Source: a candidate division WOR-3 bacterium (GTDB lineage Bacteria > Hydrothermota > UBA3072 > B12-G15). Taken from it: a DNA stretch of 64,000 bases. Position numbers and translations under genes: made by a program. The DNA lies in contig CBFGJG010000003.1 of the NCBI GenBank assembly GCA_965649055.1, forward strand, positions 22,998 through 86,997, given 5' to 3'. Positions 1 to 64,000 of the stretch are shown here, in pieces (within the stretch, counting starts at the first letter, position 1; the number at the start of each line of letters is the position of its first letter). Under the pieces are notes generated by a model. It saw only the letters and a list, made by a program, of their open reading frames with translations. It ran no database searches and was not told the DNA's origin.

Positions 1-5
1 TATAG

Positions 6-1025
6 ATGAGAAAATTTCTCGTTCTTTCTAAAGATTATATTCATGGTCCTAATGGGATGAGGGCAAGATATCTTTTTGATGATAAAAATTTTTTTATTTT
101 ATACAGGAAAAATAGATTTATAACTTATTTAAGGTTCTTATATATAATTTTGTCTTCAAGGCCTTTTGTATACTTTGTAGGTTTTGAGACATTATCACTT
201 TTTATACTTTATTTATTAGGGTATAAAAAATTTATTATTGATACAGGGGATAATGAATGTGAATTATCAAAAAGTTACAGAAAAAGATTTCTTTCCAATC
301 TTATATGTATAATAGAAAGATGGGCTATCAAAAATTCTCTTATTTTAATTGTGAGGACAGAAACGTATAAAGAAATCCTTGAGAAAAGGAGAAAAGACGT
401 GTATTTAATAAGAGATTGTATAGATGTGGATTCTTTGAAAGAATATAAAAGAATACCTGATGTTTTAACAATAGGTATGATTGGGAATTTAAATATTGAT
501 AAAAGAACAGGAAATATCAACGGCAGGGAAATAATAGAAGTTGTTGAAATTTTAAATAGGGAAGGTTATAATGTAAAGGGGTTTATTTTCGGGAAGGGAA
601 AGGCATTCCCGTATCTAAAAAAAATTGCCTGTAATAAAAATGTTGAAATTATTGAAGATTGGGTTTCTATTGAAAATATCGGAGAAATAATGGAAAAAAT
701 CTCAATAGGTATAAATATTCAAACAAATGATTTGGTAGGGAATATAAGGTTAGGTGCAAAAGTTTTAGTTTATCTTGCGACTTCAAGGTATATTCTTTCA
801 ACAAAAATAGGGGATTGTCCAAGAATTTTACCATCTGAGTATCTGATTGATTATAAAGGTGTATATGACCCTGATTTTACTTTTAGGCTTGCCAGAGAGT
901 TAAAAAAGATTATTAGAGAACCGGAAAGATTAAAAATAAGGTTTTCAGGACCCGAAATAGCCTTAAGATACTTTGATTGCAAAATTCTAAGGAAAGAATT
1001 ATATAAGATACTTGAATCACTTTAA
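6..1025 (+). CDS. Glycosyltransferase-like protein (GT-B/group-1-like), possibly 5'-truncated at window edge
   Basis: ORF of 339 aa with an ATG only 5 nt from the window start, so the gene may extend upstream. The C-terminal half shows Rossmann-like alternation (VLTIGMIGNL...GREIIEVVEILNREGYNVKGFIFGKG...) typical of group-1 glycosyltransferases. No catalytic motif is firmly recognised. Confidence 0.35.
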   Translation: MRKFLVLSKDYIHGPNGMRARYLFDDKNFFILYRKNRFITYLRFLYIILSSRPFVYFVGFETLSLFILYLLGYKKFIIDTGDNECELSKSYRKRFLSNLICIIERWAIKNSLILIVRTETYKEILEKRRKDVYLIRDCIDVDSLKEYKRIPDVLTIGMIGNLNIDKRTGNINGREIIEVVEILNREGYNVKGFIFGKGKAFPYLKKIACNKNVEIIEDWVSIENIGEIMEKISIGINIQTNDLVGNIRLGAKVLVYLATSRYILSTKIGDCPRILPSEYLIDYKGVYDPDFTFRLARELKKIIREPERLKIRFSGPEIALRYFDCKILRKELYKILESL

Positions 1026-1960
1026 TCTTCTAAATTTCTCAATAAGAGTTCAAACGATCTGGAAAGAAATATATCTTCAGGTATTTCTATTACATAACCT
1101 TCATTTTCCTTTTTTAAAATAATCTCTTTTTTCTGGAACAATGTATAGTCCTTAAAAAGAACTATAAGATGAATATCTGGTTCCTCGTTTATTATCTTCA
1201 AAATCTTTACGATAGAATTTCCATCCTGTAAATCTTTATTTAATAATTTCAGGATCCTATCCTTTGAAGAATTTATCTTTATCTTATTTTCGAACTTGAG
1301 TTCTTTTATTTTTCTTTCACAAAAAGGATGCATAACCTTTTGGAACAAAATATAATAAATCTCTTTTCCCAGATTTTTCCATTTTTTGCAATATTTTGTT
1401 TCAATAATATTTTCAAGGTTGGATTGATATCCATTTTCAAATATTGGCCTTAAAACCTTGTAATGCAACATTTCTTCAAGTATAAAATCCCTGTAAAATG
1501 AATGGTCTGTAAGTATGTGTATATACCCTTTGTCTTTTAATCTTGATGTCGCAAGTAGACTGAATTCCTTATCAAGAAGCCTTCTTTTCTCGTGCCTATT
1601 TTTGGGCCACGGGTCAGGAAAATTAATGTATATATTTTCAATCGAAGATTCTGGTATTAATAATTCAAATGCTGTGCTTGCATCAAGTAATACAAGATTG
1701 ACATTATTTATTTTATTCATCTTTATCTTTCTTAAAGTCTTTCTTAAACAAACCTTTGAATATTCAATACCAATAAAATTTCTGTTTTTTTCATTAAGCG
1801 CCTTCTTGACAATAAAATCACCTTCACCAAAACCTATTTCACAATCAACAGGATTATTATTATTGAAAATCTTCTGTAGATTAAGTGGTTTTTCTAATCT
1901 ATACCAGTCTAATATATTTTCCATCATTATAATAATTATAAAAAATCTGCTGATTGTCAA
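1022..1960 (-). CDS. trmB: tRNA (guanine46-N7)-methyltransferase TrmB with ~120-aa C-terminal extension
   Basis: SAM-binding EIGFGEGDF motif and the highly characteristic FPDPWPKNRHEKRRLL motif of TrmB. The 312-aa length exceeds typical TrmB (~210-240 aa). The 4-bp overlap with the gene at 6..1025 is convergent. Confidence 0.8.
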   Translation of the reverse strand: MTISRFFIIIIMMENILDWYRLEKPLNLQKIFNNNNPVDCEIGFGEGDFIVKKALNEKNRNFIGIEYSKVCLRKTLRKIKMNKINNVNLVLLDASTAFELLIPESSIENIYINFPDPWPKNRHEKRRLLDKEFSLLATSRLKDKGYIHILTDHSFYRDFILEEMLHYKVLRPIFENGYQSNLENIIETKYCKKWKNLGKEIYYILFQKVMHPFCERKIKELKFENKIKINSSKDRILKLLNKDLQDGNSIVKILKIINEEPDIHLIVLFKDYTLFQKKEIILKKENEGYVIEIPEDIFLSRSFELLLRNLED

Positions 1961-1988
1961 GTGAGGGATTTATTTTCTTGATAATAAT

Positions 1989-2005
1989 TGCAACATTCTG
2001 TTGCA
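1989..2005. promoter_or_regulatory. Inverted repeat TGCAACA-TTC-TGTTGCA in divergent intergenic region (candidate operator)
   Basis: Perfect 7-bp inverted repeat seen directly at 1989-2005. It lies between divergently oriented trmB and the small Cys-rich gene. Confidence 0.3.
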
Positions 2006-2127
2006 TTTTTCAAATACTATAAATCCTTCTTTAATATTAATATTTTGAAAATGAATAGAATAAAATTTATAAAAACGGGAATGTAATTTTTTTATTTATT
2101 AATAGAATCCCAAAAAAGGGAGGAGGT

Positions 2128-2355
2128 ATGGAGTGTGAATTGTGCGGTTGCTGTTCTTTTTGTAAAAAAAATATTACAGATCTTGGAGGAACTCTAAAAT
2201 ATGTAAGGTCTAAGTATTGTAAGAAAAACGCAGAGGATTGTGCAAGATTCATTGTTTATAAGGCTCTTGGAAGGGATAGGGTTCCTGATGATTTATTCCC
2301 GGGTGAAAAAGAAAGAGCTTTTAAGATAATAGAGAGGTTTAAAGAGAATAGATAG
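2128..2355 (+). CDS. Small cysteine-rich protein (C-x2-C-G-C-C-x2-C), unknown function
   Basis: 75-aa ORF preceded by a strong RBS (AAAGGGAGGAGG, 3 nt before the ATG). N-terminal cluster of six Cys (MECELCGCCSFCKK) plus two further Cys. Standalone transcription unit, convergent with the downstream gene. Confidence 0.5.
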   Translation: MECELCGCCSFCKKNITDLGGTLKYVRSKYCKKNAEDCARFIVYKALGRDRVPDDLFPGEKERAFKIIERFKENR

Positions 2356-2494
2356 AACTATTCAATATACCCTAAATTCATAATGAAGTTAAAACCGAAA
2401 TAGGGAAATTCTGGATTTAGATTTAATTCAATTTCCGGTCCTATACCTATATAATAAAAATTGAACGAGAAAGAAGCTATCAAAGGAAAACCTA

Positions 2495-2827
2495 TTAAGA
2501 AGCTTCTTCTTCGTTAGTTATCTGATTGAAAATCGGGATTATATTAAGACCAAAAAGAATCGAGCTCATAAAATGTTTACTTTTCTGTGCATAACCTTTT
2601 AAAAATGATAAGGAGAAAATTTTTATATCAATCGAAAAATCATAAGGAATTAAAACAGATGTTAGTTCCATTGCAAGCAAACCATTCCTGTCAAGATATG
2701 ATAGTCCAATAGATATAGATGGGAGAACATAAGATTTATTGTATAATCTTATTCCACCTAATTTCCCCTGTGACCATAAAAAGTAGTCATTATTATTTTC
2801 TTGTAAAGCAAACAGAATTAATATCAT
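2495..2827 (-). CDS. Hypothetical protein (last gene of long minus-strand operon)
   Basis: 110-aa ORF whose start abuts the stop of the upstream DUF362 gene with no gap. No recognisable motif. Confidence 0.3.
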   Translation of the reverse strand: MILILFALQENNNDYFLWSQGKLGGIRLYNKSYVLPSISIGLSYLDRNGLLAMELTSVLIPYDFSIDIKIFSLSFLKGYAQKSKHFMSSILFGLNIIPIFNQITNEEEAS

Positions 2828-3904
2828 TTATACCTCTATAATCTCGTATTTTCTTTCTCCAAGTCCTATCTTTTCAGCGTATTCAATCTGATAGGTTGAA
2901 TTTATTTCTGGATATATTATTGAAAATTTATCCTGATTTTCATCTATTTTTCTCCCAAAGAAAGAAGAAACACCTGCAGATGATTTCACAAGGTCAAAAG
3001 AACACTGGTCAATAGAAACAGGGTCATCAGAGATAAGTATACCTATATCAGGGACCATATAACCTTTTGAATGTGGATAACAATCACATTCAGGTGTTAT
3101 ATCCATCAGGATATTCACATAAACAACCTTTTTATTTATAATTGCACCTAGTGCATATTCAACCATCTTCTCCATAAACTCAATTGAGTGTGCATCCCAG
3201 CTTATTCCGATTGCATGAAAATGACAGAATACGATACATTCACCGCAACCAATACATTTCTTTTTATCTATAATTGCTATTTTATTTATAATCTCTATTG
3301 CTTTAGCAGGGCATATTAATTCACATTTTCTACATCCAGTGCATTTTTCTTTCCTTATTACAGGAATATTTCCAGAATGCATTGAAAGTTTTCCCTCCTT
3401 TGTTGAACATCCCATCCCGAGATTCTTTATAGCACCACCGAATCCAGAAAGTTCATGACCTTTGAAATGCGATAGACACAGAATCTTATCAGCATAGAAA
3501 ATACCTTCTGCAATCTTCACTTTCTTATAATGTTTCTTTTTTATCTCAACCTCAACCCCTGAATTACCTGAAAGACCGTCAGCAATGATTATGGGAGCAA
3601 AATCAAAACCATTCCATCTTGCAGTATTAAGATAATCTATTGCTGTTCCCCTTGAGCCTTTATAAAGGGTTGTAGTATCGGTTAGAAAAGGGTTTGTATT
3701 AAGGTTAACAAGTATCTCGTAAATCTTCCTTGCATAGATTGGTCTTACAAATGCAGTATTATCCTTCTCACCCATATGTAGTTTTATGGCAACAGAATCG
3801 TTCTGATCAAAGAATCTGTAATATCCACCTCTTTTAAAAATATCTTCAATCTTTTTTAAGATACTTTTTTCAGATTTTACAGGTATGAAATATACTTTGC
3901 TCAT
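2828..3904 (-). CDS. DUF362-domain protein with two embedded 4Fe-4S ferredoxin-type cluster motifs
   Basis: Two C-x2-C-x2-C-x3-CP motifs (CTGCRKCELICP and CIGCGECIVFC) embedded in a ~360-aa protein, the architecture typical of DUF362 proteins. 4-bp overlap with the upstream gene. Confidence 0.6.
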   Translation of the reverse strand: MSKVYFIPVKSEKSILKKIEDIFKRGGYYRFFDQNDSVAIKLHMGEKDNTAFVRPIYARKIYEILVNLNTNPFLTDTTTLYKGSRGTAIDYLNTARWNGFDFAPIIIADGLSGNSGVEVEIKKKHYKKVKIAEGIFYADKILCLSHFKGHELSGFGGAIKNLGMGCSTKEGKLSMHSGNIPVIRKEKCTGCRKCELICPAKAIEIINKIAIIDKKKCIGCGECIVFCHFHAIGISWDAHSIEFMEKMVEYALGAIINKKVVYVNILMDITPECDCYPHSKGYMVPDIGILISDDPVSIDQCSFDLVKSSAGVSSFFGRKIDENQDKFSIIYPEINSTYQIEYAEKIGLGERKYEIIEV

Positions 3905-4146
3905 TCTATCCCCAGTATTTTTTTTATTCTTGGTTCGAGGTAAACATTCTTATCAATTTTTTCCCTCAAAATCTGAATCAATAGTTTTTTTTTGAATGAA
4001 TCTGAAAGGTTCTTGTTTATAACAATGTATTTCTTCCTGTATATCCTGCATGCACCACCTGAAGATAGTATTCTATCAACATAGACTTTAAAACCCAGCT
4101 TCTCTGCTATATCAATTAAAAATTTAAGGTCTTCATTTTTTTTCAT
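3901..4146 (-). CDS. Small hypothetical protein
   Basis: 81-aa basic ORF translationally coupled at both ends: a 14-nt overlap with the phosphomannomutase gene and a 4-nt overlap with DUF362. Confidence 0.35.
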   Translation of the reverse strand: MKKNEDLKFLIDIAEKLGFKVYVDRILSSGGACRIYRKKYIVINKNLSDSFKKKLLIQILREKIDKNVYLEPRIKKILGIE

Positions 4147-5491
4147 TTATAAATCCCATTACTAAATCTCTTATCTCGTTAAGTCTTTTTTCATCCTTTG
4201 CCTCAAACCTTGCGACTATTACGGGTTGGGTGTTTGAAGCACGTACAAGTCCCCAACCATCACCAAAAAGAATCCTTGCGCCATCAATACCAATAATATC
4301 ATATTTCCCTTTGAAATGTTTAATTACGTCCTCCACAATCTTCCATTTTTTATCTTCGGTTGTATCTATTCTTATTTCAGGAGTTGTATAATAATAGGGG
4401 ATTTCTTTTATCATCGCGGATATATTTTTTTCAGAATTTGAAACAATATCATAAAGCCTTAATGAGGAAAATATAGCATCATCGTATCCATAGTAGTCAC
4501 CACCGAAGAATATATGCCCGCTCATTTCACCTGCTAATGGTGAATTCAATTCCTTCATCTTTGCTTTAATCAATGAATGTCCAGTCTTCCACATAAACGG
4601 TCTTCCACCTATTTTTTCTATGAATTCAGAAGCACCCTGCGAAGACTTAACATCAAATATTATGTAAGAATTGGGGTATTTCTTCAAAACATATTTAGAA
4701 AATATACAGAGAAGTTTGTCTCCCCAAACAATATTTCCTTTATCGTCGATAACACCTATCCTGTCCGCATCTCCGTCATATCCAATACCAAAATCAGCAT
4801 TATTTTCAAGAACCTTCTTTTTCAAAGATTGCATATATTCTGGGATTGTCGGGTCAGGAAGATGATTTGGAAAATCTCCATCAGGTTCGCAGAAAATACA
4901 TTCAAAATCAGCACCAATTGAATTGAATAACCTTGAAGCTATCTCACCAGCAGTTCCATTACCAGGATCTATAACTATCTTAAGTTTTTTATTTGGATAT
5001 GTGATTGAAAGTGTTTTCTCAACATAATCATCTTTAACATCTTTCTTTAGAATCTTACCTTTCCCTTTCATAAAATCATTCTTTAATATAATATTCTTTA
5101 TTTCCTGTATAGATTCTCCGAAAAGTGTCTCTTCTCCAATCATCATCTTTAAACCATTGTATTCCTTCGGATTGTGGCTTCCTGTTACCATAACACCGCC
5201 ATCAAAACCATAATGAAAAACTGTAAAATATAGAAGTGGTGTTGGACACATACCAATATCAATAACATCTATCCCTGTTGAAATGATTCCTTTGCAAAGT
5301 GCCTCTTTAATCCTTGGAGATGTCTTTCTTGCATCAAATCCAACTGCTACTTCATTCCCAATCCTTTTTCTTCTTAACATTGAACCGTATGCCTTACCTA
5401 TAAGTTCGACGATATCATCAGTTAATTCCTCATCTGCTATTCCTCTTATATCGTACATCCTGAAAATTTCTTCATTCATCATTACCTCCAT
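4133..5491 (-). CDS. Phosphomannomutase/phosphoglucomutase (alpha-D-phosphohexomutase family)
   Basis: N-terminal MYDIRGIADEELT, the phosphoserine loop VTGSHNPKEYNG, the metal-binding GYDGDADR-like motif (GYDGDADRIG) and the sugar-binding GEMSGH motif. 452 aa. Confidence 0.85.
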   Translation of the reverse strand: MEVMMNEEIFRMYDIRGIADEELTDDIVELIGKAYGSMLRRKRIGNEVAVGFDARKTSPRIKEALCKGIISTGIDVIDIGMCPTPLLYFTVFHYGFDGGVMVTGSHNPKEYNGLKMMIGEETLFGESIQEIKNIILKNDFMKGKGKILKKDVKDDYVEKTLSITYPNKKLKIVIDPGNGTAGEIASRLFNSIGADFECIFCEPDGDFPNHLPDPTIPEYMQSLKKKVLENNADFGIGYDGDADRIGVIDDKGNIVWGDKLLCIFSKYVLKKYPNSYIIFDVKSSQGASEFIEKIGGRPFMWKTGHSLIKAKMKELNSPLAGEMSGHIFFGGDYYGYDDAIFSSLRLYDIVSNSEKNISAMIKEIPYYYTTPEIRIDTTEDKKWKIVEDVIKHFKGKYDIIGIDGARILFGDGWGLVRASNTQPVIVARFEAKDEKRLNEIRDLVMGFINEKK

Positions 5492-5503
5492 ATTTAATTT
5501 TTT

Positions 5504-6346
5504 TTAAGTTCCTTTTTTAATTTTAATCTTTAACCCTATAATATGTGTAGGCTCAAAATATGAACCCGTAATTGTATAATACAATGAAATTTGGGAAAAA
5601 TCAAGTCCAATTCCGAATGAAATTTTTTTCAATTGTGAATAACCGGCCCTTATTGAGATAATGTCTCTTATTGTTATTTCAGAACCAAATGAGAAAAAAT
5701 TCTTATAATCGTTTAAAATATAAGAGATCTCAGCGAAACCATTATAACCTTCAAATTTATAAGGTAGTGATGTTGCAATTATTGTAGTCTGCGGTATTTT
5801 GTCTACTGTCTTTCCAAACCATGATATCTCAGTGCCCATAATGTCTTTTATTATCATTGAAATCCTTAATTTTTTTTCAAAGGTTAAACCGATGTCGTAT
5901 CCAAATCCTGTTCCATGAAAATCAACTATTTCCTGCTCATAGTTCTTAATATTAAATCCTATATTCACTAATTTCATCTTCGTTGCCAAAGAGAATGTCA
6001 GAACCCTTTCATTAACGCTAAAATAATCGATAGTTTCAGGGATAATGGTGTCTTCAATATCAGGGTTTAGTGGCATTTCACCTGATGTAAAATAATTTAT
6101 ACCAAAGGCAAGATATAAGCCATAGGCATTAAATCCAGTAGTAAGATTATAAAGATGAAAATTTTGAATAAGGTTTGTCCAGTCAATATAAAGGGAAGGG
6201 CTCTTGACACATATATTTGCTGGATTCCACCATATTGATGATATATCTTCATATGTGAAATAACTTGAACAGGAAATTCCTCTTGCACCTGCACCGGGAA
6301 ATAGATAATCGAAAGGAATACTGAAACTCAATAAAATCAATATCAT
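5504..6346 (-). CDS. Outer-membrane beta-barrel protein, PorV/FadL-like (candidate T9SS cargo shuttle)
   Basis: N-terminal FPGAGARGISCSSYFTYEDISSIWWNPANI resembles the conserved PorV/LptO motif (G-A-R-A-x-G-M-G-G-A...D-x-S-A-x-x-W-N-P-A-G). The remainder shows the alternating hydrophobic pattern of beta-strands. It sits immediately downstream of T9SS-CTD cargo genes with a 4-bp overlap. Confidence 0.45.
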   Translation of the reverse strand: MILILLSFSIPFDYLFPGAGARGISCSSYFTYEDISSIWWNPANICVKSPSLYIDWTNLIQNFHLYNLTTGFNAYGLYLAFGINYFTSGEMPLNPDIEDTIIPETIDYFSVNERVLTFSLATKMKLVNIGFNIKNYEQEIVDFHGTGFGYDIGLTFEKKLRISMIIKDIMGTEISWFGKTVDKIPQTTIIATSLPYKFEGYNGFAEISYILNDYKNFFSFGSEITIRDIISIRAGYSQLKKISFGIGLDFSQISLYYTITGSYFEPTHIIGLKIKIKKGT

Positions 6347-9300
6347 CTTTTCAATACCGCCATTTTTCTTTTTTCCTTTGTTTCAAAAATCCCAAGTTTA
6401 GCCCTGACAACGTAAAGGTAAACCCCATTAGGAATATAATTTCCATTATCGTCTCTTAAATGCCACTCAATTATATTTTTCCCTTCTTTCAAATCGTAGA
6501 AAACTTTTTTACAAACGATATTACCGGAAGGTTGATAAATTTCGAGAGTAGCAGAATCAGGTTTTTTTGTCAATTCAACTAAAAACTTTGTTAAATCCCT
6601 TGCGGGGTTTGGATAGTTTGAAAGAAAAGTAATTAAAAATGGTGTTTGTATATTTATGAATATATCTTTTGAAATCATATTCCCGTGAACATCGTAAGCG
6701 AAAAACTTTGCATTGTAGAAACCATCATTTAGGGAACTTTCAAGATTAAGATTCATAATGTTTAAATCCCTTGTTTCGTTCACTTCCAATATTATCTCTT
6801 TCTGGTTTATCATAAAATAAGGTTTTCTTATCCATATATCTATTCCATTATCGTCCTCAGCAGTAAGGTTTATTTTTATATTTCCATCCTTAGAATACAA
6901 CGTATCTTTTAATATTTTCACAATTGGTTTTGTATTATCACTGGTAAAACCGTAAGTGTAAAAACCTGTATCCTTCACCCAGACGCTATCCCCGGAAAGA
7001 TTAATCCATTTTAATTTCTTCCTTATATATATGGAACCATTTGATGAATCCGGAAAGATTTTTAGGAAAAATGGCTTTTGAATTGTATCATAATATATTA
7101 TTTTAAAAACCTTATTGAAATTATCAAAACTTCCAGGTTTAAAATCTTCCTGTTTTAAAGGGGGTTCGTATTCATCTTCAAATACAAAAAAATATCCATC
7201 TTTTTTAAATGTTTCTGGTAATATAGTTATTTCCCAGAATCTATCACTTATGATGTTTGTATCTAAATGATTAATTTTATAGAAATTTTTCTTCTTTATA
7301 TAATAGATTACATTATTATTTTCGTTTAGTTCGTTAATCCAGTTATAACTATCAATAAAAATCTTGAAATTTATATCCTTAAAAGTATCATTAACGAATT
7401 CTTCGATAGGGATTAAGACTTCTTCTTTTACCAAAGGTTTTATATCTGATATTATGGTATCATATATCCAATAATAATCATCATCTTTAAATTTATATAT
7501 TGACAATACTGTTGAGTCCGCTTTTTTTTCACCTGAATTTATAACATTTAATCTTAGTAATAATGTTTTGTTATCACAAAATATTTCCGGTTCTGTAAGG
7601 AATTTTAAATCCGACCTTTTTATAATATATTCTGAAAATATCCTTGACCTGTTGAAGTTTAGAGAATCAAACAATTCAATTCTAAAGTTCAGATTTAAAC
7701 CTTCTTTTATAATCGGAATTCTGCAATAATATGTTCCTGAAGAATCATTCATAAAAATCTTATTATTTAATATTCCGTCGTAACCAAATACACAGAATAT
7801 TGAATCAGGTTGAATCTTCAACTTTGCTTTTATATTTATTGTATCATTTAAACATAAAATCTCAGGATAATAGATTATACTTTCAAAAATATCCTTTTTA
7901 AATACGTTATCTTCACCTGCGATTGAGTAAAGGTTATTTTTCAATAAAGAGATAATCCTTGTATTTTCGGATAACAATTCTATATAAAATGAAGTATCTT
8001 TTGAATACCCGGTTTTATTAAAGGAATATTCATAAATATTTAAAGAATCAATCACTTTAAAATGGAATCTTCCTGTCATACTGTTTTCACATCTGATATA
8101 TAATGTGTCATTTTTATAAAGGTTAGAAAATTTAAGTGTATCTTTCGCAATCTTCAGTTTAAATAAAGGGTCGCCTATTAAATGATAACAAATGGAGTTA
8201 TATGAATCCGGAAATAGAAATTTATAATAAAAAATAATATCTCCAAGTCTTCTCAGGTCTTTTCTGAAAATTCCGTTCAGTAAAAATTTATCTGTGTGAA
8301 TATTATCAGAGAAATAAGTGAGCCCTGATGGTGCAACAGAACCTATCATTCCAACCCCGGGGAACATTACAGAATATTCACTAACGGATCTCAATTGCGG
8401 GTCATCCATTATACCATTAACACAGGAGAAGGCAAGCATAAAGGTTAGTTTCCCATAGTTTGTCAGTCTTGGTATATCATATATCCTGAAGTATCTTCCA
8501 GCCCCCAGATCTTCTTCACCACCATGACCGTGAAAATTAAATATAGTTTGACCATAAGAAAGAGCCCTTATAACTTCCTCCCATACGCTTGTCCCTTCCC
8601 TTGAATAAACACGTGTAATATCATATCCTGAAGGTATAATACTTTTTATGATCTGCTCAGAGATTACATCTGAATTTTGTAGTGCGTAATCAGCACCAAA
8701 GAATAATCTGTTTTCTTTTGGTTCATCAGAATTTGAACCATTTATTATCTTATCGATGTATCCTGCCATCTCTGTTCTTGTAATTGCGGGAATCCTGCCT
8801 ACCACGATATCTGGAAACTCGTCATTTCCACATATTTTTGAATACTCAAAATCAGAAGAATAGTATCCACCCAGAACATTTTTCATAATAACAGGGACAA
8901 GGTCAGAATTGTTTTTGTAGATATTTTTTGGGTCGTAAGTTCCCTTTCCCATAATGATAAGGTAATAGGGAGGATTATCGAGTTCAAAACAGTATCTCAA
9001 GAAGTCTTTTATCGCAAAAGGTGATTTTTCACCATAATTGAAACAGTTATAAATTTCGTCTGTTGTAAATATACTAACAGATATTGAATCATAAGATTCA
9101 TAATAATTTTTATAATTCAACGCATAATCATAAAATATCGGATGGGTTATAACAACAGCATCAGAACCATTGAAAGAGTTCATTTTATCTTCAATATTGA
9201 AATATCTTATATCTTTAGGAATCCTTTCCGTCCCTGTTAAATATACAATATAATTGGCTTTTCCATTGGTTGTATCCGAGAAAGTAACTGAATAACATTC

Positions 9301-10476
9301 TTTATCCGTTTCGATAACCGGATTAACAATTTTATATCCGTCTATTCTCATTATATTTATTCTGTTTGACTGAAAATTATTAATTGTCACCTTAAAATTA
9401 CTCTTTTCGCTCTTAAACTTCAAAATTTTCCCGTCTGATATGAATTTCCTTTTATAAAAAATTCTCAAATCTTTAAGATATATGAAAGATTGTGATTTAA
9501 TATTTATCTTTTTAATCTTCACATTGGTTGTGCATTGAATCTCTTGAAACGATTGTCCTTGAATATTAAGATTTTTTATGAATAAATCATTAACATATAA
9601 GTTTATATTCTGACTCAATAAAGAATTGTTATATAATTTTATCCTGATTATCCCGGAGTTATCATACCAATTTATTGTATCAAATAAGAATGTAAAAAAA
9701 GTATCCTGTTCGTAAAACCAGCATCCGGAACTTCTTGAAAAGATTTTTTCCTTATCGATGCATATAGAATCTTGGAAGAAATTCAAAACTTCATCGGATT
9801 CTTCTGTATTAATATGGATATAATGTTTTCCTTCACCTATCTTTAGCCAGTAATAGTCTAAAGTATCGAAATCCGATTTGTAATCTTCAGCATAAAAAAT
9901 CAAATAATCATTATTATTGAATATATTATCTCCGTCAATATCGTATACATCAACAGGGACTGTTTTATCTTTATGTTTTAATGATATCTCACTTATTGGT
10001 GGTGAGAAGTTAATATTGTTTTTTAACAACATTCTGTGTGTTAATTTATAAATACCTGAAGAATCAACAGAGATTCTTATTCCATCTTTTAATTTTATAC
10101 TAACTGAATTTCTTCTATTATTGCTGGAATTAAGTTGGTTCAGGACGATTTCATCATAAAATCTATTCTGTTTTAAGCTTAAACAACCATTTTTTTTAAA
10201 ATTAAAGTTAATTAAAATAACATCGTAATTTTTTATTTTTGTTGTATCAATCTCAATAATTAAAACCTTTCTTTTCCTGAAATCAAATGTCCCAATTATC
10301 CTTAATAAATCATTGCTTAACTTTTTTTCTCCGTTAAATAATTCATAATTAAATCCATACTCATCGGGAATAGAAATAATAGTTCTGTTTGAGATATCAT
10401 TATTTATAAATATCAGTGAGATTGATTTATCTGAATAATCTATTAATTTGAAAACCGAAAAAATTAAGAAAATCAT
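6343..10476 (-). CDS. Giant secreted caspase-fold cysteine peptidase, gingipain (C25)-like, with T9SS C-terminal sorting domain
   Basis: 1377 aa. A His-Gly catalytic-type motif (FNFHGHGGEEDLGAG) lies upstream of an Ala-x-Cys motif (TFMLAFSCVNG), the spacing and order expected for clan CD/C25 peptidases. The C-terminus (GVYLYVVRAKLGIFETKEKRKMAVLKR) matches the T9SS CTD strand pattern shared by other proteins in this window. Confidence 0.55.
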   Translation of the reverse strand: MIFLIFSVFKLIDYSDKSISLIFINNDISNRTIISIPDEYGFNYELFNGEKKLSNDLLRIIGTFDFRKRKVLIIEIDTTKIKNYDVILINFNFKKNGCLSLKQNRFYDEIVLNQLNSSNNRRNSVSIKLKDGIRISVDSSGIYKLTHRMLLKNNINFSPPISEISLKHKDKTVPVDVYDIDGDNIFNNNDYLIFYAEDYKSDFDTLDYYWLKIGEGKHYIHINTEESDEVLNFFQDSICIDKEKIFSRSSGCWFYEQDTFFTFLFDTINWYDNSGIIRIKLYNNSLLSQNINLYVNDLFIKNLNIQGQSFQEIQCTTNVKIKKINIKSQSFIYLKDLRIFYKRKFISDGKILKFKSEKSNFKVTINNFQSNRINIMRIDGYKIVNPVIETDKECYSVTFSDTTNGKANYIVYLTGTERIPKDIRYFNIEDKMNSFNGSDAVVITHPIFYDYALNYKNYYESYDSISVSIFTTDEIYNCFNYGEKSPFAIKDFLRYCFELDNPPYYLIIMGKGTYDPKNIYKNNSDLVPVIMKNVLGGYYSSDFEYSKICGNDEFPDIVVGRIPAITRTEMAGYIDKIINGSNSDEPKENRLFFGADYALQNSDVISEQIIKSIIPSGYDITRVYSREGTSVWEEVIRALSYGQTIFNFHGHGGEEDLGAGRYFRIYDIPRLTNYGKLTFMLAFSCVNGIMDDPQLRSVSEYSVMFPGVGMIGSVAPSGLTYFSDNIHTDKFLLNGIFRKDLRRLGDIIFYYKFLFPDSYNSICYHLIGDPLFKLKIAKDTLKFSNLYKNDTLYIRCENSMTGRFHFKVIDSLNIYEYSFNKTGYSKDTSFYIELLSENTRIISLLKNNLYSIAGEDNVFKKDIFESIIYYPEILCLNDTINIKAKLKIQPDSIFCVFGYDGILNNKIFMNDSSGTYYCRIPIIKEGLNLNFRIELFDSLNFNRSRIFSEYIIKRSDLKFLTEPEIFCDNKTLLLRLNVINSGEKKADSTVLSIYKFKDDDYYWIYDTIISDIKPLVKEEVLIPIEEFVNDTFKDINFKIFIDSYNWINELNENNNVIYYIKKKNFYKINHLDTNIISDRFWEITILPETFKKDGYFFVFEDEYEPPLKQEDFKPGSFDNFNKVFKIIYYDTIQKPFFLKIFPDSSNGSIYIRKKLKWINLSGDSVWVKDTGFYTYGFTSDNTKPIVKILKDTLYSKDGNIKINLTAEDDNGIDIWIRKPYFMINQKEIILEVNETRDLNIMNLNLESSLNDGFYNAKFFAYDVHGNMISKDIFINIQTPFLITFLSNYPNPARDLTKFLVELTKKPDSATLEIYQPSGNIVCKKVFYDLKEGKNIIEWHLRDDNGNYIPNGVYLYVVRAKLGIFETKEKRKMAVLKR

Positions 10477-11792
10477 CTTTTAATATGGATTATTTTTCTT
10501 TTTTCAATTCCATCTTTTTTATTTAGAATTAGAATGTAAATTCCCTGTGGATAATTTACAAATTCAATATCAAGCCATCCATTTTGAATTTCTTCCTCTT
10601 TTATTTTTCTACCGTCAACACCTATAAGTGTATATTTTTTTGCATCAACCTGGATTTCTAATTTTCTTTCAACTATATGACTTTCTGAAACAAAAAATTT
10701 CTTTTTGCCGTTGTCGTAAAACTTGTAAAAAATCTTTTTATCGGGACTGCCCAAAATATATCCGTTCCAGAAAACAAAAATGTTCCCTTCAGAATCCTTT
10801 TTTATCAATGGATTTGAACAAAGATATGAAGATTCATTAAGTTTTATCGGTTCATTTATATTGTCATCAAAATAGAATATATCACCATTTTCTGACCAGA
10901 CGAAACTCCTGTATTCGCTAATATCAAGGTCGATTTCTGTAAGACTATTTGAAATATGTATTGTTTCTTTATCCTTCCAGGAATTTTCATATTCCCTATA
11001 AATAATGTGAATCTTACCGTTCCTTAATTCATTCCAGATCACTCCTATTTTACCGGAATGAAAATCAGAAACAGGGTTAAATGAATTTACCATTGTATCT
11101 GATATTATAATTGAAGAACCTTCATTAAAATTTTTACATTTGATAACTATTTTCCCATTCTTAACTTCTTCGAATATTAAAAAAGGTGAATTATTATATA
11201 ATGCTATGGAAGGGAAACCCGCATATATTTCAGAGTTAGAGACGATTAAATCGCTGGACCAGATACCTCTTTGTAAATACTTGTACAATATTTCTGATAG
11301 TCCATTTCTTGTGTCCTGCCAGACAATATGTATTACATTATTCCTTAAAAGAACTGATGGATTTATAGACCAATTTCCATCATTTTCGGTTACATTTTCG
11401 ATACCGCTGAAAATACCGCCAGAAATATTATGGTAATATTTTCTTAAAAAAATCTCGTTCTGGAAATTCATATGTTGATAGGATATCCTTCTATCATCCC
11501 AGATAATGTATATACAACTATCAGTAAAGAGAAGATTAGAATATCCTGCCCATAGAGAATAGACACTTCCAGCCCTTGATACATTCTTAAAGTAATCTAT
11601 GTTACAGTTTTTATTAACCCTTGCAAAGTAAACTTCAAGATAAGGGCTTGTATAACTTGAAAGAAAACTTATATACACATTACCGTTATTATCTGTATCG
11701 AGAGAATGAACAAATGATGGCGAGAGTATATTAACCTTATCACCTATATTTAATAATTTCTCTTGTGACCAGAAAGAAATAATCAGAATCAT
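10473..11792 (-). CDS. Secreted repeat (beta-propeller/BNR-like) protein with T9SS C-terminal sorting domain
   Basis: 439 aa with recurring S/D-x-N/E-G-x-I-x-V/I-W/F strand motifs (SENGDIFYF, DSEGNIFVFW, SGKIGVIW, NGKIHIIY). C-terminal GIYILILNKKDGIEKRKIIHIKR is CTD-like. 4-bp overlaps on both sides. Confidence 0.5.
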   Translation of the reverse strand: MILIISFWSQEKLLNIGDKVNILSPSFVHSLDTDNNGNVYISFLSSYTSPYLEVYFARVNKNCNIDYFKNVSRAGSVYSLWAGYSNLLFTDSCIYIIWDDRRISYQHMNFQNEIFLRKYYHNISGGIFSGIENVTENDGNWSINPSVLLRNNVIHIVWQDTRNGLSEILYKYLQRGIWSSDLIVSNSEIYAGFPSIALYNNSPFLIFEEVKNGKIVIKCKNFNEGSSIIISDTMVNSFNPVSDFHSGKIGVIWNELRNGKIHIIYREYENSWKDKETIHISNSLTEIDLDISEYRSFVWSENGDIFYFDDNINEPIKLNESSYLCSNPLIKKDSEGNIFVFWNGYILGSPDKKIFYKFYDNGKKKFFVSESHIVERKLEIQVDAKKYTLIGVDGRKIKEEEIQNGWLDIEFVNYPQGIYILILNKKDGIEKRKIIHIKR

Positions 11793-13048
11793 TTTAATCT
11801 AATTATCTTCTTCAAAATCCCGTTTTTTTTTAAAAAATAAACACCATTCTTAGAAATAGAATTTTTTCTACCTGTAATATCCAAAATTAAACTATCATTT
11901 TCAAAAAGCATGTTATTCCCTGAACCAACGAGATTCCCTTCTTTGTCTATCAACCTGTAAGATATTATATTACCATCAAACCTTATAATTTCGCTTTTTT
12001 TTACCTCCATAAGACATACAATTGTATCTTCTTTTGATCCTTCAAGAAGAATTTCTTTATCTATTGTAATCTTATCTTTAGAAACAATCTCTAAATAACC
12101 ATCTAAGTTCGAAATAATTTTTTTATTATCTATTATAAGGTTTATACCATTATTCTTATCAACGAACATTTTTCTTTGATTGAGAAACCATTTCCACATT
12201 ATGCAGAAGGAATTAAAATCATTATAGTCCATTAATCCGTCAGGTAGGCAATAAATATCCGGGAGCCTACCAGAATAAGGACCTGTTTCAAAATATGTAT
12301 CATTGTTTAGAAAAGCATTCCTGAATATTACAAAATCAAGAGAATTAACCTGGAGGTCAAGATCGAAATCACCTAAAGGAGAAATTATATAATTTACATA
12401 TATATCATCTAAAGGGCTTCCATCTTCAAAATTGTTCCAGTTCCCGTCTATTTTATTTCCAAAGATATCCTTTACTGAATCACCATTAAATTTAAATACG
12501 AGGTTGTCATTAGAACGTGGAATAGGATAGAGGTAAACATAGATAGTATCTTTTTTTATTTTTATCTCTTTCTTTGAATAAAAGATTGTATCCTGATAAT
12601 TGTAGGAGAAAATTTCAGTTCCACTATTAAAACTTGAAGAATCTATGTGAGAATTGAAGACAAATTTGAAAAGCCTTCCATCCGTTATTCCCTGGACAGG
12701 GGTTATGCTAACAAGTTGTGGTGGAGCAGGTGTGGGAACTTTTATAGTATCCTTAAAGATTACCCCGTTCGTTAGTTTTGAAAAAAAAGTATAGTAATAA
12801 TAGTATCCAGGAGAGAGTGAAACTGAATCAATAAACATATATGGTTTTAATGGCTCAAGGGGAATTCTTAGAAAACACCACCATTCATTTGGTGAGTTTG
12901 CAAATCTATCATATCTTCTTACGATAAACAATGATTCAATGGAACTTGAATCGGGGGATACAAATGTTATAAGGTTGAATGATTTGTATTTTGTTATTGA
13001 AAGATTATAGAGAAATGATATCTCAATAAATAACAATCGTTCCTCCAT
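11789..13048 (-). CDS. Secreted protein with dockerin-like Ca-binding repeat and T9SS CTD-like C-terminus
   Basis: 419 aa. GDFDLDLQVNSLDFVIFRNAFL fits the dockerin loop-helix pattern D-x-D-x-D-x-x-V-N-x-x-D-x3-L, and a partial second copy (DGLMDYNDFNSF) follows. The C-terminus NGVYFLKKNGILKKIIRLK is CTD-like. Confidence 0.4.
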   Translation of the reverse strand: MEERLLFIEISFLYNLSITKYKSFNLITFVSPDSSSIESLFIVRRYDRFANSPNEWWCFLRIPLEPLKPYMFIDSVSLSPGYYYYYTFFSKLTNGVIFKDTIKVPTPAPPQLVSITPVQGITDGRLFKFVFNSHIDSSSFNSGTEIFSYNYQDTIFYSKKEIKIKKDTIYVYLYPIPRSNDNLVFKFNGDSVKDIFGNKIDGNWNNFEDGSPLDDIYVNYIISPLGDFDLDLQVNSLDFVIFRNAFLNNDTYFETGPYSGRLPDIYCLPDGLMDYNDFNSFCIMWKWFLNQRKMFVDKNNGINLIIDNKKIISNLDGYLEIVSKDKITIDKEILLEGSKEDTIVCLMEVKKSEIIRFDGNIISYRLIDKEGNLVGSGNNMLFENDSLILDITGRKNSISKNGVYFLKKNGILKKIIRLK

Positions 13049-13742
13049 TTAGTGTATCTACAGGTATTTCAAATCCAAGTGAATCAAATATCTTTCCTTC
13101 CTTTATTTTAAATTCATATTTTCCTGTTTCATTTGAAGAAAATTTGAAATTCCCGATTATGAAATCCTGCTCAGGAAATCCATTCATGTTTGTCCTATAA
13201 ATCTCAAGTGAACATTGATATTCTTTGACTAAAACAATCGGTAGTGAATTCCCTGAAAAAACAGAGCTGTCTATCCTGTATTCGATTAAATTAATCTCTT
13301 TATCCCATGCCAATTTAACATATTCAAAACTATGTGTTTTTAGATTTTCACCTTTTAAGAGGATGTTAATATCCTGATATAAGCGCAATGAGTCAAAAAT
13401 AGGGGAGATTGAGAACCCATTTTTTAAACCATCGATACAGAAGATAATTTCAGGATAATTTTCTTCTTTTTCACCAAGGATATTTTTACCCCTTACCCAG
13501 AAATTATGCCACCCATCGTCGAGAATAAATGATACCGATTCAGAGATTGTCCAGTCTGATAATTTACCGTCAATTGAATACTGATAATATACCGTGCCAT
13601 CACCTTTCCAGACAATCTTTACAATGTTTGTGTTTATAATAGAACAATTTTCAGGACCTTTAATTATATTTGTCTTTGGAGATATTAGTTTCTCATTATA
13701 ACATCCTATCAGGAAAATGATTAGAATCAATGGTTTCTTCAT
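13023..13742 (-). CDS. Lipoprotein, unknown function
   Basis: N-terminal MKKPLILIIFLIGCYNE has a lipobox (L-I-G-C). 239 aa. 4-bp overlap with the upstream PfkB kinase gene. Confidence 0.5.
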   Translation of the reverse strand: MKKPLILIIFLIGCYNEKLISPKTNIIKGPENCSIINTNIVKIVWKGDGTVYYQYSIDGKLSDWTISESVSFILDDGWHNFWVRGKNILGEKEENYPEIIFCIDGLKNGFSISPIFDSLRLYQDINILLKGENLKTHSFEYVKLAWDKEINLIEYRIDSSVFSGNSLPIVLVKEYQCSLEIYRTNMNGFPEQDFIIGNFKFSSNETGKYEFKIKEGKIFDSLGFEIPVDTLNGGTIVIY

Positions 13743-14605
13743 ATTCCGGAAAGATAATTATATTTTTCCTTTATAGAATTTATTTTATCAAGGATACTGT
13801 CTCCGTTTATTCTTTCCAGAATCTCAACTGTATTTTTTACTGATAAGAAAGGATCTTTTGTATTCAGGAAGAAAGATATAAAAATTCCTGAAAATATATC
13901 ACCTGCACCAATAATATGTTTTTTCTCAGGATTTTTTGATACATAATGTTCAAGTCTTTTCTTATTGTATATATATGCACCTTTTTCAGCATCCGAAACT
14001 ATTATTATCTTATCATCAGGAAATATCTCAATACCTTCAGGGAAAAAACTGTGAACCAGAGCATAATATTCCCTCATATTCATCTGTATTATATCAAAAT
14101 TTTCTATGAGGATACGAGATTCTTCTTTTTCAAGCATTTTCTGGAATCTCTCACCATTTTCCTTTATACCTAATGTAAGGCTATGCACATCAAGCATTTT
14201 AAATGGTATTTTCAATTCTTTGATCCTATTCAGTGTTTCATATTTGAATTCCCAGCCCATCACAGGATTAATGAGAATAAGTTCAATATCTTCATCCATG
14301 TTTTCTAATAAACTTATATCTATTTCAGGTGAATATGGTGTTATGAATTCATACCTTTCATTATTGTAAACGTGAAGGACATTCCTGTTTGTCATTTCAA
14401 TCTCTATAACATATTTCAAGTCAATATTAGGTGTCATTAAGCTCATGAATTCTTTTTTTATATCCTTTCCGAGATAGGTTACAGGAAAAATCTTGATCCT
14501 CCTGTCAAGTGCTAAAGATAAAAGATTATATGTTATTCCACCAAGAGATTCAATATTCCCAATTTTGTCATAACTTATACTTCCTGCAATACCGACATTT
14601 CTCAT
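13739..14605 (-). CDS. PfkB-family carbohydrate kinase (first gene of operon)
   Basis: C-terminal HIIGAGDIFSGIF matches the PfkB GAGD anion-hole/ATP motif. The N-terminal Gly-rich sugar-binding region is VGIAGSISYDKIG. 288 aa. Confidence 0.55.
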   Translation of the reverse strand: MRNVGIAGSISYDKIGNIESLGGITYNLLSLALDRRIKIFPVTYLGKDIKKEFMSLMTPNIDLKYVIEIEMTNRNVLHVYNNERYEFITPYSPEIDISLLENMDEDIELILINPVMGWEFKYETLNRIKELKIPFKMLDVHSLTLGIKENGERFQKMLEKEESRILIENFDIIQMNMREYYALVHSFFPEGIEIFPDDKIIIVSDAEKGAYIYNKKRLEHYVSKNPEKKHIIGAGDIFSGIFISFFLNTKDPFLSVKNTVEILERINGDSILDKINSIKEKYNYLSGI

Positions 14606-14647
14606 TTTAATATTATAAAAAATAATAAAAAATTTTCAATATAAATC

Positions 14648-14676
14648 TTGACATTTTTTTTATTTTTGATTATTTT
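14648..14676 (+). promoter_or_regulatory. Sigma-70-type promoter (TTGACA-17-TATTTT) about 9 nt before the ATG at 14686
   Basis: TTGACA at 14648-14653 and an A/T-rich -10 17 nt downstream. No Shine-Dalgarno sequence precedes the ATG, suggesting a leaderless or very short-leader mRNA. Confidence 0.4.
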
Positions 14677-14685
14677 TTAATTAAT

Positions 14686-15066
14686 ATGATTATTTTATTT
14701 ATAGCACAGTTAGGAATGATACAGTCTAATATAAGTATAAACATCCAGGTTTGGGGTGAGGTTAGGAATCCAGGTATATTCAATGTCCCACCAAACATTA
14801 ATGTTATTGAGGCAATATCATTTGCAGGTGGTCCACTTAATACATCTGATCTTTCTAATGTAAAGATAGTTAGTTTGAACGGGAACATAAAGTTCATAAA
14901 TATTTCTTCTTATCTAAAAGGAGGAAAGGTCGACATTCCAATGATCTCACCCGGAGATATAGTTATCGTTCCAAGATCTGCCCTTTCAAATCTCGTCGAG
15001 TTTGTTAGATTTATGAGTATCGTAATAGGTGCTGCAGGAATTATCTTTTCCATAGTGGGGAGATAA
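14686..15066 (+). CDS. Polysaccharide export protein fragment (Wza-like Poly_export/PES domain only)
   Basis: GEVRNPGIFNVPPNINVIEAISFAGGPLNTSDLSNVKIVSL...ISPGDIVIVP matches the Wza N-terminal polysaccharide-export domain. At 126 aa it lacks the SLBB repeats and outer-membrane helix of full-length Wza. Confidence 0.6.
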   Translation: MIILFIAQLGMIQSNISINIQVWGEVRNPGIFNVPPNINVIEAISFAGGPLNTSDLSNVKIVSLNGNIKFINISSYLKGGKVDIPMISPGDIVIVPRSALSNLVEFVRFMSIVIGAAGIIFSIVGR

Positions 15067-17165
15067 TGTCTCCTGAAACTTATCAGTATGACCTTTTGAA
15101 GTTTATAAAAATATTGAAGAGGAGGCAATGGGTAATATATAATTCAATTATTTTACTTGTTTTTCTTACTATCATATATATATTTGTAGCACCAAAATAC
15201 TATGAAGCAAGTTCCAAAATATTGATTACTTCACGAAAATATACACTTGGTCCTGAAATTATGTATAAAGATGAGGAAAAAGAGATAGAAAACGAACTTG
15301 AAATACTTAATAGTGCTAATTTTATTTTAAAGGTTTTCGAAAATCTAAAGATGAAGAAAAAACTTCCGCTGTTCTCGTCTAATAACCCGTACTATGAATT
15401 CAGCAGAAATATTAGCATCCTGCCCATAGGAAGGAGTAATACAATTAGATTAAGTTATGTATCAAAAAATCCTGAAGAAGCAATGATTGTTGCAAATACA
15501 CTTGCTGAAACTGCAGTTGAATTTTCACTTGACTTTGAAAAGGCAGAAATAATACAGGTTATGAAATTTCTTGAGACACAGATTCCTTTAGCACAGGAAA
15601 GATTAAAGGATATTGAAAAAAAACTTGAAGAGTATAAAAGTTCTACCGGAATATTATCTGTTTCTGAATACGTAAATGTGCTCTCAAACGAAATTTCAAG
15701 TTTTGACCATATTTATAATGAAACAATACTTGAATATGCCAGTAAAGAAACCGCATTGAAGTTTTACAAGGAAAGATTGAATGACATAAAGAAAAACCTA
15801 TCTGATGACTTGAGTGGAATAGTGAACGCATCTATAAAAAACATTAGAACAGAACTATTCAATCTTGAAAATGAACTTTTGACATTTGAACTTAAAGGTG
15901 TATCCGAGGATAATCCCAGGAAGATGTTATTGAAGAAAAACATTGAAGATTTAAAGAAGAAGTTGAGGGAAGAGGTTCTGAAGGTTGCCGGTGATAGTTT
16001 ATTTGTTAATGATCCTTTATCTTTAACCTTCGATTTATCACTTAAAATAGTAGAGACAGAGATAGATTTTGAGATACTCAAATCAAAGAAACAGGTTCTT
16101 GAGAACCTTAAAGAGAATTATGACAAAAAATGGCGTTCTTTCCCATATCAGGAAACCAAACTTGTCAGTCTAATAAGGGAGTATAAGATTGCAGAAGATG
16201 TTGTAAAACTTTTGACTGAGAAATATGAAGAATTCAGGATTGAAGAGGCAAAGAAAATAGGGAATGTAAGGATAATTGAATTTGCAACAATCCCAATTTT
16301 TCCTGTAAGGCCACAGAAAAAATTAAGTCTGTTACTGGGATTCTTTGGAGGTGTATTTATCGGTATCATTGGTGTTATAATCCTTGAAGTATTTGCAAAC
16401 AAAATAGTCGATGAAGATGACTTAAAGGAATTTACTCATATTCCTGTTATTGGTATTATCCCTGAAGTTAAACCCAAAGAAATGGGTGGAGGGCTTACGA
16501 GGTATCTTGTTACAAATTTTGATAACAATAATAATATCGTCGAATCCTACAGAATATTAAAAACAAATCTTAGTTTTATGAATGTTGATAAGAAATTAAA
16601 GACTTTTCTTATAACAAGTTCTTTACCGGAAGAAGGTAAGACAACTGTATGTGTTAATCTTGCGTTAACAACAGCTCTTGCAGGTTATAAAACATTGATT
16701 ATTGATTTTGATCTGAGAAAACCTGCTCTCCATAAGGTTTTTGGTACCGATAATTCAAAGGGACTGACAGAGGTGGTTTTTGACATTAAAAAAACTGATG
16801 GAATTATGAACAAAATAAATGATAATCTCTATTTAATCACATCGGGTAGAATTCCACCGGATGCATCTGAGTTGATAAATTCGGATAGTATGAAAGACTT
16901 AATTGAGAAGGTTTCAAAAGGGTTTGATTATGTTTTCTTTGATTCCACTCCATTTATTGTTCCTGAAACAAGGCTTATAGGTATGCTGAGTGACTCTATT
17001 ATACTTGTTTTAAGAAGCAACTTTGAAAGCCCCGATGTTCTAAACAGAACAATTAATGTTATTCATTCTATCAACAAGAAGATTATAGGAATAGTTATAA
17101 CACGATTACTAAGAAAGCATCATCATTATTATTCTTCTTATTATTATTACAAGGAGGAAAAATGA
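15066..17165 (+). CDS. Wzc-type polysaccharide co-polymerase / bacterial tyrosine autokinase (BY-kinase)
   Basis: N-terminal Wzz-like region with a transmembrane segment. Walker A (SLPEEGKTT), A' (LIIDFDLRKP) and B (YVFFDSTP) motifs are present. The C-terminal tail HHHYYSSYYYYKEEK provides the Tyr cluster used for autophosphorylation. 699 aa, with an ATGA overlap to the next gene. Confidence 0.8.
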   Translation: MSPETYQYDLLKFIKILKRRQWVIYNSIILLVFLTIIYIFVAPKYYEASSKILITSRKYTLGPEIMYKDEEKEIENELEILNSANFILKVFENLKMKKKLPLFSSNNPYYEFSRNISILPIGRSNTIRLSYVSKNPEEAMIVANTLAETAVEFSLDFEKAEIIQVMKFLETQIPLAQERLKDIEKKLEEYKSSTGILSVSEYVNVLSNEISSFDHIYNETILEYASKETALKFYKERLNDIKKNLSDDLSGIVNASIKNIRTELFNLENELLTFELKGVSEDNPRKMLLKKNIEDLKKKLREEVLKVAGDSLFVNDPLSLTFDLSLKIVETEIDFEILKSKKQVLENLKENYDKKWRSFPYQETKLVSLIREYKIAEDVVKLLTEKYEEFRIEEAKKIGNVRIIEFATIPIFPVRPQKKLSLLLGFFGGVFIGIIGVIILEVFANKIVDEDDLKEFTHIPVIGIIPEVKPKEMGGGLTRYLVTNFDNNNNIVESYRILKTNLSFMNVDKKLKTFLITSSLPEEGKTTVCVNLALTTALAGYKTLIIDFDLRKPALHKVFGTDNSKGLTEVVFDIKKTDGIMNKINDNLYLITSGRIPPDASELINSDSMKDLIEKVSKGFDYVFFDSTPFIVPETRLIGMLSDSIILVLRSNFESPDVLNRTINVIHSINKKIIGIVITRLLRKHHHYYSSYYYYKEEK

Positions 17166-18256
17166 TAAGAAATGGTTTAATCCTAGGTATTTTAGGTTTT
17201 GTTGTAGTTTTTGGTGTTTTATTTGTTACTGATAAATTTACAAAATCAGATTCACAGAATATTGTCGAAATGATCGCGAACGATTATATTGCTCGTGCAA
17301 AATTACTTTCACTAATAATCAGAGAATCGATCGAGATGGAAGACGAGATAAGTTCAACTGCTATCTTGAATTTGGTTAAGTCAAATTTCAGTGATGTTTT
17401 AAACCTGACTATTATAGGAAAAGATGGAACAGTACTTGCTGATCTTGACTCCACAAAACTTCTAAGCAAATTTAAAGGGACGATGGTAGGGAGTAAGGAA
17501 TTTCTAAAATTATCAGAAAATAGTAGATATTATCTTGGTGTTCCTATTAAATCCGGGAATAACAAAATAGGTGAGATACATATCACCCTTGACTCCAAAA
17601 AATATTCTGCACAAAAACCTTTATTTGACATTAATAAACTGATATACTCAGGAGCAGCTTTATTAATTTTCTTTATAGTTGGTCTTTTTATTGGAAAGGG
17701 AGGAAAGAAAACAGAGATAGTAGAATCACCTGATACATCAGGATTACAGAGGGATGTTGAGACATTAAAAGAGGTTATCTCCAATCTTAAGAAAGAAGAA
17801 GAAGATACTATAAAAATGATAGAAGATAAAAAGAATGAGATTGAGAGGATTGAAAAGGAGATAAAAAATAAGAAAAAAGAACTTGAGGCAATAAATAGTG
17901 AGTTCGGGAACATTGCAGAGAAAAGGAAAGAACTCGAAAATCTAAAGACGGAGTTTGCTTCAATTGAAGTGAAGCTTTCTGATAAAAAGGCTGAACTTGA
18001 AGAGCTGGATAGAAAATTAAAAGAGAGAAAAGAAATGGTTCCTGCTGAAAATGAAGAAGAAGCTTTGATAGGTGGACTTATTGATAACGATATTGATTCA
18101 AGGATAGAAGAAAAGAAGAAACAAGAAGTTGAATTGACACAGAGGATAGTTGCAAAAAGAAGGGAAGAAATCACTATATCAGCAAGGATTGAGGCTAAAA
18201 AGAAAGAATTAATAGAACTTGAGAAAAAAATAGATACTTTAAAAAAACAGGCATAA
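17162..18256 (+). CDS. Membrane-anchored coiled-coil protein
   Basis: Two transmembrane segments (LILGILGFVVVFGVLFV and AALLIFFIVGLFIG) flank a ~150-aa domain. A long Lys/Glu-rich heptad-like region follows (KKNEIERIEKEIKNKKKELEAINSE...). Translationally coupled to wzc. Confidence 0.5.
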   Translation: MIRNGLILGILGFVVVFGVLFVTDKFTKSDSQNIVEMIANDYIARAKLLSLIIRESIEMEDEISSTAILNLVKSNFSDVLNLTIIGKDGTVLADLDSTKLLSKFKGTMVGSKEFLKLSENSRYYLGVPIKSGNNKIGEIHITLDSKKYSAQKPLFDINKLIYSGAALLIFFIVGLFIGKGGKKTEIVESPDTSGLQRDVETLKEVISNLKKEEEDTIKMIEDKKNEIERIEKEIKNKKKELEAINSEFGNIAEKRKELENLKTEFASIEVKLSDKKAELEELDRKLKERKEMVPAENEEEALIGGLIDNDIDSRIEEKKKQEVELTQRIVAKRREEITISARIEAKKKELIELEKKIDTLKKQA

Positions 18257-18261
18257 AAATA

Positions 18262-18289
18262 TTGACAATTTTTCTTATTAAAATATTAT
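18262..18289 (+). promoter_or_regulatory. Sigma-70 promoter TTGACA-16-TATTAT driving tRNA-Leu
   Basis: TTGACA at 18262-18267 and TATTAT at 18284-18289. The tRNA 5' end (18298) lies ~8 nt downstream of the -10. Confidence 0.6.
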
Positions 18290-18297
18290 ATAAGAAG

Positions 18298-18378
18298 GCC
18301 GGGGTGGCGGAATTGGCAGACGCGCACGTTTGAGGGGCGTGTGGGATTCCCGTGGGGGTTCAAATCCCCCCTCCGGCA
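18298..18378 (+). tRNA. tRNA-Leu (anticodon GAG)
   Basis: Hand-folded cloverleaf. Acceptor stem GCCGGGG/CTCCGGC (one G-U pair) and U8. Anticodon stem CACGU/GCGUG with loop UUGAGGG (U33, GAG, G37). Long variable arm GGG-AUU-CCC, type II as in Leu. T-arm GGGGG-UUCAAAU-CCCCC, discriminator A, no encoded CCA. Confidence 0.85.
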
Positions 18379-19376
18379 TTTTTCAAGAATTCAGTTGCTT
18401 TCTCAGGTGGCATAGGGTTTATATAGAATCCTGTTCCCCATTCGAATCCTGCAACCTTAGTTAATTTAGGAATTATTTCAATATGCCAGTGATAATCATA
18501 TTCTAATGTAGGCCATTTGCCTGACATATGTATCGGGGCAGTATGGATTATATAATTATATGATGGGTCATTTAAAACTTTATAATAATTCAGGAAGACA
18601 AAGGAAAAGATACTCACAAGAGAATTTATTTCCTCATCCCTTATATCTTCGAAGAATGCAACATGCCTTTTTGGTAAAATCCATAACTCAAACGGAAATC
18701 TTGATGCGAATGGTGCAAAACATATGAAATGTTCATTTTCCATCACAATCCTTGTTTTTTCTTCAAGCTCTTTTTTTATCATTTCACAGAAGATACAGCT
18801 TCTGTTCTCGAGATAAAAATTCCTACTGCTATATAGCTCTTCCGAGACCCTTTTTGGAACAATAGGTGTTGCAATTAACTGGGAGTGAGAATGTGAAAGT
18901 GATGCACCTGCTTCAAAACCATAATTTTTAAAGATTAATATATACCTTAATCTTGAATCATTCTTTAAATCATTATACCTTACTTTATATGTCTCTATAA
19001 TTAGTTTAATCTCATCATTATCCATATTATGAAGAAATTTCGTATGCAAAGGCGTCTCTATGATTACTTCGTGCCTTCCTATGCCTGTTATACTTCTGTA
19101 TATTCCGTCTTTTTGCGATTTGATTTCACCATCTGAAGATAATGCAGGGAATTTATTTGGAACGACCCTTATTTTCCAGTTGGGTGTATCTTTCCCTGAG
19201 CCATTCCTTATTGCATAAACTTCAGGTGGTGTCTTATTCTCATTACCTTCGCAGAAAGGACAAAAACCTTCAACCTTGTATTGTTTTTCAACAACAAAAT
19301 CATCAGGCCTTTTAGCCCTTTCAGTTGCAATAATAACCCATCTACCACTTATAGGGTCTTTTCTTAAATCAGGCAT
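18360..19376 (-). CDS. galT: Galactose-1-phosphate uridylyltransferase (GalT family)
   Basis: Zn-binding CPFCEGNE near the N-terminus and the active-site H-x-H-x-Q motif (SHSHSQ). 338 aa. The last 6 codons plus the stop overlap the 3' end of tRNA-Leu on the opposite strand. Confidence 0.75.
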   Translation of the reverse strand: MPDLRKDPISGRWVIIATERAKRPDDFVVEKQYKVEGFCPFCEGNENKTPPEVYAIRNGSGKDTPNWKIRVVPNKFPALSSDGEIKSQKDGIYRSITGIGRHEVIIETPLHTKFLHNMDNDEIKLIIETYKVRYNDLKNDSRLRYILIFKNYGFEAGASLSHSHSQLIATPIVPKRVSEELYSSRNFYLENRSCIFCEMIKKELEEKTRIVMENEHFICFAPFASRFPFELWILPKRHVAFFEDIRDEEINSLVSIFSFVFLNYYKVLNDPSYNYIIHTAPIHMSGKWPTLEYDYHWHIEIIPKLTKVAGFEWGTGFYINPMPPEKATEFLKNAGGGI

Positions 19377-20544
19377 TTTTAAACCATCCTTTCGCTACAA
19401 CAATTCTATTTTTCTCTGTTATGTCAAGACCGTATTTCTTCCAATCTGAACATATATCTTTTTCATTTATATAATTGTCTTTGTCTACAATAGTATTTAT
19501 TAATCTCACTCCTTCACCAATTACACATCTCTCGAATATAATACTATTCTCAACATAGGCATTTTTTTCAATTTTAACAAGGGGTGAGATTATACTGTTT
19601 ATCACTTTTGCACCGTTAATTTCAGCGCCATTCGAGATATAAGAATTTACAACCTCACTACCTTTTAATATCTGTGCTGGTGGAAGAGGAGGAAAGTATG
19701 TCCTTATAGGGAACTCAGGGTCTTTAAGATTAATGGGTTTTGTGCCTTCATTAAGAAAATCATTGTTTGTTTCAAAGTAAGAGTCAAGTGTTCCTATATC
19801 TTTCCAGTAACCATCAAAGACATATGCATAGACTTTATAACCTTCGTTAATCATCTTTGGTATAACATCTTTACCAAAGTCGTGCGTGCTGTAACTATTC
19901 CTTGCGTCTTCTATAAGAATCTTCACAAGGGTCTCTGTCTTTGCTATATAAATACCTGCATTAACAAGAGAGAACTTTTCGTCTTTCTTATATGGAGGTG
20001 GATTTGATGGCTTTTCTATAAAACCGAGCACCCTGTTTTCCCTGTTAATATCAACGGTTCCGAATCTTGATGATTCAACCCTTGGATAAAGTAATGCTAC
20101 AAGTGTAAAATCAGCATCCTTTTTCATATGTTGTTCTAACAACGGCTGGTAATTCATCTTGTATATATGGTCTCCAGAAAGTATAAGTAGGTGCTCAGGT
20201 CTTTCCATCTGCAATGTGTATATATTTTGATAAACCGCATCTGCAGTCCCTTCATACCATCTTTCTCCATATCTTTGTTGTGCAGGTAATGGATAGAGGT
20301 ATCCATCAACATCGTATTTAAATAAATCCCATCCTTGTCTTATATGTCTGTCAAGTGAAAGAGAAAGATACTGGGTTAATAATACAATCTTTCTTAACCC
20401 AGAATTCACAGTGTTTGATAAAACAAAATCAATAATCCTATAGACACCCATAAAAGGAACTGCAGGTTTCGCCCTATTTTTAGTCAGAGGATAAAGCCGA
20501 ACACCTTTACCACCTGCAAGGATAAATGTGAGAATGTTTTTCAT
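19369..20544 (-). CDS. glgC: Glucose-1-phosphate adenylyltransferase (ADP-glucose pyrophosphorylase)
   Basis: N-terminal ILAGGKGVRLYPLTKNRAKPAVPFMGVYRIIDFVLSNTVNSG is the classic GlgC signature, and the C-terminal left-handed beta-helix region is present. 391 aa. Confidence 0.85.
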   Translation of the reverse strand: MKNILTFILAGGKGVRLYPLTKNRAKPAVPFMGVYRIIDFVLSNTVNSGLRKIVLLTQYLSLSLDRHIRQGWDLFKYDVDGYLYPLPAQQRYGERWYEGTADAVYQNIYTLQMERPEHLLILSGDHIYKMNYQPLLEQHMKKDADFTLVALLYPRVESSRFGTVDINRENRVLGFIEKPSNPPPYKKDEKFSLVNAGIYIAKTETLVKILIEDARNSYSTHDFGKDVIPKMINEGYKVYAYVFDGYWKDIGTLDSYFETNNDFLNEGTKPINLKDPEFPIRTYFPPLPPAQILKGSEVVNSYISNGAEINGAKVINSIISPLVKIEKNAYVENSIIFERCVIGEGVRLINTIVDKDNYINEKDICSDWKKYGLDITEKNRIVVAKGWFKNA

Positions 20545-20894
20545 CCTATAAGCTCTTTAACCTTGTTTATCAAGGTATCAATAGAAGACGATTTAATAAG
20601 ATAGGCATCGGCACCCCATGTAAGAAAATTATCCCTGTAAGTTCCGTAAGCTGAATTTATTATTATCTTTGTTTCTTTCTTAGCATTCAGAATTCTTCCC
20701 AGTGCTTCAATCCCGTCCATCTGTGGCATCCTTATATCAAGTATAACGAGTTCAAAATTACCTTTTTCAAATTTCTCCACACCTTCTATACCGTTTCTCG
20801 CACATTCCACAAAATATCCTTCGCCTTCAAGGACATCTTTATAAAGGTTCAATATATCCTCATCATCCTCAACCAGAAGAATTTTTTTGGGCAT
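20541..20894 (-). CDS. Single-domain response regulator (CheY-like receiver)
   Basis: KKILLVEDDEDIL, the phospho-acceptor Asp in LVILDIRMPQMDG and a conserved Lys region. 117 aa with a 26-nt overlap to the upstream kinase gene. Confidence 0.8.
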   Translation of the reverse strand: MPKKILLVEDDEDILNLYKDVLEGEGYFVECARNGIEGVEKFEKGNFELVILDIRMPQMDGIEALGRILNAKKETKIIINSAYGTYRDNFLTWGADAYLIKSSSIDTLINKVKELIG

Positions 20895-22206
20895 TTTCCT
20901 CCCTTTTTACGGGTATTTTCATCCTTATTCTTGTTCCAAAACCTTCCTTACTTTCAACTTCTATTTTACCATTATGTAATATAATAATTTTTTTGGTTAT
21001 CGCAAGACCTAATCCCAACCCATCCATTTTTAATGTATGAAAAGGAATAAAAAGATTTTTCATTATTTCATCCGGGATTCCAGAGCCATTATCTTTTATT
21101 TCGATTACTGCATTGTTGTTCTCTTTATATAATAAAATAAAAATCTCTCCATCTTTCTCAATAGCATCTATACTATTTCTTATAACATTTAAAATAGCGT
21201 GCTCAAGTAAAGAACTGTCTGCTACTATGTTAAAATCATCCCTATAATCTTTTATAAGTCGGATATTCTTCCTTGATATATCAGTTTCTACAAAGGATAT
21301 TACATTATCAAGAAATTTACATATGTTAAATTCTTTTAGATCCGGGACAGGGCTTCTTATGTAGTCTGAAAGATTCTGTATAATTAATTCAAGCCTCTTG
21401 GCGGTCTTTGAGATAATCTGGATATAATTTTTCACATCTTGTGGTATATCAGCCCTTTTTGATAATTTTTCAGAATAACCACCTATTATTGCAACGGGTG
21501 TCCTGAGTTCGTGTGCAAAAGTTGATGCTATTTCACCAATAGTGGCAAATTTTTCAAGCCTTATCAGATTCATCTGAGAATTTTTTAATTCAGTATATGC
21601 AGCTTCAAGTTCCATTTGTTTTTTTTTAACATTCTCGAATAACATTGATCTTTCTATTACATTCGATGCTATTGCAGCATAAAGTTCAAGTGTTTTCATA
21701 TCTTTCTCTGTGATTGGGTTGTTTGTGTATCTGTTATCAGCAATTATCAGTCCGAAGAATTCACTTTCACTCCTTAACGGAACGACTACACAGGGAGAAA
21801 ATTTGAAATATTTTTTAAATGACGCTGATAAGGTAGATACATCTTCTATTTTTACAGGTCCGTTGCTTAACAACTGTTCAGGGACTTCTGAAAGGAGCAC
21901 CTCGTCATTTGCTTCAAGCTTTGCAGCTGCCTTTCTTAATGGACATGTATCGAGCAGTTCTTCAAGACCTGTAGGTGAACGGGACATCTCTTCCCATATT
22001 TTTAATGCCTCCTCTTTTGTCTCAGGACCTATCCTTAGTCTTGGTATTAGTTTATCAACTTTTTTTTCCATTAAAACAGCATAATTGAAGGCAAGCCCTT
22101 CGCCAGCGGTTAATGCAGTGAGAATTCTACATAAAGAATCATCTATATCCAGTGATGTATGTAATTCTCTTGATATCCTCCAGAGTTTTTCAAATTCTAT
22201 ATCCAT
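20869..22206 (-). CDS. GAF-domain sensor histidine kinase
   Basis: H-box FAHELRTP, N/G1 and G2 boxes (IKDNGSGIPDE and GLGLGLAITKKII), with an N-terminal GAF-like region. 445 aa. Confidence 0.8.
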   Translation of the reverse strand: MDIEFEKLWRISRELHTSLDIDDSLCRILTALTAGEGLAFNYAVLMEKKVDKLIPRLRIGPETKEEALKIWEEMSRSPTGLEELLDTCPLRKAAAKLEANDEVLLSEVPEQLLSNGPVKIEDVSTLSASFKKYFKFSPCVVVPLRSESEFFGLIIADNRYTNNPITEKDMKTLELYAAIASNVIERSMLFENVKKKQMELEAAYTELKNSQMNLIRLEKFATIGEIASTFAHELRTPVAIIGGYSEKLSKRADIPQDVKNYIQIISKTAKRLELIIQNLSDYIRSPVPDLKEFNICKFLDNVISFVETDISRKNIRLIKDYRDDFNIVADSSLLEHAILNVIRNSIDAIEKDGEIFILLYKENNNAVIEIKDNGSGIPDEIMKNLFIPFHTLKMDGLGLGLAITKKIIILHNGKIEVESKEGFGTRIRMKIPVKREENAQKNSSG

Positions 22207-22212
22207 AATTTA

Positions 22213-22240
22213 ATTATATTTTCTATATTTTTTATGTCAA
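22213..22240 (-). promoter_or_regulatory. Sigma-70 promoter (TTGACA-16-TATAAT) placed 6 nt before the histidine-kinase ATG; leaderless transcript predicted
   Basis: On the minus strand the sequence reads cTTGACAtaaaaaatatagaaaaTATAATtaaattATG. The -35 overlaps the truD stop codon. Confidence 0.55.
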
Positions 22241-23388
22241 GTTTGATTTGTTAGTTTTTTTATAAGTATTGTAGCGTAAGAACCTGAAGGTAGTATAAAA
22301 TTAAGCAATGCCTTCTTTTTCCCTTTATAAATTTCATCGTTTTTGAAAGATATGGTAAATTCTTCAGGAAAAATGATAAATTTCCTTTGAAATGTTTTGA
22401 ATCTTACACCTCTTAATCTCAATTTGTTTAAAGAGAACATTTTTATCTCTATCCCTTCTTTCTCCAAAATCTTATTTATTTTCTCTCCTATATAACCAGT
22501 TAATTCTGTTTTATCGTTTATAACAGGGACATAAAAATCCTTTAATGTTTCTACATTCTTAAGCCTTTTATAAAAAAGAAAATTTCCTAATATATATGGA
22601 ATCTCGTAAATCCCTTCCCCATAATCAGATATAATTTCGTTTATAGTCTCATTGAATATAAAAGACTGATAGGATAAAAGGTAAAGATTCAGTAATTCTC
22701 TATCAATAAGTTTAACAGCATTTTTAAAATCATTTGGATTTTCTTTTAGATATTCAAAGATTTTCTTATACTTTTGAGGTGCTTTATGAAATATCTCTTC
22801 CCATTTTCCCCAGTTATCAATACAAAAATCCTTAAAGGTTTTTATCTCTTTCGGGTCTTCTTTATATTTGTAAAATAAAGATTTTATTGCCCCGTTATAA
22901 TGTCCTAACATAAGATATTTTGCGAAGAATCCTTTCCTATGTCTTACGGAACCAAATCTTTGTTCATCAAAAAAATTAGGAAGACCGAAGGATTTTACAT
23001 CCTCATAGTTTTGCTCTATTATTGAACAATCTTTATCTTTAAGTTCCCTTATTGTTATATAAAATCTATTTCCTGCAGTAGAATTCAAATTAACAGGTTT
23101 TTTTGACCTTCCAATAACTTCAATTGTAAAATTTTTTTCTTTTATATTTTTATAAATATTCCCTTTATAAGACAAAAACTGGATTGAAAGAGAATATCTA
23201 TCCTTAAGCCCGGCTCTTGAAAAGAGTTCCTTCTTCAGATGATATTTCTTTGTTATAAAATCTATAACATCAATTGTATTCCAGAATCTCTTTGTGAGTT
23301 TTAATATTGTAAACTCACCATTATCATTAAACTGAATATCAGGAACCTCTTCAACTATAAAATCTTCTGGTTTTACCTTTATCTTCAC
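22237..23388 (-). CDS. truD: tRNA pseudouridine(13) synthase TruD
   Basis: N-terminal KVKPEDFIVEEV, the catalytic-Asp motif AGLKDRYS and the TruD signature PNFFDEQRFG. 383 aa. Confidence 0.7.
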   Translation of the reverse strand: MKIKVKPEDFIVEEVPDIQFNDNGEFTILKLTKRFWNTIDVIDFITKKYHLKKELFSRAGLKDRYSLSIQFLSYKGNIYKNIKEKNFTIEVIGRSKKPVNLNSTAGNRFYITIRELKDKDCSIIEQNYEDVKSFGLPNFFDEQRFGSVRHRKGFFAKYLMLGHYNGAIKSLFYKYKEDPKEIKTFKDFCIDNWGKWEEIFHKAPQKYKKIFEYLKENPNDFKNAVKLIDRELLNLYLLSYQSFIFNETINEIISDYGEGIYEIPYILGNFLFYKRLKNVETLKDFYVPVINDKTELTGYIGEKINKILEKEGIEIKMFSLNKLRLRGVRFKTFQRKFIIFPEEFTISFKNDEIYKGKKKALLNFILPSGSYATILIKKLTNQT

Positions 23389-23393
23389 TTATT

Positions 23394-23699
23394 TTATTTT
23401 TTCTTTGATTTTGGCTTATATTTTTCTTTAAATATATGATGTTTCAGATAAGGTTTATCATCATCTGATTCAATTATTACATATGTTTTTAAAATGTAAG
23501 GTGGTTTTTGAACTTCAATCCATCTGTTATCTTTAAAAATAAAGTAAACTTTTGTCTCAGGATTGTAGTAAATTTCATATTCAGGATAATACCAGAAAAT
23601 ATACCTGTGTTTATTACCGTATGCATGACCATAAGGTGGCATTTTTATAACAACACAGGATAAGGTTAATAAAAATAAAAATGTATATACACTCTTCAT
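23394..23699 (-). CDS. Small lipoprotein, unknown function
   Basis: Signal peptide with lipobox (FLFLLTLSC). 101 aa with a Tyr/Pro-rich mature region and a Lys-rich tail. Confidence 0.4.
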   Translation of the reverse strand: MKSVYTFLFLLTLSCVVIKMPPYGHAYGNKHRYIFWYYPEYEIYYNPETKVYFIFKDNRWIEVQKPPYILKTYVIIESDDDKPYLKHHIFKEKYKPKSKKK

Positions 23700-23788
23700 A
23701 ATATTAATTTATAAAAAAAAATTAATGTGTCAAATAAATTTTCACTTTATCCTTGACATAAATTTTTATTCTTATAAATTTTACTAAA

Positions 23789-24283
23789 ATGGAAAAAGAA
23801 AAAAATAAACCTCTTTTTATTGCAGATGGTGTTAAGATATTTGGAGATGTCCGTTTTGGAAAAAATGTGAATATATGGTATAATGCAGTATTAAGAGGTG
23901 ATATAACATACATAGATATTGGTGATTATACAAATATTCAGGATAATTGTGTTATTCACGTTGATTATGATATGCCAGCAATAATAGGGTCTTATGTTAC
24001 TGTTGGTCATAGTGCAATCATTCATGGTGCAAAGATTTCATCAAATACGCTCATTGGTATGGGTTCAATAATCTTAAGCGGTGCAGAAATAGGTGAAGGT
24101 TCAATTATTGCAGCTGGTGCAGTGGTGAAAGAAAAGGAGAAGATACCACCTTTCTCACTTGTTGCAGGTGTTCCGGGAAAGATTATAAAGACACTTCCTG
24201 ATGATGTTATTGAAAAGATCAGGAAATCTGCAGAAGAATATGTTAAACTTGCAATTACACATCTAAATAATGACAAAAAATAA
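23789..24283 (+). CDS. Gamma-class carbonic anhydrase family / hexapeptide-repeat protein
   Basis: Left-handed beta-helix hexapeptide repeats plus the His motifs (CVIHVD...GHSAIIHGAKI) typical of gamma-CA/YrdA/PaaY proteins. A TTGACA-16-TAAATT element ends 8 nt before the ATG. Confidence 0.8.
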   Translation: MEKEKNKPLFIADGVKIFGDVRFGKNVNIWYNAVLRGDITYIDIGDYTNIQDNCVIHVDYDMPAIIGSYVTVGHSAIIHGAKISSNTLIGMGSIILSGAEIGEGSIIAAGAVVKEKEKIPPFSLVAGVPGKIIKTLPDDVIEKIRKSAEEYVKLAITHLNNDKK

Positions 24284-24294
24284 AAGGAGGTTAG

Positions 24295-25440
24295 GTGAAA
24301 ATACATGAATATCAGGCAAGAGAATTTTTTGTTAAGTATGGAATTCCTGTTCCTGAAGCTGGTGTAGCAAGTTCCAAAGAAGAGGTGTTCAATATTGCAA
24401 AGAAAATAGGTTCAAAGGTTGTTATAAAGGCACAGGTTCATGTTGGCGGAAGAGGTAAGGCTGGTGGTGTAAAACTTGCGTCCACACCTGAAGAGGCAAA
24501 AGAGGTTGGAGAAAAAATTCTCAATATGGAGATAAAAGGCTTGAAAGTTAAAAAGGTCTTTGTAATGAAGGCAGTTGAAATAAAGAGTGAATCGTATATT
24601 GGAGTAATAGTTGATAGAAGGACAAAGAGGCCAGTTATAATGGTAAGTCCTGCCGGTGGAATTGATATTGAAGAGGTTGCAAAAGAAACACCTGAAAAAA
24701 TATTCAAGGTTACTGTTGACCCTTTATATGGACTTCTTTCCCATCAGGCAAGGGAACTTGCTTCAAAACTATACGATGATTTCAATCTTGTTAATAAAGC
24801 TGCTGATATAATAATGAAATTATATAAGTTATTTATAGAGACAGATGCATCTATAGCAGAGATAAATCCGTTTGTTCTAACTAAATCAGGTGAGCTTCTT
24901 GCAATTGATTCAAAGATTAACTTCGATGACAATGCATTATTCAGACATCCTGAATACGAGGAACTGAAAGACCTTACAGAAGATGAAAAGATAGAAGAAG
25001 ATGCGAAGAAGGTTGGTCTGAGTTTCATAAAACTTAATGGTAGTATTGGATGTGTTGTTAATGGTGCAGGTCTTGCAATGGCAACCATGGATGTTATAAA
25101 ATATTTTGGTGGTGAACCCGCTAATTTCCTTGATGTTGGGGGTTCTTCAAATCCTGAAAAGGTTAAATATGCTATGGATATACTTCTAAAAGATAAGAAT
25201 GTGAAATCTATCTGGTTTAATATATTTGGTGGGATAACAAGATGCGACGATATTGCCAATGGACTTGTTGAGGCCTTAAAAGGTTTAAATTTGAATATTC
25301 CAATTGTTGTGAGGATAAAAGGGACAAATGAAGAACTGGCAAGGGATATAATTAAAGATTCCAATCTACCTATTATTTTTGCAGATTCAATGTCAGATGG
25401 TGCAAAAAAAGCGATAAAAGCAAGTGGAGGAAAGATATGA
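24295..25440 (+). CDS. sucC: Succinate--CoA ligase (ADP-forming) beta subunit
   Basis: GTG start 8 nt after AGGAGG. N-terminal [20 protein letters not shown] and an ATP-grasp region with the GGRGKAGGV loop. 381 aa. Confidence 0.9.
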
Positions 25441-26312
25441 GTGTTCTTGTTGATGAAAGGACAAGGGTTGTTGTTCAGGGTATAACTGGAAGGGATGGTT
25501 CATTCCATGCAAAGAAGATGAAAGAGTATGGGACAAAGGTCGTTGCAGGTGTAACACCTGGAAAAGGTGGAACATTCGTAGATGGTATACCTGTTTTCAA
25601 TTCGGTTATTGAGGCAGTAGAGAATGAAGGTGCAAATACTTCCTGCATATTTGTCCCTTCAAGATTTGCATCTGATGCAATATTTGAAGCAGGTGATAGT
25701 GGGGTTTCTTTAATTGTTGCAATAACAGAAGGTGTTCCAGTGATTGATATGGTTAAGGCAGTAAGGTTCCTTGAAGAAAGAGGGGTAAGGCTTATTGGCC
25801 CTAATTGTCCAGGAATCATCTCACCTGGAAAATCAAAGGTCGGTATTCTACCGGAAAGATTTTGTAAACCTGGTAGAATAGGTGTTGTATCAAGGAGTGG
25901 AACATTGACATATGAGATTGTGAGCCATATTTCCGATGCAGGTTTAGGCCAATCCACAGCAGTTGGGATTGGCGGTGACCCTGTTATAGGAACAAAATTC
26001 ATCGATATGCTTGAACTTTTCAGGGACGACCCTGAAACAGATGCAGTGGTTATTATTGGTGAAATAGGTGGTTCAGATGAAGAAGATACTGCAAAATATA
26101 TAGTTGAGACAAAATTTGAAAAACCTGTTGTAGGTATAATTGCAGGTAAAACAGCACCACCCGGTAAGAGGATGGGGCATGCAGGTGCAATAATAACAGG
26201 TGGAACAGGAACCGCTATAGATAAGATAAAGGCATTCAAAGAGGCCGGTATTTTAGTCGCAGATATACCTGAAGATGTTGTAAAACTACTTAAAAATGCA
26301 CTTGCGGGGTAA
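25437..26312 (+). CDS. sucD: Succinate--CoA ligase alpha subunit
   Basis: [14 protein letters not shown] CoA-binding N-terminus and the phosphohistidine loop [12 protein letters not shown] overlap with sucC. Confidence 0.9.
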
Positions 26313-26314
26313 CT

Positions 26315-26539
26315 ATGAAGAAAAGTTTTAAGGTTGAAATAGATAAAAAATGGTGTAAGGGTTGTGAGATATGTGTTTTTTTCTGCCCTGTAAAAATTTT
26401 AAAGATAAGTGATGATAGAAAGGCAGAAGTTATAGATGAAGAAAAATGCACCGGTTGTCTTATGTGTGAATATCATTGTCCTGATTTCGCAATATTTGTA
26501 ACACCAAAAGAACCCGTTGAAACAAAGGAAATGAAATGA
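26315..26539 (+). CDS. korD: 2-oxoacid:ferredoxin oxidoreductase delta subunit (2x[4Fe-4S] ferredoxin)
   Basis: 74 aa with two C-x2-C-x2-C-x3-CP motifs (CKGCEICVFFCP and CTGCLMCEYHCP). Confidence 0.7.
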   Translation: MKKSFKVEIDKKWCKGCEICVFFCPVKILKISDDRKAEVIDEEKCTGCLMCEYHCPDFAIFVTPKEPVETKEMK

Positions 26540-27381
26540 GAGAAATAGATTATAATTTAATAGTTGATAAAGTAAAAGATTTATGTATGGATGCAAATTA
26601 TTTTGAGCCTGAGGATGTGATTGAAAAAATGAAGGAATTTATGGAGAAAGAAGAGTCTGATGTTGCAAAAAATATAATGAATGTCCTTATTGAAAATTAT
26701 AAGATTGCTAAGGAAGAAAAGATATCCATATGTCAGGATACTGGTTTTGCATTCTTTATAGTAGAAATCGGTGAAGATGTTAAGGTGAAAAATGGTAATA
26801 TAGTTGATGCTATTTACGAAGGGGTAAGAAGAGGTTATAAGGAAGGATATTTAAGAAAGTCTATCGTGAATGACCCTGTATTTCTAAGGAAAAACACAGG
26901 TGATAATACCCCACCTGTTATCCATTTTGAGATAGCTAAGGGCGATAAAATTAAGATAAAGTTCGCACCAAAAGGTGGTGGTTCAGAAAATATGAGCGAG
27001 GTTCGTATGCTTGTTGCAGCTGATGGTGTTGAAGGAATTAAGAAATTTGTTATAGAAAGGGTACAAAAGTCAGGCGGGAATCCATGCCCACCTGTTGTTA
27101 TAGGAATAGGAATAGGTGGAACCTTTGATTATGTTACATACCTTGCAAAAAAGGCATTGTTTAGGAAATTGGGAGAACATAACCCTGATGAAAGATATGC
27201 GAAACTTGAAGATGAATTATTACAGGAGGTGAACAAACTCGGAATTGGCCCAATGGGACTTGGTGGAAGGACTACTGCACTTGCTGTTCATATAGAATTT
27301 TATCCCTGTCATATTGCAAGTATGCCTGTTGCTATAAATATGCAATGCCATGCAGCAAGGCACAAAGAAATTGAAATTTAG
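26536..27381 (+). CDS. Class I (Fe-S) fumarate hydratase / L(+)-tartrate dehydratase-type alpha subunit
   Basis: The CQDTG motif in context (ISICQDTGFAFFIVEIGEDV), at a length typical of the alpha subunit of two-subunit Fe-S hydro-lyases. Confidence 0.8.
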   Translation: MREIDYNLIVDKVKDLCMDANYFEPEDVIEKMKEFMEKEESDVAKNIMNVLIENYKIAKEEKISICQDTGFAFFIVEIGEDVKVKNGNIVDAIYEGVRRGYKEGYLRKSIVNDPVFLRKNTGDNTPPVIHFEIAKGDKIKIKFAPKGGGSENMSEVRMLVAADGVEGIKKFVIERVQKSGGNPCPPVVIGIGIGGTFDYVTYLAKKALFRKLGEHNPDERYAKLEDELLQEVNKLGIGPMGLGGRTTALAVHIEFYPCHIASMPVAINMQCHAARHKEIEI

Positions 27382-27386
27382 GAGGG

Positions 27387-27941
27387 ATGATGATAAAGGT
27401 TAATTCCCCTTTAGACGAGAAAATTATTAAGGAATTAAAGGTTGGTGATTATGTGCTTTTGACTGGAATTATTTATACAGGTAGGGACGCTGCACATAAA
27501 AGATTCATTGAAACTATTGAAAAAGGCGAGAAACTCCCATTCGATATAAAAAATGCGGTGATATATTATGTTGGGCCAACACCGGCAAAACCAGGAATGC
27601 CAATAGGTTCTTGTGGACCAACAACGAGTTACAGGATGGATAAATACACACCAAAATTACTTGAACTCGGTCTTAAAGGTATGATAGGTAAAGGTGAAAG
27701 AAAAAAAGAAGTGATAGATGCAATGGTAAGATTTGGTGGTGTTTATTTTACTGCCTTTGGCGGTGCTGGAGCATACTATTCAAAATGTGTTAAGAAGGCA
27801 GATATAATAGCATATGAAGATTTAGGTCCTGAAGCGGTTATGAGGCTTGATGTTGTTGATTTTCCACTTATTGTGACTATAGATACTTATGGTAATGATC
27901 TATCTTTGATAGGTATTGAAAAATACAGGAGCATAAAATGA
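27387..27941 (+). CDS. Class I fumarate hydratase beta subunit
   Basis: LTGIIYTGRDAAHKR and a Cys/Gly-rich C-terminal region typical of the Fe-S hydro-lyase beta subunit. 184 aa. Confidence 0.8.
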   Translation: MMIKVNSPLDEKIIKELKVGDYVLLTGIIYTGRDAAHKRFIETIEKGEKLPFDIKNAVIYYVGPTPAKPGMPIGSCGPTTSYRMDKYTPKLLELGLKGMIGKGERKKEVIDAMVRFGGVYFTAFGGAGAYYSKCVKKADIIAYEDLGPEAVMRLDVVDFPLIVTIDTYGNDLSLIGIEKYRSIK

Positions 27942-29062
27942 AAAGAAGTCTTGTATCAGGGAATGAAGCAATTGCTTATGGAGCACTTGCAGCAGGTATT
28001 AAATTCTATGCTGGTTATCCTATAACCCCTTCTTCTGATATTGCAGAGATACTTGCGAGGGAACTTCCTAAAAAAGGTGGTAGATTCATTCAGATGGAGG
28101 ATGAAATTGCTTCAATGGGCGCAATAATAGGCGCATCACTTGCTGGAATGAAAACAATGACTGCAACAAGCGGTCCCGGGCTTTCTTTAATGCTTGAAAA
28201 CATAGGTTTTGGGATTATGGTAGAAGCACCCTGTGTAGTTGTGGATGTCCAGAGGGGAGGCCCTTCAACAGGACTTCCAACTTTTCCTTCACAGGGAGAT
28301 TTAATACAGGCAAGATGGGGAACACATGGTGACCATGAGATAATAGTTATTTACCCAAATTCAGTTATGGAATGTTTTGAGTTGACCGTTAAGGCATTCA
28401 ATCTTGCTGAAGAATACAGAACACCTGTTATTCTTCTTTCCGACGAGATAATTGCACATTTGAGGGAGATAGTTGAATTCCCTGATAAAGTTGAAATTGT
28501 TGACAGGAAAAAACCAACTGTCCCACCTGAAAAATTTCTACCTTATACCGATGAATTTGGTGATGTTCCACCAATGCCTGATTATGGTTCAGAATACAGG
28601 TATCATACAACAGGTCTTGCACATGATGAGACAGGATTCCCTGTTCATCATCCTGATAAGGTTGAGAAACTTCTTTTAAGGATAACAGGAAAGATAACAA
28701 AAAATAGGGATAAAATGGCAGATATTGAGATTCGTTATCCGGAATCTGAATATTTTGTCTTTTCACTTGGTTGTGTTTCAAGGGCTGCAGGTGAAATTGT
28801 TGAATATTTCAGGGGAAAAGGTATAAATATAGGTCTTATAAGACCAAGGGTCTTATTCCCATTCCCTGAAAAACAAATCAGGTCTTTAGGTGATAAGGCT
28901 AAGAAGATTTTTATATTTGAAATGAACCATGGACAGATAGTCCATGTTGTGAGAAGATGTGTAAAAACAGAAAAAATCAAATGGTTTGGAAAGGCTAATG
29001 GTGAAATAATCACGCCTGATGAGATGGAGAAAATAATACTGGAGGAATTAAATGGTAACTGA
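27938..29062 (+). CDS. korA: 2-oxoglutarate/2-oxoacid:ferredoxin oxidoreductase alpha subunit
   Basis: N-terminal GNEAIAYGALAAGIKFYAGYPITPSSDI is the KorA/PorA signature. 374 aa. Confidence 0.85.
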   Translation: MKRSLVSGNEAIAYGALAAGIKFYAGYPITPSSDIAEILARELPKKGGRFIQMEDEIASMGAIIGASLAGMKTMTATSGPGLSLMLENIGFGIMVEAPCVVVDVQRGGPSTGLPTFPSQGDLIQARWGTHGDHEIIVIYPNSVMECFELTVKAFNLAEEYRTPVILLSDEIIAHLREIVEFPDKVEIVDRKKPTVPPEKFLPYTDEFGDVPPMPDYGSEYRYHTTGLAHDETGFPVHHPDKVEKLLLRITGKITKNRDKMADIEIRYPESEYFVFSLGCVSRAAGEIVEYFRGKGINIGLIRPRVLFPFPEKQIRSLGDKAKKIFIFEMNHGQIVHVVRRCVKTEKIKWFGKANGEIITPDEMEKIILEELNGN

Positions 29063-29882
29063 AATTGCAAGAAAATATTTAAGGAAGGAAAAATTCCCTT
29101 CAATATGGTGTTCAGGATGCGGGCATGGAATAATACTCGGTTCACTCTTAAGATCCATTGACAAACTTGGTCTTGATAAAAATAAGATAGTTCTTATTTC
29201 AGGAATAGGATGTTCTGGAAGGACACCCGGATATGTTGATTTCTTTACATTACATACAACACATGGAAGGGCTTTAACATTCGCAACAGGTATAAAGATT
29301 TCAAGGCCTGAACTTAATGTTATTGTTGTAATGGGTGATGGAGATGCAGCTGCAATAGGTGGGAATCATCTCATACATTCTGCAAGGAGGAATATAGATA
29401 TAACTGCGATTGTTTACAATAATTCAATATATGGTATGACAGGTGGACAGGTTTCACCAACAACAGGGTATGGATATTATGCTACAACTGCACCATATGG
29501 ACAATACGAATATCCTTTTGATATCGCACAATTGGCAATCGGTGCAGGGGCAACTTTTGTCGCAAGGGGTTCTTCTTATCATATACCTATGCTTGATAAT
29601 TTGATAAAGAAAGGTATTGAACACAAGGGTTTTTCCGTTATTGATGTTATAACAACCTGCCCTGTAAATTTTGGTAGGAGAAACAAGATAACATCAGACC
29701 CTTATGAGAATCTGAAATTCATCTCAAACATTGTTGTTCCAAAATCAAAATATGACCAGATGACCGAAGAAGAAAGAAAAGGAAAATTCCCTATGGGAAT
29801 ACTGAAAGAAGAAATAAAGCCTGAATTAACAGAGATATACAGGATGAAAGAAGAAGAGCTGGGGGTAAAATATGAAGTATGA
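29052..29882 (+). CDS. korB: 2-oxoacid:ferredoxin oxidoreductase beta subunit (TPP-binding)
   Basis: WCSGCGHGII Cys motif and the TPP-binding GDGDAAAIGGNHLIH motif. 276 aa. Confidence 0.85.
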   Translation: MVTEIARKYLRKEKFPSIWCSGCGHGIILGSLLRSIDKLGLDKNKIVLISGIGCSGRTPGYVDFFTLHTTHGRALTFATGIKISRPELNVIVVMGDGDAAAIGGNHLIHSARRNIDITAIVYNNSIYGMTGGQVSPTTGYGYYATTAPYGQYEYPFDIAQLAIGAGATFVARGSSYHIPMLDNLIKKGIEHKGFSVIDVITTCPVNFGRRNKITSDPYENLKFISNIVVPKSKYDQMTEEERKGKFPMGILKEEIKPELTEIYRMKEEELGVKYEV

Positions 29883-30411
29883 AGTTAGATTTTCCGGTTC
29901 CGGTGGTCAGGGTATTATCCTTGCAGGTTTGATATTTGCAGAGGCAGCAGGGATTGATGAGAAGAAAAACGTTGTTCAGACACAACTTTATGGTGCTGCA
30001 ACAAGGGGCGAGATAAGTAAGACAGAGGTTATAATCTCTGATGAAAAGATTAATTATATAAAGGTGAGGAAAGCAGACCTTCTACTTGCACTTAATCAAG
30101 ATTCTTTCAACGCATACAAGGATAATGTTAAGGAAAACGGAATAATTTTAATTGACAGTTTTTATGTGAAAGATTATAATAAGGATGATAAAAGGATAAT
30201 TGCTTTACCATTGAGTGAAACATCCATTAAAATAACTAAAAGAGAGATTGCAACTAATATAGTTGCGTTAGGTGTTATTACTGTTATAAGTAAGATTATA
30301 AGTAAAGAAAGTATGAAAAATGCTGTTTTAAGAAGGATACCAAAAGGAACGGAGGAAATGAATATTGAAGCATTAAATGCGGGATTTTTACTCGGTGAAG
30401 GGATAAAATGA
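29872..30411 (+). CDS. korC: 2-oxoacid:ferredoxin oxidoreductase gamma subunit
   Basis: GSGGQGIILAGLIFAEAA N-terminal signature. 179 aa. Confidence 0.8.
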   Translation: MKYEVRFSGSGGQGIILAGLIFAEAAGIDEKKNVVQTQLYGAATRGEISKTEVIISDEKINYIKVRKADLLLALNQDSFNAYKDNVKENGIILIDSFYVKDYNKDDKRIIALPLSETSIKITKREIATNIVALGVITVISKIISKESMKNAVLRRIPKGTEEMNIEALNAGFLLGEGIK

Positions 30412-31301
30412 TATTGTTATTTGTATCAATAGAATTTGATAATTTCTACAGGGATTTTAAAAATATTATTGACTGGTTTAACAGAATTGGTTCACCTGTT
30501 GGTTTTGAGATGTTATACATTGATAAAGAACCTGTGATAAGTGGTTCTGGAGGAATTTATTTCTTCAGTCCTGAAAACTCAGGTTCATTAAATCCATCTT
30601 ACCCTTTAAGTAAAGATAATTATAAGTTTATTTCAGTTTCTCACAGGACACACTATGCAGGTTCATTCTTTGATAAGATTACATATTTGAATGTGAAAGA
30701 AAAATTTTATTTAGGTGTTATTTTAGAAGGTTTTTTCTCAAATCAAATGGAATTACACGACACAATCCCTGAGACTTCAGACGAATACTATAATGGATAT
30801 GACATTTCTTTAAACATTAGTTCAGGTTATGAATTAAAAAATATGCAGTTAGGTTTAACTATTAAATATCTTTACGAGAAAATATTTATAGAAGATGTTT
30901 CAACATACGGATTTGACATTGGAATTTCAAGGAATTTTGATTCAGGAAAATTTGGTTTTTCTCTGCTTAATCTTGGGCCAAAATACTACGGGAAATTAAA
31001 AAACAGACTACCTATAACATGGAGGATAGGTGGTTCCTATGAAAAAAGTTTTAGTGAAATAAATTCAGGTTTAGGCATTGACATTGTAAAGCCATTACAT
31101 AATGTAACAGAATTTCATACTGGTCTAATATTTGAATATAGTTTTATGAGGATATTCTTAGGTAAGAAGTTCAGGAACACACTTGAAGACTTTTCAACCG
31201 GATTTGAATTCTCAATTAATAAATTTGTTTTTTCCTATTCTTTTTTAATACTGAAAAATTCAGGATTTTCGTCTAATATTAAAACACTCTGGAGATTTTA
31301 A
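30408..31301 (+). CDS. Outer-membrane beta-barrel protein, paralog of the PorV-like gene at 5504..6346
   Basis: [21 protein letters not shown] parallels the GAGARGISC...WWNPANI motif of the other copy. The [11 protein letters not shown] and GYDIGLTFEKK strand motifs are shared. 297 aa. Confidence 0.4.
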
Positions 31302-32257
31302 TGCCAACCTATCTTGATTTTGAAAAACCAATAGAAGAACTTGAAAAGAAGATTGAAGAATTAAGGAATCTTTCTACTGAACAAAATGTCTCACTTGACG
31401 AGGAGATAAAACCACTTGAAAGGAAACTGAATGAATTGAGGAGAAAGATATTCCAGAATCTTACGCCATGGCAGAAGGTTCAACTTGCAAGACACCCTGA
31501 TAGACCATACACACTTGATTATATAAAACACATATTCACAGACTGGATTGAATTGCATGGAGACAGATTATTTGCAGATGATCCATCTATTGTTGCAGGT
31601 TTCGGTAAGATAGATGGACAGACATTTACAATTGTAGGGACACAGAAAGGAAGGACCGTTGAAGAGAAATTAAAAAGAAATTTTGGTATGCCACATCCTG
31701 AAGGATACAGAAAGGCATTAAGGGTGATGAAGACAGGTGCAAAATTTAATCGTCCTATTATTAGTTTCATTGATACCCCTGGTGCATTTCCCGGTATTGG
31801 TGCTGAAGAAAGAGGACAGGCTATGGCTATAGCAGTAAACATAAAAGAAATGGGTGTTATCCCTGTCCCAATCATTGTTATTATTACTGGAGAAGGTGGG
31901 AGTGGTGGTGCATTAGGAATAGGTGTAGGTGATAGGGTTTTTATACAGGAGAACGCAGTTTATTCAGTAATATCACCGGAAGGTTGTGCATCTATACTTT
32001 GGAGGGACCAGAAGTTTAAAGATAAGGCAGCAGAAGCCTTAAAGATAACAGCAGAAGATATGTTAAGACTTGGTGTTGTTGACAAGATAATACCGGAACC
32101 TGAAGGTGGTGCACACAGGGATTATTATCGCGCATCTATGATAATTAAGGATTTTATTATAAATGCATATAACGAATTGAAATCTATAGATAAAGAGAGA
32201 TTAATAAAAGAAAGGATAGAAAAATTTGGGAAAATGGGAATATTTGAGGAGCAATAA
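31301..32257 (+). CDS. accA: Acetyl-CoA carboxylase carboxyltransferase alpha subunit
   Basis: [35 protein letters not shown] and the [14 protein letters not shown] oxyanion region. 318 aa. Confidence 0.9.
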
Positions 32258-32886
32258 TGCCACTCTCTGGGAGCCTTGAAGATTTTGAAATAACCGATGT
32301 CTTACAGGTTATACATATATCAAATAAAGATGGTGTTCTTTATATAAGGACAGCAAAAGGAAGGGCAATGATGTACTTTAAAGGTGGATTGCTTCTACAC
32401 GCAGAGATAGAAGACGCGATTGGTATGGATGCGGTAAGAAAGATTATTATTTTAAGACAGGGAACTTTTGAATTCAGACCTGGTGATTCAACACCAAATG
32501 TTTCTATAGAACTCCCAATACAGAATGTTATCATTGAAGCAGCAAGACAGATAGACGAATGGAAACAGATGAGGAAATTGATTCCTTCGGTTAATATAAT
32601 AGTAGATTTTGTTGAAGAACCGGAGATATCAAAGATAGAACTTACACCTGATGAATGGAAGATACTAACATCTGTTGATGGAAAGAAGACACTTAAAGAA
32701 CTTGCAAAAACATTATCACTTGATGAATTCACAGTTGCAAAGACACTCTATGGCCTTATCTCATCAGGGCTTCTTAAGGTAACAGGTGAAAAATCAGAAG
32801 AAATCGTTCAAACAAAAGAAGAACCAAAGGAAGAAAAGAAAGAAGAAGATGATAAAAAAAGAGGTGGATTCTTTAGAAGGCGTTAA
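32257..32886 (+). CDS. DUF4388-domain protein
   Basis: GSLEDFEITDVLQVIHISNKDGVLYI...AMMYFKGGLLLHAE follows the DUF4388 consensus. An acidic/Lys-rich C-terminal tail follows. Its start overlaps the accA stop (ATAATG). Confidence 0.5.
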   Translation: MPLSGSLEDFEITDVLQVIHISNKDGVLYIRTAKGRAMMYFKGGLLLHAEIEDAIGMDAVRKIIILRQGTFEFRPGDSTPNVSIELPIQNVIIEAARQIDEWKQMRKLIPSVNIIVDFVEEPEISKIELTPDEWKILTSVDGKKTLKELAKTLSLDEFTVAKTLYGLISSGLLKVTGEKSEEIVQTKEEPKEEKKEEDDKKRGGFFRRR

Positions 32887-33284
32887 TGTCAGAAAAATCC
32901 ATTTACAAAGGTTTTTCCTTAATTGAATTAATTGTCTCAATATCTATTATTTCAATAATTTTATTGTTTTTTTCAGGTATAACAATTTATAATCTAAAAA
33001 TGACAAGAAAATTGAATAATTTGAGGATTGCCAAGGAAATAGCCTACCAGAAATTGTCATATCTTAATTCCATTCCTTTTGATAGCGAAGAATTAAAGAA
33101 AGGAAGACATAAGCAGGAAACAATCGGTAAAAAGTTTGTTCTGAGTTATTCAGTGAAAGAGAAGGAAGAAGCAAAAGGACTGAAATGGATAGAACTTTTT
33201 GTTTATATTATACCCGAGAATGATTCTTTAAGATTCACATGTTTCGTTTCAGAAACAAAATATGAAAAAAATTACACAGAATAA
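32886..33284 (+). CDS. Prepilin-type N-terminal methylation-domain protein (pilin/pseudopilin)
   Basis: KGFSLIELIVSISIISIILLFFSG matches the prepilin peptidase cleavage/methylation motif (G|F-x-L-I-E-L). Confidence 0.65.
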   Translation: MSEKSIYKGFSLIELIVSISIISIILLFFSGITIYNLKMTRKLNNLRIAKEIAYQKLSYLNSIPFDSEELKKGRHKQETIGKKFVLSYSVKEKEEAKGLKWIELFVYIIPENDSLRFTCFVSETKYEKNYTE

Positions 33285-33365
33285 AGATTTATTTTTATTA
33301 ATATGTTGAAAATCAATAATGGATAATCGGGAACAAAAATTTTTTATAAATAATAGGAGGTAAAT

Positions 33366-33887
33366 ATGAGAAAGAAAGGTTTTTCAATAGTTGAACTTGT
33401 TGTAATAATTGCAGTTATGGGACTATTATTCGGGATAGCAGTTCCGCCAACAGTCCAGGTTTTCAGAAGGGCTGTGGACCAAAAGGTGAATGAGGTTGTA
33501 TCTGATCTTAAAGATTTAAGGGAGATAGCGATTGCAAGTAGTGCTAATATTACGATACAGAAGACAGCTGATAATAAACTCACTGTAACAATAGATTATC
33601 CTGACCCGAATACACCGGATGTTCAAAGGGAATATACATACGATAAGATTGTTTTTAAACCTGCTTATGGTTTAAGCACCCCTGTTCCAGATATAGGTGG
33701 CACTATCGATTCTGATGGATTCACATTCCCGAATAATACTATAACTTTTTTAAGATATGGTTCACCCACAAATTCAGGTGCTATATATATCACGGATGCT
33801 AAAAAAGGTAAACAAATATATGCAATAAGTATAACACTTGCAGGCAGGATAAAACTCTGGAAATGGGTGGGAGGAGGTTGGAAATGA
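33366..33887 (+). CDS. Type IV minor pilin (FimU/GspH-like)
   Basis: RBS AGGAGGT 6 nt upstream. KGFSIVELVVIIAVMGLLFGIAVP is a prepilin N-terminus. 173 aa. Confidence 0.65.
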   Translation: MRKKGFSIVELVVIIAVMGLLFGIAVPPTVQVFRRAVDQKVNEVVSDLKDLREIAIASSANITIQKTADNKLTVTIDYPDPNTPDVQREYTYDKIVFKPAYGLSTPVPDIGGTIDSDGFTFPNNTITFLRYGSPTNSGAIYITDAKKGKQIYAISITLAGRIKLWKWVGGGWK

Positions 33888-34351
33888 GGTGTTGTGAACA
33901 CTCATCAAAAAAAAGAGGATTAAAAATCAAAGGATTTACAATACGTGGATTCACAATCCTTGAGGTTGTTATTGCTATAGTCCTTTTTGGACTCCTATAT
34001 GCAGGTCTTTTCAATGCGATATTCATTGGTTTAAGGATGCAGCCAGTTATAAGAACAAGGATTTATGCACATAATGTGATGAACAGATACACTGAGATTT
34101 TAAGGACTTTACCTGTTGAACATCCTTGGTTTACAAATGATGGTGAAAATAATGACACAAATAACATTGACGAACCTGATTTTGCAAGGGTTGATACATA
34201 TAGTATTTCTGATAGTGTAAGATATGTTTACGATGTTATGTGGAATATTTTAGAGAATGTTCCTGAAAACAATATGATTTTTATAAGGGTATTTGTAAGG
34301 CGTGGAAATATTGTTGTCACAAATGATATTGTGAGATGGAGGGGAGAATGA
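33884..34351 (+). CDS. Type IV minor pilin (PilV-like)
   Basis: ATGA overlap with the preceding gene. KGFTIRGFTILEVVIAIVLFGLL is a prepilin motif with a 5-aa tandem duplication. Confidence 0.55.
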   Translation: MRCCEHSSKKRGLKIKGFTIRGFTILEVVIAIVLFGLLYAGLFNAIFIGLRMQPVIRTRIYAHNVMNRYTEILRTLPVEHPWFTNDGENNDTNNIDEPDFARVDTYSISDSVRYVYDVMWNILENVPENNMIFIRVFVRRGNIVVTNDIVRWRGE

Positions 34352-35301
34352 ATAAAAAAGGTTTGACACTTGTAGAACTTATGGTTGCCTTGGTTATATT
34401 TGGTCTTTTTATGGCTTCCATTGTTCAGGTTCTTTCCATGCAGAATAGAAAGAGTGTTCAGGTTCAATCAACATCAAATCTGCAGATGGATGCACAGGTT
34501 GCGTTCAATATATTGAAAAATGATATATATCATGCAGGTTTAGGGATAGGTGTTGAAAGATTTTCAATAATCTCCCAGGATGGTGGGACAAATGCACCAG
34601 ACCAGATCACATTACTTGGTGTGGCTCTGGGTTCTGAGGTTCCGGTTGTTCGATGGAATCCTGTTGTTCAAAGGTCTGAAGGAGGTGTTTTAGTGTGTAG
34701 GAGATGGGGTGATGTATCAAGGGATATTGCAGTGAATGACACTATCTTGATTCTTTCACCTGAAAAAAACCTTATCATTGACAACTTAAAAGTTCAACAT
34801 ATAACAGTGGATGTATCCGACCCTACGATAATGGAAGTTAGGGTTAATAATACAAGTGCATCTGCAAATGCATCTTCAATTGTTTATTGTATTCAAAATA
34901 ATAATGTTTATACAAATGGGATAACATATAGAATACAGACAATAGATGGTATTCCTGTCCTTATGCGTGGGAATGAAAGGTTCCTTGAGAATGTAGAAGA
35001 CCTTGAATTTGCTTATGGTATAGATGTTGATGATGATGGTGAGGTTGAACCAAATGAGTTTGAAAACAGTCTTGAAAATTTTCAAGCACGTATACAGGGC
35101 TTTAACTCTTCTGTCCTTTATGATAGAACTTTTGTAATAAGGGTTTCTATGCTTGTCAGGACTGAAAGCAGATTGCAGGATGTTAGGTTTGCAGAGACTA
35201 TGCAGATTGAGAACAGAACTATAAATTTTACAGATACTGAAAGAAGATTTGATAGGTTATTACTTTCAACAACAATATCACCAAGGAATATAAGGAGGTG
35301 A
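34348..35301 (+). CDS. Type IV minor pilin (PilW-like)
   Basis: GGAGG 5 nt before the ATG at 34348 (ATGA overlap). MNKKGLTLVELMVALVIFGLFMAS is a prepilin N-terminus. ~317 aa, typical of PilW. Confidence 0.55.
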   Translation: MNKKGLTLVELMVALVIFGLFMASIVQVLSMQNRKSVQVQSTSNLQMDAQVAFNILKNDIYHAGLGIGVERFSIISQDGGTNAPDQITLLGVALGSEVPVVRWNPVVQRSEGGVLVCRRWGDVSRDIAVNDTILILSPEKNLIIDNLKVQHITVDVSDPTIMEVRVNNTSASANASSIVYCIQNNNVYTNGITYRIQTIDGIPVLMRGNERFLENVEDLEFAYGIDVDDDGEVEPNEFENSLENFQARIQGFNSSVLYDRTFVIRVSMLVRTESRLQDVRFAETMQIENRTINFTDTERRFDRLLLSTTISPRNIRR

Positions 35302-35306
35302 TTAAA

Positions 35307-35765
35307 ATGAAATTTAAAAAAGGGGTTGTTCTTGTAACAACAGTCCTTGTTATGAGCCTTATCCTTGTTGCAGTCTCTGTTGCGCTTTTTTTAACATCAA
35401 AGTCAATAAGGATTACAGGTGCTGAATACAGGTCATACACATCTTTTGAAGCAGCAGAAGGTGGGATAGACAGAGGTTTACAGACAATACACAATGCATT
35501 CAGGATGGGAGAGAGGATTGATACAACATTTTCAATAAATATAACCAGATACAATGTCCAGATTCACCCGGAATTCCTTGCTACTGCACCACAGCCGGGT
35601 GGTGCTATTGAGTTTGCAGTCGGTTATCTCGGACTTGGTGTTGCAGCATCAAGGGGTGGTGCTATGAATGTTTATGCACTAACATCAACTGCATCAAGGA
35701 CAAGGGGTGAATTTACATCACTTGAAACAATAATAAGAAAAGTTATAGGAATAGCAGGGAGGTAG
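35307..35765 (+). CDS. PilX-like minor pilin (N-terminal PilX domain)
   Basis: AGGAGGTGA lies upstream. MKFKKGVVLVTTVLVMSLILVAVSVALFL resembles the PilX N-terminal domain. An alternative GTG start at 35298 overlaps the previous stop. Confidence 0.5.
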   Translation: MKFKKGVVLVTTVLVMSLILVAVSVALFLTSKSIRITGAEYRSYTSFEAAEGGIDRGLQTIHNAFRMGERIDTTFSINITRYNVQIHPEFLATAPQPGGAIEFAVGYLGLGVAASRGGAMNVYALTSTASRTRGEFTSLETIIRKVIGIAGR

Positions 35766-35767
35766 AT

Positions 35768-38700
35768 ATGAAAAAATTTATTTTAATTTTGTTACTGTTT
35801 TCTTTGTCAAGTTATACCCAGACAATGCCCTGTGATGCACCACCAACAATTATGAGGGCTGTAAAACCAAATCTTATTTTTCTCCTTGATATTTCACTCT
35901 CTATGTATGCAAGGGCATACTGGTTTGGTAGTGGTGACCCAAGAACTAATTATAATCCAAATATGCGTTATTATGGTTATTTTCACCCTGATTCAATTTA
36001 CGTTTATAGTGACCCGCAATGGGTTACAACAGGTCAAGGTGCAAATGGTGATTACCGAGTTACAACAACTAACTTTGATTTTAAGAATAAGAGAATACTT
36101 GGGAATATATTAAATTGGGCAACTATGTCAAGATGGGACATTATGAAGAAGGTTCTTGTTGGTGGTGAAGGGAATCCAACTTCAGACTATGTGAATGAAA
36201 AACTGCAAAGCAGGGGTGGTTATACTTCTGGAGATGATGGTTGGCCTACTCCTTTGATTACCCTTGTTTCTGATTCGACAGTTCAATACAGATTTGACAG
36301 GACATCACAGGGAGCAACTTCAATAGTTGTTGATTCTTTTTATAATGGAAAATGGAAAAAGAATTTTACGGCATCGCTGACAAAAATAGATGTTTCAACT
36401 CTTTCTACTGATTACAGGATAGGAATCCTTGCTAAAATAGGTGACCAAGACCTTGATAGAAAATGGGACGGTGGGAATCAGATACCGAGATTTGCAGTTA
36501 TGGTATATACTGAAGATTCTAAAGAAAATAAAATTCTAAAATTAATTAAAGATAATGGTTTCTCCGCTAATGATTCAGGGCAGAATGCTGCCGAATTAAT
36601 TACAGGTATAAAAGAACAACCGATTGGATATGCTACAAATGTTGGTGATGCCATCCTTCAGGCAATACATTATTTTGCTTCCGAAAAAGACCATTTTGGT
36701 AACTACAATAAATTCCCCGATGACCCTTATCTTAGAAAGGTAATAGGAAATATATATGACACATTATGGTGTGCACATTCTTTCGTCGTTCTCCTTGGAG
36801 ATGGACAGGCAAATAGGGATCAAATTGTTACAACAACCGATTATTCAGGAACCCACAGAATTCCTGTTGGCTATAGAGGGGACATACAGTCCTTATGTAG
36901 TTATAATAATAATCTAACAGGATATGATACGGATAGTTGGGATGATGTGAATTCAAAGAAAGACTGTTCAGACGATGGTTATTATACAGAAACAGACCAT
37001 AGGGCAGATGATTATGCATATTATGCACATGTTACAGATTTGAGGGTGGATGGTGGAACAAGAACGCCTTCTAACCTAAAAGGTGAACAAAAATTAACAT
37101 TTTATACAGTTTTTTGTTTTGGAAAAGGTGCAAATCTTTTTAAGAGTATAGCAAAATGGGGTGGATTCAATGATAGAAATTTGGACAAACTACCACAGAG
37201 AGATGAATATGATGAAAACAACGATGGGGTTCCAGATAAATATTATGAAGCAGAAACGGGTGATTCCCTTGAATCATCCATAAGGAAGATTATTTACGAG
37301 GTTATGGCAACTGTTTCTTCCGGAACTGCTACTGCAATAGTTGCAACAGGGACAAGGGGAGAAGGTGTTGGGACTTATGCAATGTATTATCCAAGAAAAT
37401 TCTATGGGCAGACTGCAATTGATTGGATAGGTATGCTTCATGGTGTCTGGGTAGATCCATTTGGAAATCTTAGAGAAGAAACAGAAGGTAATCTACAGAT
37501 GCATCTTAAGAATGATTTTGTTATAAGGATGGAATACGATACTGCTTCGGGAGAAACAAAGGTTTTAAGATACAGAGATATAAATGGTGATAACAAAAAT
37601 TTACAATTTGTAGATCAGGTAAATTATGATAATTTAAAAACAATATTCGACCTTGGAAAATATCTATTAGATGTTTCATCTAATATAAGAAATATCTGGA
37701 CTTTTATTAACAATACTGAAATAGAATTTAAAGCTGCTAACAAAAATATTATAAAGCCATATTTAGATGTTTCTACTGATGGTGAGGCTGATACATTGAT
37801 AAGATATATAAGGGGGGAAAATGACTTTGGTTTTAGAAATAGGAAGCTTCCTGATAATAGACTTTACAAGTTGGGTGATATAATGTTCTCTTCACCACTT
37901 GTTGTAGGGCCGCCTATGGAAAGGTATGACCTGCTTTATGGTGATACAAGTTATATGTCTTATTTCAGAAAATATAATTTTGATGAAAAAAGAAGGTCTG
38001 TGGTTTATGCAGGTGCAAATGATGGAATGTTACACTGTGTAAATATTGGTCTTTACTATACTGATTCAGGTGTTGTTGCAGGACATCTCGACCCTGCAGG
38101 CCATACCCCAGGTAAAGAACTCTGGGCTTATATACCATTTAACCTTTTACCACACCTAAAATGGTTAAAAGAGAAAGAATACTGTCATGTTTATTATGTT
38201 GATTTAAAACCATATCCAACAGATGCTAAGATTTTCACAGCAGATAACACACATATAAATGGATGGGGAACAGTGCTTATTTCTGGCTTCAGAATGGGTG
38301 GAACCAAATACACACTCCCAGGTGGAACAATACTTTCTTCGGGTTATGCATGTATTGATGTCACAAACCCATTAAACCCTGATGTCCTATGGGAATGGAA
38401 GATACCTGAATACACATATTCTACATCCTATCCAAATGTAATTAAAGTTCAAAATAACTGGTATATGATAGTTGGAACAGGACCAACACAATTCAATGGT
38501 TATAGTTCAATAAATGCAAAACTTTATGTTCTTAATCTTTCTGATGGTTCTGTAGTTAAGACATTTACTTTATCAGAACCCCGTTCAGCAATAGGTGATA
38601 TTATTTCTGTTGACCTTGACCTTGATTATAATGTTGATCTTGTTTATTTTGGAACTTATTATGATGCAGTTGGGAATATTGCACCGGCAGATTTTAGGGG

Positions 38701-39424
38701 AAATCTTTATAGATTAAACACAAGAGAATCAGCAGATCCAAACAATTGGACACTTACTAAATTATTTGGACCAACAAGGCCAATTACTGCTGCACCTGCT
38801 GCAACACTTGATGAACAGGGTAAACTCTGGATTTACTTTGGCACTGGTAAATATTTTTCAAGCGATGATGTTTCAGATAAAACTACAGAATATTTTTATG
38901 GTATTAAAGACACTGATACATCTTCAACTGTTTCAATTTCTGAACTTCAAAATGTTACAAATGTTAAAGTTTATGGACCTGATTCTGTTACTGGATTATC
39001 GGGTGTTAAAAATTTCAATGAATTGGAAACGTTCTTAAGAGGGAAGAAAGGATGGTACAGGGTCCTGTCATTTAGTGGTGAAAAATCATTCACAAGACCT
39101 TACGTAATTGGTGGAACACTTGTATACACGACTTTCACCCCAACCGGTGATATATGTGAGGCGACCGGCAAGGGAAGACTTTATGCATTATATTATTACA
39201 CTGGAACTGCCTATAAAAACCCTATTCTTCCCAAAAACCCTATTACAGGTGAACATGAGGTTTTAGCCGACTTAGGGCCAGGTCTTCCAGCTGAGCCAAG
39301 TTTGTATGTTGGTCCTACAGATGAAAAGATATATATACAGATTAGTGGTGCTGTAAAACAGATAGAAAATATAAACCTTGTAATGGACCCAAGGGGTGGT
39401 CTTATAATGTGGAAAAGGAGGTAA
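35768..39424 (+). CDS. pilY1: PilY1/PilC-like type IV pilus tip adhesin with N-terminal vWA (MIDAS) domain and C-terminal beta-propeller
   Basis: 1218 aa with RBS GGGAGG and a signal peptide. MIDAS motif LIFLLDISLSM. The C-terminal region (WIYFGTGKYFSSDD, LYALYYYTG) resembles the PilY1 beta-propeller domain. It follows the fimU-pilV-pilW-pilX order. Confidence 0.7.
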   Translation: MKKFILILLLFSLSSYTQTMPCDAPPTIMRAVKPNLIFLLDISLSMYARAYWFGSGDPRTNYNPNMRYYGYFHPDSIYVYSDPQWVTTGQGANGDYRVTTTNFDFKNKRILGNILNWATMSRWDIMKKVLVGGEGNPTSDYVNEKLQSRGGYTSGDDGWPTPLITLVSDSTVQYRFDRTSQGATSIVVDSFYNGKWKKNFTASLTKIDVSTLSTDYRIGILAKIGDQDLDRKWDGGNQIPRFAVMVYTEDSKENKILKLIKDNGFSANDSGQNAAELITGIKEQPIGYATNVGDAILQAIHYFASEKDHFGNYNKFPDDPYLRKVIGNIYDTLWCAHSFVVLLGDGQANRDQIVTTTDYSGTHRIPVGYRGDIQSLCSYNNNLTGYDTDSWDDVNSKKDCSDDGYYTETDHRADDYAYYAHVTDLRVDGGTRTPSNLKGEQKLTFYTVFCFGKGANLFKSIAKWGGFNDRNLDKLPQRDEYDENNDGVPDKYYEAETGDSLESSIRKIIYEVMATVSSGTATAIVATGTRGEGVGTYAMYYPRKFYGQTAIDWIGMLHGVWVDPFGNLREETEGNLQMHLKNDFVIRMEYDTASGETKVLRYRDINGDNKNLQFVDQVNYDNLKTIFDLGKYLLDVSSNIRNIWTFINNTEIEFKAANKNIIKPYLDVSTDGEADTLIRYIRGENDFGFRNRKLPDNRLYKLGDIMFSSPLVVGPPMERYDLLYGDTSYMSYFRKYNFDEKRRSVVYAGANDGMLHCVNIGLYYTDSGVVAGHLDPAGHTPGKELWAYIPFNLLPHLKWLKEKEYCHVYYVDLKPYPTDAKIFTADNTHINGWGTVLISGFRMGGTKYTLPGGTILSSGYACIDVTNPLNPDVLWEWKIPEYTYSTSYPNVIKVQNNWYMIVGTGPTQFNGYSSINAKLYVLNLSDGSVVKTFTLSEPRSAIGDIISVDLDLDYNVDLVYFGTYYDAVGNIAPADFRGNLYRLNTRESADPNNWTLTKLFGPTRPITAAPAATLDEQGKLWIYFGTGKYFSSDDVSDKTTEYFYGIKDTDTSSTVSISELQNVTNVKVYGPDSVTGLSGVKNFNELETFLRGKKGWYRVLSFSGEKSFTRPYVIGGTLVYTTFTPTGDICEATGKGRLYALYYYTGTAYKNPILPKNPITGEHEVLADLGPGLPAEPSLYVGPTDEKIYIQISGAVKQIENINLVMDPRGGLIMWKRR

Positions 39425-39426
39425 TT

Positions 39427-39825
39427 ATGCAAATTTATGTGTTAATGTTTTTATTGTTATCAAAACCAAATATAAAATTACATTTAGATGATAAAGATGA
39501 AGGCTATCTTTATAGGGGTGGTGCATTTTGTGATAGTATTGTCAATAACATTATCTATCTAAGAGATTGTAAAGAGTTAATATTATCAGAAGATCTGGAT
39601 ATAACCATAGGAAAAAATCCATATTTTTTTGTTGACACACTTGAAAATCCTGTTAATTTATTTACCTTGAAAATGCCCTGTGTTCTTTTAATAGAGATGA
39701 TATTGCCAAAATATTATCCTGAAGACAGTATAGAATTAATGCTTGAAAAGGCAAGAAGTATTCATCGGATTGTATATATAAAAGAAACAACTGAAGAAGA
39801 AATACAGAACTCTTATTGTAAGTGA
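39427..39825 (+). CDS. Hypothetical protein
   Basis: AAGGAGG 5 nt before the ATG at 39427, 3 nt after the pilY1 stop. 132 aa with a hydrophobic N-terminus (MQIYVLMFLLLS). Confidence 0.4.
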   Translation: MQIYVLMFLLLSKPNIKLHLDDKDEGYLYRGGAFCDSIVNNIIYLRDCKELILSEDLDITIGKNPYFFVDTLENPVNLFTLKMPCVLLIEMILPKYYPEDSIELMLEKARSIHRIVYIKETTEEEIQNSYCK

Positions 39826-39841
39826 AATGAAGATTTGAAAA

Positions 39842-40735
39842 ATGGAGGTCGAAATAAAAATGTTAATTTTATTGATAATATTATTATTTTTTTCCTGCAA
39901 TAGGAAATCAGGTGAAAATGTAAAGAATTCTCCCCCTTCCATAGACAGGGCAGAGATAATTCCTTCAATGGTTTATAAAAACACGAAAGCACAGGTTCGC
40001 GTTTTTAGTAAAGATAATGACAAAGATAATATAACCTATAAATTCAAATGGTTCGTTAACGACGAAGAATATCTTGAAGAAAGTGAGATAGAACTTAAAC
40101 TACTTTCAAAAGGGGATAAGATTTATGTTGAAATAACACCTTTTGACGGAAAAGAATATGGAAAACCTTATAGAACGGCAGAAAAATATATAAGGAATTC
40201 AAAACCTGTTATGATAAGCGCAAGGATAGAACCTGATACAATAACTTCCAATGTAAAGGAGATAAAGATTATAGGAAATGGAGAAGATATTGATGGTGAT
40301 AATCTGACTTATACCTGTGAATGGTTCTTAAATAACAAAAAACTCGATGAAACCTCAACTGTTTTAAAGGGAAATTTTAAAAAGAACGATGTTATAAATT
40401 TTATTGTGCGTGCAAACGATGGAGAAGAGACATCTGAAAATTTTGTCAGCGCAGTCATTTATGTAAAGAATGCACCACCTGCATTTCAGATGAAAGAAGA
40501 TTCCATAAAGATTTCATCTAATAGTTTCAATTTTAAGGTAAATGCAATTGATCATGATGGAGATAAGATTAAATATTCTATTGTTTCTTCAAATTTGCCT
40601 TTGACCATTGATGAGAATACGGGTGTTGTTTCAGGACAGATACCCGAAGGGTTTACGGGAATAACTATTCAGGTTAAGGCAGAGGATGGTGAAGGGGCAT
40701 ACAGTATAAAAAATATAAATTTAGGAATAAGATAA
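39842..40735 (+). CDS. Lipoprotein with tandem Ig-like (He_PIG/cadherin-like) repeats
   Basis: Lipobox LLFFSC (the likely start is the internal ATG at 39860). Repeated ~90-aa units (ITYKFKWFVNDEEY... and LTYTCEWFLNNKKL...). C-terminal IDHDGDKIKYSIVSSNLPLTIDENTGVVSGQIP matches the 'putative Ig' motif. Confidence 0.5.
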   Translation: MEVEIKMLILLIILLFFSCNRKSGENVKNSPPSIDRAEIIPSMVYKNTKAQVRVFSKDNDKDNITYKFKWFVNDEEYLEESEIELKLLSKGDKIYVEITPFDGKEYGKPYRTAEKYIRNSKPVMISARIEPDTITSNVKEIKIIGNGEDIDGDNLTYTCEWFLNNKKLDETSTVLKGNFKKNDVINFIVRANDGEETSENFVSAVIYVKNAPPAFQMKEDSIKISSNSFNFKVNAIDHDGDKIKYSIVSSNLPLTIDENTGVVSGQIPEGFTGITIQVKAEDGEGAYSIKNINLGIR

Positions 40736-40742
40736 GAATTTT

Positions 40743-41795
40743 ATGAATAATGGATACATACTTCTTTTGACAACTTTTTTAATATTGATTTTTTCTTTTA
40801 TTGGATTTACAATTTTATTAAATTTAAATATTGAAATAAAAAATGTGTCTAATGAGATTAATAGTTTTGTAGATATAAACAATGTTGAAGATGCACTTAA
40901 AGAAGTTATATTCAGGTTATCGGATTCTCAAAGCCAGTATTATATTGGTGAAACTGGTATTTTAAACCCTGATTGGTCCATTGTTATTACAAATAGTGAA
41001 ATAAAAAAAGAAATTCATAAAAGGGTTTATTCATCTGTAAAATTTTTATTCGGTGATACCCTAAATAAAATAGAAGAAATAAGGCTTTCTTATAAAAAGA
41101 AAGATGGACTACTCTATTTCTATGATGAAAAGAATAATGTCCAATTTGCAGGTGAGCCAAAAGAGTTTTCGAATAGATTCAAACCTGTTATAATTGTAGA
41201 TATTAACCAGAAAAAAAAATATTATGAAAAAAATAGAAGGTATGAAATAGTTGAAGTTAATAATAATTCAGAGATTGAAAATGTTCTATATTTTCAGAAT
41301 ACATATTTTGACTCAATATCTCCTATTGTTATCTGTGATTTTGACCATAGGGAGGATATTCCATTTAACACAAATATAGATTTCTGTAAAGTATTTCATA
41401 ATGGGAATGGAAATTCATATCAAGGGAAACAGAAAATTAATCTTGAATTTCAGAATATAAAGTGGAAAGACACTATCAAGGAAGAATTTGGGTTTTATAG
41501 ATTGGATGAATTGAAAAATGATATAAAAGGTAAAGGATTGATTTATTTTGGAAGAGACCTAAGGTTGAATGGAAATGTAAACATATACTGGAAAGGTCTT
41601 TTTTATATAGATGGTTCTTTGATTATTTCACCTGAATATTCAGGCACAATCTGGATATGCGGTTCTTTATCTGTTAAAAATGATATTATTTATATGGGAA
41701 AAAGAAATGATGTTATAACTATTCTATATTCATCAGAAAACCTGAGATTCCTGAATCATAAAAAATTCTTGATTCTGAATGAAAGGATGGAATGA
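40743..41795 (+). CDS. Membrane-anchored hypothetical protein (pilus-associated?)
   Basis: N-terminal hydrophobic anchor GYILLLTTFLILIFSFIGFTILL resembles pilin-like N-termini but lacks the G-F/E motif. 350 aa. Confidence 0.4.
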   Translation: MNNGYILLLTTFLILIFSFIGFTILLNLNIEIKNVSNEINSFVDINNVEDALKEVIFRLSDSQSQYYIGETGILNPDWSIVITNSEIKKEIHKRVYSSVKFLFGDTLNKIEEIRLSYKKKDGLLYFYDEKNNVQFAGEPKEFSNRFKPVIIVDINQKKKYYEKNRRYEIVEVNNNSEIENVLYFQNTYFDSISPIVICDFDHREDIPFNTNIDFCKVFHNGNGNSYQGKQKINLEFQNIKWKDTIKEEFGFYRLDELKNDIKGKGLIYFGRDLRLNGNVNIYWKGLFYIDGSLIISPEYSGTIWICGSLSVKNDIIYMGKRNDVITILYSSENLRFLNHKKFLILNERME

Positions 41796-42721
41796 AAAAA
41801 ATATCTTTAATAGTGAACTTTTTTTCTTTTAAGAAGATGCAGAATACTGTCCTTGAAATTGAGAAAAGACTCAAAAACTCCGGATTTAACACTGATTTAA
41901 AGGTTACTGATTATCCTTTTCACGCATATTATATTGCAAGGGATTCTGTGTTGAATGGTTCTTCCCTGATTGTATCGTTAGGTGGAGATGGAACAATAAA
42001 TGAGGTGATAAATGGTGTTTTATCTATTAAAGAGCAAGAATTACCGGAAATAGGTTTTATACCGCTCGGGACAGGTGTTGATTTTGTGAAAACAGTTGGT
42101 ATATCAAGGAAAATGGAAGAGGCACTTGATACAATAATAAATGGTGATGTTATATATTCAGATGTCGGGAGGGTTGTCCTAAATGAAAATGAGAAAGTTT
42201 ATACAAGATATTTTATAAATGTTCTTGATGCAGGGCTTGGTGGTAGTGTTGTTAGAATAGCCAGGAGATTACCCAAATCACTTGGTGGATATCCTGTGTT
42301 CCTTATTTCAAGTCTTTTGGGAATATTAACATTTAAACCATTCAAGGTAAAGATATTCATTGATGACGAATTTGTAGATGAAGGAAAAATAACCATTATA
42401 GGTGCAGCTAATGGAAGATATTTTGGGGGCGGTATGCATATTGCACCTATGGCAAAGATAGACGATGGAATCTTTGAATTCCTTTATGTTAAAGATACAA
42501 ATATATACACATTCATAAAAGAGGTGTTATTACCTGTTTATGACGCAAATCATCTTAAATATAAAAAACTTTACCATTTTAGGGGTAAAAAACTTAAGAT
42601 TTTAGGTGAAAATCATTTTCTTTTTGAGATGGACGGTGAACCTCTAAAGGCAAGGGAGATAGAATTAAGTATAGTTCAAAATAGAATTAAACTGAAGATT
42701 CCAAGAAAAAATCACTATTGA
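41792..42721 (+). CDS. Diacylglycerol-kinase catalytic-domain lipid kinase (YegS/BmrU family)
   Basis: VSLGGDGTINEVINGV contains the DAGK_cat GGDGT motif. 309 aa, with an ATGA overlap to the upstream gene. Confidence 0.75.
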   Translation: MKKISLIVNFFSFKKMQNTVLEIEKRLKNSGFNTDLKVTDYPFHAYYIARDSVLNGSSLIVSLGGDGTINEVINGVLSIKEQELPEIGFIPLGTGVDFVKTVGISRKMEEALDTIINGDVIYSDVGRVVLNENEKVYTRYFINVLDAGLGGSVVRIARRLPKSLGGYPVFLISSLLGILTFKPFKVKIFIDDEFVDEGKITIIGAANGRYFGGGMHIAPMAKIDDGIFEFLYVKDTNIYTFIKEVLLPVYDANHLKYKKLYHFRGKKLKILGENHFLFEMDGEPLKAREIELSIVQNRIKLKIPRKNHY

Positions 42722-42760
42722 CATTTTACATTAAGAACATATAATTAACAAAAATGTTAA
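42718..42760 (+). promoter_or_regulatory. Promoter (TTGACA-16-TATAAT) followed by palindrome TTAACA-AAAA-TGTTAA upstream of the AbiEi-like gene
   Basis: TTGACA at 42718-42723 overlaps the DAGK stop, and TATAAT is at 42740-42745. A perfect 6-bp inverted repeat at 42745-42760 overlaps the predicted transcription start. Confidence 0.45.
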
Positions 42761-42766
42761 TTTTTT

Positions 42767-43333
42767 ATGCTTAATGATAAACTTTTCTTTTCTGTTGAAG
42801 ATATTTCAAAAGAAAGAAGGATTTCAATAGGTTCTTCTAGAGTTTATCTTTCGAGGAAAATTAAGAAAGGCGATTTTTTAAGAGTTAAAAGGGATTTTTA
42901 TATAAAAACAGAAAGATTTTCAAATATGGGACTAGAAGAATTTTTTTATATTTCGAATTTTCTCCAATCTCCTTCTTATATTTCTCTTATGACTGCTTTA
43001 AATTTTTATGATATGACGTTACAGGTTCCAAGAATTATAGAAAATATATGTATTTACAGGACTAAAATATATACTGTAAAAGATTTTGAATTCAAGTATT
43101 ACAAGATAAACAGAAAACTCTTTTTTGGATATATAAGGGAAGGAAGTTTTTTTATTGCGACAAAGGAAAAAGCATTTTTTGATATGCTTTATCTTGCATC
43201 TTTTGGAAAATATCAATTTTCTATTTCTGAGATAAATTTAGATAGGTTTGACAAAAAAATATTAATTAATTTAGAAAAAAAATATCCAGAAAAGACAAAG
43301 CAATTTTTTAGAAAAATATGGAAGAACTTATAA
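42767..43333 (+). CDS. AbiEi-like antitoxin / transcriptional regulator (type IV TA, abortive-infection family)
   Basis: 188 aa immediately upstream of, and overlapping by 16 nt, a DUF1814/AbiEii-type nucleotidyltransferase. The N-terminal region has a winged-helix-like character. The assignment rests mainly on gene-pair context. Confidence 0.45.
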   Translation: MLNDKLFFSVEDISKERRISIGSSRVYLSRKIKKGDFLRVKRDFYIKTERFSNMGLEEFFYISNFLQSPSYISLMTALNFYDMTLQVPRIIENICIYRTKIYTVKDFEFKYYKINRKLFFGYIREGSFFIATKEKAFFDMLYLASFGKYQFSISEINLDRFDKKILINLEKKYPEKTKQFFRKIWKNL

Positions 43334-43989
43334 AACAGGAAAAATTTGAGATAGAAGTTCTTGAAAAAATGAAGAATAAAGGACATTTAAAAAACCTTAT
43401 ATTTTGTGGTGGAACAATGTTAAGACTTTGTTATGGTTTAAACAGGTATTCTTTAGACCTTGATTTCTGGCTTTTAAAAAAAATTGAAGTAAATATTTTT
43501 TTTGATGGAATTAAAGACTTTTTCGCTTCTGAATATATATTAACAGATGCATCAAATAAATTTCATACTCTTCTTTTTGAGATCAAATCAAAAAAGTATC
43601 CCAAAAAGTTAAAGATAGAAATAAGAAAAGAAGAGAAAAATATAAAAACGGAAAAAATGATTGCATTCAGTAAACACTCTAATATTCAAGTAATAGTGGA
43701 TGTTCCCACATTACAAGAAATGCTAAATGAAAAAATAATAACATTTATTGAAAGGAAGGAAATCAGAGATGCCTTTGATATTGAATTTATAACAAGAAGA
43801 GGTATTCTACTTTCAGTTACAAAGGAGAATGCAAAAAAAATACTCGAAACTATAGAATCACTTAAAAAAGTTGATTATAATGTAAAATTAGGTTCAATAC
43901 TTGAAAAAGGAGAAAGAGAATACTACAAGAAACAGAATTTTAATTTTTTAAAAACGATTTTGTATTCTATTATAAATAGAGAAGATTAA
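43318..43989 (+). CDS. AbiEii/AbiGii-family nucleotidyltransferase toxin (DUF1814)
   Basis: LIFCGGTMLRLCYGLNRYSLDLDFWL matches the AbiEii N-terminal nucleotidyltransferase motif (GGTAL...R-x-S-x-D-L-D-F). 223 aa. Confidence 0.6.
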   Translation: MEELIKQEKFEIEVLEKMKNKGHLKNLIFCGGTMLRLCYGLNRYSLDLDFWLLKKIEVNIFFDGIKDFFASEYILTDASNKFHTLLFEIKSKKYPKKLKIEIRKEEKNIKTEKMIAFSKHSNIQVIVDVPTLQEMLNEKIITFIERKEIRDAFDIEFITRRGILLSVTKENAKKILETIESLKKVDYNVKLGSILEKGEREYYKKQNFNFLKTILYSIINRED

Positions 43990-43993
43990 AATA

Positions 43994-44021
43994 TTGACAA
44001 ATTTCATTGAATTCTTATAAT
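43994..44021 (+). promoter_or_regulatory. Consensus sigma-70 promoter TTGACA-16-TATAAT 8 nt before the leuS ATG (leaderless leuS)
   Basis: TTGACA at 43994-43999 and TATAAT at 44016-44021. The ATG is at 44030 with no SD sequence. Confidence 0.6.
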
Positions 44022-44029
44022 GTATAAAA

Positions 44030-46456
44030 ATGGAAAAAGAATATAATTTTAAAGAGATAGAAAAAATAGCAAGGGAAAAATGGGAAAGACTTTCTTTATA
44101 TAAGACTCCCGAAAATCCAAGGAAGAAGTTTTATCTCCTTGAGATGTTTCTTTATCCTTCGGGTGATATACATATGGGACATTGCAGAAATTATGTAATA
44201 GGTGATCTGATTTACAGATATAAAAGGATGAATGGATATGATATCCTTCATCCATTCGGATGGGATGCATTTGGGTTACCTGCTGAACAGGCAGCAATTA
44301 AAAGGGGTGCATCACCAAAAAAATGGGTTTATAATAACATAAATACATCTAAGAACACTTTAAAATTACTGAATATAAGTTATGACTGGGATAGGGAAGT
44401 TCTGACAGCAGAACCTTCTTATTATAAATGGAATCAGTGGATTTTCCTAAGATTGTATGAGAAAGGATTAGCATATAGAAAAAAATCCTATGTGAACTGG
44501 TGCCCGAGTTGTAAAACTGTTTTAGCTAATGAACAGGTTATCGGTGGAAGATGCTGGAGATGTGATTCAATCATTATAAAGAAAGAAATGGAACAATGGT
44601 ATTTCAAGATAACCGAATACGCAGAAAGATTGCTTCAAGGAATAGAAAGGTTGAAAGATTGGCCTGAAAACATAAAAACAATGCAGAAAAACTGGATAGG
44701 GAAGAGTATAGGAACAGAGATTGAATTTGATACAATAGATGGCGAGACTCTAAAAGTTTTCACAACAAGGGCTGATACACTTTTTGGTGTCACATTTATA
44801 TCAGTTGCACCTGAACATCCTTTTGCAAATGGAATAGATAAAAAAGAAGTTAAAGAATATATTGATAAGGCTCTGCTTATGACAGAGATAGATAGACAGA
44901 GTCAGGAAAGGGAAAAAACAGGCGTGTTTTCAGGTGTTTATGCAATCCATCCTTTGACAGGAGAAAAAGTCCCTGTTTTTGTAGCAGACTATGTGCTTTC
45001 AAGTTATGGAACTGGTGTTGTTATGGGTGTTCCTGCTCATGACCAGAGGGATTTTGAATTTGCTAAGAAATACAATCTACCGATAAAGGTGGTAATAAGC
45101 CCTGATGGAAAAGATTATGCTCCAGATATACTTGATAAGGCTTATGAGGAATATGGGATACTTGTAAATTCTTTTGAATTTAATGGTATGGATTCAAAAA
45201 CTGCAATTGATAGAATAAACGATAAACTCGAAAGACTGAATAAAGGAAGAAAGAAAATTACATATAAATTAAGGGACTGGCTTGTGTCAAGGCAGAGATA
45301 CTGGGGAACCCCTATACCTATGATACATTGCCCTGAATGCGGGATTGTCCCTGTTCCGGAAAATGAATTACCTGTTGTATTACCACCTGAAGATAAAGTG
45401 AATTTTATTCCACAGGGCAGGTCACCACTTGAGGACTGTTCTGAATTTTATAATGTGAAATGCCCTAAATGTGGTGGTGATGCACACAGGGACCCTGATA
45501 CAATGGATACATTTGTTGATTCATCCTGGTATCATTTAAGATACTTTGACCCAAAAAATGATAAGGAGATATTTAAAAGGGGAGAAGCGGATAAATGGTT
45601 CCCTATAGATTTATACATAGGTGGTGCTGAACATGCAACAGGACACCTTATATATTTCAGGTTCATAACTAAATTCCTTTACGATTTAGGTTACCTTAAA
45701 GATGATGAACCTGCTATAAGATTATTCAATCAGGGAATGGTATGTGATGAGAAAGGTCAGGTTATGTCAAAATCAAAAGGTAATACAGTAAGCCCAATTG
45801 ATATGATGAATAAGATAGGGCTTGATGCTACAAGGATAGCAGTTATATTTGCTGCACCACCTGAGAAGGATATTTTATGGTCAACAAAAGACCTTGCAGG
45901 TTCCGAAAGATTCTTAAAGAGGATTTATAACCATTTTACACCTTATATTTCAAGAAAGAACCCATTACCTGATAAAGATGATATTTTATATAAGAAGATA
46001 GAAAGGACAAAGAAATTCATAACAGAACACATTGAGAATTTTCTTTTTAATACTGCCGTAGCAGGTTTGATGGAAATGCTCAATGACATAACTGCCTATG
46101 AAGATAAAGGGAATGATACTTATGCTTATGTAATACAGGAATTCACAAAAATTCTCGCTCCTTTTGCCCCACATATATCTGAATATCTATATTCATTCTT
46201 TGGTAAGAAGGAAAGTATATTTTTTGAAGAATGGCCAAAGTATGACGAGGATGCGCTTTTTGACGAAGTGGTAACTGTCATAATACAGGTAAATGGTAAA
46301 TTAAGGGGAAAGGTTGAGGCAAAAAAAGGTTCAGATGAAAAGGATATCTTTGATAAGGCTATAAAGGATGAAAATATAAGAAAATTTATTGATGGAAAAG
46401 ATGTACTAAAAAAAATTTATATTCAGGATAAGATTCTTAATATTGTGGTGAAATAA
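44030..46456 (+). CDS. leuS: Leucine--tRNA ligase
   Basis: HIGH motif (HMGHCRNY), KMSKS motif (VMSKSKGNT) and the CP1 editing and Zn-knuckle regions (CPSCKT...CWRC, CPKCGG). 808 aa. Confidence 0.95.
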   Translation: MEKEYNFKEIEKIAREKWERLSLYKTPENPRKKFYLLEMFLYPSGDIHMGHCRNYVIGDLIYRYKRMNGYDILHPFGWDAFGLPAEQAAIKRGASPKKWVYNNINTSKNTLKLLNISYDWDREVLTAEPSYYKWNQWIFLRLYEKGLAYRKKSYVNWCPSCKTVLANEQVIGGRCWRCDSIIIKKEMEQWYFKITEYAERLLQGIERLKDWPENIKTMQKNWIGKSIGTEIEFDTIDGETLKVFTTRADTLFGVTFISVAPEHPFANGIDKKEVKEYIDKALLMTEIDRQSQEREKTGVFSGVYAIHPLTGEKVPVFVADYVLSSYGTGVVMGVPAHDQRDFEFAKKYNLPIKVVISPDGKDYAPDILDKAYEEYGILVNSFEFNGMDSKTAIDRINDKLERLNKGRKKITYKLRDWLVSRQRYWGTPIPMIHCPECGIVPVPENELPVVLPPEDKVNFIPQGRSPLEDCSEFYNVKCPKCGGDAHRDPDTMDTFVDSSWYHLRYFDPKNDKEIFKRGEADKWFPIDLYIGGAEHATGHLIYFRFITKFLYDLGYLKDDEPAIRLFNQGMVCDEKGQVMSKSKGNTVSPIDMMNKIGLDATRIAVIFAAPPEKDILWSTKDLAGSERFLKRIYNHFTPYISRKNPLPDKDDILYKKIERTKKFITEHIENFLFNTAVAGLMEMLNDITAYEDKGNDTYAYVIQEFTKILAPFAPHISEYLYSFFGKKESIFFEEWPKYDEDALFDEVVTVIIQVNGKLRGKVEAKKGSDEKDIFDKAIKDENIRKFIDGKDVLKKIYIQDKILNIVVK

Positions 46457-46460
46457 ATCT

Positions 46461-48155
46461 TTATTCTTTTGATATCTCATAAACTATAAAACGAGAATTC
46501 TTATATACTTCTTTAAAATTCAAACATTTTTCACTTTTCCACCTTACAATATAAATCCTTTCTGGTTTACTCTCCCAATTAAATATCTCCTGAGAAATTT
46601 TCCGAAAATCTTCTTCATAAAGGTCGTTGAAATCTTGATAATCAACAAGACCATCTTTGTAAAATATTTTTTTTTGTTTCAACTCTTGTAAATCCCTATT
46701 GTATCCTAATTTTTTCATCCTTCTGAACCACTCATATCCAAATTCAGGATTAAAATTTAACAAAGTCCCATCATACCAATCACCATATATTGTTCTTTCA
46801 GATTGAATCCTAAAACCATATTGGGTAGGAGGAACTATAAAAACATCATTTATCCTTGTATTTTTTTTAGCCCATTCTTGAGCGTCAATCCATGCTTTTT
46901 TATTTGGAGTGTCACTGTATTTAGTAATTATGAAAATTTTCAAAAAAATAACTACTAAAAGCATCATTAATAAGATAAGATTATTTAGATATTTTTCTTT
47001 TATATTTAAATTTCTATATTGATAAATAACTTTTGTAAATGTAATAATAATAAATACAGATAGAATTACTTCAAATATCGCGAAGCCGTAAAGTATAAAA
47101 AAAGCGACTATTAATGTTAAGAATTTATAAATCAATTTTTTCCCTTCTTTTGTTTCTTCATAAAAATAATGCACAAAATATATTACACCAAATATATATA
47201 TATAAATAAAGCTTCTAAAAACTTGTAAATTCAAAATTAAAGTCAAAGGTAAAAATTCAGAGAAGATAAAACCTATTAAACATAATGAAAATATTACAGA
47301 TGAAAAAATTACTATCATTCTATGTATTCTGAACTCAGGTTTATTTCTCCAAGTGATAAAGTATCCTGTTATAAAAAGAAAATTTTGAATGTATAAATCT
47401 TTTTTCCAGGACAATGGAAATAAATGTTCAGGTGAACGAAGCCTCAGTAAAAGAACCCAATTTTTATCCGGAATAAAATTCAAGCTTTCTGGAGAATAAA
47501 CAATTCTCCATATAATAATTGGTGATGAGATAATAAAGAAAATTGTAAGAGATATTATAAATTTTTTTATACCTATTTCCTTTATCTCAAAAAATGTAGC
47601 AACTATAATCATTATAATCACATATAGGGAACTTAATGGATGGATAAGAAAGCCAATACCTAAAAATATGTATGATTTAATATAATCTCTTGCTAAAAAA
47701 TAATAAATTGAGAAAATTAGAAAAGGTGCAACAACAAATCTTGTGATAACCATATTTTCTTGCAAAAGAATATTTGTGAATGTAAATCTATTAAAAAGAA
47801 ATATAAAAAGTGAGAGATATGTGGCAGTTTCATTTTTTGTAATTATCCTTGTGATAAGATATAATGCAAAAAATCTGAAATATATGGTTAAAATATAAAT
47901 TAAAGTGAAAAGTGCTTTTATATCAATATGGGTAAATTTTAAAATGCATGCTACTATATGCCATAATATAGTATAGTAATATTTCATTTCACCAATAATA
48001 TAATCGGAGGGATAAAGGCTTTTACACATTATCTTATTTATAAATGGAATTACAATATTATGGTCATATATATAATACTTTTGAGAATTGAATATAACAA
48101 TTTCTAAAATAGTAAAGAGTAAAACTATGATATGTGTTTTATATTTTTTGAACAT
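46461..48155 (-). CDS. Polytopic membrane protein, unknown family (copy 1 of duplicated module)
   Basis: 564 aa with more than 10 predicted transmembrane segments and a C-terminal soluble domain (WIDAQEWAKKNTRINDVFIVPP...NFNPEFGYEWFRRMKKLGY). Clear paralog of the gene at 51075..52730. A leaderless-type promoter (TTGACA-16-TATACT) ends 9 nt before its ATG. Confidence 0.5.
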   Translation of the reverse strand: MFKKYKTHIIVLLFTILEIVIFNSQKYYIYDHNIVIPFINKIMCKSLYPSDYIIGEMKYYYTILWHIVACILKFTHIDIKALFTLIYILTIYFRFFALYLITRIITKNETATYLSLFIFLFNRFTFTNILLQENMVITRFVVAPFLIFSIYYFLARDYIKSYIFLGIGFLIHPLSSLYVIIMIIVATFFEIKEIGIKKFIISLTIFFIISSPIIIWRIVYSPESLNFIPDKNWVLLLRLRSPEHLFPLSWKKDLYIQNFLFITGYFITWRNKPEFRIHRMIVIFSSVIFSLCLIGFIFSEFLPLTLILNLQVFRSFIYIYIFGVIYFVHYFYEETKEGKKLIYKFLTLIVAFFILYGFAIFEVILSVFIIITFTKVIYQYRNLNIKEKYLNNLILLMMLLVVIFLKIFIITKYSDTPNKKAWIDAQEWAKKNTRINDVFIVPPTQYGFRIQSERTIYGDWYDGTLLNFNPEFGYEWFRRMKKLGYNRDLQELKQKKIFYKDGLVDYQDFNDLYEEDFRKISQEIFNWESKPERIYIVRWKSEKCLNFKEVYKNSRFIVYEISKE

Positions 48156-48320
48156 ATTTTTTAGTATATTTTAATAATAATATTTGTCAAGTTTTTGGCG
48201 TCATGTGTTAACATTTGACATTTTCGTATATTTAGTTTCAATTGAATTAAGAAATATTGAATTGTGATAGAAAAAAGAAAATGATTTGACATAAAGTAAA
48301 ATATGCTTAATAATAAAAAT

Positions 48321-50249
48321 ATGTCTAACAATTGTTTAGGCAAAGTTGCATTAAGATTGAAAAAAAACTTTGTTTTAATTCTTTTGTTCTTATCGTTTAT
48401 ACTCATATATTTTTCATACATACGTGCAGATCCACCTGCTAAAAAAATATGGTGTTATGGTGTATATTTGACAGACGAAGGATTTAGAGTCATATCTGCA
48501 AGAAACCGAGTTTTATTTGGTATGCCTGACAGAACAACAAGTTTACTAAATAAAAATATTACATTTTTTCCATTACCACATTTAATCTATCTTGCAACCT
48601 TTAAAATCATTGGTGTTGGATTTTTACAGGCAAGATTAGTATCAATATTTTTCGGATTATTAAGCCTTATTGTCTTTTTCTTTATAACAAAACGGCTTTT
48701 TTCAAGAAATGTTTCTTTTTTCTGTTTATATCTCTTAGGAATAAATCATATATTTATTTTTTACTCTAAACTTGCACTTGCAGAGTCAATTCTCGTTTTT
48801 TTTACATTATTAATTTTTTATCTCTTAATCTCAAGCGATAAAAACTTTATATTTTTGTTTTCTGGATTTCTTTGTGGTCTTTTAATCTTTATAAAAACTC
48901 AAAGTATCCCATTTATTTTTTCAATCTTTTTTTGCATTTTGATTGATTTTAAAAAGAATCTTAGATTATTTTTTATTAGAATACTATTTTTTCTTTTAGG
49001 ATTTATTGGAATAATTATTGTTTCTTTTTTAATTATGTTTATCACGAAAAGCACCGAATTATTTATTAGAGGTGCTTCATCCGAAGTTTTTTTAAGACTA
49101 ACGATATTCACAAAAGAAATAGTTAAGAATTTTCTTGATTTTCCTCACACTAATATTTATTTTCATTCCCCAATACAATCATATTTGGGATTATTATTAA
49201 CCTTTGGTATTTTGCTAAAAATTATAAAAAAGATGGAAATTGAATTCCCTGAAAGATTTATAGCATTTTTTACTATATTAAATTGTATTATGATATCTAT
49301 ATTTTTATATCAACCTATTAGATATTTTATAATTATGATACCTTTTTTTATAATTGGCTTTGGAATTCTAATCACCCAAAGATATAAATTTTTTATAGAA
49401 AATTTATTCAAAAAAATTTGTTTATTTATATTATCTGGTTATTTATCTATTTTTTCAATATTGCTTATTATCTCATTAATTGACATAAACACAATAGATT
49501 CTAAAAATACAATTTCAGCTCTTTTAATTTCGATCGTAATGGTTATAATAATTTTTAGTCTAAAAATAAATTTCTGGAAAAACTTTAATGCGATGAAGAT
49601 ATTTCAATTCATTTTTGTTTCATTATTTTTTATTTTCTTTATATCACATATTATTCTTAGAGATGCAGAATATATACTAATCGGCAAAATGAAAATAAGT
49701 CCATCTCTATATTTTTATGTCTTCATTTTTTTTATCCCATTATTTATATGTCTATCAATAATCCCCTTTTTTCTGTTTCTTTACACCGATAACGAAAAAA
49801 AAGAAGATTATGAAAAGATATCAAGATTAGGCTATTTTATAATTGGGATTTTATTGATTTCTTCATTTATAAACATCTATCATTATCTTTACTGGTTAAA
49901 AACAAAGGAATATACTTTATATAATACTTCAAAAGATATAGTAAAAATAACAAGTGAAGAGTGTGTGATATTTGGAAGGGCTGCTCCGACTTTATCTATT
50001 GAAAATGAAATAATGGCTTCAAGCAGTATCCATTTTTTACCTGAATTCATTTTATTTTTTAAAGAGAAAAATATTCCAATATATTTACTATTCTCAAACA
50101 GGGAAGAATATGGAATGTTTATAAAAACCTATAATAATCTCCTATCTTTATATGGAGTAAAAAATTATATACTTCTTAAAGAATATAAAGTTTTAGAAAA
50201 TTACGATTATATTTCAAATCTTTTACTTTTTTATGTAAGTTTTCGTTAA
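48321..50249 (+). CDS. GT-C-fold membrane glycosyltransferase-like protein (ArnT/PMT, GT39/GT83-like), copy 1
   Basis: Polytopic with the N-terminal DE-containing loop (GVYLTDEGFRV) typical of GT-C enzymes. The start was chosen at the ATG at 48321 directly downstream of TTGACA-17-AATAAT. An alternative ATG lies at 48303. Confidence 0.45.
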   Translation: MSNNCLGKVALRLKKNFVLILLFLSFILIYFSYIRADPPAKKIWCYGVYLTDEGFRVISARNRVLFGMPDRTTSLLNKNITFFPLPHLIYLATFKIIGVGFLQARLVSIFFGLLSLIVFFFITKRLFSRNVSFFCLYLLGINHIFIFYSKLALAESILVFFTLLIFYLLISSDKNFIFLFSGFLCGLLIFIKTQSIPFIFSIFFCILIDFKKNLRLFFIRILFFLLGFIGIIIVSFLIMFITKSTELFIRGASSEVFLRLTIFTKEIVKNFLDFPHTNIYFHSPIQSYLGLLLTFGILLKIIKKMEIEFPERFIAFFTILNCIMISIFLYQPIRYFIIMIPFFIIGFGILITQRYKFFIENLFKKICLFILSGYLSIFSILLIISLIDINTIDSKNTISALLISIVMVIIIFSLKINFWKNFNAMKIFQFIFVSLFFIFFISHIILRDAEYILIGKMKISPSLYFYVFIFFIPLFICLSIIPFFLFLYTDNEKKEDYEKISRLGYFIIGILLISSFINIYHYLYWLKTKEYTLYNTSKDIVKITSEECVIFGRAAPTLSIENEIMASSSIHFLPEFILFFKEKNIPIYLLFSNREEYGMFIKTYNNLLSLYGVKNYILLKEYKVLENYDYISNLLLFYVSFR

Positions 50250-50293
50250 AAAGGGTATGTTGACAAAATTTTAACTGATTATAGAATAAATAT

Positions 50294-51085
50294 ATGAAAA
50301 TTAATAAATGTTTTCTATTATTCGTTTTTTACATTTCTTTATTTGCAGATGCTGAATTTTCATTACTTTTTAAGTCTCAAATTGGGAATACTATATCAAG
50401 AACCAAGGTAAGATGCTATTTGAATAATCAAAACTTGCGTTTTGATTTCATTTTTCCTTATTTTAGGAATGAAAGTGATATTGACCGGAGTAAAAAAGAT
50501 TTTGTAAATGACCAAGTCTACTGGATATACAACTTTAAAACTTCTAATTTTTTTATTGTAAACCCCAAAAAGCACATCTATTATGAATTTAAAGAAAATA
50601 TAATTACTCCACTATTAAACGAAAATAAAGAAATTAACCATATTAGAAATATAAAAATTGTAGTTAAGAAGCTAAAGGATGAAATTGTTGAAAACTTTTT
50701 ATGTAACCATTACTACATAAGTTATACATATGAAATGCCTTTGGGTCCTCATCAAATGGATAAAAAAATATTAATAGAAGAGAAAAAAGAAATATGGGTT
50801 ACAAATAACTTAATATTCAAATATATTCCTTTAACTTTAAAAAAAGCATTCATTTTATCCGGAATTGAACAGATAGATAGTATAATTTTTAAAAAAATAG
50901 ATACTGAAGAATTAGGATTTGTTTTGAAACTTTTAAACTATAAATTAACAAGAGAAAACAATGAAATAAAACAGTATACAAGTGAATTTAAGATAGCAAA
51001 TATTGAGGAACGGCACAATATACCTGAAGACATTTTCATAATACCCCAAAATTATAAGAAAATAAATATAGAATTTAGAAATTAG
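50294..51085 (+). CDS. Secreted hypothetical protein
   Basis: Signal peptide MKINKCFLLFVFYISLFADA. 263 aa. TTGACA-16-TAGAAT ends 6 nt before the ATG. The 3' end overlaps the convergent gene by 11 nt. Confidence 0.45.
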   Translation: MKINKCFLLFVFYISLFADAEFSLLFKSQIGNTISRTKVRCYLNNQNLRFDFIFPYFRNESDIDRSKKDFVNDQVYWIYNFKTSNFFIVNPKKHIYYEFKENIITPLLNENKEINHIRNIKIVVKKLKDEIVENFLCNHYYISYTYEMPLGPHQMDKKILIEEKKEIWVTNNLIFKYIPLTLKKAFILSGIEQIDSIIFKKIDTEELGFVLKLLNYKLTRENNEIKQYTSEFKIANIEERHNIPEDIFIIPQNYKKINIEFRN

Positions 51086-52730
51086 ATTTTTTATTTTTTA
51101 TCTCAAATATTGTAAATAAATTATTTTTATAGACTTCTCTGAATCCTAAACTCCGTCCTTTATTCACTACAATATATACTGCTTCTGGATTATTTTTCCA
51201 TTTGAAAATCTCCTCCGATATTTTTAGGAATCCTTCTTCATTAAGTTCCTTATAGTCTTGAACCATATTATCTTTATCTTCAAATCCAAGATTTTTCATC
51301 CTCCTTATCCATTCATAACCAAAATAAGGGTTAAAATTTAGCATTGTTCCATCTTTCCAATCAGTGTATATACTTCTTTCTGAATAAACCCTGAAACCCC
51401 ATAGATGCGGTGGAACGATAAAGACATCATTTATATTTGTGTTTTTCCTTGCCCATACCTGGACATCTTTCCAGTCTTTCCACCAGAATTCTTTTTCTGA
51501 ATCAGTGTTTACAATCAATGAATAGAAAGAAACTATTATTACAAAAGATAGTATAATTAGATTTGTTTTTCTCAATAATAATTCTTTTCTTTTCTTTATC
51601 TCACTTAGTATAACGAAAGCAGATAGGGTAATCATAAGCAAGAAACCTATCTCCCAATTTTTGCTATCGAATAGTAAAAGAAAGATTAAAAATAAATTAG
51701 CTATTTTTCCAAGATAATTTTTTTCTTTATAGATGGCATTGTAATAGAAATTACTTACCATTATGATACTAAAATAAATTAAATAAATAAAACTCCTGTA
51801 TAATTGAATCATAAGAATAGGGGTTAGAGGGATAAATTCAGTAAAAATTGTTCCGGTAATACAAAATATTAATATTGAAATAAAAAATATTAATAAATTT
51901 CTATAAATTCTCATTTCTGGTTTATATTTCAGGCTTAATGAAAATGCAATTATAATGAAAAAACCCTGAATAAATAATCTTTTATCCCATGAGAGAGGAA
52001 AGATATGGTGTGATGACCTTAATCTAAGAAGTTCTAACCAGTTATTATCAGGGAAAAACGGGATATTGACTTTATTTAAAAACCAGAATATAAAAATTGG
52101 TGAAGATATTATTGTAAAAACAAGAATAGACATAATAAACTTTTTTAAGCCAATATTCTTTATCTCAAAAAGAGAAGCAACAAAAATTATAGAAACAACA
52201 TAAAAGGCACTCATCGGATGTATTAAAAAACCAACACCTGAAAGGATGTATGATAAATAGTATTCTTTCTTTAAAAAATAATAGATTGAAAATATTAGTA
52301 TTGGGAGAACAGGTGTCCTGTTATAAAAAGATGTTGTTATTGTTTCTACAAGGGCAAAAGATTGTTTTGAAAACAGAAGTAAGAAAAGACTTAAATAAGC
52401 AATATCATCCTTATCAGTAATAATTTTTGCAATATGATAAAAACCAAGGAAAAAGAAATAGATTGAAATAAAATAAAATATGAACAGTAAAATTTCTAAT
52501 TTTATATGTGTTATCTTACATAAATAACCAATTATATACCACAATAGGGTAGGGTAGTGTTTCATCTGTTCAATGAAATAATCAGATTGATAAAGATTAG
52601 GATTTATAATCTTTTTTACAAATGGTAGAAGAACAGAATAGTCAACACCGAATTCATATCTGTTTATTGTTGAGACCGAAAGGATAACAATGATCAGTAT
52701 AAAAATTCTGTAATCGATATTCTTTTTCAT
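51075..52730 (-). CDS. Polytopic membrane protein, unknown family (copy 2 of duplicated module)
   Basis: Paralog of the gene at 46461..48155: LYQSDYFIEQMKHYPTLLW versus LYPSDYIIGEMKYYYTILW, and a conserved C-terminal NDVFIVPP...NFNPYFGYEWIRRMKNLGF. The start is set at the ATG at 52730, 6 nt after TTGACA-17-TATATT. The ORF track's TTG start at 52790 is rejected. Confidence 0.5.
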   Translation of the reverse strand: MKKNIDYRIFILIIVILSVSTINRYEFGVDYSVLLPFVKKIINPNLYQSDYFIEQMKHYPTLLWYIIGYLCKITHIKLEILLFIFYFISIYFFFLGFYHIAKIITDKDDIAYLSLFLLLFSKQSFALVETITTSFYNRTPVLPILIFSIYYFLKKEYYLSYILSGVGFLIHPMSAFYVVSIIFVASLFEIKNIGLKKFIMSILVFTIISSPIFIFWFLNKVNIPFFPDNNWLELLRLRSSHHIFPLSWDKRLFIQGFFIIIAFSLSLKYKPEMRIYRNLLIFFISILIFCITGTIFTEFIPLTPILMIQLYRSFIYLIYFSIIMVSNFYYNAIYKEKNYLGKIANLFLIFLLLFDSKNWEIGFLLMITLSAFVILSEIKKRKELLLRKTNLIILSFVIIVSFYSLIVNTDSEKEFWWKDWKDVQVWARKNTNINDVFIVPPHLWGFRVYSERSIYTDWKDGTMLNFNPYFGYEWIRRMKNLGFEDKDNMVQDYKELNEEGFLKISEEIFKWKNNPEAVYIVVNKGRSLGFREVYKNNLFTIFEIKNKKSNF

Positions 52731-52822
52731 TTTCTTAATATACAAGTCTAAATAAAAATTGTCAAAGATTTTGAGCAGGCTATATTTCAATTGACAAACT
52801 CATTTATATGTTTTATGATAAA

Positions 52823-54751
52823 AATATGAAGAAAAATAATTTAGAAAGAATATTATGGTTTGTTTTATTATCTTTGATTTTTTGTCTTGTCCTATCTTTA
52901 TCATTACGAAAAATAACAGAGATAGATATTGGTTTCCATCTTAGGGGTGGAAAATGGATGCTTGAAAACAAAGCATTCCACAAAAATGATGTATTTACTT
53001 ATACTGTGAATAATAATGAATATATAGCAATGTACTGGCTTTTCCAGATTGTAATCTATTTGATTTACAAAATTTCAAGTTACGAAGGTATTGTTATTTT
53101 TAATGCTATTTTAATCCAGCTTATTTATTTCCTTATTCTTCTAAGGATGTTTAGAAATAAAACGCATTCCGGGATTATTGCGATTCTTCTATTTATTTCT
53201 GTTTTTCCCTTTGAATTAAGATTTACAGTTCGTCCTGAGGTATTCACATACATTTTCTTGTCATTAACATTGTTCATTCTTGAGGAATACTATTATAGGA
53301 AAAAAAACTATCTTTTTATTATCCCTTTTATAAACCTGCTCTGGGTTAATTTTCATGGATTATACATATTAAGCTGGGGAGTGATACTATCATACTTCTT
53401 AGGTATTCTAATCCATAACAAAAAGATTGATAAATCTCTATTAAAATATGGTTTAATTTCAATATTTATTTGCTTGGTTAACCCTTATTTCATTAAAGGT
53501 ATAACTTTCCCATTTTATCTTTTTACAAGACTACAGAGTGGAAATGTATTTAAGAGTGTAATATCTGAATTCATATCACCATGGGCTATAAGGAAAAAAG
53601 AGATTGCACCTTTTGTCCAGCAGGGGCAAGTTTATGTTTATTACTTTTTAAGTTTGTTCACATTACTTATCACATTAATAACAATAAAAAAAAGAAAGTT
53701 TCATGAAATTGCAATTATTTCAATCTTTTTTATACTCTCGTCTATGGCTATAAGGAATATTCCTTTATTTCTTGTTGCTTCAATACCATACTCCGGAATC
53801 TTTCTTAATGAAATATTAGTAAACTTAAAAAATCTAAAGAGATTCAAAAGGATAAGTTATAAATACTTCACTTATTTTATCTCTATTCCTGCTTCAATAA
53901 TAGTGATTGTTTTTATATTAAGGGTGTTAACAAATGATTATTATTTTTCAAAAAGGACAAACGTCCATTTTGGTATCGGGCTTGAAGAAAACCTTCATCC
54001 TGTAAAAGCAGCTCAATTTCTCTGTGATAACAATCTTTATGGAAGAATCTTGAATGATTTAAATTCAGGTAGCTGGCTTATATGGAAAGGACCTCAGAAG
54101 GTTTTTATAGATGGAAGACTTGAGGTAATGAGGGAAAAATTCTTCAAAGAATACAGGATTAGTTTTGATTACAAAGATGGTCTCAAGATATTAATTGAAA
54201 AATACAAGCCTGATATTATATTATTTAACTATGATGTCTCATTAAAATGGTTTCTGCAATTAAAGAATTTTAACGATTTCAGAATGGTTTACTGTGATAT
54301 AAATACTGCGATATTTGTGAGGAAAGGATACAGAGATGATCTAAAAGATGTCAATATAATGGAGATTGTTTATAAAATGGGTCTGGATACAATAATAACC
54401 GAAAAAGAAGAATGGGATATTTTAAAAATAAAGAGGAAAAGCAAATTTGTTCATTTTTTTGAATCACTTTATAAAAAACAGGTTTATCCATATGAATTAA
54501 TAAACCTTGGTGTTTTTGCATATCAATCAAACAATTTTAAAGCCTCAATAATCCTGCATCTTGAATTTCTTAAAAAGACAGGAGGCAGGTATTATGAGAC
54601 ATATTTCAATCTTGGTGCGATGTATCTGAGAAATAAAGAATTTTCTAAAAGTCTTTATTGTTATAGGAAAACACTCGAAATGGAACCTAAGAACAAAATG
54701 GCTCAGGATAGAATAAACGAATTGAACAGGATATTGAAAATAAACAAATAG
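52823..54751 (+). CDS. GT-C-like membrane protein with C-terminal TPR repeats (TMTC/PMT-like), copy 2
   Basis: Polytopic N-terminal ~500 aa paralogous in architecture to the gene at 48321..50249, plus C-terminal TPR-like repeats (YFNLGAMYLRNKEFSKSLYCYRKTLEMEPKN). The ATG at 52823 follows TTGACA-17-TATGAT. The upstream promoter sequence is near-identical to that of copy 1. Confidence 0.45.
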   Translation, partial: NMKKNNLERILWFVLLSLIFCLVLSLSLRKITEIDIGFHLRGGKWMLENKAFHKNDVFTYTVNNNEYIAMYWLFQIVIYLIYKISSYEGIVIFNAILIQLIYFLILLRMFRNKTHSGIIAILLFISVFPFELRFTVRPEVFTYIFLSLTLFILEEYYYRKKNYLFIIPFINLLWVNFHGLYILSWGVILSYFLGILIHNKKIDKSLLKYGLISIFICLVNPYFIKGITFPFYLFTRLQSGNVFKSVISEFISPWAIRKKEIAPFVQQGQVYVYYFLSLFTLLITLITIKKRKFHEIAIISIFFILSSMAIRNIPLFLVASIPYSGIFLNEILVNLKNLKRFKRISYKYFTYFISIPASIIVIVFILRVLTNDYYFSKRTNVHFGIGLEENLHPVKAAQFLCDNNLYGRILNDLNSGSWLIWKGPQKVFIDGRLEVMREKFFKEYRISFDYKDGLKILIEKYKPDIILFNYDVSLKWFLQLKNFNDFRMVYCDINTAIFVRKGYRDDLKDVNIMEIVYKMGLDTIITEKEEWDILKIKRKSKFVHFFESLYKKQVYPYELINLGVFAYQSNNFKASIILHLEFLKKTGGRYYETYFNLGAMYLRNKEFSKSLYCYRKTLEMEPKNKMAQDRINELNRILKINK

Positions 54752-54780
54752 GGTAGAGGAATAAAAAAATTGGAGGAATA

Positions 54781-55275
54781 ATGAAAAAAATATCTTTAAA
54801 AGATGTTGAAAGAAAATTTTTGGAATTATCTCAACTCGATGAAAAAGGTATAAAATCCATTTTAAGAAAGATGGAAAAGGAACAACCATACATACTCACA
54901 TATCTTTATGTAATCGGGGAAGACTATAGTGAGTCAGGCAGGGAAATGCTTATGAGCCTTGGTATTATGGCTTGGCAGATTATGTTGGAGGCAGAAGAAA
55001 ATTTACCCACAATAGAACCCAAACTATTGGATGAAATGGAAGAAAGAAATATGAAGATGCTCGAGAAGATGAAAGATATTGAAGATGAAGATTTTATTAA
55101 GAAAACGGAAGAATTATTAAAAGATTACCCACAACCAGATCTTCTTACCATGGTCGTGGAAATGCTCTTCGAAGAAGAGAATGATATAGAACTTGATGAG
55201 AGGGCTATGATATTTATCTTCATTAAAATAGTGATTGATTCTCTACAAAAGGCGGGAGAATCGTTAAAGAAATAG
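54781..55275 (+). CDS. Acidic hypothetical protein
   Basis: RBS GGAGG. 164 aa, Glu/Lys-rich, no motif recognised. Confidence 0.4.
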   Translation: MKKISLKDVERKFLELSQLDEKGIKSILRKMEKEQPYILTYLYVIGEDYSESGREMLMSLGIMAWQIMLEAEENLPTIEPKLLDEMEERNMKMLEKMKDIEDEDFIKKTEELLKDYPQPDLLTMVVEMLFEEENDIELDERAMIFIFIKIVIDSLQKAGESLKK

Positions 55276-55301
55276 TTAGATGAAAATGAATATCTTTCTG
55301 T

Positions 55302-56270
55302 ATGATTGATACTGTTTTGGTAAATATTGGTTTTTTTACAATGAATTGGTACTTTCCATCTCAAGACCTAAAAATACAGAATTTTTTTTCTTCATTTGGT
55401 GGGGATTGTTATTTTATAGAAAAAAGAACAGGATTAGGTATTGGATTATCATACGAACTTCTTTTTGGCAGATTCTATTATGAATATCTAAATAAATCAT
55501 ATTCACCTTATCTTTTACGGAAGATTTTTTATAAGGAATTAAAAACTGATAATATAAATACATTTTTAATGCCTGTGTTTTATCTTAGATTCCCTCAAAC
55601 AACCCGGAGAAAATTTAATTTTACCAATTATGAATATGGAATAAGATTACTTTTGGGAAGTATGTATTCAATAGAAATTAGTAAAAATGACATAAAGGAT
55701 TTTACAAATTTTATGATTGGTACGGATGTTTCAATAAGCAAATTATTCAAATTATATAAAAAATCTCATTTTCCTGAAGACATATACCAAGCAGATAAAA
55801 AATTAAGAGAAATAGAAGAAAACTTCATATTAGTTGATAGTAGAATACCAGAAATAGAGGAGTTTAAGTTTAAAGTATACGATTTTCACAATAGAATTCG
55901 AAGAAGAATTTTAGATAGGGATGCTACAAGTTTTCTCCTTGCTGTTTGTCCATATTCAATTTTAGGTGCCGGAGCAGGTTTATACATAGCAAAGAATACT
56001 ATAACTATGGATACCACAGAGACCGAACCGGGTTGCGATAACGCATTAGTTGGAATCTTTTTATACAGTATGTATATAATCTTTGATTTGATGGTTAGGA
56101 CAGGTATGGTAATCGGATGCACTGCTGCAGGAACTGTTATTGGCACCGCAACCGGATACCTAACTGGACAGAACTATTATAACTATAAACTAACCGAAAC
56201 AGAAAAGAAAGAACTTGTCATTATATTAAACAAATATTACAGATTAATAAACGAATCAATCAATAAATAA
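55302..56270 (+). CDS. Hypothetical membrane protein with C-terminal glycine-zipper helices
   Basis: C-terminal GAGAGLYIAKN and GCTAAGTVIGTATGYLTGQ Gly-zipper-like segments. 322 aa. Confidence 0.35.
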   Translation: MIDTVLVNIGFFTMNWYFPSQDLKIQNFFSSFGGDCYFIEKRTGLGIGLSYELLFGRFYYEYLNKSYSPYLLRKIFYKELKTDNINTFLMPVFYLRFPQTTRRKFNFTNYEYGIRLLLGSMYSIEISKNDIKDFTNFMIGTDVSISKLFKLYKKSHFPEDIYQADKKLREIEENFILVDSRIPEIEEFKFKVYDFHNRIRRRILDRDATSFLLAVCPYSILGAGAGLYIAKNTITMDTTETEPGCDNALVGIFLYSMYIIFDLMVRTGMVIGCTAAGTVIGTATGYLTGQNYYNYKLTETEKKELVIILNKYYRLINESINK

Positions 56271-56300
56271 TCAAGTTTACATAATATATATTATCAGACA

Positions 56301-57392
56301 TTACTTAATACAAATAATTTTAATAATTTTACTTTTGGTTTTTATAAAATAGATTCCTTCCTTTTTGGGTTCCCAGGTTGTAGGAGTTTTCAAAAATTTG
56401 ACTAATTTACCGGTTATATCAAAAATCAGTATATATGAATTGGGTTCCTCTTCTAATTTAAAGGTCTTTCCTATTATTGTTGATGGAAGGTTTCTTTCTT
56501 CATATATACCTGTTCCGGTATATCTGACTTCAACTGTATCCATTGTTGGATGACCGTAAATTGAGTCACCAAAACAATAATGGAAATTCCAGTCTGTTGA
56601 TTCATTCTTCAGGTATCTATTGAAAAAAGCAGTCATATGCCTGCGTGAAATTCTTTGTTGTTCTTCCCGTGTTATTGTAGCCGTCCCACCATTTTCCCAG
56701 AAATAAGAATAGTCCATAAAAAATCCATGGTTAGCACCATTTATAACCGCAAAAGTTCCAGGTTCTGGTGCATTTGTCCAATATGCGCTTCTGACATCAT
56801 TCCAGGGCGCAATATTATCAACTGATCCAGCTATTATCATTTTAGGCACATCGAGATGTTCAGAATGAGTTTGAGGGGTTGTCTGCGGGCTCGCAAGTGA
56901 AACAACAGCTTTCAATGTATCTGGTAATTTAAAAGTATCAGCAGCAAGCAAAGCAAGACCACCACCCATACTATGCCCAGCAAACCCCCAGTTGAATTTA
57001 TCGAGTTTATGATAAAATAAATCGTTCACGCTATCATTCAGACTGGAGATAAACAAAGCTGCATCAACCATTGACCTCGCCCTCGTATAATGTTCAGGCG
57101 TCGGAAAAGGGTTTGAAATTGTGGGTAAAACAACCACATATCCCCAGGAAGCGAGATGTTTTGCATAACTATAATATCTATCAATTCCCATCTGGAAACC
57201 ATGACCAAAAACAATTATAGGACAGGGAACTGCATTTGTATCCACTCCGGTCCCACTTGAAGGATAATACACCCTTGAATTAGACATAGTTTCGTAAATC
57301 CCGGGGATATTTAAAACACGATAAGATACATTTTGGAACGGACCAGTTGTATCATAATCTGGAAAAAGATCTATGATTATAAACAACAGCAT
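56301..57392 (-). CDS. Cutinase/PETase-like alpha/beta-hydrolase (dienelactone-hydrolase fold polyesterase) with T9SS C-terminal sorting domain
   Basis: RBS GGAGG 5 nt upstream. YYPSSG...PCPIIVFGHGF, the nucleophile elbow GHSMGGG, the acid motif GSVDNIAPW and the His motif INGANHGF parallel the conserved blocks of type II PET hydrolases and actinobacterial cutinases. The C-terminal GIYFIKTKSKIIKIICIK is CTD-like. Confidence 0.6.
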   Translation of the reverse strand: MLLFIIIDLFPDYDTTGPFQNVSYRVLNIPGIYETMSNSRVYYPSSGTGVDTNAVPCPIIVFGHGFQMGIDRYYSYAKHLASWGYVVVLPTISNPFPTPEHYTRARSMVDAALFISSLNDSVNDLFYHKLDKFNWGFAGHSMGGGLALLAADTFKLPDTLKAVVSLASPQTTPQTHSEHLDVPKMIIAGSVDNIAPWNDVRSAYWTNAPEPGTFAVINGANHGFFMDYSYFWENGGTATITREEQQRISRRHMTAFFNRYLKNESTDWNFHYCFGDSIYGHPTMDTVEVRYTGTGIYEERNLPSTIIGKTFKLEEEPNSYILIFDITGKLVKFLKTPTTWEPKKEGIYFIKTKSKIIKIICIK

Positions 57393-57490
57393 ATTTACCT
57401 CCGTTTATTCAATTATAAAATGATTGAATTTTTTGTCAATAATTTCTTGATTTTTTTTTAAAATTTTTTATTTTAAATAAAAAGGAGAAA

Positions 57491-58660
57491 ATGATGAATG
57501 AAAGTAAAAAACTACCAAAAAATGTAATATCCTTAGGTTTTGTCAGTTTTCTGAATGATGCAGCAAGTGAAATGATTTATCCCCTTCTTCCGGTTTTCTT
57601 AACAAAGGTATTAGGCGCAGGACCTGGATTTTTAGGGGTTATTGAAGGTATTGCAGAAGCAACAGCAAGTTTACTGAAATTGTTTTCAGGATATATATCG
57701 GACAGATTTAAAAGAAGCAAGATTCTAATCTTTATAGGTTATGCCCTTGCAACATTTGGAAGACCTTTAATTGCATTCACAAGGGCCTGGTGGCATGTTG
57801 CAATTATCAGATTCATTGACAGGGTTGGGAAAGGAATAAGAACCTCTCCGAGGGATGCATTGATATCACATTCAGTATCACCTGATATCAAAGGAAAGGC
57901 ATTTGGATTTCACAGGGCAATGGACCACCTTGGTGCTATTGTTGGCCCTTTAACCGCTATGATTCTCTTAAAATTCGGATTACATATGAAAACTGTTTTC
58001 CTCCTTGCAGTAATCCCAGGCATAATATCCTTGTTTATCCTGTTTTTCTTTGTTGAAGAAAAAGTTGATGACAAAAAACATAACAAATTGAATTTCAATT
58101 TAAAAGTATTTCCGTTTTCATTTAAATATTATCTTTTTGTTGTTATCTTATTCACTTTGAGTAATTCATCTGATACCTTCTTGATTTTCAGGGCGAATGA
58201 AGTGGGTGTTTCAATTGCAATGGTTCCTCTTTTGTGGATGGTTTTGCATTTTGTTAAGGCTTTATTATCTATTCCTGGAGGTATATGGTCTGATAAGGTT
58301 GGAAGAAAGCTTGTTATTATAACAGGCTGGATTGTTTATGCGTTGATTTACCTTGGGTTTGGATTTGCTACGAGGTTATGGCATATATGGTTGTTATTTG
58401 CGTTATACGGTATATATTTCGCATTAACGGAAGGGGTTGAAAAGGCATTTGTTAGTGATTTATCCCCAAAGGATTATCAGGGGACTGCTTTTGGTCTTTT
58501 TAATCTCTCTATTGGTATTGCTGCATTTCCTTCAAGTGTGATATTTGGGTTTATATATCAGTCTTTGGGTGGTAAATTTGCGTTTATTTATGGTGCTTCC
58601 TTAGCCCTCCTCTCCTCTATTTTACTTTTATTTGTGAATGAGAAGGTTAAGAAAGACTGA
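57491..58660 (+). CDS. MFS transporter
   Basis: RBS AAAGGAGA. 12 predicted transmembrane segments and the MFS loop motif GYISDRFKRSK. 389 aa. Confidence 0.8.
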   Translation: MMNESKKLPKNVISLGFVSFLNDAASEMIYPLLPVFLTKVLGAGPGFLGVIEGIAEATASLLKLFSGYISDRFKRSKILIFIGYALATFGRPLIAFTRAWWHVAIIRFIDRVGKGIRTSPRDALISHSVSPDIKGKAFGFHRAMDHLGAIVGPLTAMILLKFGLHMKTVFLLAVIPGIISLFILFFFVEEKVDDKKHNKLNFNLKVFPFSFKYYLFVVILFTLSNSSDTFLIFRANEVGVSIAMVPLLWMVLHFVKALLSIPGGIWSDKVGRKLVIITGWIVYALIYLGFGFATRLWHIWLLFALYGIYFALTEGVEKAFVSDLSPKDYQGTAFGLFNLSIGIAAFPSSVIFGFIYQSLGGKFAFIYGASLALLSSILLLFVNEKVKKD

Positions 58661-58707
58661 TTAAAATTTACAAAATATTCAAAAATCAATTAAAATATTA
58701 ATTTTTA

Positions 58708-59143
58708 TCAGGTCTCGACTTTGTATATTTTCCTTCCATCTTCCCAATTTTCCCACCATTCAATAATTTCGGGTATAATTCTTAAAAGACAAAAATTTTC
58801 ATCATCAACCGATTTGAAATACTCTCCAAGATTAAACCGGGATATTTTCCAGACCTTCTTTTTTTCTTCAATGTCTTCTATTATTTCCGCTTTTCCTGAA
58901 ACGAAAAACAGTTTTATCACCTGAAGGATATTGCACGAATGCAAGGGAGATGTTATTATTCTTTTTTATCTGTTTTACCTTTCTTGAATTTGAAAATGTT
59001 GCAACCCAGATATTCATTTCATCATCCACTATTGGCGATACAGGTTTAATTTTTGGTGCATTTTCATCAATTGTTCCTAAAAATGAAAAATTACTCAATT
59101 CCTTCATTATACCTATTATTTTTTTCTTATCATTATCCGTCAT
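58708..59143 (-). pseudogene. PNPOx-like (pyridoxamine 5'-phosphate oxidase/general stress protein 26 family) FMN-binding protein disrupted by a frameshift
   Basis: Two overlapping minus-strand ORFs in different frames (58868..59143 and 58708..58944). They jointly reconstruct a ~140-aa PNPOx-like protein: ...ISLAFVQYPSGDKTV|FVSGKAEIIEDIEEKKKVW...LLRIIPEIIEWWE. The frame change maps to a T5 run on the coding strand (A5 at 58904-58908 on the + strand). Confidence 0.55.
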
Positions 59144-59158
59144 CTTTCCTCCTGATTC

Positions 59159-60421
59159 TCACTTAAATGAAAATATTATTGGAAAGATAAACGAAATAAT
59201 AAAAGCATAAACCGAATAGACAGGCAAATATTTTGCTATCCAGAATACAATTGTTTCCAATCCTGATTTTTTTCTGAAAAAACGAATATAATTTATAACT
59301 ATTCCCAGAAGATTTATAAACATTAAAATATTAATGAGAAGAGCAGTTGAACGATTTGGTGTGAGCCCGAATGAATATAATCTGAATATAATTGCAGAGA
59401 GTGCAATCACATCTATTATAAGTGAAATTGATATCAATGAAAAAATCAAATAATCAATAATGGATTTATCAGTTCTTTTTCTTTCGGATATCGTAAATAT
59501 AACTAATCCGAGGACAATTAAAAGCATAAAGTCAAAAGTGATTAGAGTCTCTCTTTCTTTATAAGGGCTTTTGCGAAGAATTAGCATTGTTAATAAATAA
59601 ATAACCAATGTGATTAAAACCATTGGTGCAAATATTCTTGCTATAATCGGGGCAAAGTTTTTTGAAAATTCTTTCTTTTCTGTAAGATATGTTCCAATTA
59701 GTGGGATTGAAGGAAAAAGAAATACAATGATATAATCCATATAAAAGTTTTCTATCTTTAAATCTATAACATTGAATAAAAAGATTGTAAATCCGGTTAA
59801 TATTGTTAAACAAATAAGTAAGATTCCAGAATATATCAGAAGTTCACCATTGTATCTTATGTATGCAATCCTCTTATGTAAATCTTTATAATCACCAGCG
59901 AATGATAGGCCAAGAAAAAACCATAAAAAAACTGGAAGATGAAGATATGTCAGATAAATAGTCTGTGAATCTTTTAATTCAGGCAAAGAGTTTATATATA
60001 TAAATGAAAAAATAAAAGCAATAGAAATAATCAGGATTTTTCTTTTATCAAGGGTGTTTTTTACAATGTAAAATATTGAAAGCAAAAATAAAATAATAAT
60101 AGGCATATTTTTTATATAAAATATTTCTCTATATATATTAAGATATTTTAAAAAATTAGGAATTTCCAGAAATAATCCACCTAAAAAAGATAGCATCAGA
60201 ATTATTGATAAATCACTAATTTTCTTAAAACTCTTTTCCGTTTTTTCTCTATAAAGGGAATAATTCAGTCTTGCATTCCAAACTTTTAAAACAATTGAAT
60301 CTTGGTTTTCAGAAAATACCTTACCGAAGGCATCTATGAATTCCTTTTCATTTGTTCTATAAAGTCTTTCAAGTTCCTCAGGATTATTTATATTCTCTTT
60401 TATTAATCTTTCAAAATCCAA
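59159..60421 (-). CDS. Polytopic membrane protein with N-terminal cytoplasmic domain, unknown function
   Basis: 420 aa. An N-terminal ~70-aa soluble region (LERLYRTNEKEFIDAFGKVF) is followed by at least 10 transmembrane segments. Confidence 0.45.
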   Translation of the reverse strand: MDFERLIKENINNPEELERLYRTNEKEFIDAFGKVFSENQDSIVLKVWNARLNYSLYREKTEKSFKKISDLSIILMLSFLGGLFLEIPNFLKYLNIYREIFYIKNMPIIILFLLSIFYIVKNTLDKRKILIISIAFIFSFIYINSLPELKDSQTIYLTYLHLPVFLWFFLGLSFAGDYKDLHKRIAYIRYNGELLIYSGILLICLTILTGFTIFLFNVIDLKIENFYMDYIIVFLFPSIPLIGTYLTEKKEFSKNFAPIIARIFAPMVLITLVIYLLTMLILRKSPYKERETLITFDFMLLIVLGLVIFTISERKRTDKSIIDYLIFSLISISLIIDVIALSAIIFRLYSFGLTPNRSTALLINILMFINLLGIVINYIRFFRKKSGLETIVFWIAKYLPVYSVYAFIISFIFPIIFSFK

Positions 60422-61501
60422 TTATCTTCCTTCCTCAATTTTAAATGTTATTTTTACTTTTCTGAAGAATGTCTCTTTACTATTATCCTGAAGATAGAAT
60501 GTTAAAGTTGAATCATCCTCTGATTTAATCCTCCATACCCTGAAATATAAATCATCTTTAAAAAAATCCTGATCATTCAAAGGATAAAGAGTTCCCAGAT
60601 ATTCAAAATCCTTCTTCCTGTAAACATCAACAAAGAAAAATCCTTTTCTATACAATTTCCTGAATTTATTTTCGTAATTTCCTATCTCCCATTCTTTAAG
60701 CCACAATTTTTCATATGCTATGAAGATATAATTATCAGAAATACTAATTCCAGCCGCTGGTGTCTTTTTTATTTTATATGTTTTGTTTTTACCTTTCCCT
60801 TTTATCTCAACCTTTGGTATTGTCCATTCTTTATGTTTGATACCGAAATCTTTTATTTTTCTGCCTGTAAATACATCGTAAGCCTTCAATCTGTCATAGA
60901 AATATTCATAAACGATAAGTATACTTCCTTTAACATCCCATTCAAATTCAGGGTATGGGATTGTAAATCTATCATATTTTAGTTTTTCTTTGAATTTTAT
61001 ATCTGGATATTCAATCATTTCACCAAATGAAGAAATCTTTTTCCCGTTTTTTATGTTAAAAACTGAAAAATAATCCTTTATACTTGAAAAATCCTCGATT
61101 ATAATCAATTCATCATTTATAAATTTAAAATATCCATCTATACCTATATTGGCTATATCCTTTAATCCTTCATTTATTCTTTTTAATATTCCGGAAGTGA
61201 TAATATAAACAAATCCATCTTTTTCTTTCACTGAATATATATATTTATCCCTTGAAAAGTAAAGAGTATCTAATTTTTCAGAAAAAATGTTGAATCTTAC
61301 TAATGGTCTTCCAATCCCATAGATATAAAGATTATTGTTATACACCTCAACTATATTACCAACATAGTAATCTGCTTCAGCTTCTACTATATCTTTTGAT
61401 ATTATCTTGATTTTTTCATACTTTTCCCTGTTACAGGTGATAAATGATATAAAAATCAAAAAATAGAATATTCTCATATTAAAATGATAATAATAAAACA
61501 A
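60422..61501 (-). CDS. Lipoprotein, unknown function
   Basis: Lipobox ISFITCN. 359 aa with beta-rich repeats. Abuts the downstream gene with no gap. Confidence 0.45.
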   Translation of the reverse strand: MFYYYHFNMRIFYFLIFISFITCNREKYEKIKIISKDIVEAEADYYVGNIVEVYNNNLYIYGIGRPLVRFNIFSEKLDTLYFSRDKYIYSVKEKDGFVYIITSGILKRINEGLKDIANIGIDGYFKFINDELIIIEDFSSIKDYFSVFNIKNGKKISSFGEMIEYPDIKFKEKLKYDRFTIPYPEFEWDVKGSILIVYEYFYDRLKAYDVFTGRKIKDFGIKHKEWTIPKVEIKGKGKNKTYKIKKTPAAGISISDNYIFIAYEKLWLKEWEIGNYENKFRKLYRKGFFFVDVYRKKDFEYLGTLYPLNDQDFFKDDLYFRVWRIKSEDDSTLTFYLQDNSKETFFRKVKITFKIEEGR

Positions 61502-61518
61502 ATTTTTGCAAGAGATTG

Positions 61519-62046
61519 TTATCTCAATTTCTTATAATGTTCTATCACATCAAAAATAGTCCAGGGTTTTGCATCTTCCTTCTTAAGGCCAAGTTTTTCG
61601 ATTGCCTCGAATATTTTACTCTTATCATCAGATTCTATCTCTATAAAATCTGGTATAAATGAATAATTATCAAGATGTCTTTCAAGTTCAATCCTTACAT
61701 CGTCAATGACATAACTTTTTCTTTTCTTTATTATTTTATCATAGATTCTTAAACCTATTGAAAGTAATATATTTTCTGTTTTATCAAAATCCCCAACCTC
61801 TACTTCAACCTCATCCATCTCTTTAACTTCTTTCTGGGATATAGATGATTTTAGACATAGAAAACTTTTTTCTCCGTATTTTCTCAATCTCATGATTCTA
61901 TTACTATTTCTGATTGAAAAATTGTCAAAATCAAAGAATTCTGTTATTATCTCACCATCAAATTCCTTTTTAGCTTTAAATGATATAAGTTTTTTCTCTA
62001 TATCATCCAAATTTACTTCAAGAATCTTAACTTCAATCTCATTCAT
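61519..62046 (-). CDS. CYTH-domain protein (class IV adenylate cyclase / triphosphate tunnel metalloenzyme family)
   Basis: N-terminal MNEIEVKILEV (the E-x-E-x-K CYTH signature) and further acidic and Arg/Lys residues spaced as in CyaB-like proteins. 175 aa. Confidence 0.65.
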   Translation of the reverse strand: MNEIEVKILEVNLDDIEKKLISFKAKKEFDGEIITEFFDFDNFSIRNSNRIMRLRKYGEKSFLCLKSSISQKEVKEMDEVEVEVGDFDKTENILLSIGLRIYDKIIKKRKSYVIDDVRIELERHLDNYSFIPDFIEIESDDKSKIFEAIEKLGLKKEDAKPWTIFDVIEHYKKLR

Positions 62047-62106
62047 AAATTCCTCCTTTTCTTATCTTCCTCTCCCTTGATAAGAGAGAATAAAGGTGAG
62101 TGTGAT

Positions 62107-63123
62107 CTATCTAACTTCTTCAATTATTCCACCACCAATCACATATTCATCTTTATAAAGAACAATAGATTGACCGGGTGTTAATGCAAAATGTGGTTTT
62201 TCAAAATGAACCTCTACCCTATTCCCTATTCTTTTACATCTTACCTTAGCAAAATCAGATTTATATCTTGATTTTGCAAGCAACTCTTCTTTCTCAATAT
62301 CAAATTCAAAGATAATATTTACATCTTTTATAATTGCAAGACTTTTATAAACATCTTTTTTCGTTCCAACATATATTGCATTCTCTTCGGGTGAAATCTT
62401 TATAACATACAGTGGTTCTTTGTACGATATTCCAAGTCCCGTTCTCTGTCCATAAGTGTATCCCGTAATCCCTTTATGTTCACCTATTATCTTACCATCC
62501 ATTATTATTGGCCCCTTTTTTCCTTTAATAATTCCCCTTAAAAAATCCCTGTAATCCATATCCCGGATAAAACATACATCTTGACTTTTCTTCCTTTTAG
62601 CAGTTGGAAGACCTAAATTTTCCGCAATCATTCTTATTTTTTCTTTTGTTAAATAACCATTAGGGAAAAAGATACTCTTTAATTGTTCCTGTTTTAATCT
62701 GTATAAAAAATAAGATTGTTCATTATTATCAATACCTCTTTTCAGATAGAAAATCCCATCTTTTTCTTCTATTATTGCATAATGACCTGTTGCAATAAAA
62801 TCAAATTTCATCTCTTTTGCTTTTTTTAAAAACAAACCAAACTTTATATTCTCATTGCATATAACACAGGGATTTGGTGTTTTACCATTTTTATATTCAT
62901 CTATAAAATTTTTTATTATTATTTCTTCATATTCCCTTGAAAAATCAAATATATTATGTTTTATTGCTATGATTTCACAGGATTGCTTAGCCATTTCAAT
63001 ATCTTCATCATCAACACCTCTGAATCTCATTGTTCCACCTTCAACATAGTATCCTTTATCTTTTAAAAGATATGCTGCGATAGAAGAATCAACACCACCA
63101 CTCATTCCAACAAGAATTTTCAT
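62107..63123 (-). CDS. mnmA: tRNA-specific 2-thiouridylase MnmA
   Basis: PP-loop MKILVGMSGGVDSS and the catalytic Cys regions (PNPCVICN, DVCF). 338 aa. Confidence 0.9.
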   Translation of the reverse strand: MKILVGMSGGVDSSIAAYLLKDKGYYVEGGTMRFRGVDDEDIEMAKQSCEIIAIKHNIFDFSREYEEIIIKNFIDEYKNGKTPNPCVICNENIKFGLFLKKAKEMKFDFIATGHYAIIEEKDGIFYLKRGIDNNEQSYFLYRLKQEQLKSIFFPNGYLTKEKIRMIAENLGLPTAKRKKSQDVCFIRDMDYRDFLRGIIKGKKGPIIMDGKIIGEHKGITGYTYGQRTGLGISYKEPLYVIKISPEENAIYVGTKKDVYKSLAIIKDVNIIFEFDIEKEELLAKSRYKSDFAKVRCKRIGNRVEVHFEKPHFALTPGQSIVLYKDEYVIGGGIIEEVR

Positions 63124-63209
63124 AATATTTATATTTTATTATTTTATGAAAAAGTCAAATAGAAAATCTCTCGTTTAATCTTAAACTTTTAAATCTTTTA
63201 TTACTATCA

Positions 63210-63701
63210 TCACCTCACTATTACAATCTTTCCTCTTTCTTCCTTCCAGTCTGATTTCAAGATATAGAAGTATACACCCGATATACCTGGATTGAATTCT
63301 AAACTGTATCTCTCTGAATTTATCTTCCCTTTCATCATCTTTCTAACTACCCTGCCAAATATATCATATATCACAAGTTCTACATTTCCTTCCTTTGGTA
63401 TCCCAACCTTGAATATCACTCTTCCCTTACCAAAATTACTTGTTAATCTAAACTCAAATACATCAGGTATATCTTTAATTCCTGTTATCGTGAATGTCTT
63501 CGTTTCTGATAGCCTGTCATTACCTGCTGAATCTATACCAATCACATAATATTCTATATTCATCGTCCCTTCTGTCTGTAAAGGTATTACACCTCTATAT
63601 GTGTTCCCTGATACATATTCCATTGTATCCTCATACCATTCCTTTGTATAATTCACCTGATACCTCAATATACCATAACTTATACCATTTATATCTGTCA
63701 T
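63210..63701 (-). CDS. Secreted protein with T9SS C-terminal sorting domain (N-terminus uncertain)
   Basis: C-terminal GVYFYILKSDWKEERGKIVIVR is CTD-like. The first ATG is at 63701, but the reading frame stays open and hydrophobic upstream to 63863 without an ATG/GTG/TTG, so the true start and signal peptide are unresolved. Confidence 0.45.
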   Translation of the reverse strand: MTDINGISYGILRYQVNYTKEWYEDTMEYVSGNTYRGVIPLQTEGTMNIEYYVIGIDSAGNDRLSETKTFTITGIKDIPDVFEFRLTSNFGKGRVIFKVGIPKEGNVELVIYDIFGRVVRKMMKGKINSERYSLEFNPGISGVYFYILKSDWKEERGKIVIVR

Positions 63702-63862
63702 ATCTGAATAAACATCAAATGGTCCATAATACCCTGTTGTGTCATTTATATCAGTTATTGATATTATCGTAGGGGAGTAAAATAAATTTTGTGTAAAAAT
63801 AAAAATTATGTATAATTTAATTATTGATGGAATGAATAAATATAGGGTGATAAAGAAAAAAA

Positions 63863-63887
63863 GTCAGGTTCTCAAGGAGAACCTGAC
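63863..63887. promoter_or_regulatory. Perfect 11-bp inverted repeat GTCAGGTTCTC-AAG-GAGAACCTGAC
   Basis: Seen directly. It is GC-richer than its surroundings. On the minus strand it is followed by a T8 run, so it is terminator-like, yet it sits in a divergent intergenic region between the CTD-protein gene and a + strand ORF starting at 63922. Confidence 0.4.
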
Positions 63888-63921
63888 CAAAAATTTAACC
63901 ATTAACCATAGGAGGTTAAAC

Positions 63922-64000
63922 ATGAATAAAGAAAGTCTAACCACCCTTATTGATAATTTAATACAAAAACTTGCTGTTGGCAAGTTAAATTCTAAAGATT
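63922..64000 (+). CDS. Hypothetical protein, 5' fragment (runs off window)
   Basis: AGGAGG 6 nt upstream of the ATG at 63922. The frame is open to the window end (MNKESLTTLIDNLIQKLAVGKLNSKD...). Confidence 0.35.
   Translation, partial: MNKESLTTLIDNLIQKLAVGKLNSKD

Follow-up and report, generated by a model that had tools for sequence, protein, structure and literature searches.

A conserved operon specific to one WOR-3 lineage was found in a 64-kb stretch of DNA, hereafter the window, from an uncultured candidate division WOR-3 bacterium. In the reading that we favor with moderate confidence, the core of this operon is a T9SS-type attachment module, composed of a PorU-type transpeptidase and a PorV/PorQ barrel with their likely clients, and it is framed by cytoplasmic genes; sorting and sugar supply are proposed as its functions. 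The cluster is real and tightly packed around a known PorU and PorV pair, and it represents the known T9SS in an unusual arrangement rather than a novel type of system. The features of the locus, in window positions, are as follows.

13739..14605, minus strand: gene 1, divergent PfkB/ribokinase-superfamily kinase, 288 aa, first in the operon
13023..13742, minus strand: gene 2, lipoprotein, 239 aa, signal peptide MKKPLILIIFLIG with predicted cleavage before C
11789..13048, minus strand: gene 3, putative surface protein with dockerin/EF-hand-like loop and T9SS-type C-terminal domain, 419 aa
10473..11792, minus strand: gene 4, beta-propeller (BNR/sialidase-like repeats) with T9SS type A C-terminal domain, 439 aa
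6343..10476, minus strand: gene 5, 1377-aa homologue of the PorU-type T9SS C-terminal signal peptidase/sortase, with a C25 domain (residues 441-774), CARDB (962-1056) and a C-terminal sorting domain (1297-1360)
8524-8526 and 8422-8424: codons of the gene 5 dyad, His651 and Cys685
5504..6346, minus strand: gene 6, outer-membrane beta-barrel of the PorV/PorQ family, unusually short at 280 aa
4133..5491, minus strand: gene 7, AlgC-type phosphomannomutase/phosphoglucomutase (PMM/PGM), 452 aa
3901..4146, minus strand: gene 8, 81-aa protein conserved in relatives, with a constant place between the PMM and DUF362 genes
2828..3904, minus strand: gene 9, 358-aa DUF362 protein into which a 2x[4Fe-4S] ferredoxin module is inserted
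2360..2827, minus strand: gene 10, 110-aa ORF (2495-2827) with an out-of-frame continuation to about 2360
14606..14685, both directions: divergent promoter region, 80 bp
14639..14612, minus strand: TTGAAA-16-TATAAT, ending 6 nt before the ATG of gene 1
14648-14653, plus strand: TTGACA, assigned to the SLBB/Wzc operon
14686..18256, plus strand: divergent three-gene operon, conserved alongside the cluster
14686-15066, plus strand: small SLBB protein
15066-17165, plus strand: Wzz/GNVR/P-loop Wzc-like co-polymerase
17162-18256, plus strand: coiled-coil membrane protein, 364 aa

Ten consecutive minus-strand ORFs occupy 2495-14605, all of them at the coordinates given beforehand, and the identities first proposed for them hold (PfkB-like kinase, lipoprotein, dockerin-like and BNR-like proteins, C25 protein, PorV/PorQ barrel, PMM/PGM, 81-aa protein, DUF362 protein and 110-aa protein). 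The junctions from gene 1 to gene 10 measure -4, -26, -4, -4, -4, +12, -14, -4 and 0 nt. The linkage by 4-nt or other short overlaps that had been described is thus found at seven of the nine, with five ATGA-type 4-nt overlaps and two longer ones; one pair abuts, and the sole gap, of 12 nt, lies between genes 6 and 7. The coding share of the window is about 97%. A longer co-directional run, of about 23 genes, is present at 23789-46456. Overlapping pairs are not significantly more frequent in the cluster (7/9) than in the rest of the window (19/38; Fisher p=0.16). Because 26 of the 47 same-strand neighbor pairs overlap window-wide, overlap is the genome-wide packing norm and by itself no proof of functional linkage, and the original prediction's use of translational coupling as a sign of such linkage is not upheld.

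Judged by its sequence, gene 5 is the PorU-type T9SS sortase homologue of this lineage, with the dyad intact, rather than mere cargo, and sortase activity is predicted for its product. Pfam matches were obtained to Peptidase_C25 (203 bits) and FlgD_ig (30.1 bits; cutoff 27). The NF033707 T9SS_sortase model was matched at 242.6 bits, below the NCBI curated cutoff of 420, over a span that includes both the PorU-specific N-terminal region and the catalytic domain. The best PDB match is PorU (6ZA2), and in the PDB comparison the dyad aligns with that of gingipain R. H651 and C685 are invariant across nine homologues. The earlier description of a cargo peptidase with a C-terminal domain was correct for the C25 and C-terminal domains, while the role of mere cargo gives way to that of a sortase homologue.

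Gene 6 belongs to the PorV/PorQ barrel family, as had been suspected. It matches NF033709 (PorV/PorQ) at 63.1 bits (E=3.2e-17; residues 17-275, model positions 11-325 of 326), below the NCBI curated cutoff of 90; the T9SS_OM_PorV equivalog model gave no match to gene 6 itself. A close WOR-3 homologue in UniRef is annotated as a PorV/PorQ family protein, and PorV_fam is matched by 59 of the 60 HMM-detected relatives. A profile of gene 6 and 59 remote relatives aligns end to end with the solved Flavobacterium johnsoniae PorV (6H3I chain F, E=3e-34), followed by the FadL-family TodX and CymD, with FadL-family proteins at 1e-5; a shallow five-sequence profile reached no PDB entry. An N-terminal G-x-GAR...NPA motif is common to gene 6 and the F. 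johnsoniae protein. The latter is a FadL-like 14-stranded barrel, and 14 strands are also predicted in the low-confidence AF2 model of gene 6 (pLDDT 52.6), although gene 6, with 280 aa against 402 aa in the solved chain, is about 120 residues shorter. Gene 5 is of PorU type and gene 6 of the PorV/PorQ family, and therefore the core is the known porU-porV pair; of the pairing of cargo with its shuttle in the original prediction, the PorV-like barrel is retained.

Genes 3 and 4, the former with Ig-like folds and a dockerin-like loop and the latter with a BNR-like propeller, are likely clients of this pair. Genes 3, 4 and 5 can be aligned at their C-termini over the pattern GR[KR]..G[IV]Y..KK..K. 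For gene 3, the dockerin match is weak (NF041540, 16 bits), as are the PF00404 match of its L001 orthologue (15 bits) and the PF18962 match of an orthologue fragment in L008 (E=0.008); the motif GDFNLDGYVDSKDY is present in the L014 orthologue. Gene 4 matches TIGR04183 below threshold (20.4 bits at residues 381-435; cutoff 23), and BNR, BNR_2 and Por_Secre_tail domains were found in its remote homologues. Its AF2 model (pLDDT 82.5) retrieved propellers with Foldseek, namely CylK, rhamnose-GlcA lyase, sialidases and TolB. Gene 2 has a lipobox (LIGC here) that is conserved in six orthologues, and its counterparts in L007, L014 and L015 share 40-43% identity with it; no family was matched in Pfam or NCBIfam. 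At the N-termini of the exported proteins, the hydrophobic segments are very short and lack a charged n-region, which counts against the favored reading. Outside the cluster, an ORF with a sorting domain (63210-63701) passes TIGR04183 at 28.7 bits, and a hydrolase (56301-57392) has a sub-threshold sorting-domain match. Neither translocon nor motor genes (SprA/Sov, PorK/L/M/N) were found in the 64-kb window, which thus shows less than a complete T9SS; the translocon is presumably encoded elsewhere.

Among the cytoplasmic genes, gene 1 scores 24.2 bits against Pfam PfkB, just below the cutoff of 25.8, which its orthologues in L001 (39.6 bits) and L002 (38.3 bits) pass. Six orthologues all retain its GAGD and NxxE motifs unchanged, and the PDB profile matches, to KDG kinase and ribokinase, are only weak. 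Gene 7 carries all four PGM_PMM Pfam domains and scores 512 bits against NF046027 (PgmG), whose equivalog cutoff of 600 is not reached; its best PDB match is the Pseudomonas aeruginosa PMM/PGM, full length at 396 bits. Gene 8 matched no Pfam or NCBIfam family and is present in L001, L002, L013 and L014. Gene 9 matches PF04015 (142 bits) and Fer4 families; DUF362 and the N-terminal domain of the LarA racemase/epimerase belong to the same Pfam clan (PMC11770544). Gene 10, listed as a cluster member by the original prediction, is present as an ORF and is not conserved. It weakly matches DUF2715, and its continuation in frame 2 reads ...FNFIMNLGYIE*. At its position, a 52-aa remnant with only faint similarity is found in L002 and L013, no gene is called in L001, and a GAF/HD-GYP gene stands in L014. 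It is probably a decayed, frame-disrupted gene for a small outer-membrane barrel and no stable member of the operon.

A sigma-70-type promoter, predicted in the 80-bp gap shared with the divergent operon, is the most likely site of transcription initiation. In the promoter scan, the TTGAAA-16-TATAAT element shortly before gene 1 scored highest (11/12). Of the five orthologous intergenic regions, all keep CTTGACA and the three close ones keep TATAAT. A scan of the cluster gave no convincing internal terminator. The AT-rich DNA inside the cluster yields numerous promoter-like sites, a point against the favored reading; at 88, versus 78 expected, they are not enriched over shuffles. Shine-Dalgarno motifs precede one of eight overlapping starts in the cluster versus 17 of 21 elsewhere (p=0.0014). 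Gene 1 is probably leaderless, and the downstream genes without Shine-Dalgarno motifs may be translated by termination-reinitiation at overlapping stop/start sites; a single transcript and translational coupling are predicted. The divergent operon gave Pfam matches to SLBB, Wzz, GNVR and AAA_31. A nucleotidyl-transferase and a GalT-like gene are located 4-6 kb away.

Synteny, unlike overlap, exceeds chance, as genes 1-9 with the divergent operon are retained in unchanged order, between different flanks, in relatives at 33-69% protein identity. Genes 1-9 and SLBB/Wzc are kept in L001 (PorU 64% identical) and L002 (56%), and genes 1-5 in L007 and L008; the divergent SLBB/Wzc arrangement is found in L001, L002, L012, L014 and L015. 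In L014 and L015, with a GC content of 41% versus about 30% here, the gene order is unchanged and the flanks are different; identities there are 41, 40, 40, 33, 37, 35, 69, 47 and 65% for genes 1 to 9, the 47% of gene 8 being that in L014. PorU-PorV pairs also occur in distant FCB lineages (L004 and L005).

Taken literally, the first description would make gene 5 a secreted gingipain-like protease and gene 6 a generic FadL/porin-type transporter, with no sorting machinery at all, which we consider highly improbable. The C25 domain is indeed common to gingipains, gingipain R scores close to PorU in the PDB comparison (33 versus 35 bits), both family scores fall under their curated cutoffs, and Foldseek with the low-confidence model of gene 6 returned only generic outer-membrane barrels (OmpG, FadL, porins) and not PorV. 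However, gene 5 matches NF033707 over model positions 8-744 of 1095, whereas a second C25 protein, a true cargo-type one of the lineage in L001, matches only the catalytic segment (352-676, 75 bits). No gingipain propeptide domain was found in gene 5 by the Pfam search, and PorU 6ZA2 is matched by three collinear segments. The profile of gene 6 favors the solved PorV over FadL-family proteins by E-value, and the pair recurs in distant phyla. It has also been considered that gene 4, a propeller retaining its C-terminal domain, functionally takes the part of PorZ and would deliver the glycan anchor to PorU, making the locus a minimal PorZ-PorU-PorV machine with its own substrate supply. In its favor, gene 4 combines a propeller resembling those of glycan enzymes with a sorting domain, lies directly upstream of porU and overlaps it, and a propeller protein also precedes another PorU-like gene (P0004). 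Yet the NCBIfam PorZ model does not match gene 4, PorZ is absent among the best 50 Foldseek PDB matches of its model, its single propeller contrasts with the two of PorZ, and a second PorQ-like barrel is missing from the operon; such a role is very unlikely.

A packing artefact is a more serious alternative, though still a doubtful one: only genes 2-6 would form a functional surface module, and the kinase, PMM/PGM, 81-aa protein and DUF362 protein would be unrelated housekeeping genes sharing a transcript, kept in position by inertia in a streamlined genome with almost no intergenic space. The dense coding and the background frequency of overlaps described above agree with it, as does the position of the only gapped junction, which parts gene 6 from gene 7. 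In L014, PMM and DUF362 are 65-69% identical versus 33-41% for the surface genes, as would be expected of housekeeping passengers. In none of the 80 metagenomic loci with the closest PMM relatives outside the lineage (at most 56% identity) was PorU, PorV, DUF362 or PfkB found close by, and linkage in other phyla is limited to PorU-PorV, with SLBB added in one Marinimicrobia locus (L005). Against this stands a 12-gene block that remains intact while both flanks are rearranged, with GC about 10% apart and protein identity down to 33%. The PfkB gene is first in the operon in four divergent relatives at 40-43% identity, and the surroundings are rich in surface-glycan functions (SLBB/Wzc, nucleotidyl-transferase and GalT-like gene).

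In Porphyromonas gingivalis, PorU is a sortase attaching A-LPS, porU (PG0026) lies next to porV (PG0027) with 75 bp in between, each of the two is predicted to have its own transcript, and no cargo genes adjoin T9SS component genes according to a review (PMC5445135). The WOR-3 locus likewise places an enzyme of the C25 family, its C-terminal domain retained, directly beside a PorV/PorQ-family barrel, and gene 5 shares the intact His/Cys dyad and the N-terminal region of PorU. It differs in the 4-nt overlap of genes 5 and 6, in the joining of the pair with sorting-domain proteins and sugar-phosphate enzymes in one operon, in the absence of an identified PorZ or PorQ from the cluster, unlike the PorQ/U/V/Z complex, in scores under the curated family cutoffs, and in a host outside Bacteroidota. 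The Marinimicrobia locus L005 is similar in having a PorU-type gene, a 4-nt overlap and then a PorV-like barrel; the small SLBB protein encoded next shares 35% identity with the one in the window. SLBB is co-directional there and divergent here, and L005 lacks the kinase, PMM, DUF362 and sorting-domain cargo. AlgC provides sugar-1-phosphates for alginate and LPS in P. aeruginosa, and gene 7 resembles it over the full length. Exosortase/PEP-CTERM systems are embedded in exopolysaccharide loci, as recognized by Haft and colleagues, and similarly encode a sorting transpeptidase and its clients beside Wzc-type polysaccharide export genes; their proteins and sorting signals are unrelated, and exosortases are inner-membrane enzymes whereas PorU acts at the surface.

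Returning to the attachment module with sugar supply, we propose by analogy with P. gingivalis that the products of genes 3, 4 and 5 would cross the inner membrane via the Sec pathway and their C-terminal domains would be recognized by the T9SS translocon encoded elsewhere. The PorV-like barrel would hand clients to the PorU-like enzyme. This enzyme would cut off their C-terminal domains, and a surface glycolipid or glycan may be the acceptor to which it passes them. LPS genes and a diderm envelope are known from a cultured WOR-3 strain (PMC12285271). Of the cytoplasmic frame, which opens at the 5' end with the PfkB-like kinase and closes at the 3' end with the AlgC-type PMM/PGM, 81-aa protein and DUF362 Fe-S protein, the kinase and PMM/PGM could provide hexose-1-phosphates for nucleotide sugars of the surface glycan or of an exported polysaccharide. 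Such a glycan-anchoring role of the two enzymes is plausible given their conserved linkage within one WOR-3 lineage; the nature of the anchor and a dedicated role of the sugar enzymes are hypothetical. Beyond what is known from P. gingivalis, the porU-porV pair is predicted here to share its operon with the genes for two proteins carrying sorting domains, for a lipoprotein and a PfkB-like kinase, and for an AlgC-type PMM/PGM and a DUF362 Fe-S protein, and genes 1-9 with the divergent SLBB/Wzc operon are retained as a block while the flanks are rearranged.

Ten consecutive minus-strand ORFs run from 14605 to 2495, as the original prediction had it, and an ORF scan returned them with identical lengths. 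The best-supported reading of this cluster is a predicted operon, specific to the lineage, that has the known porU-porV attachment pair as its core and also includes a lipoprotein and two probable clients. A link of its sugar-phosphate genes to surface glycan synthesis is plausible, because these genes lie within the cluster and a polysaccharide exporter stands back-to-back with it.

Genes of the cluster and of the divergent operon, with percent identity of the counterparts in L014, a locus from another genome
13739-14605, minus: gene 1, predicted kinase; 41%
13023-13742, minus: gene 2, lipoprotein; 40%
11789-13048, minus: gene 3, probable client; 40%
10473-11792, minus: gene 4, probable client; 33%
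6343-10476, minus: gene 5, predicted PorU-type protein; 37%
5504-6346, minus: gene 6, PorV/PorQ-family barrel; 35%
4133-5491, minus: gene 7, predicted sugar-phosphate mutase; 69%
3901-4146, minus: gene 8, small protein; 47%
2828-3904, minus: gene 9, DUF362 protein; 65%
2495-2827, minus: gene 10, candidate decaying gene; not conserved
14686-18256, plus, divergent from the 80-bp gap (14606-14685) next to gene 1: small SLBB protein, 55%; Wzz/GNVR/P-loop Wzc-like co-polymerase, 44%; 364-aa coiled-coil membrane protein, 42%

Gene 5 (1377 aa) had been described as a C25-like peptidase with a C-terminal sorting domain and counted as cargo. The domain description was borne out: the protein scores 203 bits with Peptidase C25 (PF01364), also carries a CARDB domain, and possesses a C-terminal sorting domain (PF13860, FlgD_ig-type, 30.1 bits, cutoff 27) at residues 1297-1360, which align to the C-terminal domain of PorU 6ZA2. 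A role as mere cargo was not, since the match to the T9SS sortase PorU model NF033707 (242.6 bits, E=6.6e-72) covers positions 8-744 of the 1095 in the model, taking in the PorU-specific N-terminal region. This score is below the NCBI curated cutoff of 420; distant PorU-like proteins beside PorV genes reach 220-418 bits on the same model. The best solved-structure match is Porphyromonas gingivalis PorU (6ZA2) in three collinear segments, and the FHGHGG and SCVNG motifs align both with 6ZA2 and with the gingipain R His/Cys dyad. Nine homologues all retain H651 and C685. A second C25 protein encoded in the close relative L001 matches the PorU model over the catalytic core only (352-676, 75 bits) and carries a standard sorting tail, as expected of a cargo protease. 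Based on the PorU model match with its N-terminal region, the match to 6ZA2, the invariant dyad and the core-only match of the L001 paralogue, gene 5 is predicted to be the PorU-type enzyme of this WOR-3 lineage. It is paired with gene 6 through a 4-nt overlap, and the pairing is kept in L001, L002 and L014 and in the distant L004 and L005. Cargo-type C25 peptidases of about 1540 aa, with CarboxypepD_reg, MAM-like and Por_Secre_tail domains, are found just downstream of the cluster in L001 (16005-20615, minus) and in L013 (4921-9549, minus); at the corresponding position of the window no counterpart was present.

Gene 6 (280 aa) matches the PorV/PorQ family model NF033709 with 63.1 bits (E=3.2e-17), residues 17-275 covering model positions 11-325 of 326, a score below the curated cutoff of 90. 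In UniRef, a homologue with 58% identity bears the name PorV/PorQ family protein and is assigned to candidate division WOR-3. An exhaustive HMM search returned 789 relatives at E<=1e-3, and 59 of 60 aligned relatives match NF033709. The family profile finds the solved F. johnsoniae PorV (6H3I_F) with E=3e-34 and 121.8 bits, followed at about 1e-5 by two members of the FadL family, CymD and TodX. This PDB match was obtained only once remote relatives had joined the profile; a shallow five-sequence alignment gave chance matches only. The proposal of a PorV/FadL-like barrel therefore held, through both the NF033709 and the 6H3I_F matches. Among the equivalogs, the PorV model NF033710 did not match gene 6, and PorQ (43.7 bits) and PorV2 (39.1 bits) were far below their cutoffs. 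We infer the PorV rather than the PorQ role from adjacency to porU. An AF2 model displays 14 strands at low confidence (pLDDT 52.6, pTM 0.59), and Foldseek with this model returned generic outer-membrane barrels, including FadL (TMq 0.54) and OmpG, with PorV absent.

The two genes with candidate sorting domains, 3 and 4, are probable clients of PorU and PorV, judging from their tails. Gene 3 encodes a dockerin/EF-hand-like loop that is easier to recognise in L014 (GDFNLDGYVDSKDY), and the C-terminus of the protein can be aligned with the corresponding ends of genes 4 and 5. The type A sorting-domain models (TIGR04183/PF18962) gave no direct match to gene 3, and an orthologue fragment matched weakly (E=0.008). 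Gene 4 reaches 20.4 bits with TIGR04183 at its extreme C-terminus, below the cutoff of 23. In the model of gene 4 (pLDDT 82.5), a C-terminal beta-sandwich comes after a beta-propeller, and BNR and Por_Secre_tail domains are present in remote homologues of the protein. An identity of gene 4 as PorZ was rejected, as NF052228 did not match at E<0.1, the model has a single propeller, and PorZ was outside the top 50 Foldseek PDB matches. The lipoprotein of gene 2 matches no family. A frameshift dividing a single protein into genes 2 and 3 was also rejected, because gene 3 starts with a short hydrophobic N-terminus that is conserved and, in the related locus L007, begins past the stop of gene 2.

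The predicted sorting pathway is not private to the cluster, since at least one further bona fide T9SS sorting-domain protein, of 163 aa, is encoded at 63210-63701 (minus; TIGR04183 28.7 bits, cutoff 23). An alpha/beta hydrolase resembling PETase and dienelactone hydrolase (56301-57392, minus) has a sub-threshold tail (16.1 bits) that a local sorting-domain HMM matched with E=9e-6. Genes for the translocon and motor (SprA/Sov, PorK/L/M/N) were not found among the window proteins scanned.

Gene 1 scores 24.2 bits with PfkB (PF00294, cutoff 25.8) and its orthologues 39.6 and 38.3 bits; with GAGD and NxxE motifs invariant among orthologues, it is predicted to be a very divergent PfkB-superfamily kinase, and all matches to equivalog models and PDB entries were too weak to assign a substrate. 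Gene 7 is a predicted AlgC-type PMM/PGM, with PMM/PGM domains I-IV all over their cutoffs, 396 bits to P. aeruginosa PMM/PGM, and 512 bits to the PgmG equivalog (cutoff 600). Gene 8 has no family match. Gene 9 is a DUF362 protein with two 4Fe-4S motifs; DUF362 and the LarA racemase/epimerase superfamily belong to one Pfam clan (PMC11770544), a kinship that may serve as a functional lead rather than as a function. Gene 10 is not conserved, with a 52-aa remnant in L002/L013 and a GAF-GAF-HD-GYP regulator in its place in L014, and is probably a frameshifted or decaying gene of a small outer-membrane protein. Its 110-aa ORF continues out of frame (2360-2827, minus) to a barrel-like end, FNFIMNLGYIE followed by a stop. 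The 3' boundary of the cluster is marked by a convergent 75-aa cysteine-rich protein (MECELCGCCSFC...) at 2128-2355 (plus), which has a strong ribosome-binding site (GGAGGAGG) and is conserved in L001.

The expected comparative synteny was found in other genomes, with genes 1-9 kept in order in L001, L002/L012/L013, L014 and L015. L001 (PorU 64% identical) and L002/L012/L013 (PorU 56% identical) all keep genes 1-9, similar overlaps and the divergent SLBB/Wzc genes. L014 and L015 (41% GC; L015 is titled candidate division WOR-3) were recovered by a genome scan with a four-sequence PorU alignment, and their gene order is identical to that of the window. In L014 the flanking genes are different: one side has homologues of window 44030-46456, the opposite side homologues of 42767-43989. 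Since the order is the same and the flanks differ, genes 1-9 and the divergent three form a conserved 12-gene unit, and conservation of the block while its flanks were rearranged argues for selection acting on that unit. L007 and L008 keep genes 1-5 with 33-43% identity. Outside the lineage the PorU-PorV pair alone persists, in L004 and in the Marinimicrobia contig L005. In L005 (Ga0335111_1373791, 10001-16110), a PorU-like gene, a PorV-like gene with a 4-nt overlap and a small SLBB gene lie in a row. The SLBB homologue is 35% identical to that of the window, and a recurrent association of PorU/PorV with SLBB across two FCB lineages is suggested. Acidobacteriota matches from the PorU scan were set aside, having the C25 domain alone in common.

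Distances at the nine junctions from gene 1 to gene 10 are -4, -26, -4, -4, -4, +12, -14, -4 and 0 nt, so that seven overlap, five of them in the ATGA type. The linkage by short overlaps is thus present as predicted, but its value as a sign of special coupling was dropped. The window is AT-rich (GC about 24-35%) and about 97% coding in a greedy gene set, from which 47 same-strand neighbour pairs were drawn for the packing statistics; 26 of the 47 overlap, and in 12 cases the overlap measures exactly 4 nt. Overlap is therefore the genomic norm, its frequency in the cluster (7/9) not differing significantly from the rest of the window (19/38; Fisher p=0.16), and a co-directional run longer than the cluster spans 23789-46456. 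Because the window is so extremely compact, overlap alone says nothing on functional linkage here.

The best promoter-like site of the scan, a minus-strand TTGAAA-16-TATAAT (14639..14612), lies in the 80-bp gap before gene 1. Only 6 nt separate the end of its -10 box from the gene 1 ATG, a spacing that points to a leaderless mRNA. In the same gap, CTTGACA at 14647-14653 (plus) is conserved in all five loci compared (window, L001, L002, L014 and L015), including genomes with only about 37% PorU identity, and is likely the -35 box of the SLBB/Wzc operon. The -35 box of the cluster is about 10 bp away, so co-regulation of the two operons is possible. Compared with shuffles, promoter-like matches were not enriched, and nor were terminator-like ones. 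Internal terminators splitting the cluster were looked for and none was convincing; the three minus-strand hairpins are all weak and inside ORFs. A Shine-Dalgarno-like motif was present at none of genes 1-9 (2828-14605), in contrast to 17 of 21 overlapping starts elsewhere in the window (Fisher p=0.0014). The seven overlapping junctions, the lack of a convincing internal terminator, the missing Shine-Dalgarno-like motifs and one conserved promoter upstream would be indirect evidence for a single transcript with coupled translation.

Very short hydrophobic N-termini were observed on predicted exported proteins (MILIISFW, MIFLIFSVF, MILILLSFS, MILILFAL and MIILFIAQ). The starts concerned are those of genes 3 (13048), 4 (11792), 5 (10476), 6 (6346) and 10 (2827) and of SLBB (14686). 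They are without the usual Lys/Arg n-region, a pattern kept in orthologues, and canonical MKK... signal peptides are seen on the other exported proteins of the window. Longer ORFs with normal signal peptides were rejected for genes 3, 4, 5 and 10, where in-frame stops 0-2 codons upstream allow no extension; this exclusion applies to these four genes and not to gene 6 and SLBB.

Past the SLBB/Wzc operon lie a tRNA-Leu, a GalT-like gene and a sugar-1-phosphate nucleotidyl-transferase. Four large genes are found further on:

46461-48155, minus: DUF6798 protein
48303-50249, plus: PMT_2 protein
51075-52790, minus: DUF6798 protein
52808-54751, plus: TPR protein

Pfam describes PMT_2 as a dolichyl-phosphate-mannose-protein mannosyltransferase family, and on this description 46461-54751 is possibly a further locus for surface-glycan or lipid modification. 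At 32886-39825 (plus) lies a type IV pilus minor-pilin cluster with an N-terminal methylation motif, a PilW-like protein and a PilY1-like protein of 1218 aa, in keeping with the pili that a cultured WOR-3 strain is reported to have (PMC12285271).

A dedicated glycan-anchoring role of the sugar-phosphate genes, in line with the original prediction, is rather doubtful. The same data also fit these genes being passenger housekeeping genes in a compacted genome. Their conservation is much higher than that of the surface genes, and their linkage with PorU/PorV is absent beyond the lineage: among 80 metagenomic loci carrying the PMM relatives closest to gene 7 outside the lineage (at most 56% identity), PorU, PorV, DUF362 and PfkB were found near PMM in none, and a nucleotidyl-transferase in ten. 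If the sugar genes are mere passengers, the cluster would be an ordinary porU-porV pair in a compact genome, and nothing more. The most far-reaching interpretation joins PorU/PorV, dedicated clients, sugar-phosphate enzymes and the SLBB/Wzc exporter into one co-regulated surface-display cassette, in which sorted proteins would be placed on Wzc-exported polysaccharide and not on LPS. We consider it improbable; if true, a cassette so minimal and self-contained would be a direct pointer to T9SS anchor chemistry outside Bacteroidota. To our knowledge, P. gingivalis (A-LPS) is the only organism in which the chemistry of T9SS attachment has been worked out in detail. Glycan or LPS anchoring in Prevotella and Cytophaga is the subject of recent studies.

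PorU, PorV and their adjacency are already known, and the WOR-3 barrel had been named by automated annotation; T9SS in the wider FCB superphylum is likewise known (PMC12421860). Full-text searches found no literature linking WOR-3 to T9SS. In P. gingivalis, porU and porV are adjacent but 75 bp apart with predicted separate transcription, and T9SS component genes have no cargo neighbours (PMC5445135), whereas here the pair overlaps by 4 nt and candidate clients lie in the same cluster. The novelty lies in the reduced proteins and in an operon architecture that combines cargo and sugar enzymes with a neighbouring exporter. Very reduced PorV (280 aa) and PorU variants are available for structure-function comparison. 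The conserved set of sortase, shuttle, two candidate clients, sugar enzymes and exporter is compact, small and testable, and can be used to ask what bacteria outside Bacteroidota attach sorted proteins to.

Follow-up and report, generated by a model that had tools for sequence, protein, structure and literature searches.

A divergent PorU-like protein encoded next to a PorV-family barrel gene in a probably WOR-3-like bacterium

Introduction

In P. gingivalis, the T9SS C-terminal signal peptidase/sortase PorU (PG0026; PDB entry 6ZA2) is held at the cell surface by PorV (PMC5562754). The gingipains RgpB and Kgp of the same organism, which are assigned to MEROPS family C25, are cargo proteases of the T9SS. 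The T9SS has been described for the FCB superphylum, beyond Bacteroidota (PMC11205867), so that a candidate component outside Bacteroidota is less unusual than the original prediction for the locus described here had implied. A search of the literature returned no paper pairing WOR-3 or Caldifarciminota with the T9SS or with a gingipain. Here we examined a 64-kb stretch of DNA (referred to below as the window), in which a 1377-aa protein had been predicted to be a gingipain-like peptidase.

Results

The minus strand carries an uninterrupted 1377-codon ORF at positions 6343-10476, confirming by translation the long ORF that had been proposed, and the plus-strand frame across the same interval is riddled with stops. 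The encoded protein is arranged in the order of P. gingivalis PorU (Table 1): N-terminal beta domains come first, then a C25 domain bearing a His/Cys dyad, Ig-like domains and lastly a C-terminal domain (CTD). The product of the adjacent gene is of the PorV family, as expected of a PorU held at the surface by PorV. The two proteins differ in that they share only ~12-15% identity in structural alignments, that the WOR-3-like host lies outside Bacteroidota and that the protein scores under the NCBIfam cut-off. The WOR-3-like protein is also ~220 residues longer than P. gingivalis PorU (1377 compared to 1158 residues), carrying additional beta domains after the catalytic domain and ahead of the CTD, and the PorV partner in this lineage is ~70 residues shorter than usual. 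The N-terminus of the 1377-aa protein (MIFLIFSVFK...) is hydrophobic and lacks a basic n-region. Both flanks of the catalytic domain were all-beta in AF2 models, and outside the catalytic domain Pfam gave FlgD_ig, CARDB and, far under its cut-off, Big_3_4; the earlier description of Ig-like extensions on either side is borne out in that both are beta-rich.

Table 1 Features of the window discussed in the text, with coordinates counted from its first nucleotide.
Feature	Position	Strand	Size or residues	Basis or remark
PorV-family outer-membrane barrel	5504..6346	minus	280 aa	start overlaps porU stop (ATGA)
PorU-like gene	6343..10476	minus	1377 aa	stop codon included; ORF list and translation
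C-terminal T9SS CTD	6349..6627	minus	residues 1284-1376	CTD profiles, AF2, phmmer
Beta-rich (Ig-like) domain chain	6628..8154	minus	residues 775-1283	Pfam CARDB, AF2, Foldseek
CARDB-like domain	7309-7593	minus	residues 962-1056	Pfam CARDB, E 3.9e-5
Peptidase_C25 catalytic domain	8155..9156	minus	residues 441-774	Pfam
Catalytic Cys685 codon TGT	8422..8424	minus	Cys685	aligns to RgpB C244; codon checked
Catalytic His651 codon CAT	8524..8526	minus	His651	aligns to RgpB H211; codon checked
N-terminal beta-sandwich domains	9157..10080	minus	residues 133-440	NF033707 start, AF2, Foldseek, G141/Y143
BNR/sialidase-like beta-propeller repeat protein	10473..11792	minus	439 aa	weak CTD-like tail; stop overlaps porU start (ATGA)
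Lineage-specific protein	11789..13048	minus	419 aa	no Pfam or NCBIfam match
Probable lipoprotein (MKKPLILIIFLIGC...)	13023..13742	minus	239 aa	lipobox-like LIGC, read by eye
Weak PfkB-like sugar kinase, first gene of the co-directional block	13739..14605	minus	288 aa	Pfam PfkB
Second PorV/PorQ-family barrel	30408..31301	plus	297 aa	NF033709
Small protein with type A T9SS sorting domain, candidate substrate	63210..63701	minus	163 aa	TIGR04183

The nearest named relatives of the LeuS protein came from candidate division WOR-3 (69% identity), in keeping with the proposed placement outside Bacteroidota, and the host is probably a deep-branching, AT-rich, WOR-3-like bacterium, an assignment made by LeuS alone.

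The catalytic domain has a caspase-like alpha/beta fold and matched Peptidase_C25 (PF01364, cut-off 23 bits) over essentially the whole profile (residues 441-774, profile positions 2-374 of 374, E 9.6e-60, 203 bits), as expected from the clan CD/C25 assignment in the original prediction. In a phmmer alignment with RgpB (1CVR), in which residues were counted by hand, H211 and C244 corresponded to His651 and Cys685, which puts both members of the proposed dyad in register with those of a C25 peptidase. They fall within NFHGHGGEEDLG (residues 647-658) and AFSCVNG (residues 682-688); the succession of a His motif and this Cys motif was as first described, but Cys685 lies 34 residues after His651 and not ~40. 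The second of the two His residues in NFHGHGGEEDLG (H651) is conserved and the first (H649) is variable, and the His and Cys columns were invariant in 82/82 PorU-like ORFs. The column of RgpB D163, which belongs to the acidic S1 pocket, corresponds by hand count to D603 in the phmmer alignment, which is gapped there; PorU-like proteins have D, E or N at this position, which therefore does not discriminate.

Among NCBIfam models, the best match of the 1377-aa protein was NF033707 'T9SS sortase PorU' (242.6 bits, E 6.6e-72, residues 133-786, profile positions 8-744), a score that does not reach the curated equivalog cut-off of 420 bits. All 21 of the 21 homologues found matched NF033707 too, with a best E of 0. 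An independent PorU profile, for which the only sources were 30 PorU-like proteins from other phyla, all encoded directly ahead of a PorV-like gene, gave a single unbroken alignment over residues 119-1376 (474 bits, E 9e-144). PorU 6ZA2 was the top match in a PDB sequence search (E 3e-8). The AF2 model of residues 101-900 was confident at residues 128-780 (pLDDT 79.9, pTM 0.78), with the N-terminal domains (residues 133-440) all-beta at pLDDT above 85, and Foldseek placed PorU 6ZA2 first (E 1e-28, ~900 columns) and the gingipains second (E 9e-18). The model of residues 781-1377 was mostly of low confidence (pLDDT 62.8), with only the CTD reliable; the best Foldseek match of this C-terminal half was again PorU 6ZA2 (E 5e-9), with generic Ig-array proteins ranking next.

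These results bear on whether the protein is instead cargo of the T9SS and works as a cysteine protease of gingipain type at the surface, as originally proposed. The C25 domain and dyad are shared with the gingipains, but the ~300 residues that precede the catalytic domain are PorU-type and absent from mature gingipains, and the protein is collinear with the PorU family from residue ~119 to the C-terminus. Pfam searches at E up to 1 detected neither Propeptide_C25 (PF08126) nor an adhesin/haemagglutinin domain. A cargo-type C25 protein does occur in a sister genome (L001, 16005-20615), where it passes TIGR04183 (29.3 bits), and it is distinct from the protein studied here: on the independent PorU profile it scored 108.6 bits (compared to 474), of which 95.5 bits came from the catalytic part, together with one weak N-terminal stretch, and on NF033707 it scored 75 bits over profile positions 352-676. 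The PorU-PorV gene pair, furthermore, is conserved across phyla. Taken together, the PorU-type N-terminal domains, the porV context and the match to the PorU family profile set the 1377-aa protein apart from the gingipains. Full-length collinearity with the PorU family and the coupled PorV-family neighbour lead us to favour PorU over a gingipain-like cargo protein, which we regard as unlikely. The suggestion of a 'major surface protease or adhesin' is accordingly not the best reading. We conclude that the gene quite probably encodes a very divergent PorU orthologue, and the structure-prediction result, with PorU ahead of the gingipains, agrees with both this and the C25 fold that had been predicted. 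Several observations weigh the other way: PorU and PorV scores under the curated cut-offs, an unusually short barrel, an N-terminus that lacks a basic n-region, and no T9SS core gene recognised among the ORFs scanned within the window.

The gene directly downstream encodes a barrel that matched the PorV/PorQ family model NF033709 (E 3.2e-17, 63.1 bits, under the cut-off of 90) and a profile of 35 PorV-like neighbours over positions 38-337 of 338 (E 4e-25, 81 bits). A PDB sequence search with this 280-aa protein gave no significant match. PorV-like barrels of this kind are 276-284 aa long in the WOR-3-like lineage compared to 325-426 aa (median 354) elsewhere. porU overlaps by ATGA with both the gene before it and porV, and judging from these junctions porU is translationally coupled to the PorV-family barrel gene. 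Among the matches listed, a full-length PorV-like gene also lies directly downstream in ~35 of 79 distant PorU-like loci, which come from Marinimicrobia, Ignavibacteria, Calditrichota, KSB1, Cloacimonadota and Bacteroidota. A second barrel encoded in the window also matched NF033709 (E 6.4e-13, 49 bits, cut-off 90), PorQ (E 6.9e-5) and the independent PorV profile (E 9e-7).

The pair could alternatively represent the paralogous PorU2/PorV2-type 'type IX sorting system', with restricted substrates or without a canonical T9SS core. The corresponding models did match, NF052324 to the 1377-aa protein (E 1.4e-33) and NF052325 to its neighbour (E 4e-10); both canonical models stayed under their cut-offs, and no T9SS core component (SprA/Sov, PorK/L/M/N, PorZ) was recognised among the ORFs scanned within the window. 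The PorU2 and PorV2 scores of 116 and 39 bits, however, compare to 243 and 63 bits for PorU and the PorV family and fall even further under their own cut-offs (450 and 325), and the PorU2 match is limited to residues 300-721. We consider a PorU2/PorV2-type system highly improbable.

We also examined relatives of the PorU orthologue proposed here. Other samples contained two to three orthologues of equal length, with 56-64% identity, and gene order was identical in L001 (64% identity), L002 and L082 (56%). A metagenome scan with the single 1377-aa protein found nothing; a scan with a 3-sequence alignment recovered one further locus, with the same gene order, and a contig scan with a 6-sequence alignment reached at least 80 loci. 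When the protein database was searched again with the family alignment, few sequences were gained, none of them a named PorU. PorU-like proteins of KSB1, Calditrichota, Ignavibacteria, Marinimicrobia and Cloacimonadota MAGs resemble the WOR-3-like protein in their full-length homology and downstream PorV-like gene; they differ in sharing only ~25% identity, the level found to anything beyond its own small clade, of just two to three known members, among the matches listed. Some distant family members do carry PF08126.

Such divergence might be taken to indicate a degenerate, non-catalytic remnant serving only as a structural surface protein. In a 21-sequence family alignment, however, the WOR-3-like protein retained every invariant residue (D542, G560, R561, G650, H651, C685, E700, G745 and D769); G141 and Y143, in the N-terminal domains, are likewise invariant in the family. 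An intact reading frame of conserved length in three to four samples points the same way, and we consider a remnant exceedingly improbable.

The CTD announced in the original prediction was found at residues 1284-1376 and is type A-like, being recovered by a profile made from the CTDs of PorU proteins in other phyla (E 5e-15) and by a profile of 104 unrelated cargo-type CTDs (domain E 1.2e-15), with a Pfam FlgD_ig match at residues 1297-1360. It was modelled by AF2 with pLDDT above 95, and phmmer matched residues 1248-1357 with the C-terminal region of PorU 6ZA2. Elsewhere in the window, a 163-aa protein passed TIGR04183 (28.7 bits, cut-off 23) and matched the cargo-CTD profile (E 1.3e-15), and is a candidate substrate, as is the cargo-type C25 protein of L001.

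Upstream of porU lie four co-directional genes. The nearest encodes a 439-aa BNR/sialidase-like protein that scored just under the TIGR04183 cut-off of 23 (E 3.8e-4, 20.4 bits) and whose tail matched the local cargo-CTD profile (E 1.7e-4). It has 1394 relatives with repeated matches; six of ten relatives scanned carried BNR_2/BNR_4, four of these six also FlgD_ig/Por_Secre_tail, and the other four had no match. The 419-aa protein encoded next gave no Pfam or NCBIfam match at E 0.01 or better and only non-significant hints of the RgpB Ig+CTD construct 5AG9 (E 0.25) and of dockerin (E 0.011). The PorU-CTD profile detected neither the 439-aa nor the 419-aa tail, and because the cargo-CTD profile also misses the 419-aa protein we do not count it among the CTD proteins. 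PDB sequence searches with these two proteins returned nothing significant. The probable 239-aa lipoprotein had no family match in Pfam or NCBIfam, and the 288-aa product of the first gene in the block scored just under the PfkB cut-off (E 2.6e-5, 24.2 bits, cut-off 25.8). The best minus-strand promoter-like site was at 14639-14612, although counts of promoter and terminator sites in these scans were not above the chance (shuffled) expectation. The 419-aa gene is conserved in L001, L002 and L082 and the 239-aa gene in the sister loci; local profiles of the three lineage-specific upstream genes (lipoprotein, 419-aa and BNR) found no counterpart in the 79 distant PorU loci. The flanking genes include PGM/PMM and Wza/Wzc-like genes.

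This setting raises the idea that PorU, the short PorV and the conserved, lineage-specific co-directional partners make up an attachment complex, minimal or alternative in kind, that couples cargo to capsular polysaccharide or exopolysaccharide, a proposal that we rate as quite unlikely. The partners would be the lipoprotein of 239 aa, the 419-aa protein and the BNR protein; this last one, a single propeller with a CTD-like tail, might take over the function of the propeller protein PorZ. The polysaccharide might be made and exported by the products of the flanking PGM/PMM and Wza/Wzc-like genes, in the place that A-LPS has in Porphyromonas.

Discussion

By analogy with P. gingivalis PorU, the divergent PorU orthologue proposed here would itself be exported by the T9SS and keep its CTD (PMC5562754, PMC10202324, PMC11285876), and the PorV-family barrel would hold it on the cell surface. 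PorV would also deliver cargo to the PorU-like protein, which would cut off the cargo CTD, with Cys685 predicted to act as the nucleophile, forming an acyl-enzyme intermediate, and His651 as the general base. The cargo might then be released, or transferred to an amine of a glycolipid or polysaccharide at the surface.

Most likely, then, the protein is an expected part of the machine rather than a protease or adhesin of gingipain type, and its annotation should read PorU-like T9SS sortase, not gingipain or virulence protease. Curated cut-offs miss both the PorU-like protein and its PorV-family neighbour. The picture of how the T9SS functions is unchanged, and the presence of this system outside Bacteroidota is already accepted. 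As a very divergent sequence that nevertheless keeps all of the residues invariant in the family, the WOR-3-like protein helps to define the essentials of PorU.

An intact C25 peptidase

The interval 6343-10476 was found to contain a genuine gene, as the original prediction held, and this lies on the minus strand as 1377 uninterrupted codons that run from an ATG (10476) to a stop (6343). Because the window has a G+C content of ~30%, an open frame as long as 4.1 kb goes far beyond what chance would give. The plus-strand reading of the interval has stops throughout its frame. Residues 441-774 of the protein matched Pfam Peptidase_C25 from end to end of the profile (E 9.6e-60, 203 bits). Both predicted catalytic motifs were present at their expected positions, NFHGHGGEEDLG spanning residues 647-658 and AFSCVNG residues 682-688, and a phmmer alignment with RgpB (1CVR/4IEF; residues counted by hand) placed His651 and Cys685 in register with H211 and C244. 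H651 is the conserved histidine of its motif and H649 is variable. Among the PorU-like ORFs collected, H651, C685 and R561 were invariant (82/82) and D542, G650 and D769 nearly so. The protein is unlikely to be an inactive remnant because it retains every family-invariant residue.

PorU-type sequence architecture

While the assignment to family C25 and the catalytic dyad were right, gingipain-type protease is the less fitting functional label. Several lines of evidence, independent of one another, favour PorU, the C-terminal signal peptidase/sortase of the T9SS (type IX secretion system), over a cargo protease of the gingipain kind. The top NCBIfam family was NF033707 'T9SS sortase PorU' (E 6.6e-72; residues 133-786 on profile positions 8-744), with an alignment beginning ~300 residues N-terminal of the catalytic domain, and NF033707 was also matched by all 21 of the 21 homologues found (best E 0). 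A custom profile of 30 full-length PorU-like proteins from other phyla, each with a PorV-like gene directly after it and with the window clade left out, matched residues 119-1376 in one stretch (474 bits, E 9e-144). A PorU2/PorV2-type system is unlikely because its models score much lower than the PorU/PorV ones, the PorU2 model (NF052324) giving only 116 bits with the window protein.

A gingipain-like C25 protein at the sister locus L001 matched the 30-protein profile mainly in its catalytic part, with 95.5 bits there and a single weak stretch in the N-terminal region, and NF033707 at profile positions 352-676 only (75 bits). This difference in coverage indicates that C25 proteins of both kinds occur in the lineage, and that the window protein is of the PorU kind. 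The L001 gene lies just outside the conserved block, and other genes occupy the corresponding place in the window. The best PDB entry by sequence was PorU 6ZA2 (E 3e-8), with collinear segments at the N-terminus, catalytic domain and C-terminal domain; the N-terminal segment (query 133 to chain position 40) was not significant on its own.

Predicted structure and C-terminal domain

An AlphaFold2 model of residues 101-900, built on a 30-sequence alignment, was confident at residues 128-780 (mean pLDDT 79.9, pTM 0.78), with an N-terminal region that is all-beta and, after it, a catalytic domain of alpha/beta type. A Foldseek search of the PDB returned PorU 6ZA2 first (E 1e-28, ~900 alignment columns), followed by RgpB and Kgp (E ~1e-17 to 1e-16). 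As modelled, the catalytic domain alone appears equally gingipain-like and PorU-like, and PorU appears to be the sole solved structure that also covers the extra domains, in a different relative orientation. The structure thus strongly confirms C25 and supports PorU through coverage alone.

The model of residues 781-1377 was all-beta and mostly of low confidence (pLDDT 62.8), with the last ~100 residues above 95; Foldseek again returned 6ZA2 first (E 5e-9), then generic Ig-domain arrays. The C-terminal domain matched a profile of PorU T9SS sorting domains (CTDs) from other phyla (E 5e-15) and one of 104 cargo CTDs (domain E 1.2e-15) and, judged by sequence, is a type A-like CTD.

Genomic context and candidate substrates

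The gene is coupled to that of a PorV-family barrel, and ATGA overlaps join it to both neighbours (Table). The 280-aa barrel scored under the cut-off of 90 with NF033709 (PorV/PorQ family; E 3.2e-17, 63 bits), and matched a separate profile, built from 35 PorV-like genes found next after PorU-like genes in other phyla (E 4e-25, positions 38-337 of 338). A full-length PorV-like gene lay directly 3' of the PorU-like gene at ~35 of the 79 distant loci listed. The PorV-like protein is short in the window clade, at 276-284 aa compared to 325-426 aa elsewhere. The whole block is kept in the sister loci L001 (64% identity), L002 and L082 (56%), and these share the arrangement of Wza-like/Wzc-like genes and a mutase after porV. 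No counterparts of the three upstream genes were found beside PorU at the 79 distant loci listed from other phyla.

Features of the window and of sister locus L001
Feature	Position	Strand	Remarks
Phosphogluco/phosphomannomutase	4133-5491	-	After porV-like gene; then DUF362 ferredoxin protein
PorV/PorQ-family barrel, 280 aa	5504-6346	-	Directly downstream of porU
PorU-like gene	6343-10476	-	Same co-directional block
Single BNR/sialidase-like propeller protein, 439 aa	10473-11792	-	Directly upstream of porU, translationally coupled
419-aa protein, no assigned function	11789-13048	-	Co-directional block
Probable lipoprotein, 239 aa	13023-13742	-	Co-directional block
Weak PfkB-like kinase	13739-14605	-	Co-directional block
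Wza-like SLBB and Wzc-like chain-length/tyrosine-kinase proteins	14686-17165	+	Divergent from porU block
Central-metabolism block	24295-30411	+	Succinyl-CoA ligase beta/alpha, Fe-S type fumarate hydratase alpha/beta, 2-oxoacid:ferredoxin oxidoreductase subunits; G+C 0.35-0.37, above rest of window
Second PorV/PorQ-family barrel, 297 aa	30408-31301	+	NF033709 E 6e-13, PorQ model E 7e-5, both under cut-off; between 2-oxoacid:ferredoxin oxidoreductase subunit genes and accA; no PorZ-like gene adjoining
Type IV pilus minor-pilin-like cluster	32886-39825	+	Preceded by DUF4388 protein; 132-aa protein with N-terminal methylation motif; 1218-aa protein, weak match to PilC/PilY1 tip adhesin; several function-unassigned genes
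PMT_2-type glycosyltransferase (648 aa) between two paralogous DUF6798 membrane proteins (564, 571 aa; minus strand)	46461-52790		Window's lowest G+C (0.24)
PETase/dienelactone-hydrolase-like alpha/beta hydrolase, 363 aa	56301-57392	-	Weak CTD-like stretch 310-354, local profile E 2e-4
163-aa protein	63210-63701	-	C-terminal half above TIGR04183 type A cut-off (28.7 vs 23)
L001 gingipain-like C25 protein, 1536 aa	L001 16005-20615	-	CarboxypepD_reg and MAM-like domains, bona fide type A CTD

CTD proteins are encoded nearby. The 439-aa protein belongs to a family with BNR/sialidase-like propeller repeats and at least 1394 cluster representatives, T9SS tails being present in many of them; BNR_2/BNR_4 was detected in 6 of 10 relatives scanned, four of these six with a terminal FlgD_ig/Por_Secre_tail. 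Its own tail scored just under the TIGR04183 threshold (20.4 bits, threshold 23; local profile E 1.7e-4), and it is probably a T9SS substrate. Porphyromonas gingivalis PorZ is likewise a propeller, carrying a CTD where the 439-aa protein has a near-threshold one; no sequence similarity between them was detected. The 163-aa protein is likely a small T9SS substrate, and the hydrolase may be a secreted esterase. No T9SS core genes were recognised among the ORFs scanned within the 64-kb window. The 280-aa (MILILLSF...), PorU-like (MIFLIFSVF...) and 439-aa (MILIISFW...) proteins are all predicted to be exported, and their hydrophobic N-termini are very short, without a basic n-region; as these ORFs are not extendable upstream, the lineage either has unusually short signal peptides or exports proteins differently.

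Taxonomic setting

Only two close relatives of the window protein (64% and 56% identity) were found in a 5.8-billion-protein collection, the rest being at ~25% or less; the distant relatives came, among the matches listed, from KSB1, Calditrichota, Ignavibacteria, Marinimicrobia, Cloacimonadota and Bacteroidota MAGs. The window LeuS shares 69-70% identity with a cluster including 'candidate division WOR-3 bacterium' (current NCBI phylum name Caldifarciminota), compared to 55-60% with other WOR-3, Cloacimonadota and Zixibacteria. The proposed setting outside Bacteroidota therefore holds, on this one marker. T9SS has been described as a trait of the FCB superphylum (PMC11205867); in the literature searched, no paper was found tying WOR-3 to T9SS or gingipains.

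Proposed function

In P. gingivalis, PorU is a Cys/His peptidase exposed at the surface (C690A being the active-site mutant) that is itself secreted by the T9SS and held by PorV with its CTD uncleaved; PorV carries CTD substrates to the attachment complex (PorU/V/Q/Z), and PorU cuts off the CTD and either joins the new C-terminus to A-LPS or lets the protein go (PMC5562754, PMC10202324, PMC11285876). By analogy, the window protein would be secreted by a T9SS, keep its CTD and be held by the PorV-like barrel, which would bring CTD substrates for CTD removal and then transfer or release. Homology suggests that Cys685 would form the acyl-enzyme intermediate, with His651 as general base. The nearby mutase and divergent Wza-like/Wzc-like genes raise only the possibility that the acceptor may be a polysaccharide.

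The gene should be labelled a PorU-like T9SS sortase, a highly divergent PorU-type member from a poorly sampled phylum. If its lineage-specific operon partners do form an unusual attachment complex, it would be of more than modest interest.

Follow-up and report, generated by a model that had tools for sequence, protein, structure and literature searches.

The first genes of many transcription units in a 64-kb stretch of DNA from a candidate division WOR-3 bacterium (the whole 64,000-nucleotide stretch is called the window here) very probably give leaderless mRNAs, which are transcribed from sigma-70-type promoters that end directly at the ATG, while the downstream genes of the same units use Shine-Dalgarno (SD) sites. 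The promoter motif and its distance to the start codon occur in the window far more often than in shuffled DNA, they coincide with starts fixed by homology, they exclude SD sites and they are conserved in relatives of the bacterium. Where the transcripts begin and how ribosomes are recruited to them would follow from this arrangement.

Promoters that abut start codons

An example of the layout is found on the minus strand at 22240..22204. TTGACA (22240-22235) is followed after 16 nt by TATAAT (22218-22213), and only six bases, TAAATT, separate this hexamer from the ATG at 22206-22204. This ATG is the start of the gene (20869..22206) for a 445-aa histidine kinase with HisKA and HATPase_c domains, and the -35 box contains the TGA stop codon of the upstream TruD gene. 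The kinase gene is the head of an operon that continues with a response regulator gene, which has a GGAGG site, an NTP-transferase gene and a GalT-like gene. The original prediction had described this unit as a GAF-histidine kinase operon; the promoter, the kinase and the operon are all present, but the GAF match is weak (E=0.0015, below the Pfam cut-off).

At least eight genes had been predicted to share this order of TTGACA, a TATAAT-like hexamer and ATG. Every one of the named sites was located, and the window contains 12 such protein genes plus the gene for tRNA-Leu. The sites are as follows, with N and a number giving the nucleotides between the elements.

1922..1960, minus strand: TrmB-like methyltransferase gene, TTGACA (1960-1955), N17, AATTAT, N7, ATG 1924
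14603..14639, minus strand: PfkB-like gene (13739..14605), TTGAAA-N16-TATAAT-N6-ATG 14605, divergent from 14686
14648..14688, plus strand: SLBB-domain (polysaccharide-export-like; Wza-like) gene, TTGACA-N17-TATTTT-N9-ATG 14686, with a weak -10 box
18262..18298, plus strand: tRNA-Leu(GAG) promoter, TTGACA-N16-TATTAT, 8 nt to the mature 5' end at 18298
22204..22240, minus strand: histidine kinase gene, TTGACA-N16-TATAAT-N6-ATG 22206
23697..23733, minus strand: gene for a 101-aa protein (23394..23699, followed by truD), TTGACA-N16-TAAATT-N6-ATG 23699, divergent from 23789
23753..23791, plus strand: hexapeptide-repeat (gamma-carbonic-anhydrase-like) gene, TTGACA-N16-TAAATT-N8-ATG 23789
43994..44032, plus strand: leuS, TTGACA-N16-TATAAT-N8-ATG 44030
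48153..48190, minus strand: DUF6798 gene (46461..48155), TTGACA-N16-TATACT-N7-ATG 48155
48286..48323, plus strand: PMT_2-family membrane glycosyltransferase-like gene, TTGACA-N17-AATAAT-N6-ATG 48321
50260..50296, plus strand: gene for a 263-aa protein without a Pfam match, TTGACA-N16-TAGAAT-N6-ATG 50294
52728..52765, minus strand: second DUF6798 gene, TTGACA-N17-TATATT-N6-ATG 52730
52791..52828, plus strand: gene for a TPR-containing membrane protein, TTGACA-N17-TATGAT-N6-ATG 52826

The sites at 23699 (-), 14605 (-) and 1924 (-) are additions to those predicted. All of the others lie where they had been placed, except that the ATG assigned to 52823 sits at 52826. Weak candidates of the same layout occur at 61477 (-) and 63123 (-); the latter belongs to mnmA, and the Pfam match of MnmA begins at residue 1. 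The TrmB-like gene has an alternative start, ATG 1927 (-), which is 4 nt after AATTAT. The leuS promoter occupies the 40-nt gap behind the AbiEii gene, and the PfkB-like gene is the head of a long minus-strand operon.

The protein-gene sites have several properties in common. The -35 box is an exact TTGACA at 11 of the 12 promoters, the exception being the TTGAAA at 14605 (-), and the start codon is ATG in all 12 genes. The distance from the -10 box to the ATG is 6 nt in seven genes, 7 nt in two, 8 nt in two and 9 nt in one. The -10 boxes of 14686 (TATTTT), 23699 and 23789 (both TAAATT) are weak, and hexamers of this type are common in an AT-rich context. Presumably the near invariance of the -35 box, which contains G and C, reflects the frequency with which TATAAT-like hexamers arise by chance in this DNA.

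The promoters at 48286 and 52791 are alike through the spacer, so they may share ancestry and are not completely independent of each other. Despite this similarity, no homology was found between the two plus-strand genes of these divergent pairs (48321 and 52826). In the comparison of the 12 sites, the spacers of the remaining promoters have no sequence in common.

Genome and metagenome scans with LeuS gave relatives of at most 64% identity; those with 87%, 85% and 70% identity came from a protein search followed by retrieval of the contigs. The syntenic contigs are L018 (87% LeuS identity) and L019 (85%); L020-L022 have 70%. The LeuS relatives are metagenome-assembled genomes labelled either candidate division WOR-3, which is the NCBI phylum Caldifarciminota, or "uncultured bacterium", and the closest is labelled WOR-3.

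The inclusion of tRNA-Leu among the predicted cases was correct, because its -10 box (TATTAT) lies 8 nt ahead of the mature 5' end at 18298, and a 5' leader of 0-2 nt is predicted from this spacing. This tRNA was the sole match in an Rfam search of the window, and none of the related loci contains a tRNA in which such a layout could recur. A gene for the RNase P protein is present in L025, a syntenic relative, which argues against the loss of 5' processing.

Shine-Dalgarno use and the predicted transcript 5' end

The claim that promoter-abutted starts have no SD site agrees with the counts: an SD of at least 5 nt precedes none of the 12 genes as compared to 22 of the 45 other genes (Fisher p=0.0018; candidate-start table of 58 ORFs). 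An automated gene-centred count gave 12 genes with the promoter only, 24 with the SD only, none with both and 23 with neither. The second half of the proposed dual strategy is equally evident, i.e., operon-internal genes carry strong SD sites, GGAGG or AGGAGGT, 3-6 nt upstream of their starts.

Some promoters in the window are followed by a leader. Two of them provide a contrast to the sites listed above.

57390..57439, minus strand: TTGACA-N16-TATAAT, then 19 nt that include GGAGGT, then ATG 57392
42718..42769, plus strand: promoter of the AbiEi-like/AbiEii pair, TTGACA-N16-TATAAT, then 21 nt, then ATG 42767

More SD-led unit starts are found at 2128, 57491 and 59143. Within the leader behind the promoter at 42718 (+) lies a palindrome, TTAACAAAAATGTTAA (42745-42760), that L020 also has and that probably serves as an operator. 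A coupling role for a leaderless six-codon mini-ORF (ATG 42754), which overlaps the start of the AbiEi-like gene, was considered and rejected. The operator is the better reading because the palindrome (TTAACA-N4-TGTTAA) is kept in L020 and ATG 42754 is absent there.

We suggest that the housekeeping RpoD-type holoenzyme would use promoters that consist of a TTGACA -35 box, a spacer of 16-17 nt and a TAnnnT -10 box. Transcription would begin with ATP at the first base of the ATG or, at the 7-9 nt sites, 1-3 nt upstream of it. The 5'-terminal AUG would be recognised by ribosomes without SD pairing, so that the first gene would be translated from a leaderless mRNA, and the downstream cistrons of the same operons would depend on strong GGAGG SD pairing. 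Both the start of the transcript and the way in which ribosomes are recruited are deduced here from the DNA sequence. The histogram of distances is sharp with a mode of 6 nt, and therefore, the usual initiation position, the seventh nucleotide after the -10 box, falls on the A of the ATG. The three sites with 8-9 nt (leuS, 23789 and 14686) may have a leader of 1-3 nt. Everything that the leaderless reading predicts at the sequence level was observed: the 6-nt peak, the use of ATG only, the lack of SD sites, starts fixed by homology and conserved boxes.

An alternative, which we consider unlikely, accepts the promoters and supposes that the mRNAs are not strictly leaderless. Transcription might start a few nucleotides upstream, or the transcripts might come from other upstream promoters or from read-through, and the leaders would be translated independently of SD sites by the S1/AT-rich route. 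That route is typical of Bacteroidota and other FCB bacteria. Several observations are compatible with this explanation. Five of the 12 sites have 7-9 nt between the -10 box and the ATG, which permits leaders of 1-3 nt. Three of the promoters are only 30-45 nt behind a gene on the same strand, and one of them overlaps the stop codon of that gene; there is no room for a terminator at these places, and thus, read-through transcripts probably exist. In addition, about 23 genes have neither an SD nor a promoter by strict criteria, which means that some SD-independent initiation must occur. However, the sharp 6-nt peak is understandable only if the position of the start codon depends on that of the transcription start, and leaders of 5 nt or less are reportedly counted as leaderless by convention in transcription start site mapping studies, such as that of Cortes et al. 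in 2013. The GGAGG sites of the internal genes indicate that the anti-SD route is fully active, and so, the absence of SD sites at exactly these 12 genes is specific.

Start codons, chance and conservation in relatives

A very improbable explanation is that the starts have been mis-assigned, so that the true ones lie downstream, preceded by a normal leader with its ribosome-binding site, and the ATG beside the -10 box is there by coincidence. It is true that the list of open reading frames (ORFs) mis-calls many starts in the window. For example, ORF-list starts of the type ATGGAGG... are SD sites, and the real start is 3-7 codons further downstream in the following cases.

4133..5491, 11789..13048, 33863.., 34336.., 35298.., 39409.. 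and 39842..: ORFs whose listed starts are reread as SD sites

At the promoter-abutted genes the evidence is against such an error, and a search of codons 1-40 in each of the 12 found no downstream start with an SD ahead of it. Residue 4 of LeuS aligns with residue 3 of the Thermus thermophilus LeuS, for which a structure has been solved, and residue 1 aligns with residue 2 of an 877-aa chain in a solved LeuS structure; these alignments place the real N-terminus at ATG 44030, with a margin of one residue. The DUF6798 proteins are paralogues (43% identity), and M1 of one pairs with M21 of the TTG-extended form of the other, which places the start of the latter at 52730; the L018 orthologue agrees. 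Likewise, the L018 orthologue of the TPR gene begins at a Met that is aligned to 52826.

Several ORF-list starts lie upstream of the proposed ones. TTG 52790 (-) is upstream of its promoter, ATG 52808 (+) and ATG 48303 (+) are within promoter spacers and TTG 1960 (-) is the -35 box itself. The original prediction considered 48303, 52808 and 52790 to be probably wrong. The paralogue and orthologue alignments bear this out for the changes from 52790 to 52730 and from 52808 to 52826. The change from 48303 to 48321 follows from the position of the promoter alone, and an alignment of PMT_2 orthologues does not discriminate between the two codons.

The number of such sites is also much larger than chance would give. 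The window is about 30% GC and contains 52 copies of TTGACA on the two strands. Exact TTGACA followed at 16-18 nt by TAnnnT (at most 2 mismatches) occurs at 19 sites as compared to 6.9±2.6 in 100 dinucleotide-preserving shuffles of the window, and most of these 19 stringent sites sit directly at gene starts. Eleven of them have an ATG 5-9 nt past the -10 box, whereas the shuffles contain 0.53±0.70 (maximum 3), which is an approximately 20-fold excess and leaves incidental ATGs to explain about 0.5 site per window. The layout is found at only 4 of 1536 internal ATG/GTG decoys. Sites that match a looser consensus at 9 of 12 positions show no enrichment (78 vs. 67±7.4), and such a scan is uninformative in DNA this rich in AT. 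Therefore, the signal consists of near-perfect sites at a fixed distance from the ATG and not of motif frequency as such. A motif frequency no higher than that expected for AT-rich DNA had been named as the result that would count against the architecture, and once the ATG is included, the observed number is far above this expectation.

In terms of genes, the layout is present at 12 of the 60 in the window (~20%), and at about 12 of the approximately 20 recognisable unit starts (roughly 60%). These estimates of its share come from the 64-kb window and about 190 kb from relatives.

The orthologous promoters of the closest relatives display a consistent pattern. At leuS, the window has TTGACA-N16-TATAAT-N8, L018 has TTGACA-N16-TATAAT-N9 and L019 has TTGACT-N16-TAAAAT-N7, and the spacer sequences are unrelated. 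Boxes and spacing are likewise kept, and spacers diverged, in the promoters of the DUF6798, TPR and 263-aa genes. In L018, the orthologue of the DUF6798 gene at 52730 has TTGACA-N17-TATATT-N5-ATG and the TPR orthologue has TTGACA-N16-TATATT-N6 ahead of the aligned Met; in L019, the orthologue of the 263-aa gene has TTGACT-N16-TAAAAT-N7 ahead of its second ATG. The SLBB orthologues of L020 and L021 have TTGACA-N17-TATAAT-N6-GTG, with the GTG at the aligned codon, and that of L024 has TTGACA-N16-TATAAT-N7-ATG. The layout is also found at unrelated genes of the relatives.

These comparisons, together with the 20-fold excess over shuffles and the lack of a common sequence in the other spacers, make it least probable of all that the sites arose by chance in AT-rich DNA or descend from a single segment that was duplicated or mobile, even though the loose consensus is not enriched, the DUF6798 genes are paralogues and the promoters at 48286 and 52791 are similar.

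The situation of leuS in the more distant contigs is different. In L020-L022, leuS is 2 nt behind the upstream gene, the promoter is absent and the G-rich sequence caGGGGTaatATG lies ahead of the ATG. This observation would suggest that the initiation mode of the same gene follows its position in the operon. A 10-codon upstream ORF ahead of gene 7085 in L020 was also considered as a candidate and rejected; comparison with L021 shows that it is only the C-terminal end of the gene before it.

A gene-centred count gave the layout at 20 of 139 genes in the WOR-3-like relatives vs. none of 86 in the outgroups (p=4.7e-5), which were Deltaproteobacteria, one Zixibacteria contig and one contig labelled Cloacimonadota. 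The trait varies within WOR-3. In L023, which is a more distant WOR-3 genome of 31% GC with 55% LeuS identity, the first genes are mostly leadered and SD-carrying. Therefore, the trait is not phylum-wide and would have been either gained or lost within the phylum.

Known leaderless systems and significance

The architecture is of a known kind and implies no new mechanism; what is new is the lineage and its low GC content (about 30%, with genetic code 11). The suggestion that it has a bearing on translation initiation in this lineage holds to that extent, i.e., it adds information at the level of the lineage to a layout already known as group C. In group C of GeneMarkS-2, a Pribnow box lies 6-8 nt ahead of the starts of first genes and the remaining genes have SD sites; the distance given for M. 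tuberculosis is 6-8 nt (PMC6028130). Zheng et al. (2011) reported a leaderless signal in Actinobacteria, Deinococcus-Thermus, Aquificae and others (PMC3160421), and the SD-independent recognition of leaderless mRNAs is established in Mycobacterium, Streptomyces, Deinococcus and others (PMC6028130, PMC3160421, PMC8459731).

The group C bacteria, which include Mycobacterium tuberculosis, Streptomyces, Corynebacterium and Deinococcus deserti, resemble the window in the -10 distance, the SD-free first genes and the internal SD sites, as well as in the share of genes involved, which is about 20% or more (PMC6028130, PMC3160421). However, almost all of the known group C genomes with code 11 are high-GC, and their promoters have a TAnnnT -10 box with little information at -35, whereas the window has -10 boxes close to TATAAT and an exact TTGACA at nearly all of its sites. 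Low-GC members of group C exist among the Mycoplasma, in which 30-60% of the transcripts are predicted to be leaderless (10.1101/2022.07.25.500264). These use code 4, in which TGA is read as Trp, and belong to an unrelated lineage; in the window, TGA is the stop codon of 26 of 58 genes.

Two other groups invite comparison. In Aquifex aeolicus (Aquificae), about one gene in four has a TAtaaT-type -10 box ~10 nt ahead of its start (PMC3160421). No analysis of -35 boxes was found in Zheng et al. (2011), and the string TTGACA is absent from that text (PMC3160421). The Aquificae are a different phylum from WOR-3 and are thermophiles; the habitats described for WOR-3 include hot springs and hydrothermal vents (PMC12542636). 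The group B of FCB/Bacteroidota resembles the window in its AT-rich genomes with many SD-less genes. In group B, however, a non-SD motif inside the leader precedes the internal genes too and SD sites are absent genome-wide, whereas the window has internal GGAGG sites and the motif of its first genes is a complete -35/-10 promoter. A literature search that combined WOR-3 with leaderless genes gave no match, and the text of the paper on the first cultured WOR-3 isolate, sy37, contains neither "promoter" nor "Shine-Dalgarno" (PMC12285271).

For annotation, a TTGACA-N16/17-TAnnnT promoter whose -10 box ends 6-9 nt ahead of an ATG would identify, in this lineage, the real start codon as well as the beginning of a transcription unit. 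In the window, this rule fixes at least three to four ORF-based starts (1960, 52790, 52808 and probably 48303), and the recognition of GGAGG corrects several more in the ORF list.

Current surveys link the trait to the high-GC Actinobacteria, to Deinococcus-Thermus or to the code-4 Mycoplasma, and the bacterium described here would add an uncultured low-GC lineage with code 11 to those that lean heavily on leaderless mRNAs. We would give even chances to a broader interpretation, namely that this WOR-3 clade is an unrecognised leaderless-rich lineage with low GC and the standard code, in which most units start exactly at the ATG from near-perfect TTGACA/TATAAT promoters, the tRNA is nearly leaderless and the trait was gained or lost within the phylum. 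If this is true, the link of leaderless initiation to high GC in current surveys would be broken, and metagenome gene finders that bin contigs by GC would mis-call starts in such contigs. The variation within WOR-3, together with leuS, which has its own promoter in some of these bacteria and an operon-internal G-rich ribosome-binding site in others, provides a tractable system for the study of switching between modes of initiation.

A predicted, nearly processing-free tRNA unit and the gene pair next to leuS

18262-18385, + strand: tRNA-Leu(GAG) unit, promoter and tRNA
42718-43989, + strand: AbiEi-like / AbiEii toxin-antitoxin pair (PF13338, weak match / PF08843)

With 8 nt separating the -10 box from the mature 5' end, tRNA-Leu(GAG) is predicted to have a 5' leader of just 0-2 nt. 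The gene does not encode CCA, and a T-run (TTTTT) directly follows the discriminator base. As judged from the sequence, the tRNA would therefore be a transcription unit that needs almost no processing. No tRNA genes were found in the related loci, and so, this layout is a single case. The RNase P protein is encoded in L025, a syntenic relative.

The AbiEi-like / AbiEii pair lies immediately 5' of leuS and has a strong promoter with a 21-nt leader that lacks a Shine-Dalgarno (SD) site. The leader contains a palindrome, TTAACAAAAATGTTAA (42745-42760), that is kept 5' of the orthologous pair in the related locus L020 (1279); therefore, it is probably the operator of the antitoxin. The upstream neighbours of leuS in the relatives differ from those in the window, and in one of them, L024, an AbiEii gene is located 3' of leuS.

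Divergent DUF6798 pairs

46461-50249 and 51075-54751: two divergent gene pairs, each with a DUF6798 membrane protein opposite a large membrane protein

The two DUF6798 proteins are paralogues (43% identity). Their partners, both large membrane proteins of ~640 aa, have no homology to each other, one being PMT_2-like and the other TPR-containing. The plus-strand promoters of both pairs share ATATGyTTnATnATAAAAATATG. The corresponding region has one DUF6798 copy in each of the relatives L018 and L019, versus two in the window.

SD-led genes, corrected starts and small ORFs

33366-39424, + strand: type IV pilus / pseudopilin cluster (N_methyl prepilins, PilW, PilY1-like 1218-aa protein); in L019, 288-6718
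4133-5491, 11789-13048, 33863-34351, 34336-35301, 35298-35765, 39409-39825, 39842-40735: ORFs with the SD miscalled as the start
2128-2355, + strand: Cys-rich 75-aa ORF beginning MECELCGCCSFCKK, absent from the ORF list
58708-59143, - strand: two overlapping ORFs (91 and 78 aa, different frames) in a 498-nt 'gap'
61890-61928, - strand: TTGACA-N17-AGTAAT-N6-ATG within ORF 61519..62046

An SD precedes every gene of the pilus cluster, which is part of a ~20-kb plus-strand gene run. Longest-ORF starts of the form ATGGAGG... or GTG...GGAGG are SD sites, and the true starts are 3-7 codons further 3'.

The Cys-rich ORF, in the 534-nt gap adjoining the trmB-like gene, is preceded by a strong GGGAGGAGG site; it is a leadered, SD-led unit divergent from that leaderless gene (1924). 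The first of the two overlapping ORFs has an AGGAGG site, and together they may represent a split or frameshifted gene. The 61890-61928 site would either serve as an internal promoter, yielding a leaderless isoform of 124 aa, or be fortuitous; the surrounding ORF has a strong AGGAGG site of its own at 62046.

Variation within the phylum

8659-8716 and 17586-17640: leadered TTGACA/TATAAT promoters in L023 (GCA_037481815.1), a more distant, low-GC WOR-3 genome

The L023 promoters match the quality of those in the window, yet they lie 26-28 nt before the ATG, and both leaders contain an AGGAG site. Therefore, leaderless usage differs within the phylum.

Follow-up and report, generated by a model that had tools for sequence, protein, structure and literature searches.

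In S. agalactiae, AbiE is encoded by a bicistronic operon of overlapping abiEi and abiEii genes. The antitoxin AbiEi, of ~190 aa, joins an N-terminal winged helix to a C-terminal domain, and the toxin AbiEii is a DUF1814 protein with R-x-[ST]-x-D-x-D and K-x6-R motifs. The operator is a 23-N3-23 inverted repeat that lies over the promoter and is perfect in its outer 11 bp. In M. tuberculosis, the MenAT systems (toxins MenT1, MenT3 and MenT4; antitoxins MenA3/Rv1044 and Rv2827c) have toxins with the DUF1814 nucleotidyltransferase fold, and the COG5340 antitoxins use 23-bp inverted repeats for autoregulation. Nucleotide transfer to tRNA 3' ends has been shown in the literature for MenT toxins and for S. 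agalactiae AbiEii. A third described relative is the DUF1814 protein JHP933 of H. pylori (PDB 4o8s, 4ok0). One account (PMC11375011) describes AbiE as the fourth most abundant prokaryotic phage-defence system, so one more member is in itself unsurprising.

Here, we describe an abiEi-abiEii pair in a 64,000-nucleotide stretch of a contig from a candidate division WOR-3 bacterium (the window). The operon structure, the antitoxin size and domain order, the toxin family with both motifs and the operator layout (two arms of ~22-23 bp, a gap of 3-4 bp, a position over the promoter) are as in S. agalactiae. In contrast, the two AbiEi proteins share only 13% identity in a structural alignment, a profile of our AbiEii did not reach the S. 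agalactiae toxin, and the toxin has 223 aa compared with ~33 kDa for the His-tagged S. agalactiae protein. Further differences are a gene overlap of 16 nt rather than 4 nt, a Ser instead of a Thr as phospho-acceptor, and an operator of unrelated sequence that, unlike the one in S. agalactiae, is conserved in both its inner (TTAACA) and its outer (CTAAG-like) boxes. With MenAT the pair shares the toxin fold and a Ser/Thr phospho-acceptor at the equivalent active-site position, whereas MenA1 is unrelated to AbiEi, and Rv2827c binds with negative cooperativity to four repeats spaced by 13-bp gaps instead of one palindrome with a 4-bp gap. JHP933 is similar to our AbiEii in size and likewise carries GxT...R-x-S-x-D-L-D-F and R-D-x-F-D motifs, but is only 19% identical. 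From the PADLOC AbiE subfamily PDLC02330/PDLC02241, which has >2,600 clustered homologues in public data, there is no apparent difference, and the window pair is a divergent member of it. The pair is an intact, ordinary representative of the very common AbiE family, comes with a promoter of its own and a conserved palindrome as putative repressor site, and very probably constitutes a self-contained AbiE-family (COG5340/AbiEi plus DUF1814/AbiEii) toxin-antitoxin or abortive-infection module.

Results

A preliminary description of this locus reported two reading frames of 188 and 223 aa that share 16 nt, and the ORF coordinates, both on the forward strand, bear this out. The abiEi gene, encoding an AbiEi-like antitoxin/repressor, extends from 42767 to 43333, and abiEii, encoding a DUF1814 nucleotidyltransferase toxin, from 43318 to 43989; their 16-nt overlap (43318-43333, forward strand) suggests translational coupling. 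Upstream lies a YegS/BmrU-family lipid kinase gene (TIGR00147) and downstream leuS (TIGR00396, 1008 bits). The latter has its own perfect, leaderless-type promoter (43994-44021, forward strand), which is separate from the abiE module, begins only 4 nt past the abiEii stop codon, ends 8 nt ahead of the leuS ATG and marks the right edge of the module. From the -35 box through the abiEii stop codon the module measures ~1.27 kb. PADLOC gave zero matches for 20 other window ORFs, and a Pfam scan of 23 window ORFs found zero defence domains, which for these ORFs agrees with the earlier view of the pair as the only recognisable defence module in the window.

HMM matches, the predicted fold and the catalytic residues (G31/G32, R43, S45, D47, D49, K139, R146, D151 and D154) identify the 223-aa protein as the toxin. 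It carries the nucleotidyltransferase N-terminal motif CGGTMLRLCYGLNRYSLDLDFW that had been pointed out before, and the proposed match to Pfam AbiEii (PF08843) was obtained with 57.7 bits against a gathering score of 22.5 (2e-15). PADLOC AbiEii (PDLC02330) aligned end to end, with toxin residues 1-218 on the 219-position model (6e-86, 285.6 bits). Nucleotidyltransferase motifs I-III (G-G/S; R-x-x-x-D-h-D; K-x6-R) are all present. Across 40 homologues, G31, T33, R43, S45, D47, D49, K139, R146, D151 and D154 are invariant and G32 is kept in at least 90%, and the window protein retains 43/43 columns that are invariant among homologues. The spacing of R43-x-S45-x-D47-x-D49 and K139-x6-R146 equals that of R63, T65, D67, D69 and K173, R180 of S. 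agalactiae AbiEii, which are reported there as needed for toxicity or phosphorylation (PMC3985639; bioRxiv 10.64898/2026.01.19.700257). The Ser/Thr phospho-acceptor position, two residues ahead of the first catalytic Asp, is occupied by the subfamily-invariant S45 (R43-Y-S45-L-D47), corresponding to Thr65 of S. agalactiae AbiEii. The invariant D151 and D154 come after R146, with a spacing unlike that from R180 to D192 (motif IV) in S. agalactiae.

The predicted AbiEii model (pLDDT 95.1) had JHP933 as its closest solved structure (sequence E 2.5e-5, profile 5e-9, fold E 4e-8, TM ~0.55), followed by MenT1 (8an4, the fourth structural match), and a sequence profile search of the PDB reached JHP933 and, weakly, MenT4 (6y56), but nothing else. 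The nearest AbiEii homologue is ~60% identical, and several phyla are represented among the named homologues. NCBIfam has no model that matches AbiEii or AbiEi.

For the 188-aa partner, the presumed AbiEi relationship was confirmed by PADLOC AbiEi (PDLC02241; 2e-26, 91 bits, over residues 7-173) but not by Pfam AbiEi_4, which stayed below its gathering score (20 vs 25 bits). A PDB sequence search found no match, whereas the predicted model (pLDDT 93.8) matched S. agalactiae AbiEi best among solved structures, over its full length (6y8q, E 1.8e-5). In this model, helices 10-17 and 21-34 and a beta-hairpin (37-47) precede an alpha/beta domain. The nearest AbiEi homologue is 47% identical, and 19/19 columns invariant among homologues are retained. 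The N-terminus is ~3-6 residues shorter than in homologues, and this short form, whose ATG lies 14 nt away from the centre of the palindrome, also occurs in loci L008, L018 and L050. A loop, T84-L85-Q86-V87, would line up by position with the essential D85-E86-I87 of S. agalactiae AbiEi, and one of its residues departs from the homologues (TLQ vs TTQ).

The short N-terminus and the altered loop residue, together with a GC content below that of the neighbours and a deletion in a sister lineage (see below), could point to an inactive relic that is being lost, with frames still open but a toxin or repressor that no longer works. We consider this very unlikely, as both frames are intact, all homologue-invariant columns are kept in the two proteins, both are modelled at pLDDT >93, promoter and core palindrome are perfect, and three other loci have the same short AbiEi.

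The consensus promoter TTGACA-16-TATAAT that had been predicted for the module was found, matching the sigma-70 consensus at 12/12 positions, and is one of five perfect promoter sites observed in the window, where 0.14 are expected. Its -35 hexamer (TTGACA, 42718-42723, forward strand) includes the TGA (42719-42721) that ends the lipid kinase gene, and most homologous loci conserve the hexamer at an equal distance. The -10 hexamer (TATAAT, 42740-42745, forward strand) follows after a 16-nt spacer and lies inside the left arm of a 48-bp palindrome (42729-42776), in which two 22-nt arms flank a central AAAA and which we assign from sequence and conservation as the putative AbiEi operator. The -10 box, the predicted start of transcription (~42752) and the first abiEi codons all fall within this element. 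It has inner boxes AATTAACA-N4-TGTTAATT at 42743-42762 and outer boxes CATTAAG/CTTAATG, and stretches further to imperfect 27-nt arms with 78% complementarity. The palindrome TTAACA-N4-TGTTAA noted in the preliminary description (42745-42760) is indeed exact and unique in the window (0.02 expected), but partly coincides with the -10 box instead of lying after it, and it would form the core of the operator, not the whole, with a functional unit of ~48 bp. A search for further operator copies revealed none under 2 mismatches, and counts were at chance level.

To compare operators, we used the upstream regions of 64 other abiEi-abiEii pairs from unrelated metagenome contigs. TTAACA-N4-TGTTAA was present at at least 10/12 positions in 57/64 of these regions versus 3.8% of shuffles, and at at least 11/12 positions in 42/64 versus 0.3%. 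Arm complementarity at the homologous loci was 77.5% in register and dropped to 32-41% when the arms were slid against each other. Within loci it reached 15.07/22, compared with 14.13 +/- 0.19 when right arms were permuted between loci, and the arm covariation score was 0.196 versus 0.143 +/- 0.011, with 0/500 shuffles scoring higher. The subfamily operator consensus reads TacTAAGTATATATAATTAACA-AAAA-TGTTAATTATgTATaCTTAgTA. A second class of loci is arranged differently, with the -35 box directly next to the left inner box and the -10 box within the right arm. These comparisons, in which promoter and palindrome are conserved upstream of most of the homologous pairs, provide strong evidence that the palindrome is likely the AbiEi operator, in support of the earlier reading of it as an inverted repeat for AbiEi. 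Its geometry also agrees with that of the experimentally defined S. agalactiae operator.

Arm covariation alone fits DNA symmetry and RNA pairing alike, and positions 42724-42781 fold as RNA with -11.7 kcal/mol (z = -4.8), with a six-T run after the inner stem in the window. The palindrome might therefore be an RNA hairpin instead of an operator, acting within the 5'-UTR or as a terminator or attenuator for the pilus/kinase operon upstream. However, the -10 box sits in the left arm or, in the second class, in the right one, so RNA started at the promoter of the module would be devoid of one or both arms. In addition, the element stays with abiE where the upstream context is unrelated, homologous loci do not conserve the T-run, the stem is nearly all A-T and was not called by a terminator scan, and characterised AbiEi proteins bind inverted repeats with the same geometry, all of which makes a hairpin function highly improbable and favours a DNA operator.

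Wherever a metagenome locus has sufficient DNA upstream, the AbiEii homologue is in essentially every case immediately preceded by one of AbiEi. Antitoxin-first order with an overlap of 4-16 nt was seen at 60/69 homologous loci, the overlap being 13 nt in 49/69, 4 nt in 7/69 and 16 nt, as here, in 4/69. The flanks of homologous pairs are unrelated to each other. Because none of the 80 homologous loci examined adjoins leuS or the lipid kinase gene, the abiE-leuS adjacency gives no sign of a function.

The idea that the pair is an accessory insertion was upheld at the kinase-leuS junction of relatives, where it is either missing or reduced to a deletion scar. In the more distant relatives L005 and L006, the lipid kinase gene and leuS are direct neighbours, 109 and 90 nt apart, respectively. 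A candidate operator remnant in the L005 spacer was rejected, its best match of 9/12 being common in shuffles. In the closest relative, L004, the stretch corresponding to 42792-43949 is missing, a ~1.16-kb deletion with TTTT at both edges. It takes nearly all of abiEi and abiEii and leaves a scar in which promoter, palindrome and 25 nt from the start of abiEi are fused to the last 40 nt of abiEii. Sequence comparison of these junctions indicates that the abiE pair was acquired between two core genes and then deleted again in the close relative L004. A scan for further contigs based on the kinase returned only a TA06 bacterium, with a 45% identical protein, no synteny and an 815-aa neighbour that is not LeuS.

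The position between core genes, with no recombinase nearby, would also suit genes that are conserved here, one for a housekeeping nucleotidyltransferase and one for an ordinary transcription factor. The chance of this is vanishingly small given the absence of the pair from the L005 and L006 junctions and its deletion in L004, the lack of a leuS or kinase neighbour at all 80 homologous loci, a nearest homologue that is only ~60% identical in a family spread over several phyla, and family matches that are AbiE-specific.

The GC content of the acquired pair is 24-25% compared with an ORF mean of 31.6 +/- 4.4%, with GC3 ~2 sd low. Base composition alone is not decisive, since several core-like neighbours are equally GC-low and 14/193 segments deviate more in tetranucleotide usage than the abiE pair. 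A tblastn search with AbiEii against plasmid and phage collections gave no match, so that a plasmid or phage vehicle is without evidence. An 8-nt direct repeat, TATTGACA, is found at both edges of the module. We rejected a cassette that inserts at promoters, as TTGAC[AT] occurs within 60 nt past the toxin stop in only 6/61 homologous loci, and for the same reason the TATTGACA repeat probably represents just two -35 boxes.

With the L004 deletion, the repressor gene was lost while a perfect abiE promoter and operator remained ~100 nt upstream of leuS. Gain and loss of the cassette might in this way rewire the expression of an essential gene, with the abiE promoter of the sister lineage left unrepressed, a proposal that we regard as quite unlikely.

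Discussion

By analogy with the characterised systems, the winged helix of AbiEi would bind both palindrome arms and occlude the promoter, resulting in negative autoregulation, and its C-terminal domain would neutralise AbiEii, most likely via induced autophosphorylation of Ser45. Free AbiEii would be expected to add nucleotides to tRNA 3' ends and thereby halt translation and growth. Such an arrest could cut short an infection by phage or put a cost on losing the locus.

The pair might instead be a selfish addiction cassette that stabilises itself and has no phage-defence role in its host. AbiE systems are reported to stabilise plasmids (PMC3985639), the neighbours that were tested yielded no further defence gene, and the pair is located amid core genes. 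Moreover, S. agalactiae AbiE protected E. coli against none of 32 coliphages, so that a role in phage defence cannot be assumed for every AbiE member. On the other hand, AbiE of L. lactis and related DUF1814 systems do confer phage resistance, and L004 lost both abiE genes in one deletion, indicating that addiction does not prevent loss. We judge a purely selfish cassette somewhat unlikely. It would employ the same molecular mechanism as the AbiE toxin-antitoxin or abortive-infection module and is compatible with it.

The locus represents a clean natural case of a toxin-antitoxin pair that appears to have been gained and then deleted between core genes, in an uncultured WOR-3-related lineage. 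The comparison also yields a sharp promoter and operator consensus for one large AbiE subfamily, based on >50 independent loci, and this consensus is a ready substrate for probing DNA recognition by AbiEi. In addition, the conserved unit extends exactly from the -35 box to the toxin stop codon, which reveals what moves between genomes. Within the putative operator, each arm may combine a CTAAG box with a related TTAAC box at a distance of 13 bp, in which case four AbiEi monomers, rather than two, could bind.

An abiE gene pair between a lipid kinase gene and leuS

Two plus-strand reading frames overlapping by 16 nt, abiEi (42767..43333, 188 aa) and abiEii (43318..43989, 223 aa), lie between a YegS/BmrU-family lipid kinase gene (TIGR00147; Pfam DAGK_cat and YegS_C) and leuS (TIGR00396, 1008 bits), so that both the overlap and the flanking genes named in the preliminary description hold. 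Judging from the named homologues of the kinase, the window belongs near candidate division WOR-3. Directly upstream of the kinase gene, we observed a type IV pilus minor-pilin-like gene cluster (32886-41795) with an N-terminal methylation motif, PilW, a 1218-aa PilY1-like protein and a Big_9/He_PIG repeat protein, and its synteny is kept on two relatives' metagenome contigs, L005 and L006.

The 223-aa protein contains the nucleotidyltransferase motif attributed to it (CGGTMLRLCYGLNRYSLDLDFW), and its assignment as AbiEii was borne out by HMM searches against Pfam AbiEii (57.7 bits, cut-off 22.5) and PADLOC PDLC02330 (AbiEii; end-to-end match, 6e-86). The AbiEi assignment of the 188-aa protein was recovered with 24 PADLOC AbiEi models (best 2e-26, residues 7-173) but not with Pfam AbiEi_4, which remained sub-threshold (20 vs 25 bits). 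A search of NCBIfam matched neither protein. In its predicted structure (pLDDT 93.8), AbiEi has a winged helix (helix-helix-beta-hairpin) at the N-terminus and an alpha/beta domain at the C-terminus. Among solved structures, that of S. agalactiae AbiEi (6y8q) matched it best, at E 1.8e-5 and over the full length, and similarity to winged-helix regulators was confined to the N-terminus. The AbiEii model (pLDDT 95.1) most closely resembled the H. pylori DUF1814 protein JHP933, followed by the toxin MenT1, in agreement with the sequence searches.

Ten AbiEii residues are invariant in 40 homologues (G31, T33, R43, S45, D47, D49, K139, R146, D151 and D154) and are, judged by sequence, functionally relevant. 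The spacing of R43-x-S45-x-D47-x-D49 equals that of R63, T65, D67 and D69 in S. agalactiae AbiEii, and K139-x6-R146 that of K173 and R180; toxicity of the S. agalactiae protein requires those Arg, Asp and Lys residues (PMC3985639), and T65 is its autophosphorylation site (bioRxiv 10.64898/2026.01.19.700257). D151/D154 are plausibly equivalent to D192 of motif IV.

Apart from the motif IV aspartate, all defining features of AbiE that can be tested by sequence were found, and the functions are proposed from homologues. Set among more than 2,600 clustered homologues, with identity to the closest sequence found reaching about 60% for the toxin and 47% for the antitoxin, the pair classifies as a divergent member of a large AbiE subfamily with a dedicated PADLOC model. 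Because AbiE is said to rank fourth in abundance among defence systems (PMC11375011), the pair adds one more member to a known family; what goes beyond routine annotation is a promoter/operator consensus for the whole subfamily, the precise limits of the conserved unit and a natural deletion scar in a sister lineage.

A putative palindromic operator covers the abiE core promoter

Upstream of abiEi, the perfect TTGACA-16-TATAAT promoter claimed earlier is present at 42718-42745. Five such sites occur in the window (0.14 expected), four of them just upstream of genes, and the organism thus evidently uses consensus sigma-70 promoters. The reported palindrome, TTAACA-N4-TGTTAA (42745-42760), is likewise exact and single-copy in the window (0.02 expected), but shares one base with the -10 box instead of following it. 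Its centre (42752/42753) lies ~7 nt downstream of the -10 box, at the expected transcription start, as had been predicted. The core widens to AATTAACA-N4-TGTTAATT (42743-42762) and further to imperfect 27-nt arms (78% complementary), which hold a second perfect box pair, CATTAAG/CTTAATG. Each arm of the putative operator (42729-42750 and 42755-42776) carries two related boxes, CTAAG-like on the outside and TTAAC-like on the inside, whose starts are separated by 13 bp, and the palindrome might therefore provide four binding sites instead of two.

A metagenome scan identified 80 loci encoding AbiEii homologues (46-60% identity), and an AbiEi homologue (36-47% identity) was located immediately 5' in all loci with enough upstream DNA, with overlaps of 13 nt in 49/69, 4 nt in 7/69 and 16 nt in 4/69. 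Alignment of upstream DNA on the abiEi start codons revealed a strikingly conserved arrangement. Among 64 distinct upstream regions, window excluded, TTAACA-N4-TGTTAA was matched at 10/12 positions or more in 57 (3.8% of shuffled controls) and at 11/12 or more in 42 (0.3%), and anchoring on the core yielded the 48-bp consensus TacTAAGTATATATAATTAACA-AAAA-TGTTAATTATgTATaCTTAgTA. Most loci share the layout of the window, in which TATAAT lies inside the left arm, 16-17 nt downstream of TTGACA. A second layout (L013, L016, L017, L026, L035, L041 and L083) has TTGACA immediately beside the left inner box, with the -10 box in the right arm; here the operator occupies the promoter spacer and the start codon is ~10 nt beyond the -10 box (leaderless-type). 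In both layouts, the core promoter falls within the reach of the palindrome.

The arms are complementary and also vary together, as measured by statistics that kinship among loci somewhat inflates: 77.5% of cells pair in register (32-41% with one arm slid by 1-3 columns), the covariation score is 0.196 (0.143 +/- 0.011 in shuffles, 0/500 higher), and within-locus complementarity is 15.07/22 compared with 14.13 +/- 0.19 when right arms were permuted between loci. At one mirrored position, for example, 26 loci have A:T and 10 have C:G. An RNA hairpin, for which the predicted fold of -11.7 kcal/mol (z = -4.8) would speak, is an unlikely role for the palindrome, since the module's own transcripts lack the left arm, those of the second layout lack both, and the palindrome moves with abiE into unrelated upstream contexts. 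As a putative DNA operator, it parallels that of S. agalactiae, which likewise overlaps the promoter but is unrelated in sequence and consists of two 23-bp repeats 3 bp apart, compared with two 22-nt arms 4 bp apart here; in S. agalactiae, AbiEi occupies each repeat as a single monomer and binds with positive cooperativity (PMC3985639; PMC7319586).

Proposed mode of action

The analysis established which genes, motifs and folds are present, the promoter and the conserved palindrome, and that the pair is dispensable; by analogy with homologues, the AbiEi winged helix would bind both arms and block RNA polymerase, keeping the operon low and steady, and the gene overlap would couple toxin translation to antitoxin translation. 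Through its C-terminal domain, AbiEi may bind AbiEii and lead to Ser45 autophosphorylation, which would abolish nucleotide binding; such type VII behaviour is now proposed for S. agalactiae AbiE, MenAT1 and MenAT3. Unphosphorylated AbiEii would add nucleotides to tRNA 3' ends and thereby stop translation, S. agalactiae AbiEii using pyrimidines and preferring tRNAs with long variable arms. AbiE of L. lactis protects against phages, whereas S. agalactiae AbiE in E. coli gave no protection against 32 phages; the present pair may have a role in phage defence.

The pair was lost in a sister lineage and occurs in unrelated contexts

Synteny was compared on the contigs with the three closest kinase homologues. 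The kinase gene adjoins leuS without abiE in L006 (kinase 64% identity, 90-nt spacer) and L005 (75%, 109-nt spacer), whereas the sister lineage L004 (kinase 92%, LeuS 96%) carries a deletion scar. Past its kinase stop codon, L004 retains the abiE -35 and -10 boxes and the whole palindrome with one substitution, followed by the first 25 nt of abiEi fused without a gap to the final 40 nt of abiEii and by the leuS promoter. About 1.16 kb is missing, corresponding to window positions of roughly 42792-43949 and bordered on each side by TTTT, and an 8-codon stub, MLNEKLFF-stop, remains. The common ancestor of the window and L004 therefore already carried the pair, which L004 later lost in a single step; in L005 and L006 it was either ancestrally absent or lost without trace. 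Hence, the pair is not universal at this junction, in keeping with the suggested accessory insertion.

In L004 (1100-1255), window 42718-42791 is joined to 43950-44032, which sets a repressor-less abiE promoter and operator directly 5' of the leuS promoter and leaves a perfect, unrepressed abiE promoter ~100 nt upstream of leuS. The leuS start itself follows a perfect TTGACA-16-TATAAT promoter (43994-44032) at 8 nt from its -10 box, a spacing identical in L004 and L005, and a minus-strand gene (20869..22206) begins 6 nt downstream of a further perfect promoter (22206-22240, minus strand). Both mRNAs look leaderless, suggesting that leaderless translation is common in the lineage.

Neither leuS nor this kinase gene was found beside the pair in any of the 80 homologous loci, only 39/2346 locus pairs share a flanking homologue, and named homologues of the pair come from several phyla; these data agree with horizontal spread. 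Conservation among loci runs from the -35 box through the toxin stop codon, so that the mobile unit would correspond to 42718-43989. No recombinase or other mobility gene was found adjacent to the pair in the window, nor an AbiEii match in plasmid and phage collections. Base composition, proposed as a further check, is suggestive but not decisive. The 8-nt repeat TATTGACA at the module edges (42715-42723 and 43991-43999) was considered as an insertion mark; since it has no counterpart at homologous loci, it probably represents just the -35 boxes of the abiE and leuS promoters.

Judged by eye on the flanks of loci such as L015, L033 and L051, several homologous abiE pairs lie within glycosyltransferase/asparagine-synthase-like clusters (polysaccharide biosynthesis), and at other loci the pair adjoins AAA-ATPase-like genes. 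Elsewhere in the window, two paralogous large DUF6798 membrane proteins (46461-48155 and 51075-52790, both minus strand) lie on either side of a PMT_2-type glycosyltransferase and of an ORF of 263 aa that matched nothing in Pfam or PADLOC, and the genes of this region (46461-52790) have a very low GC content (23-26%), as low as that of the abiE pair.
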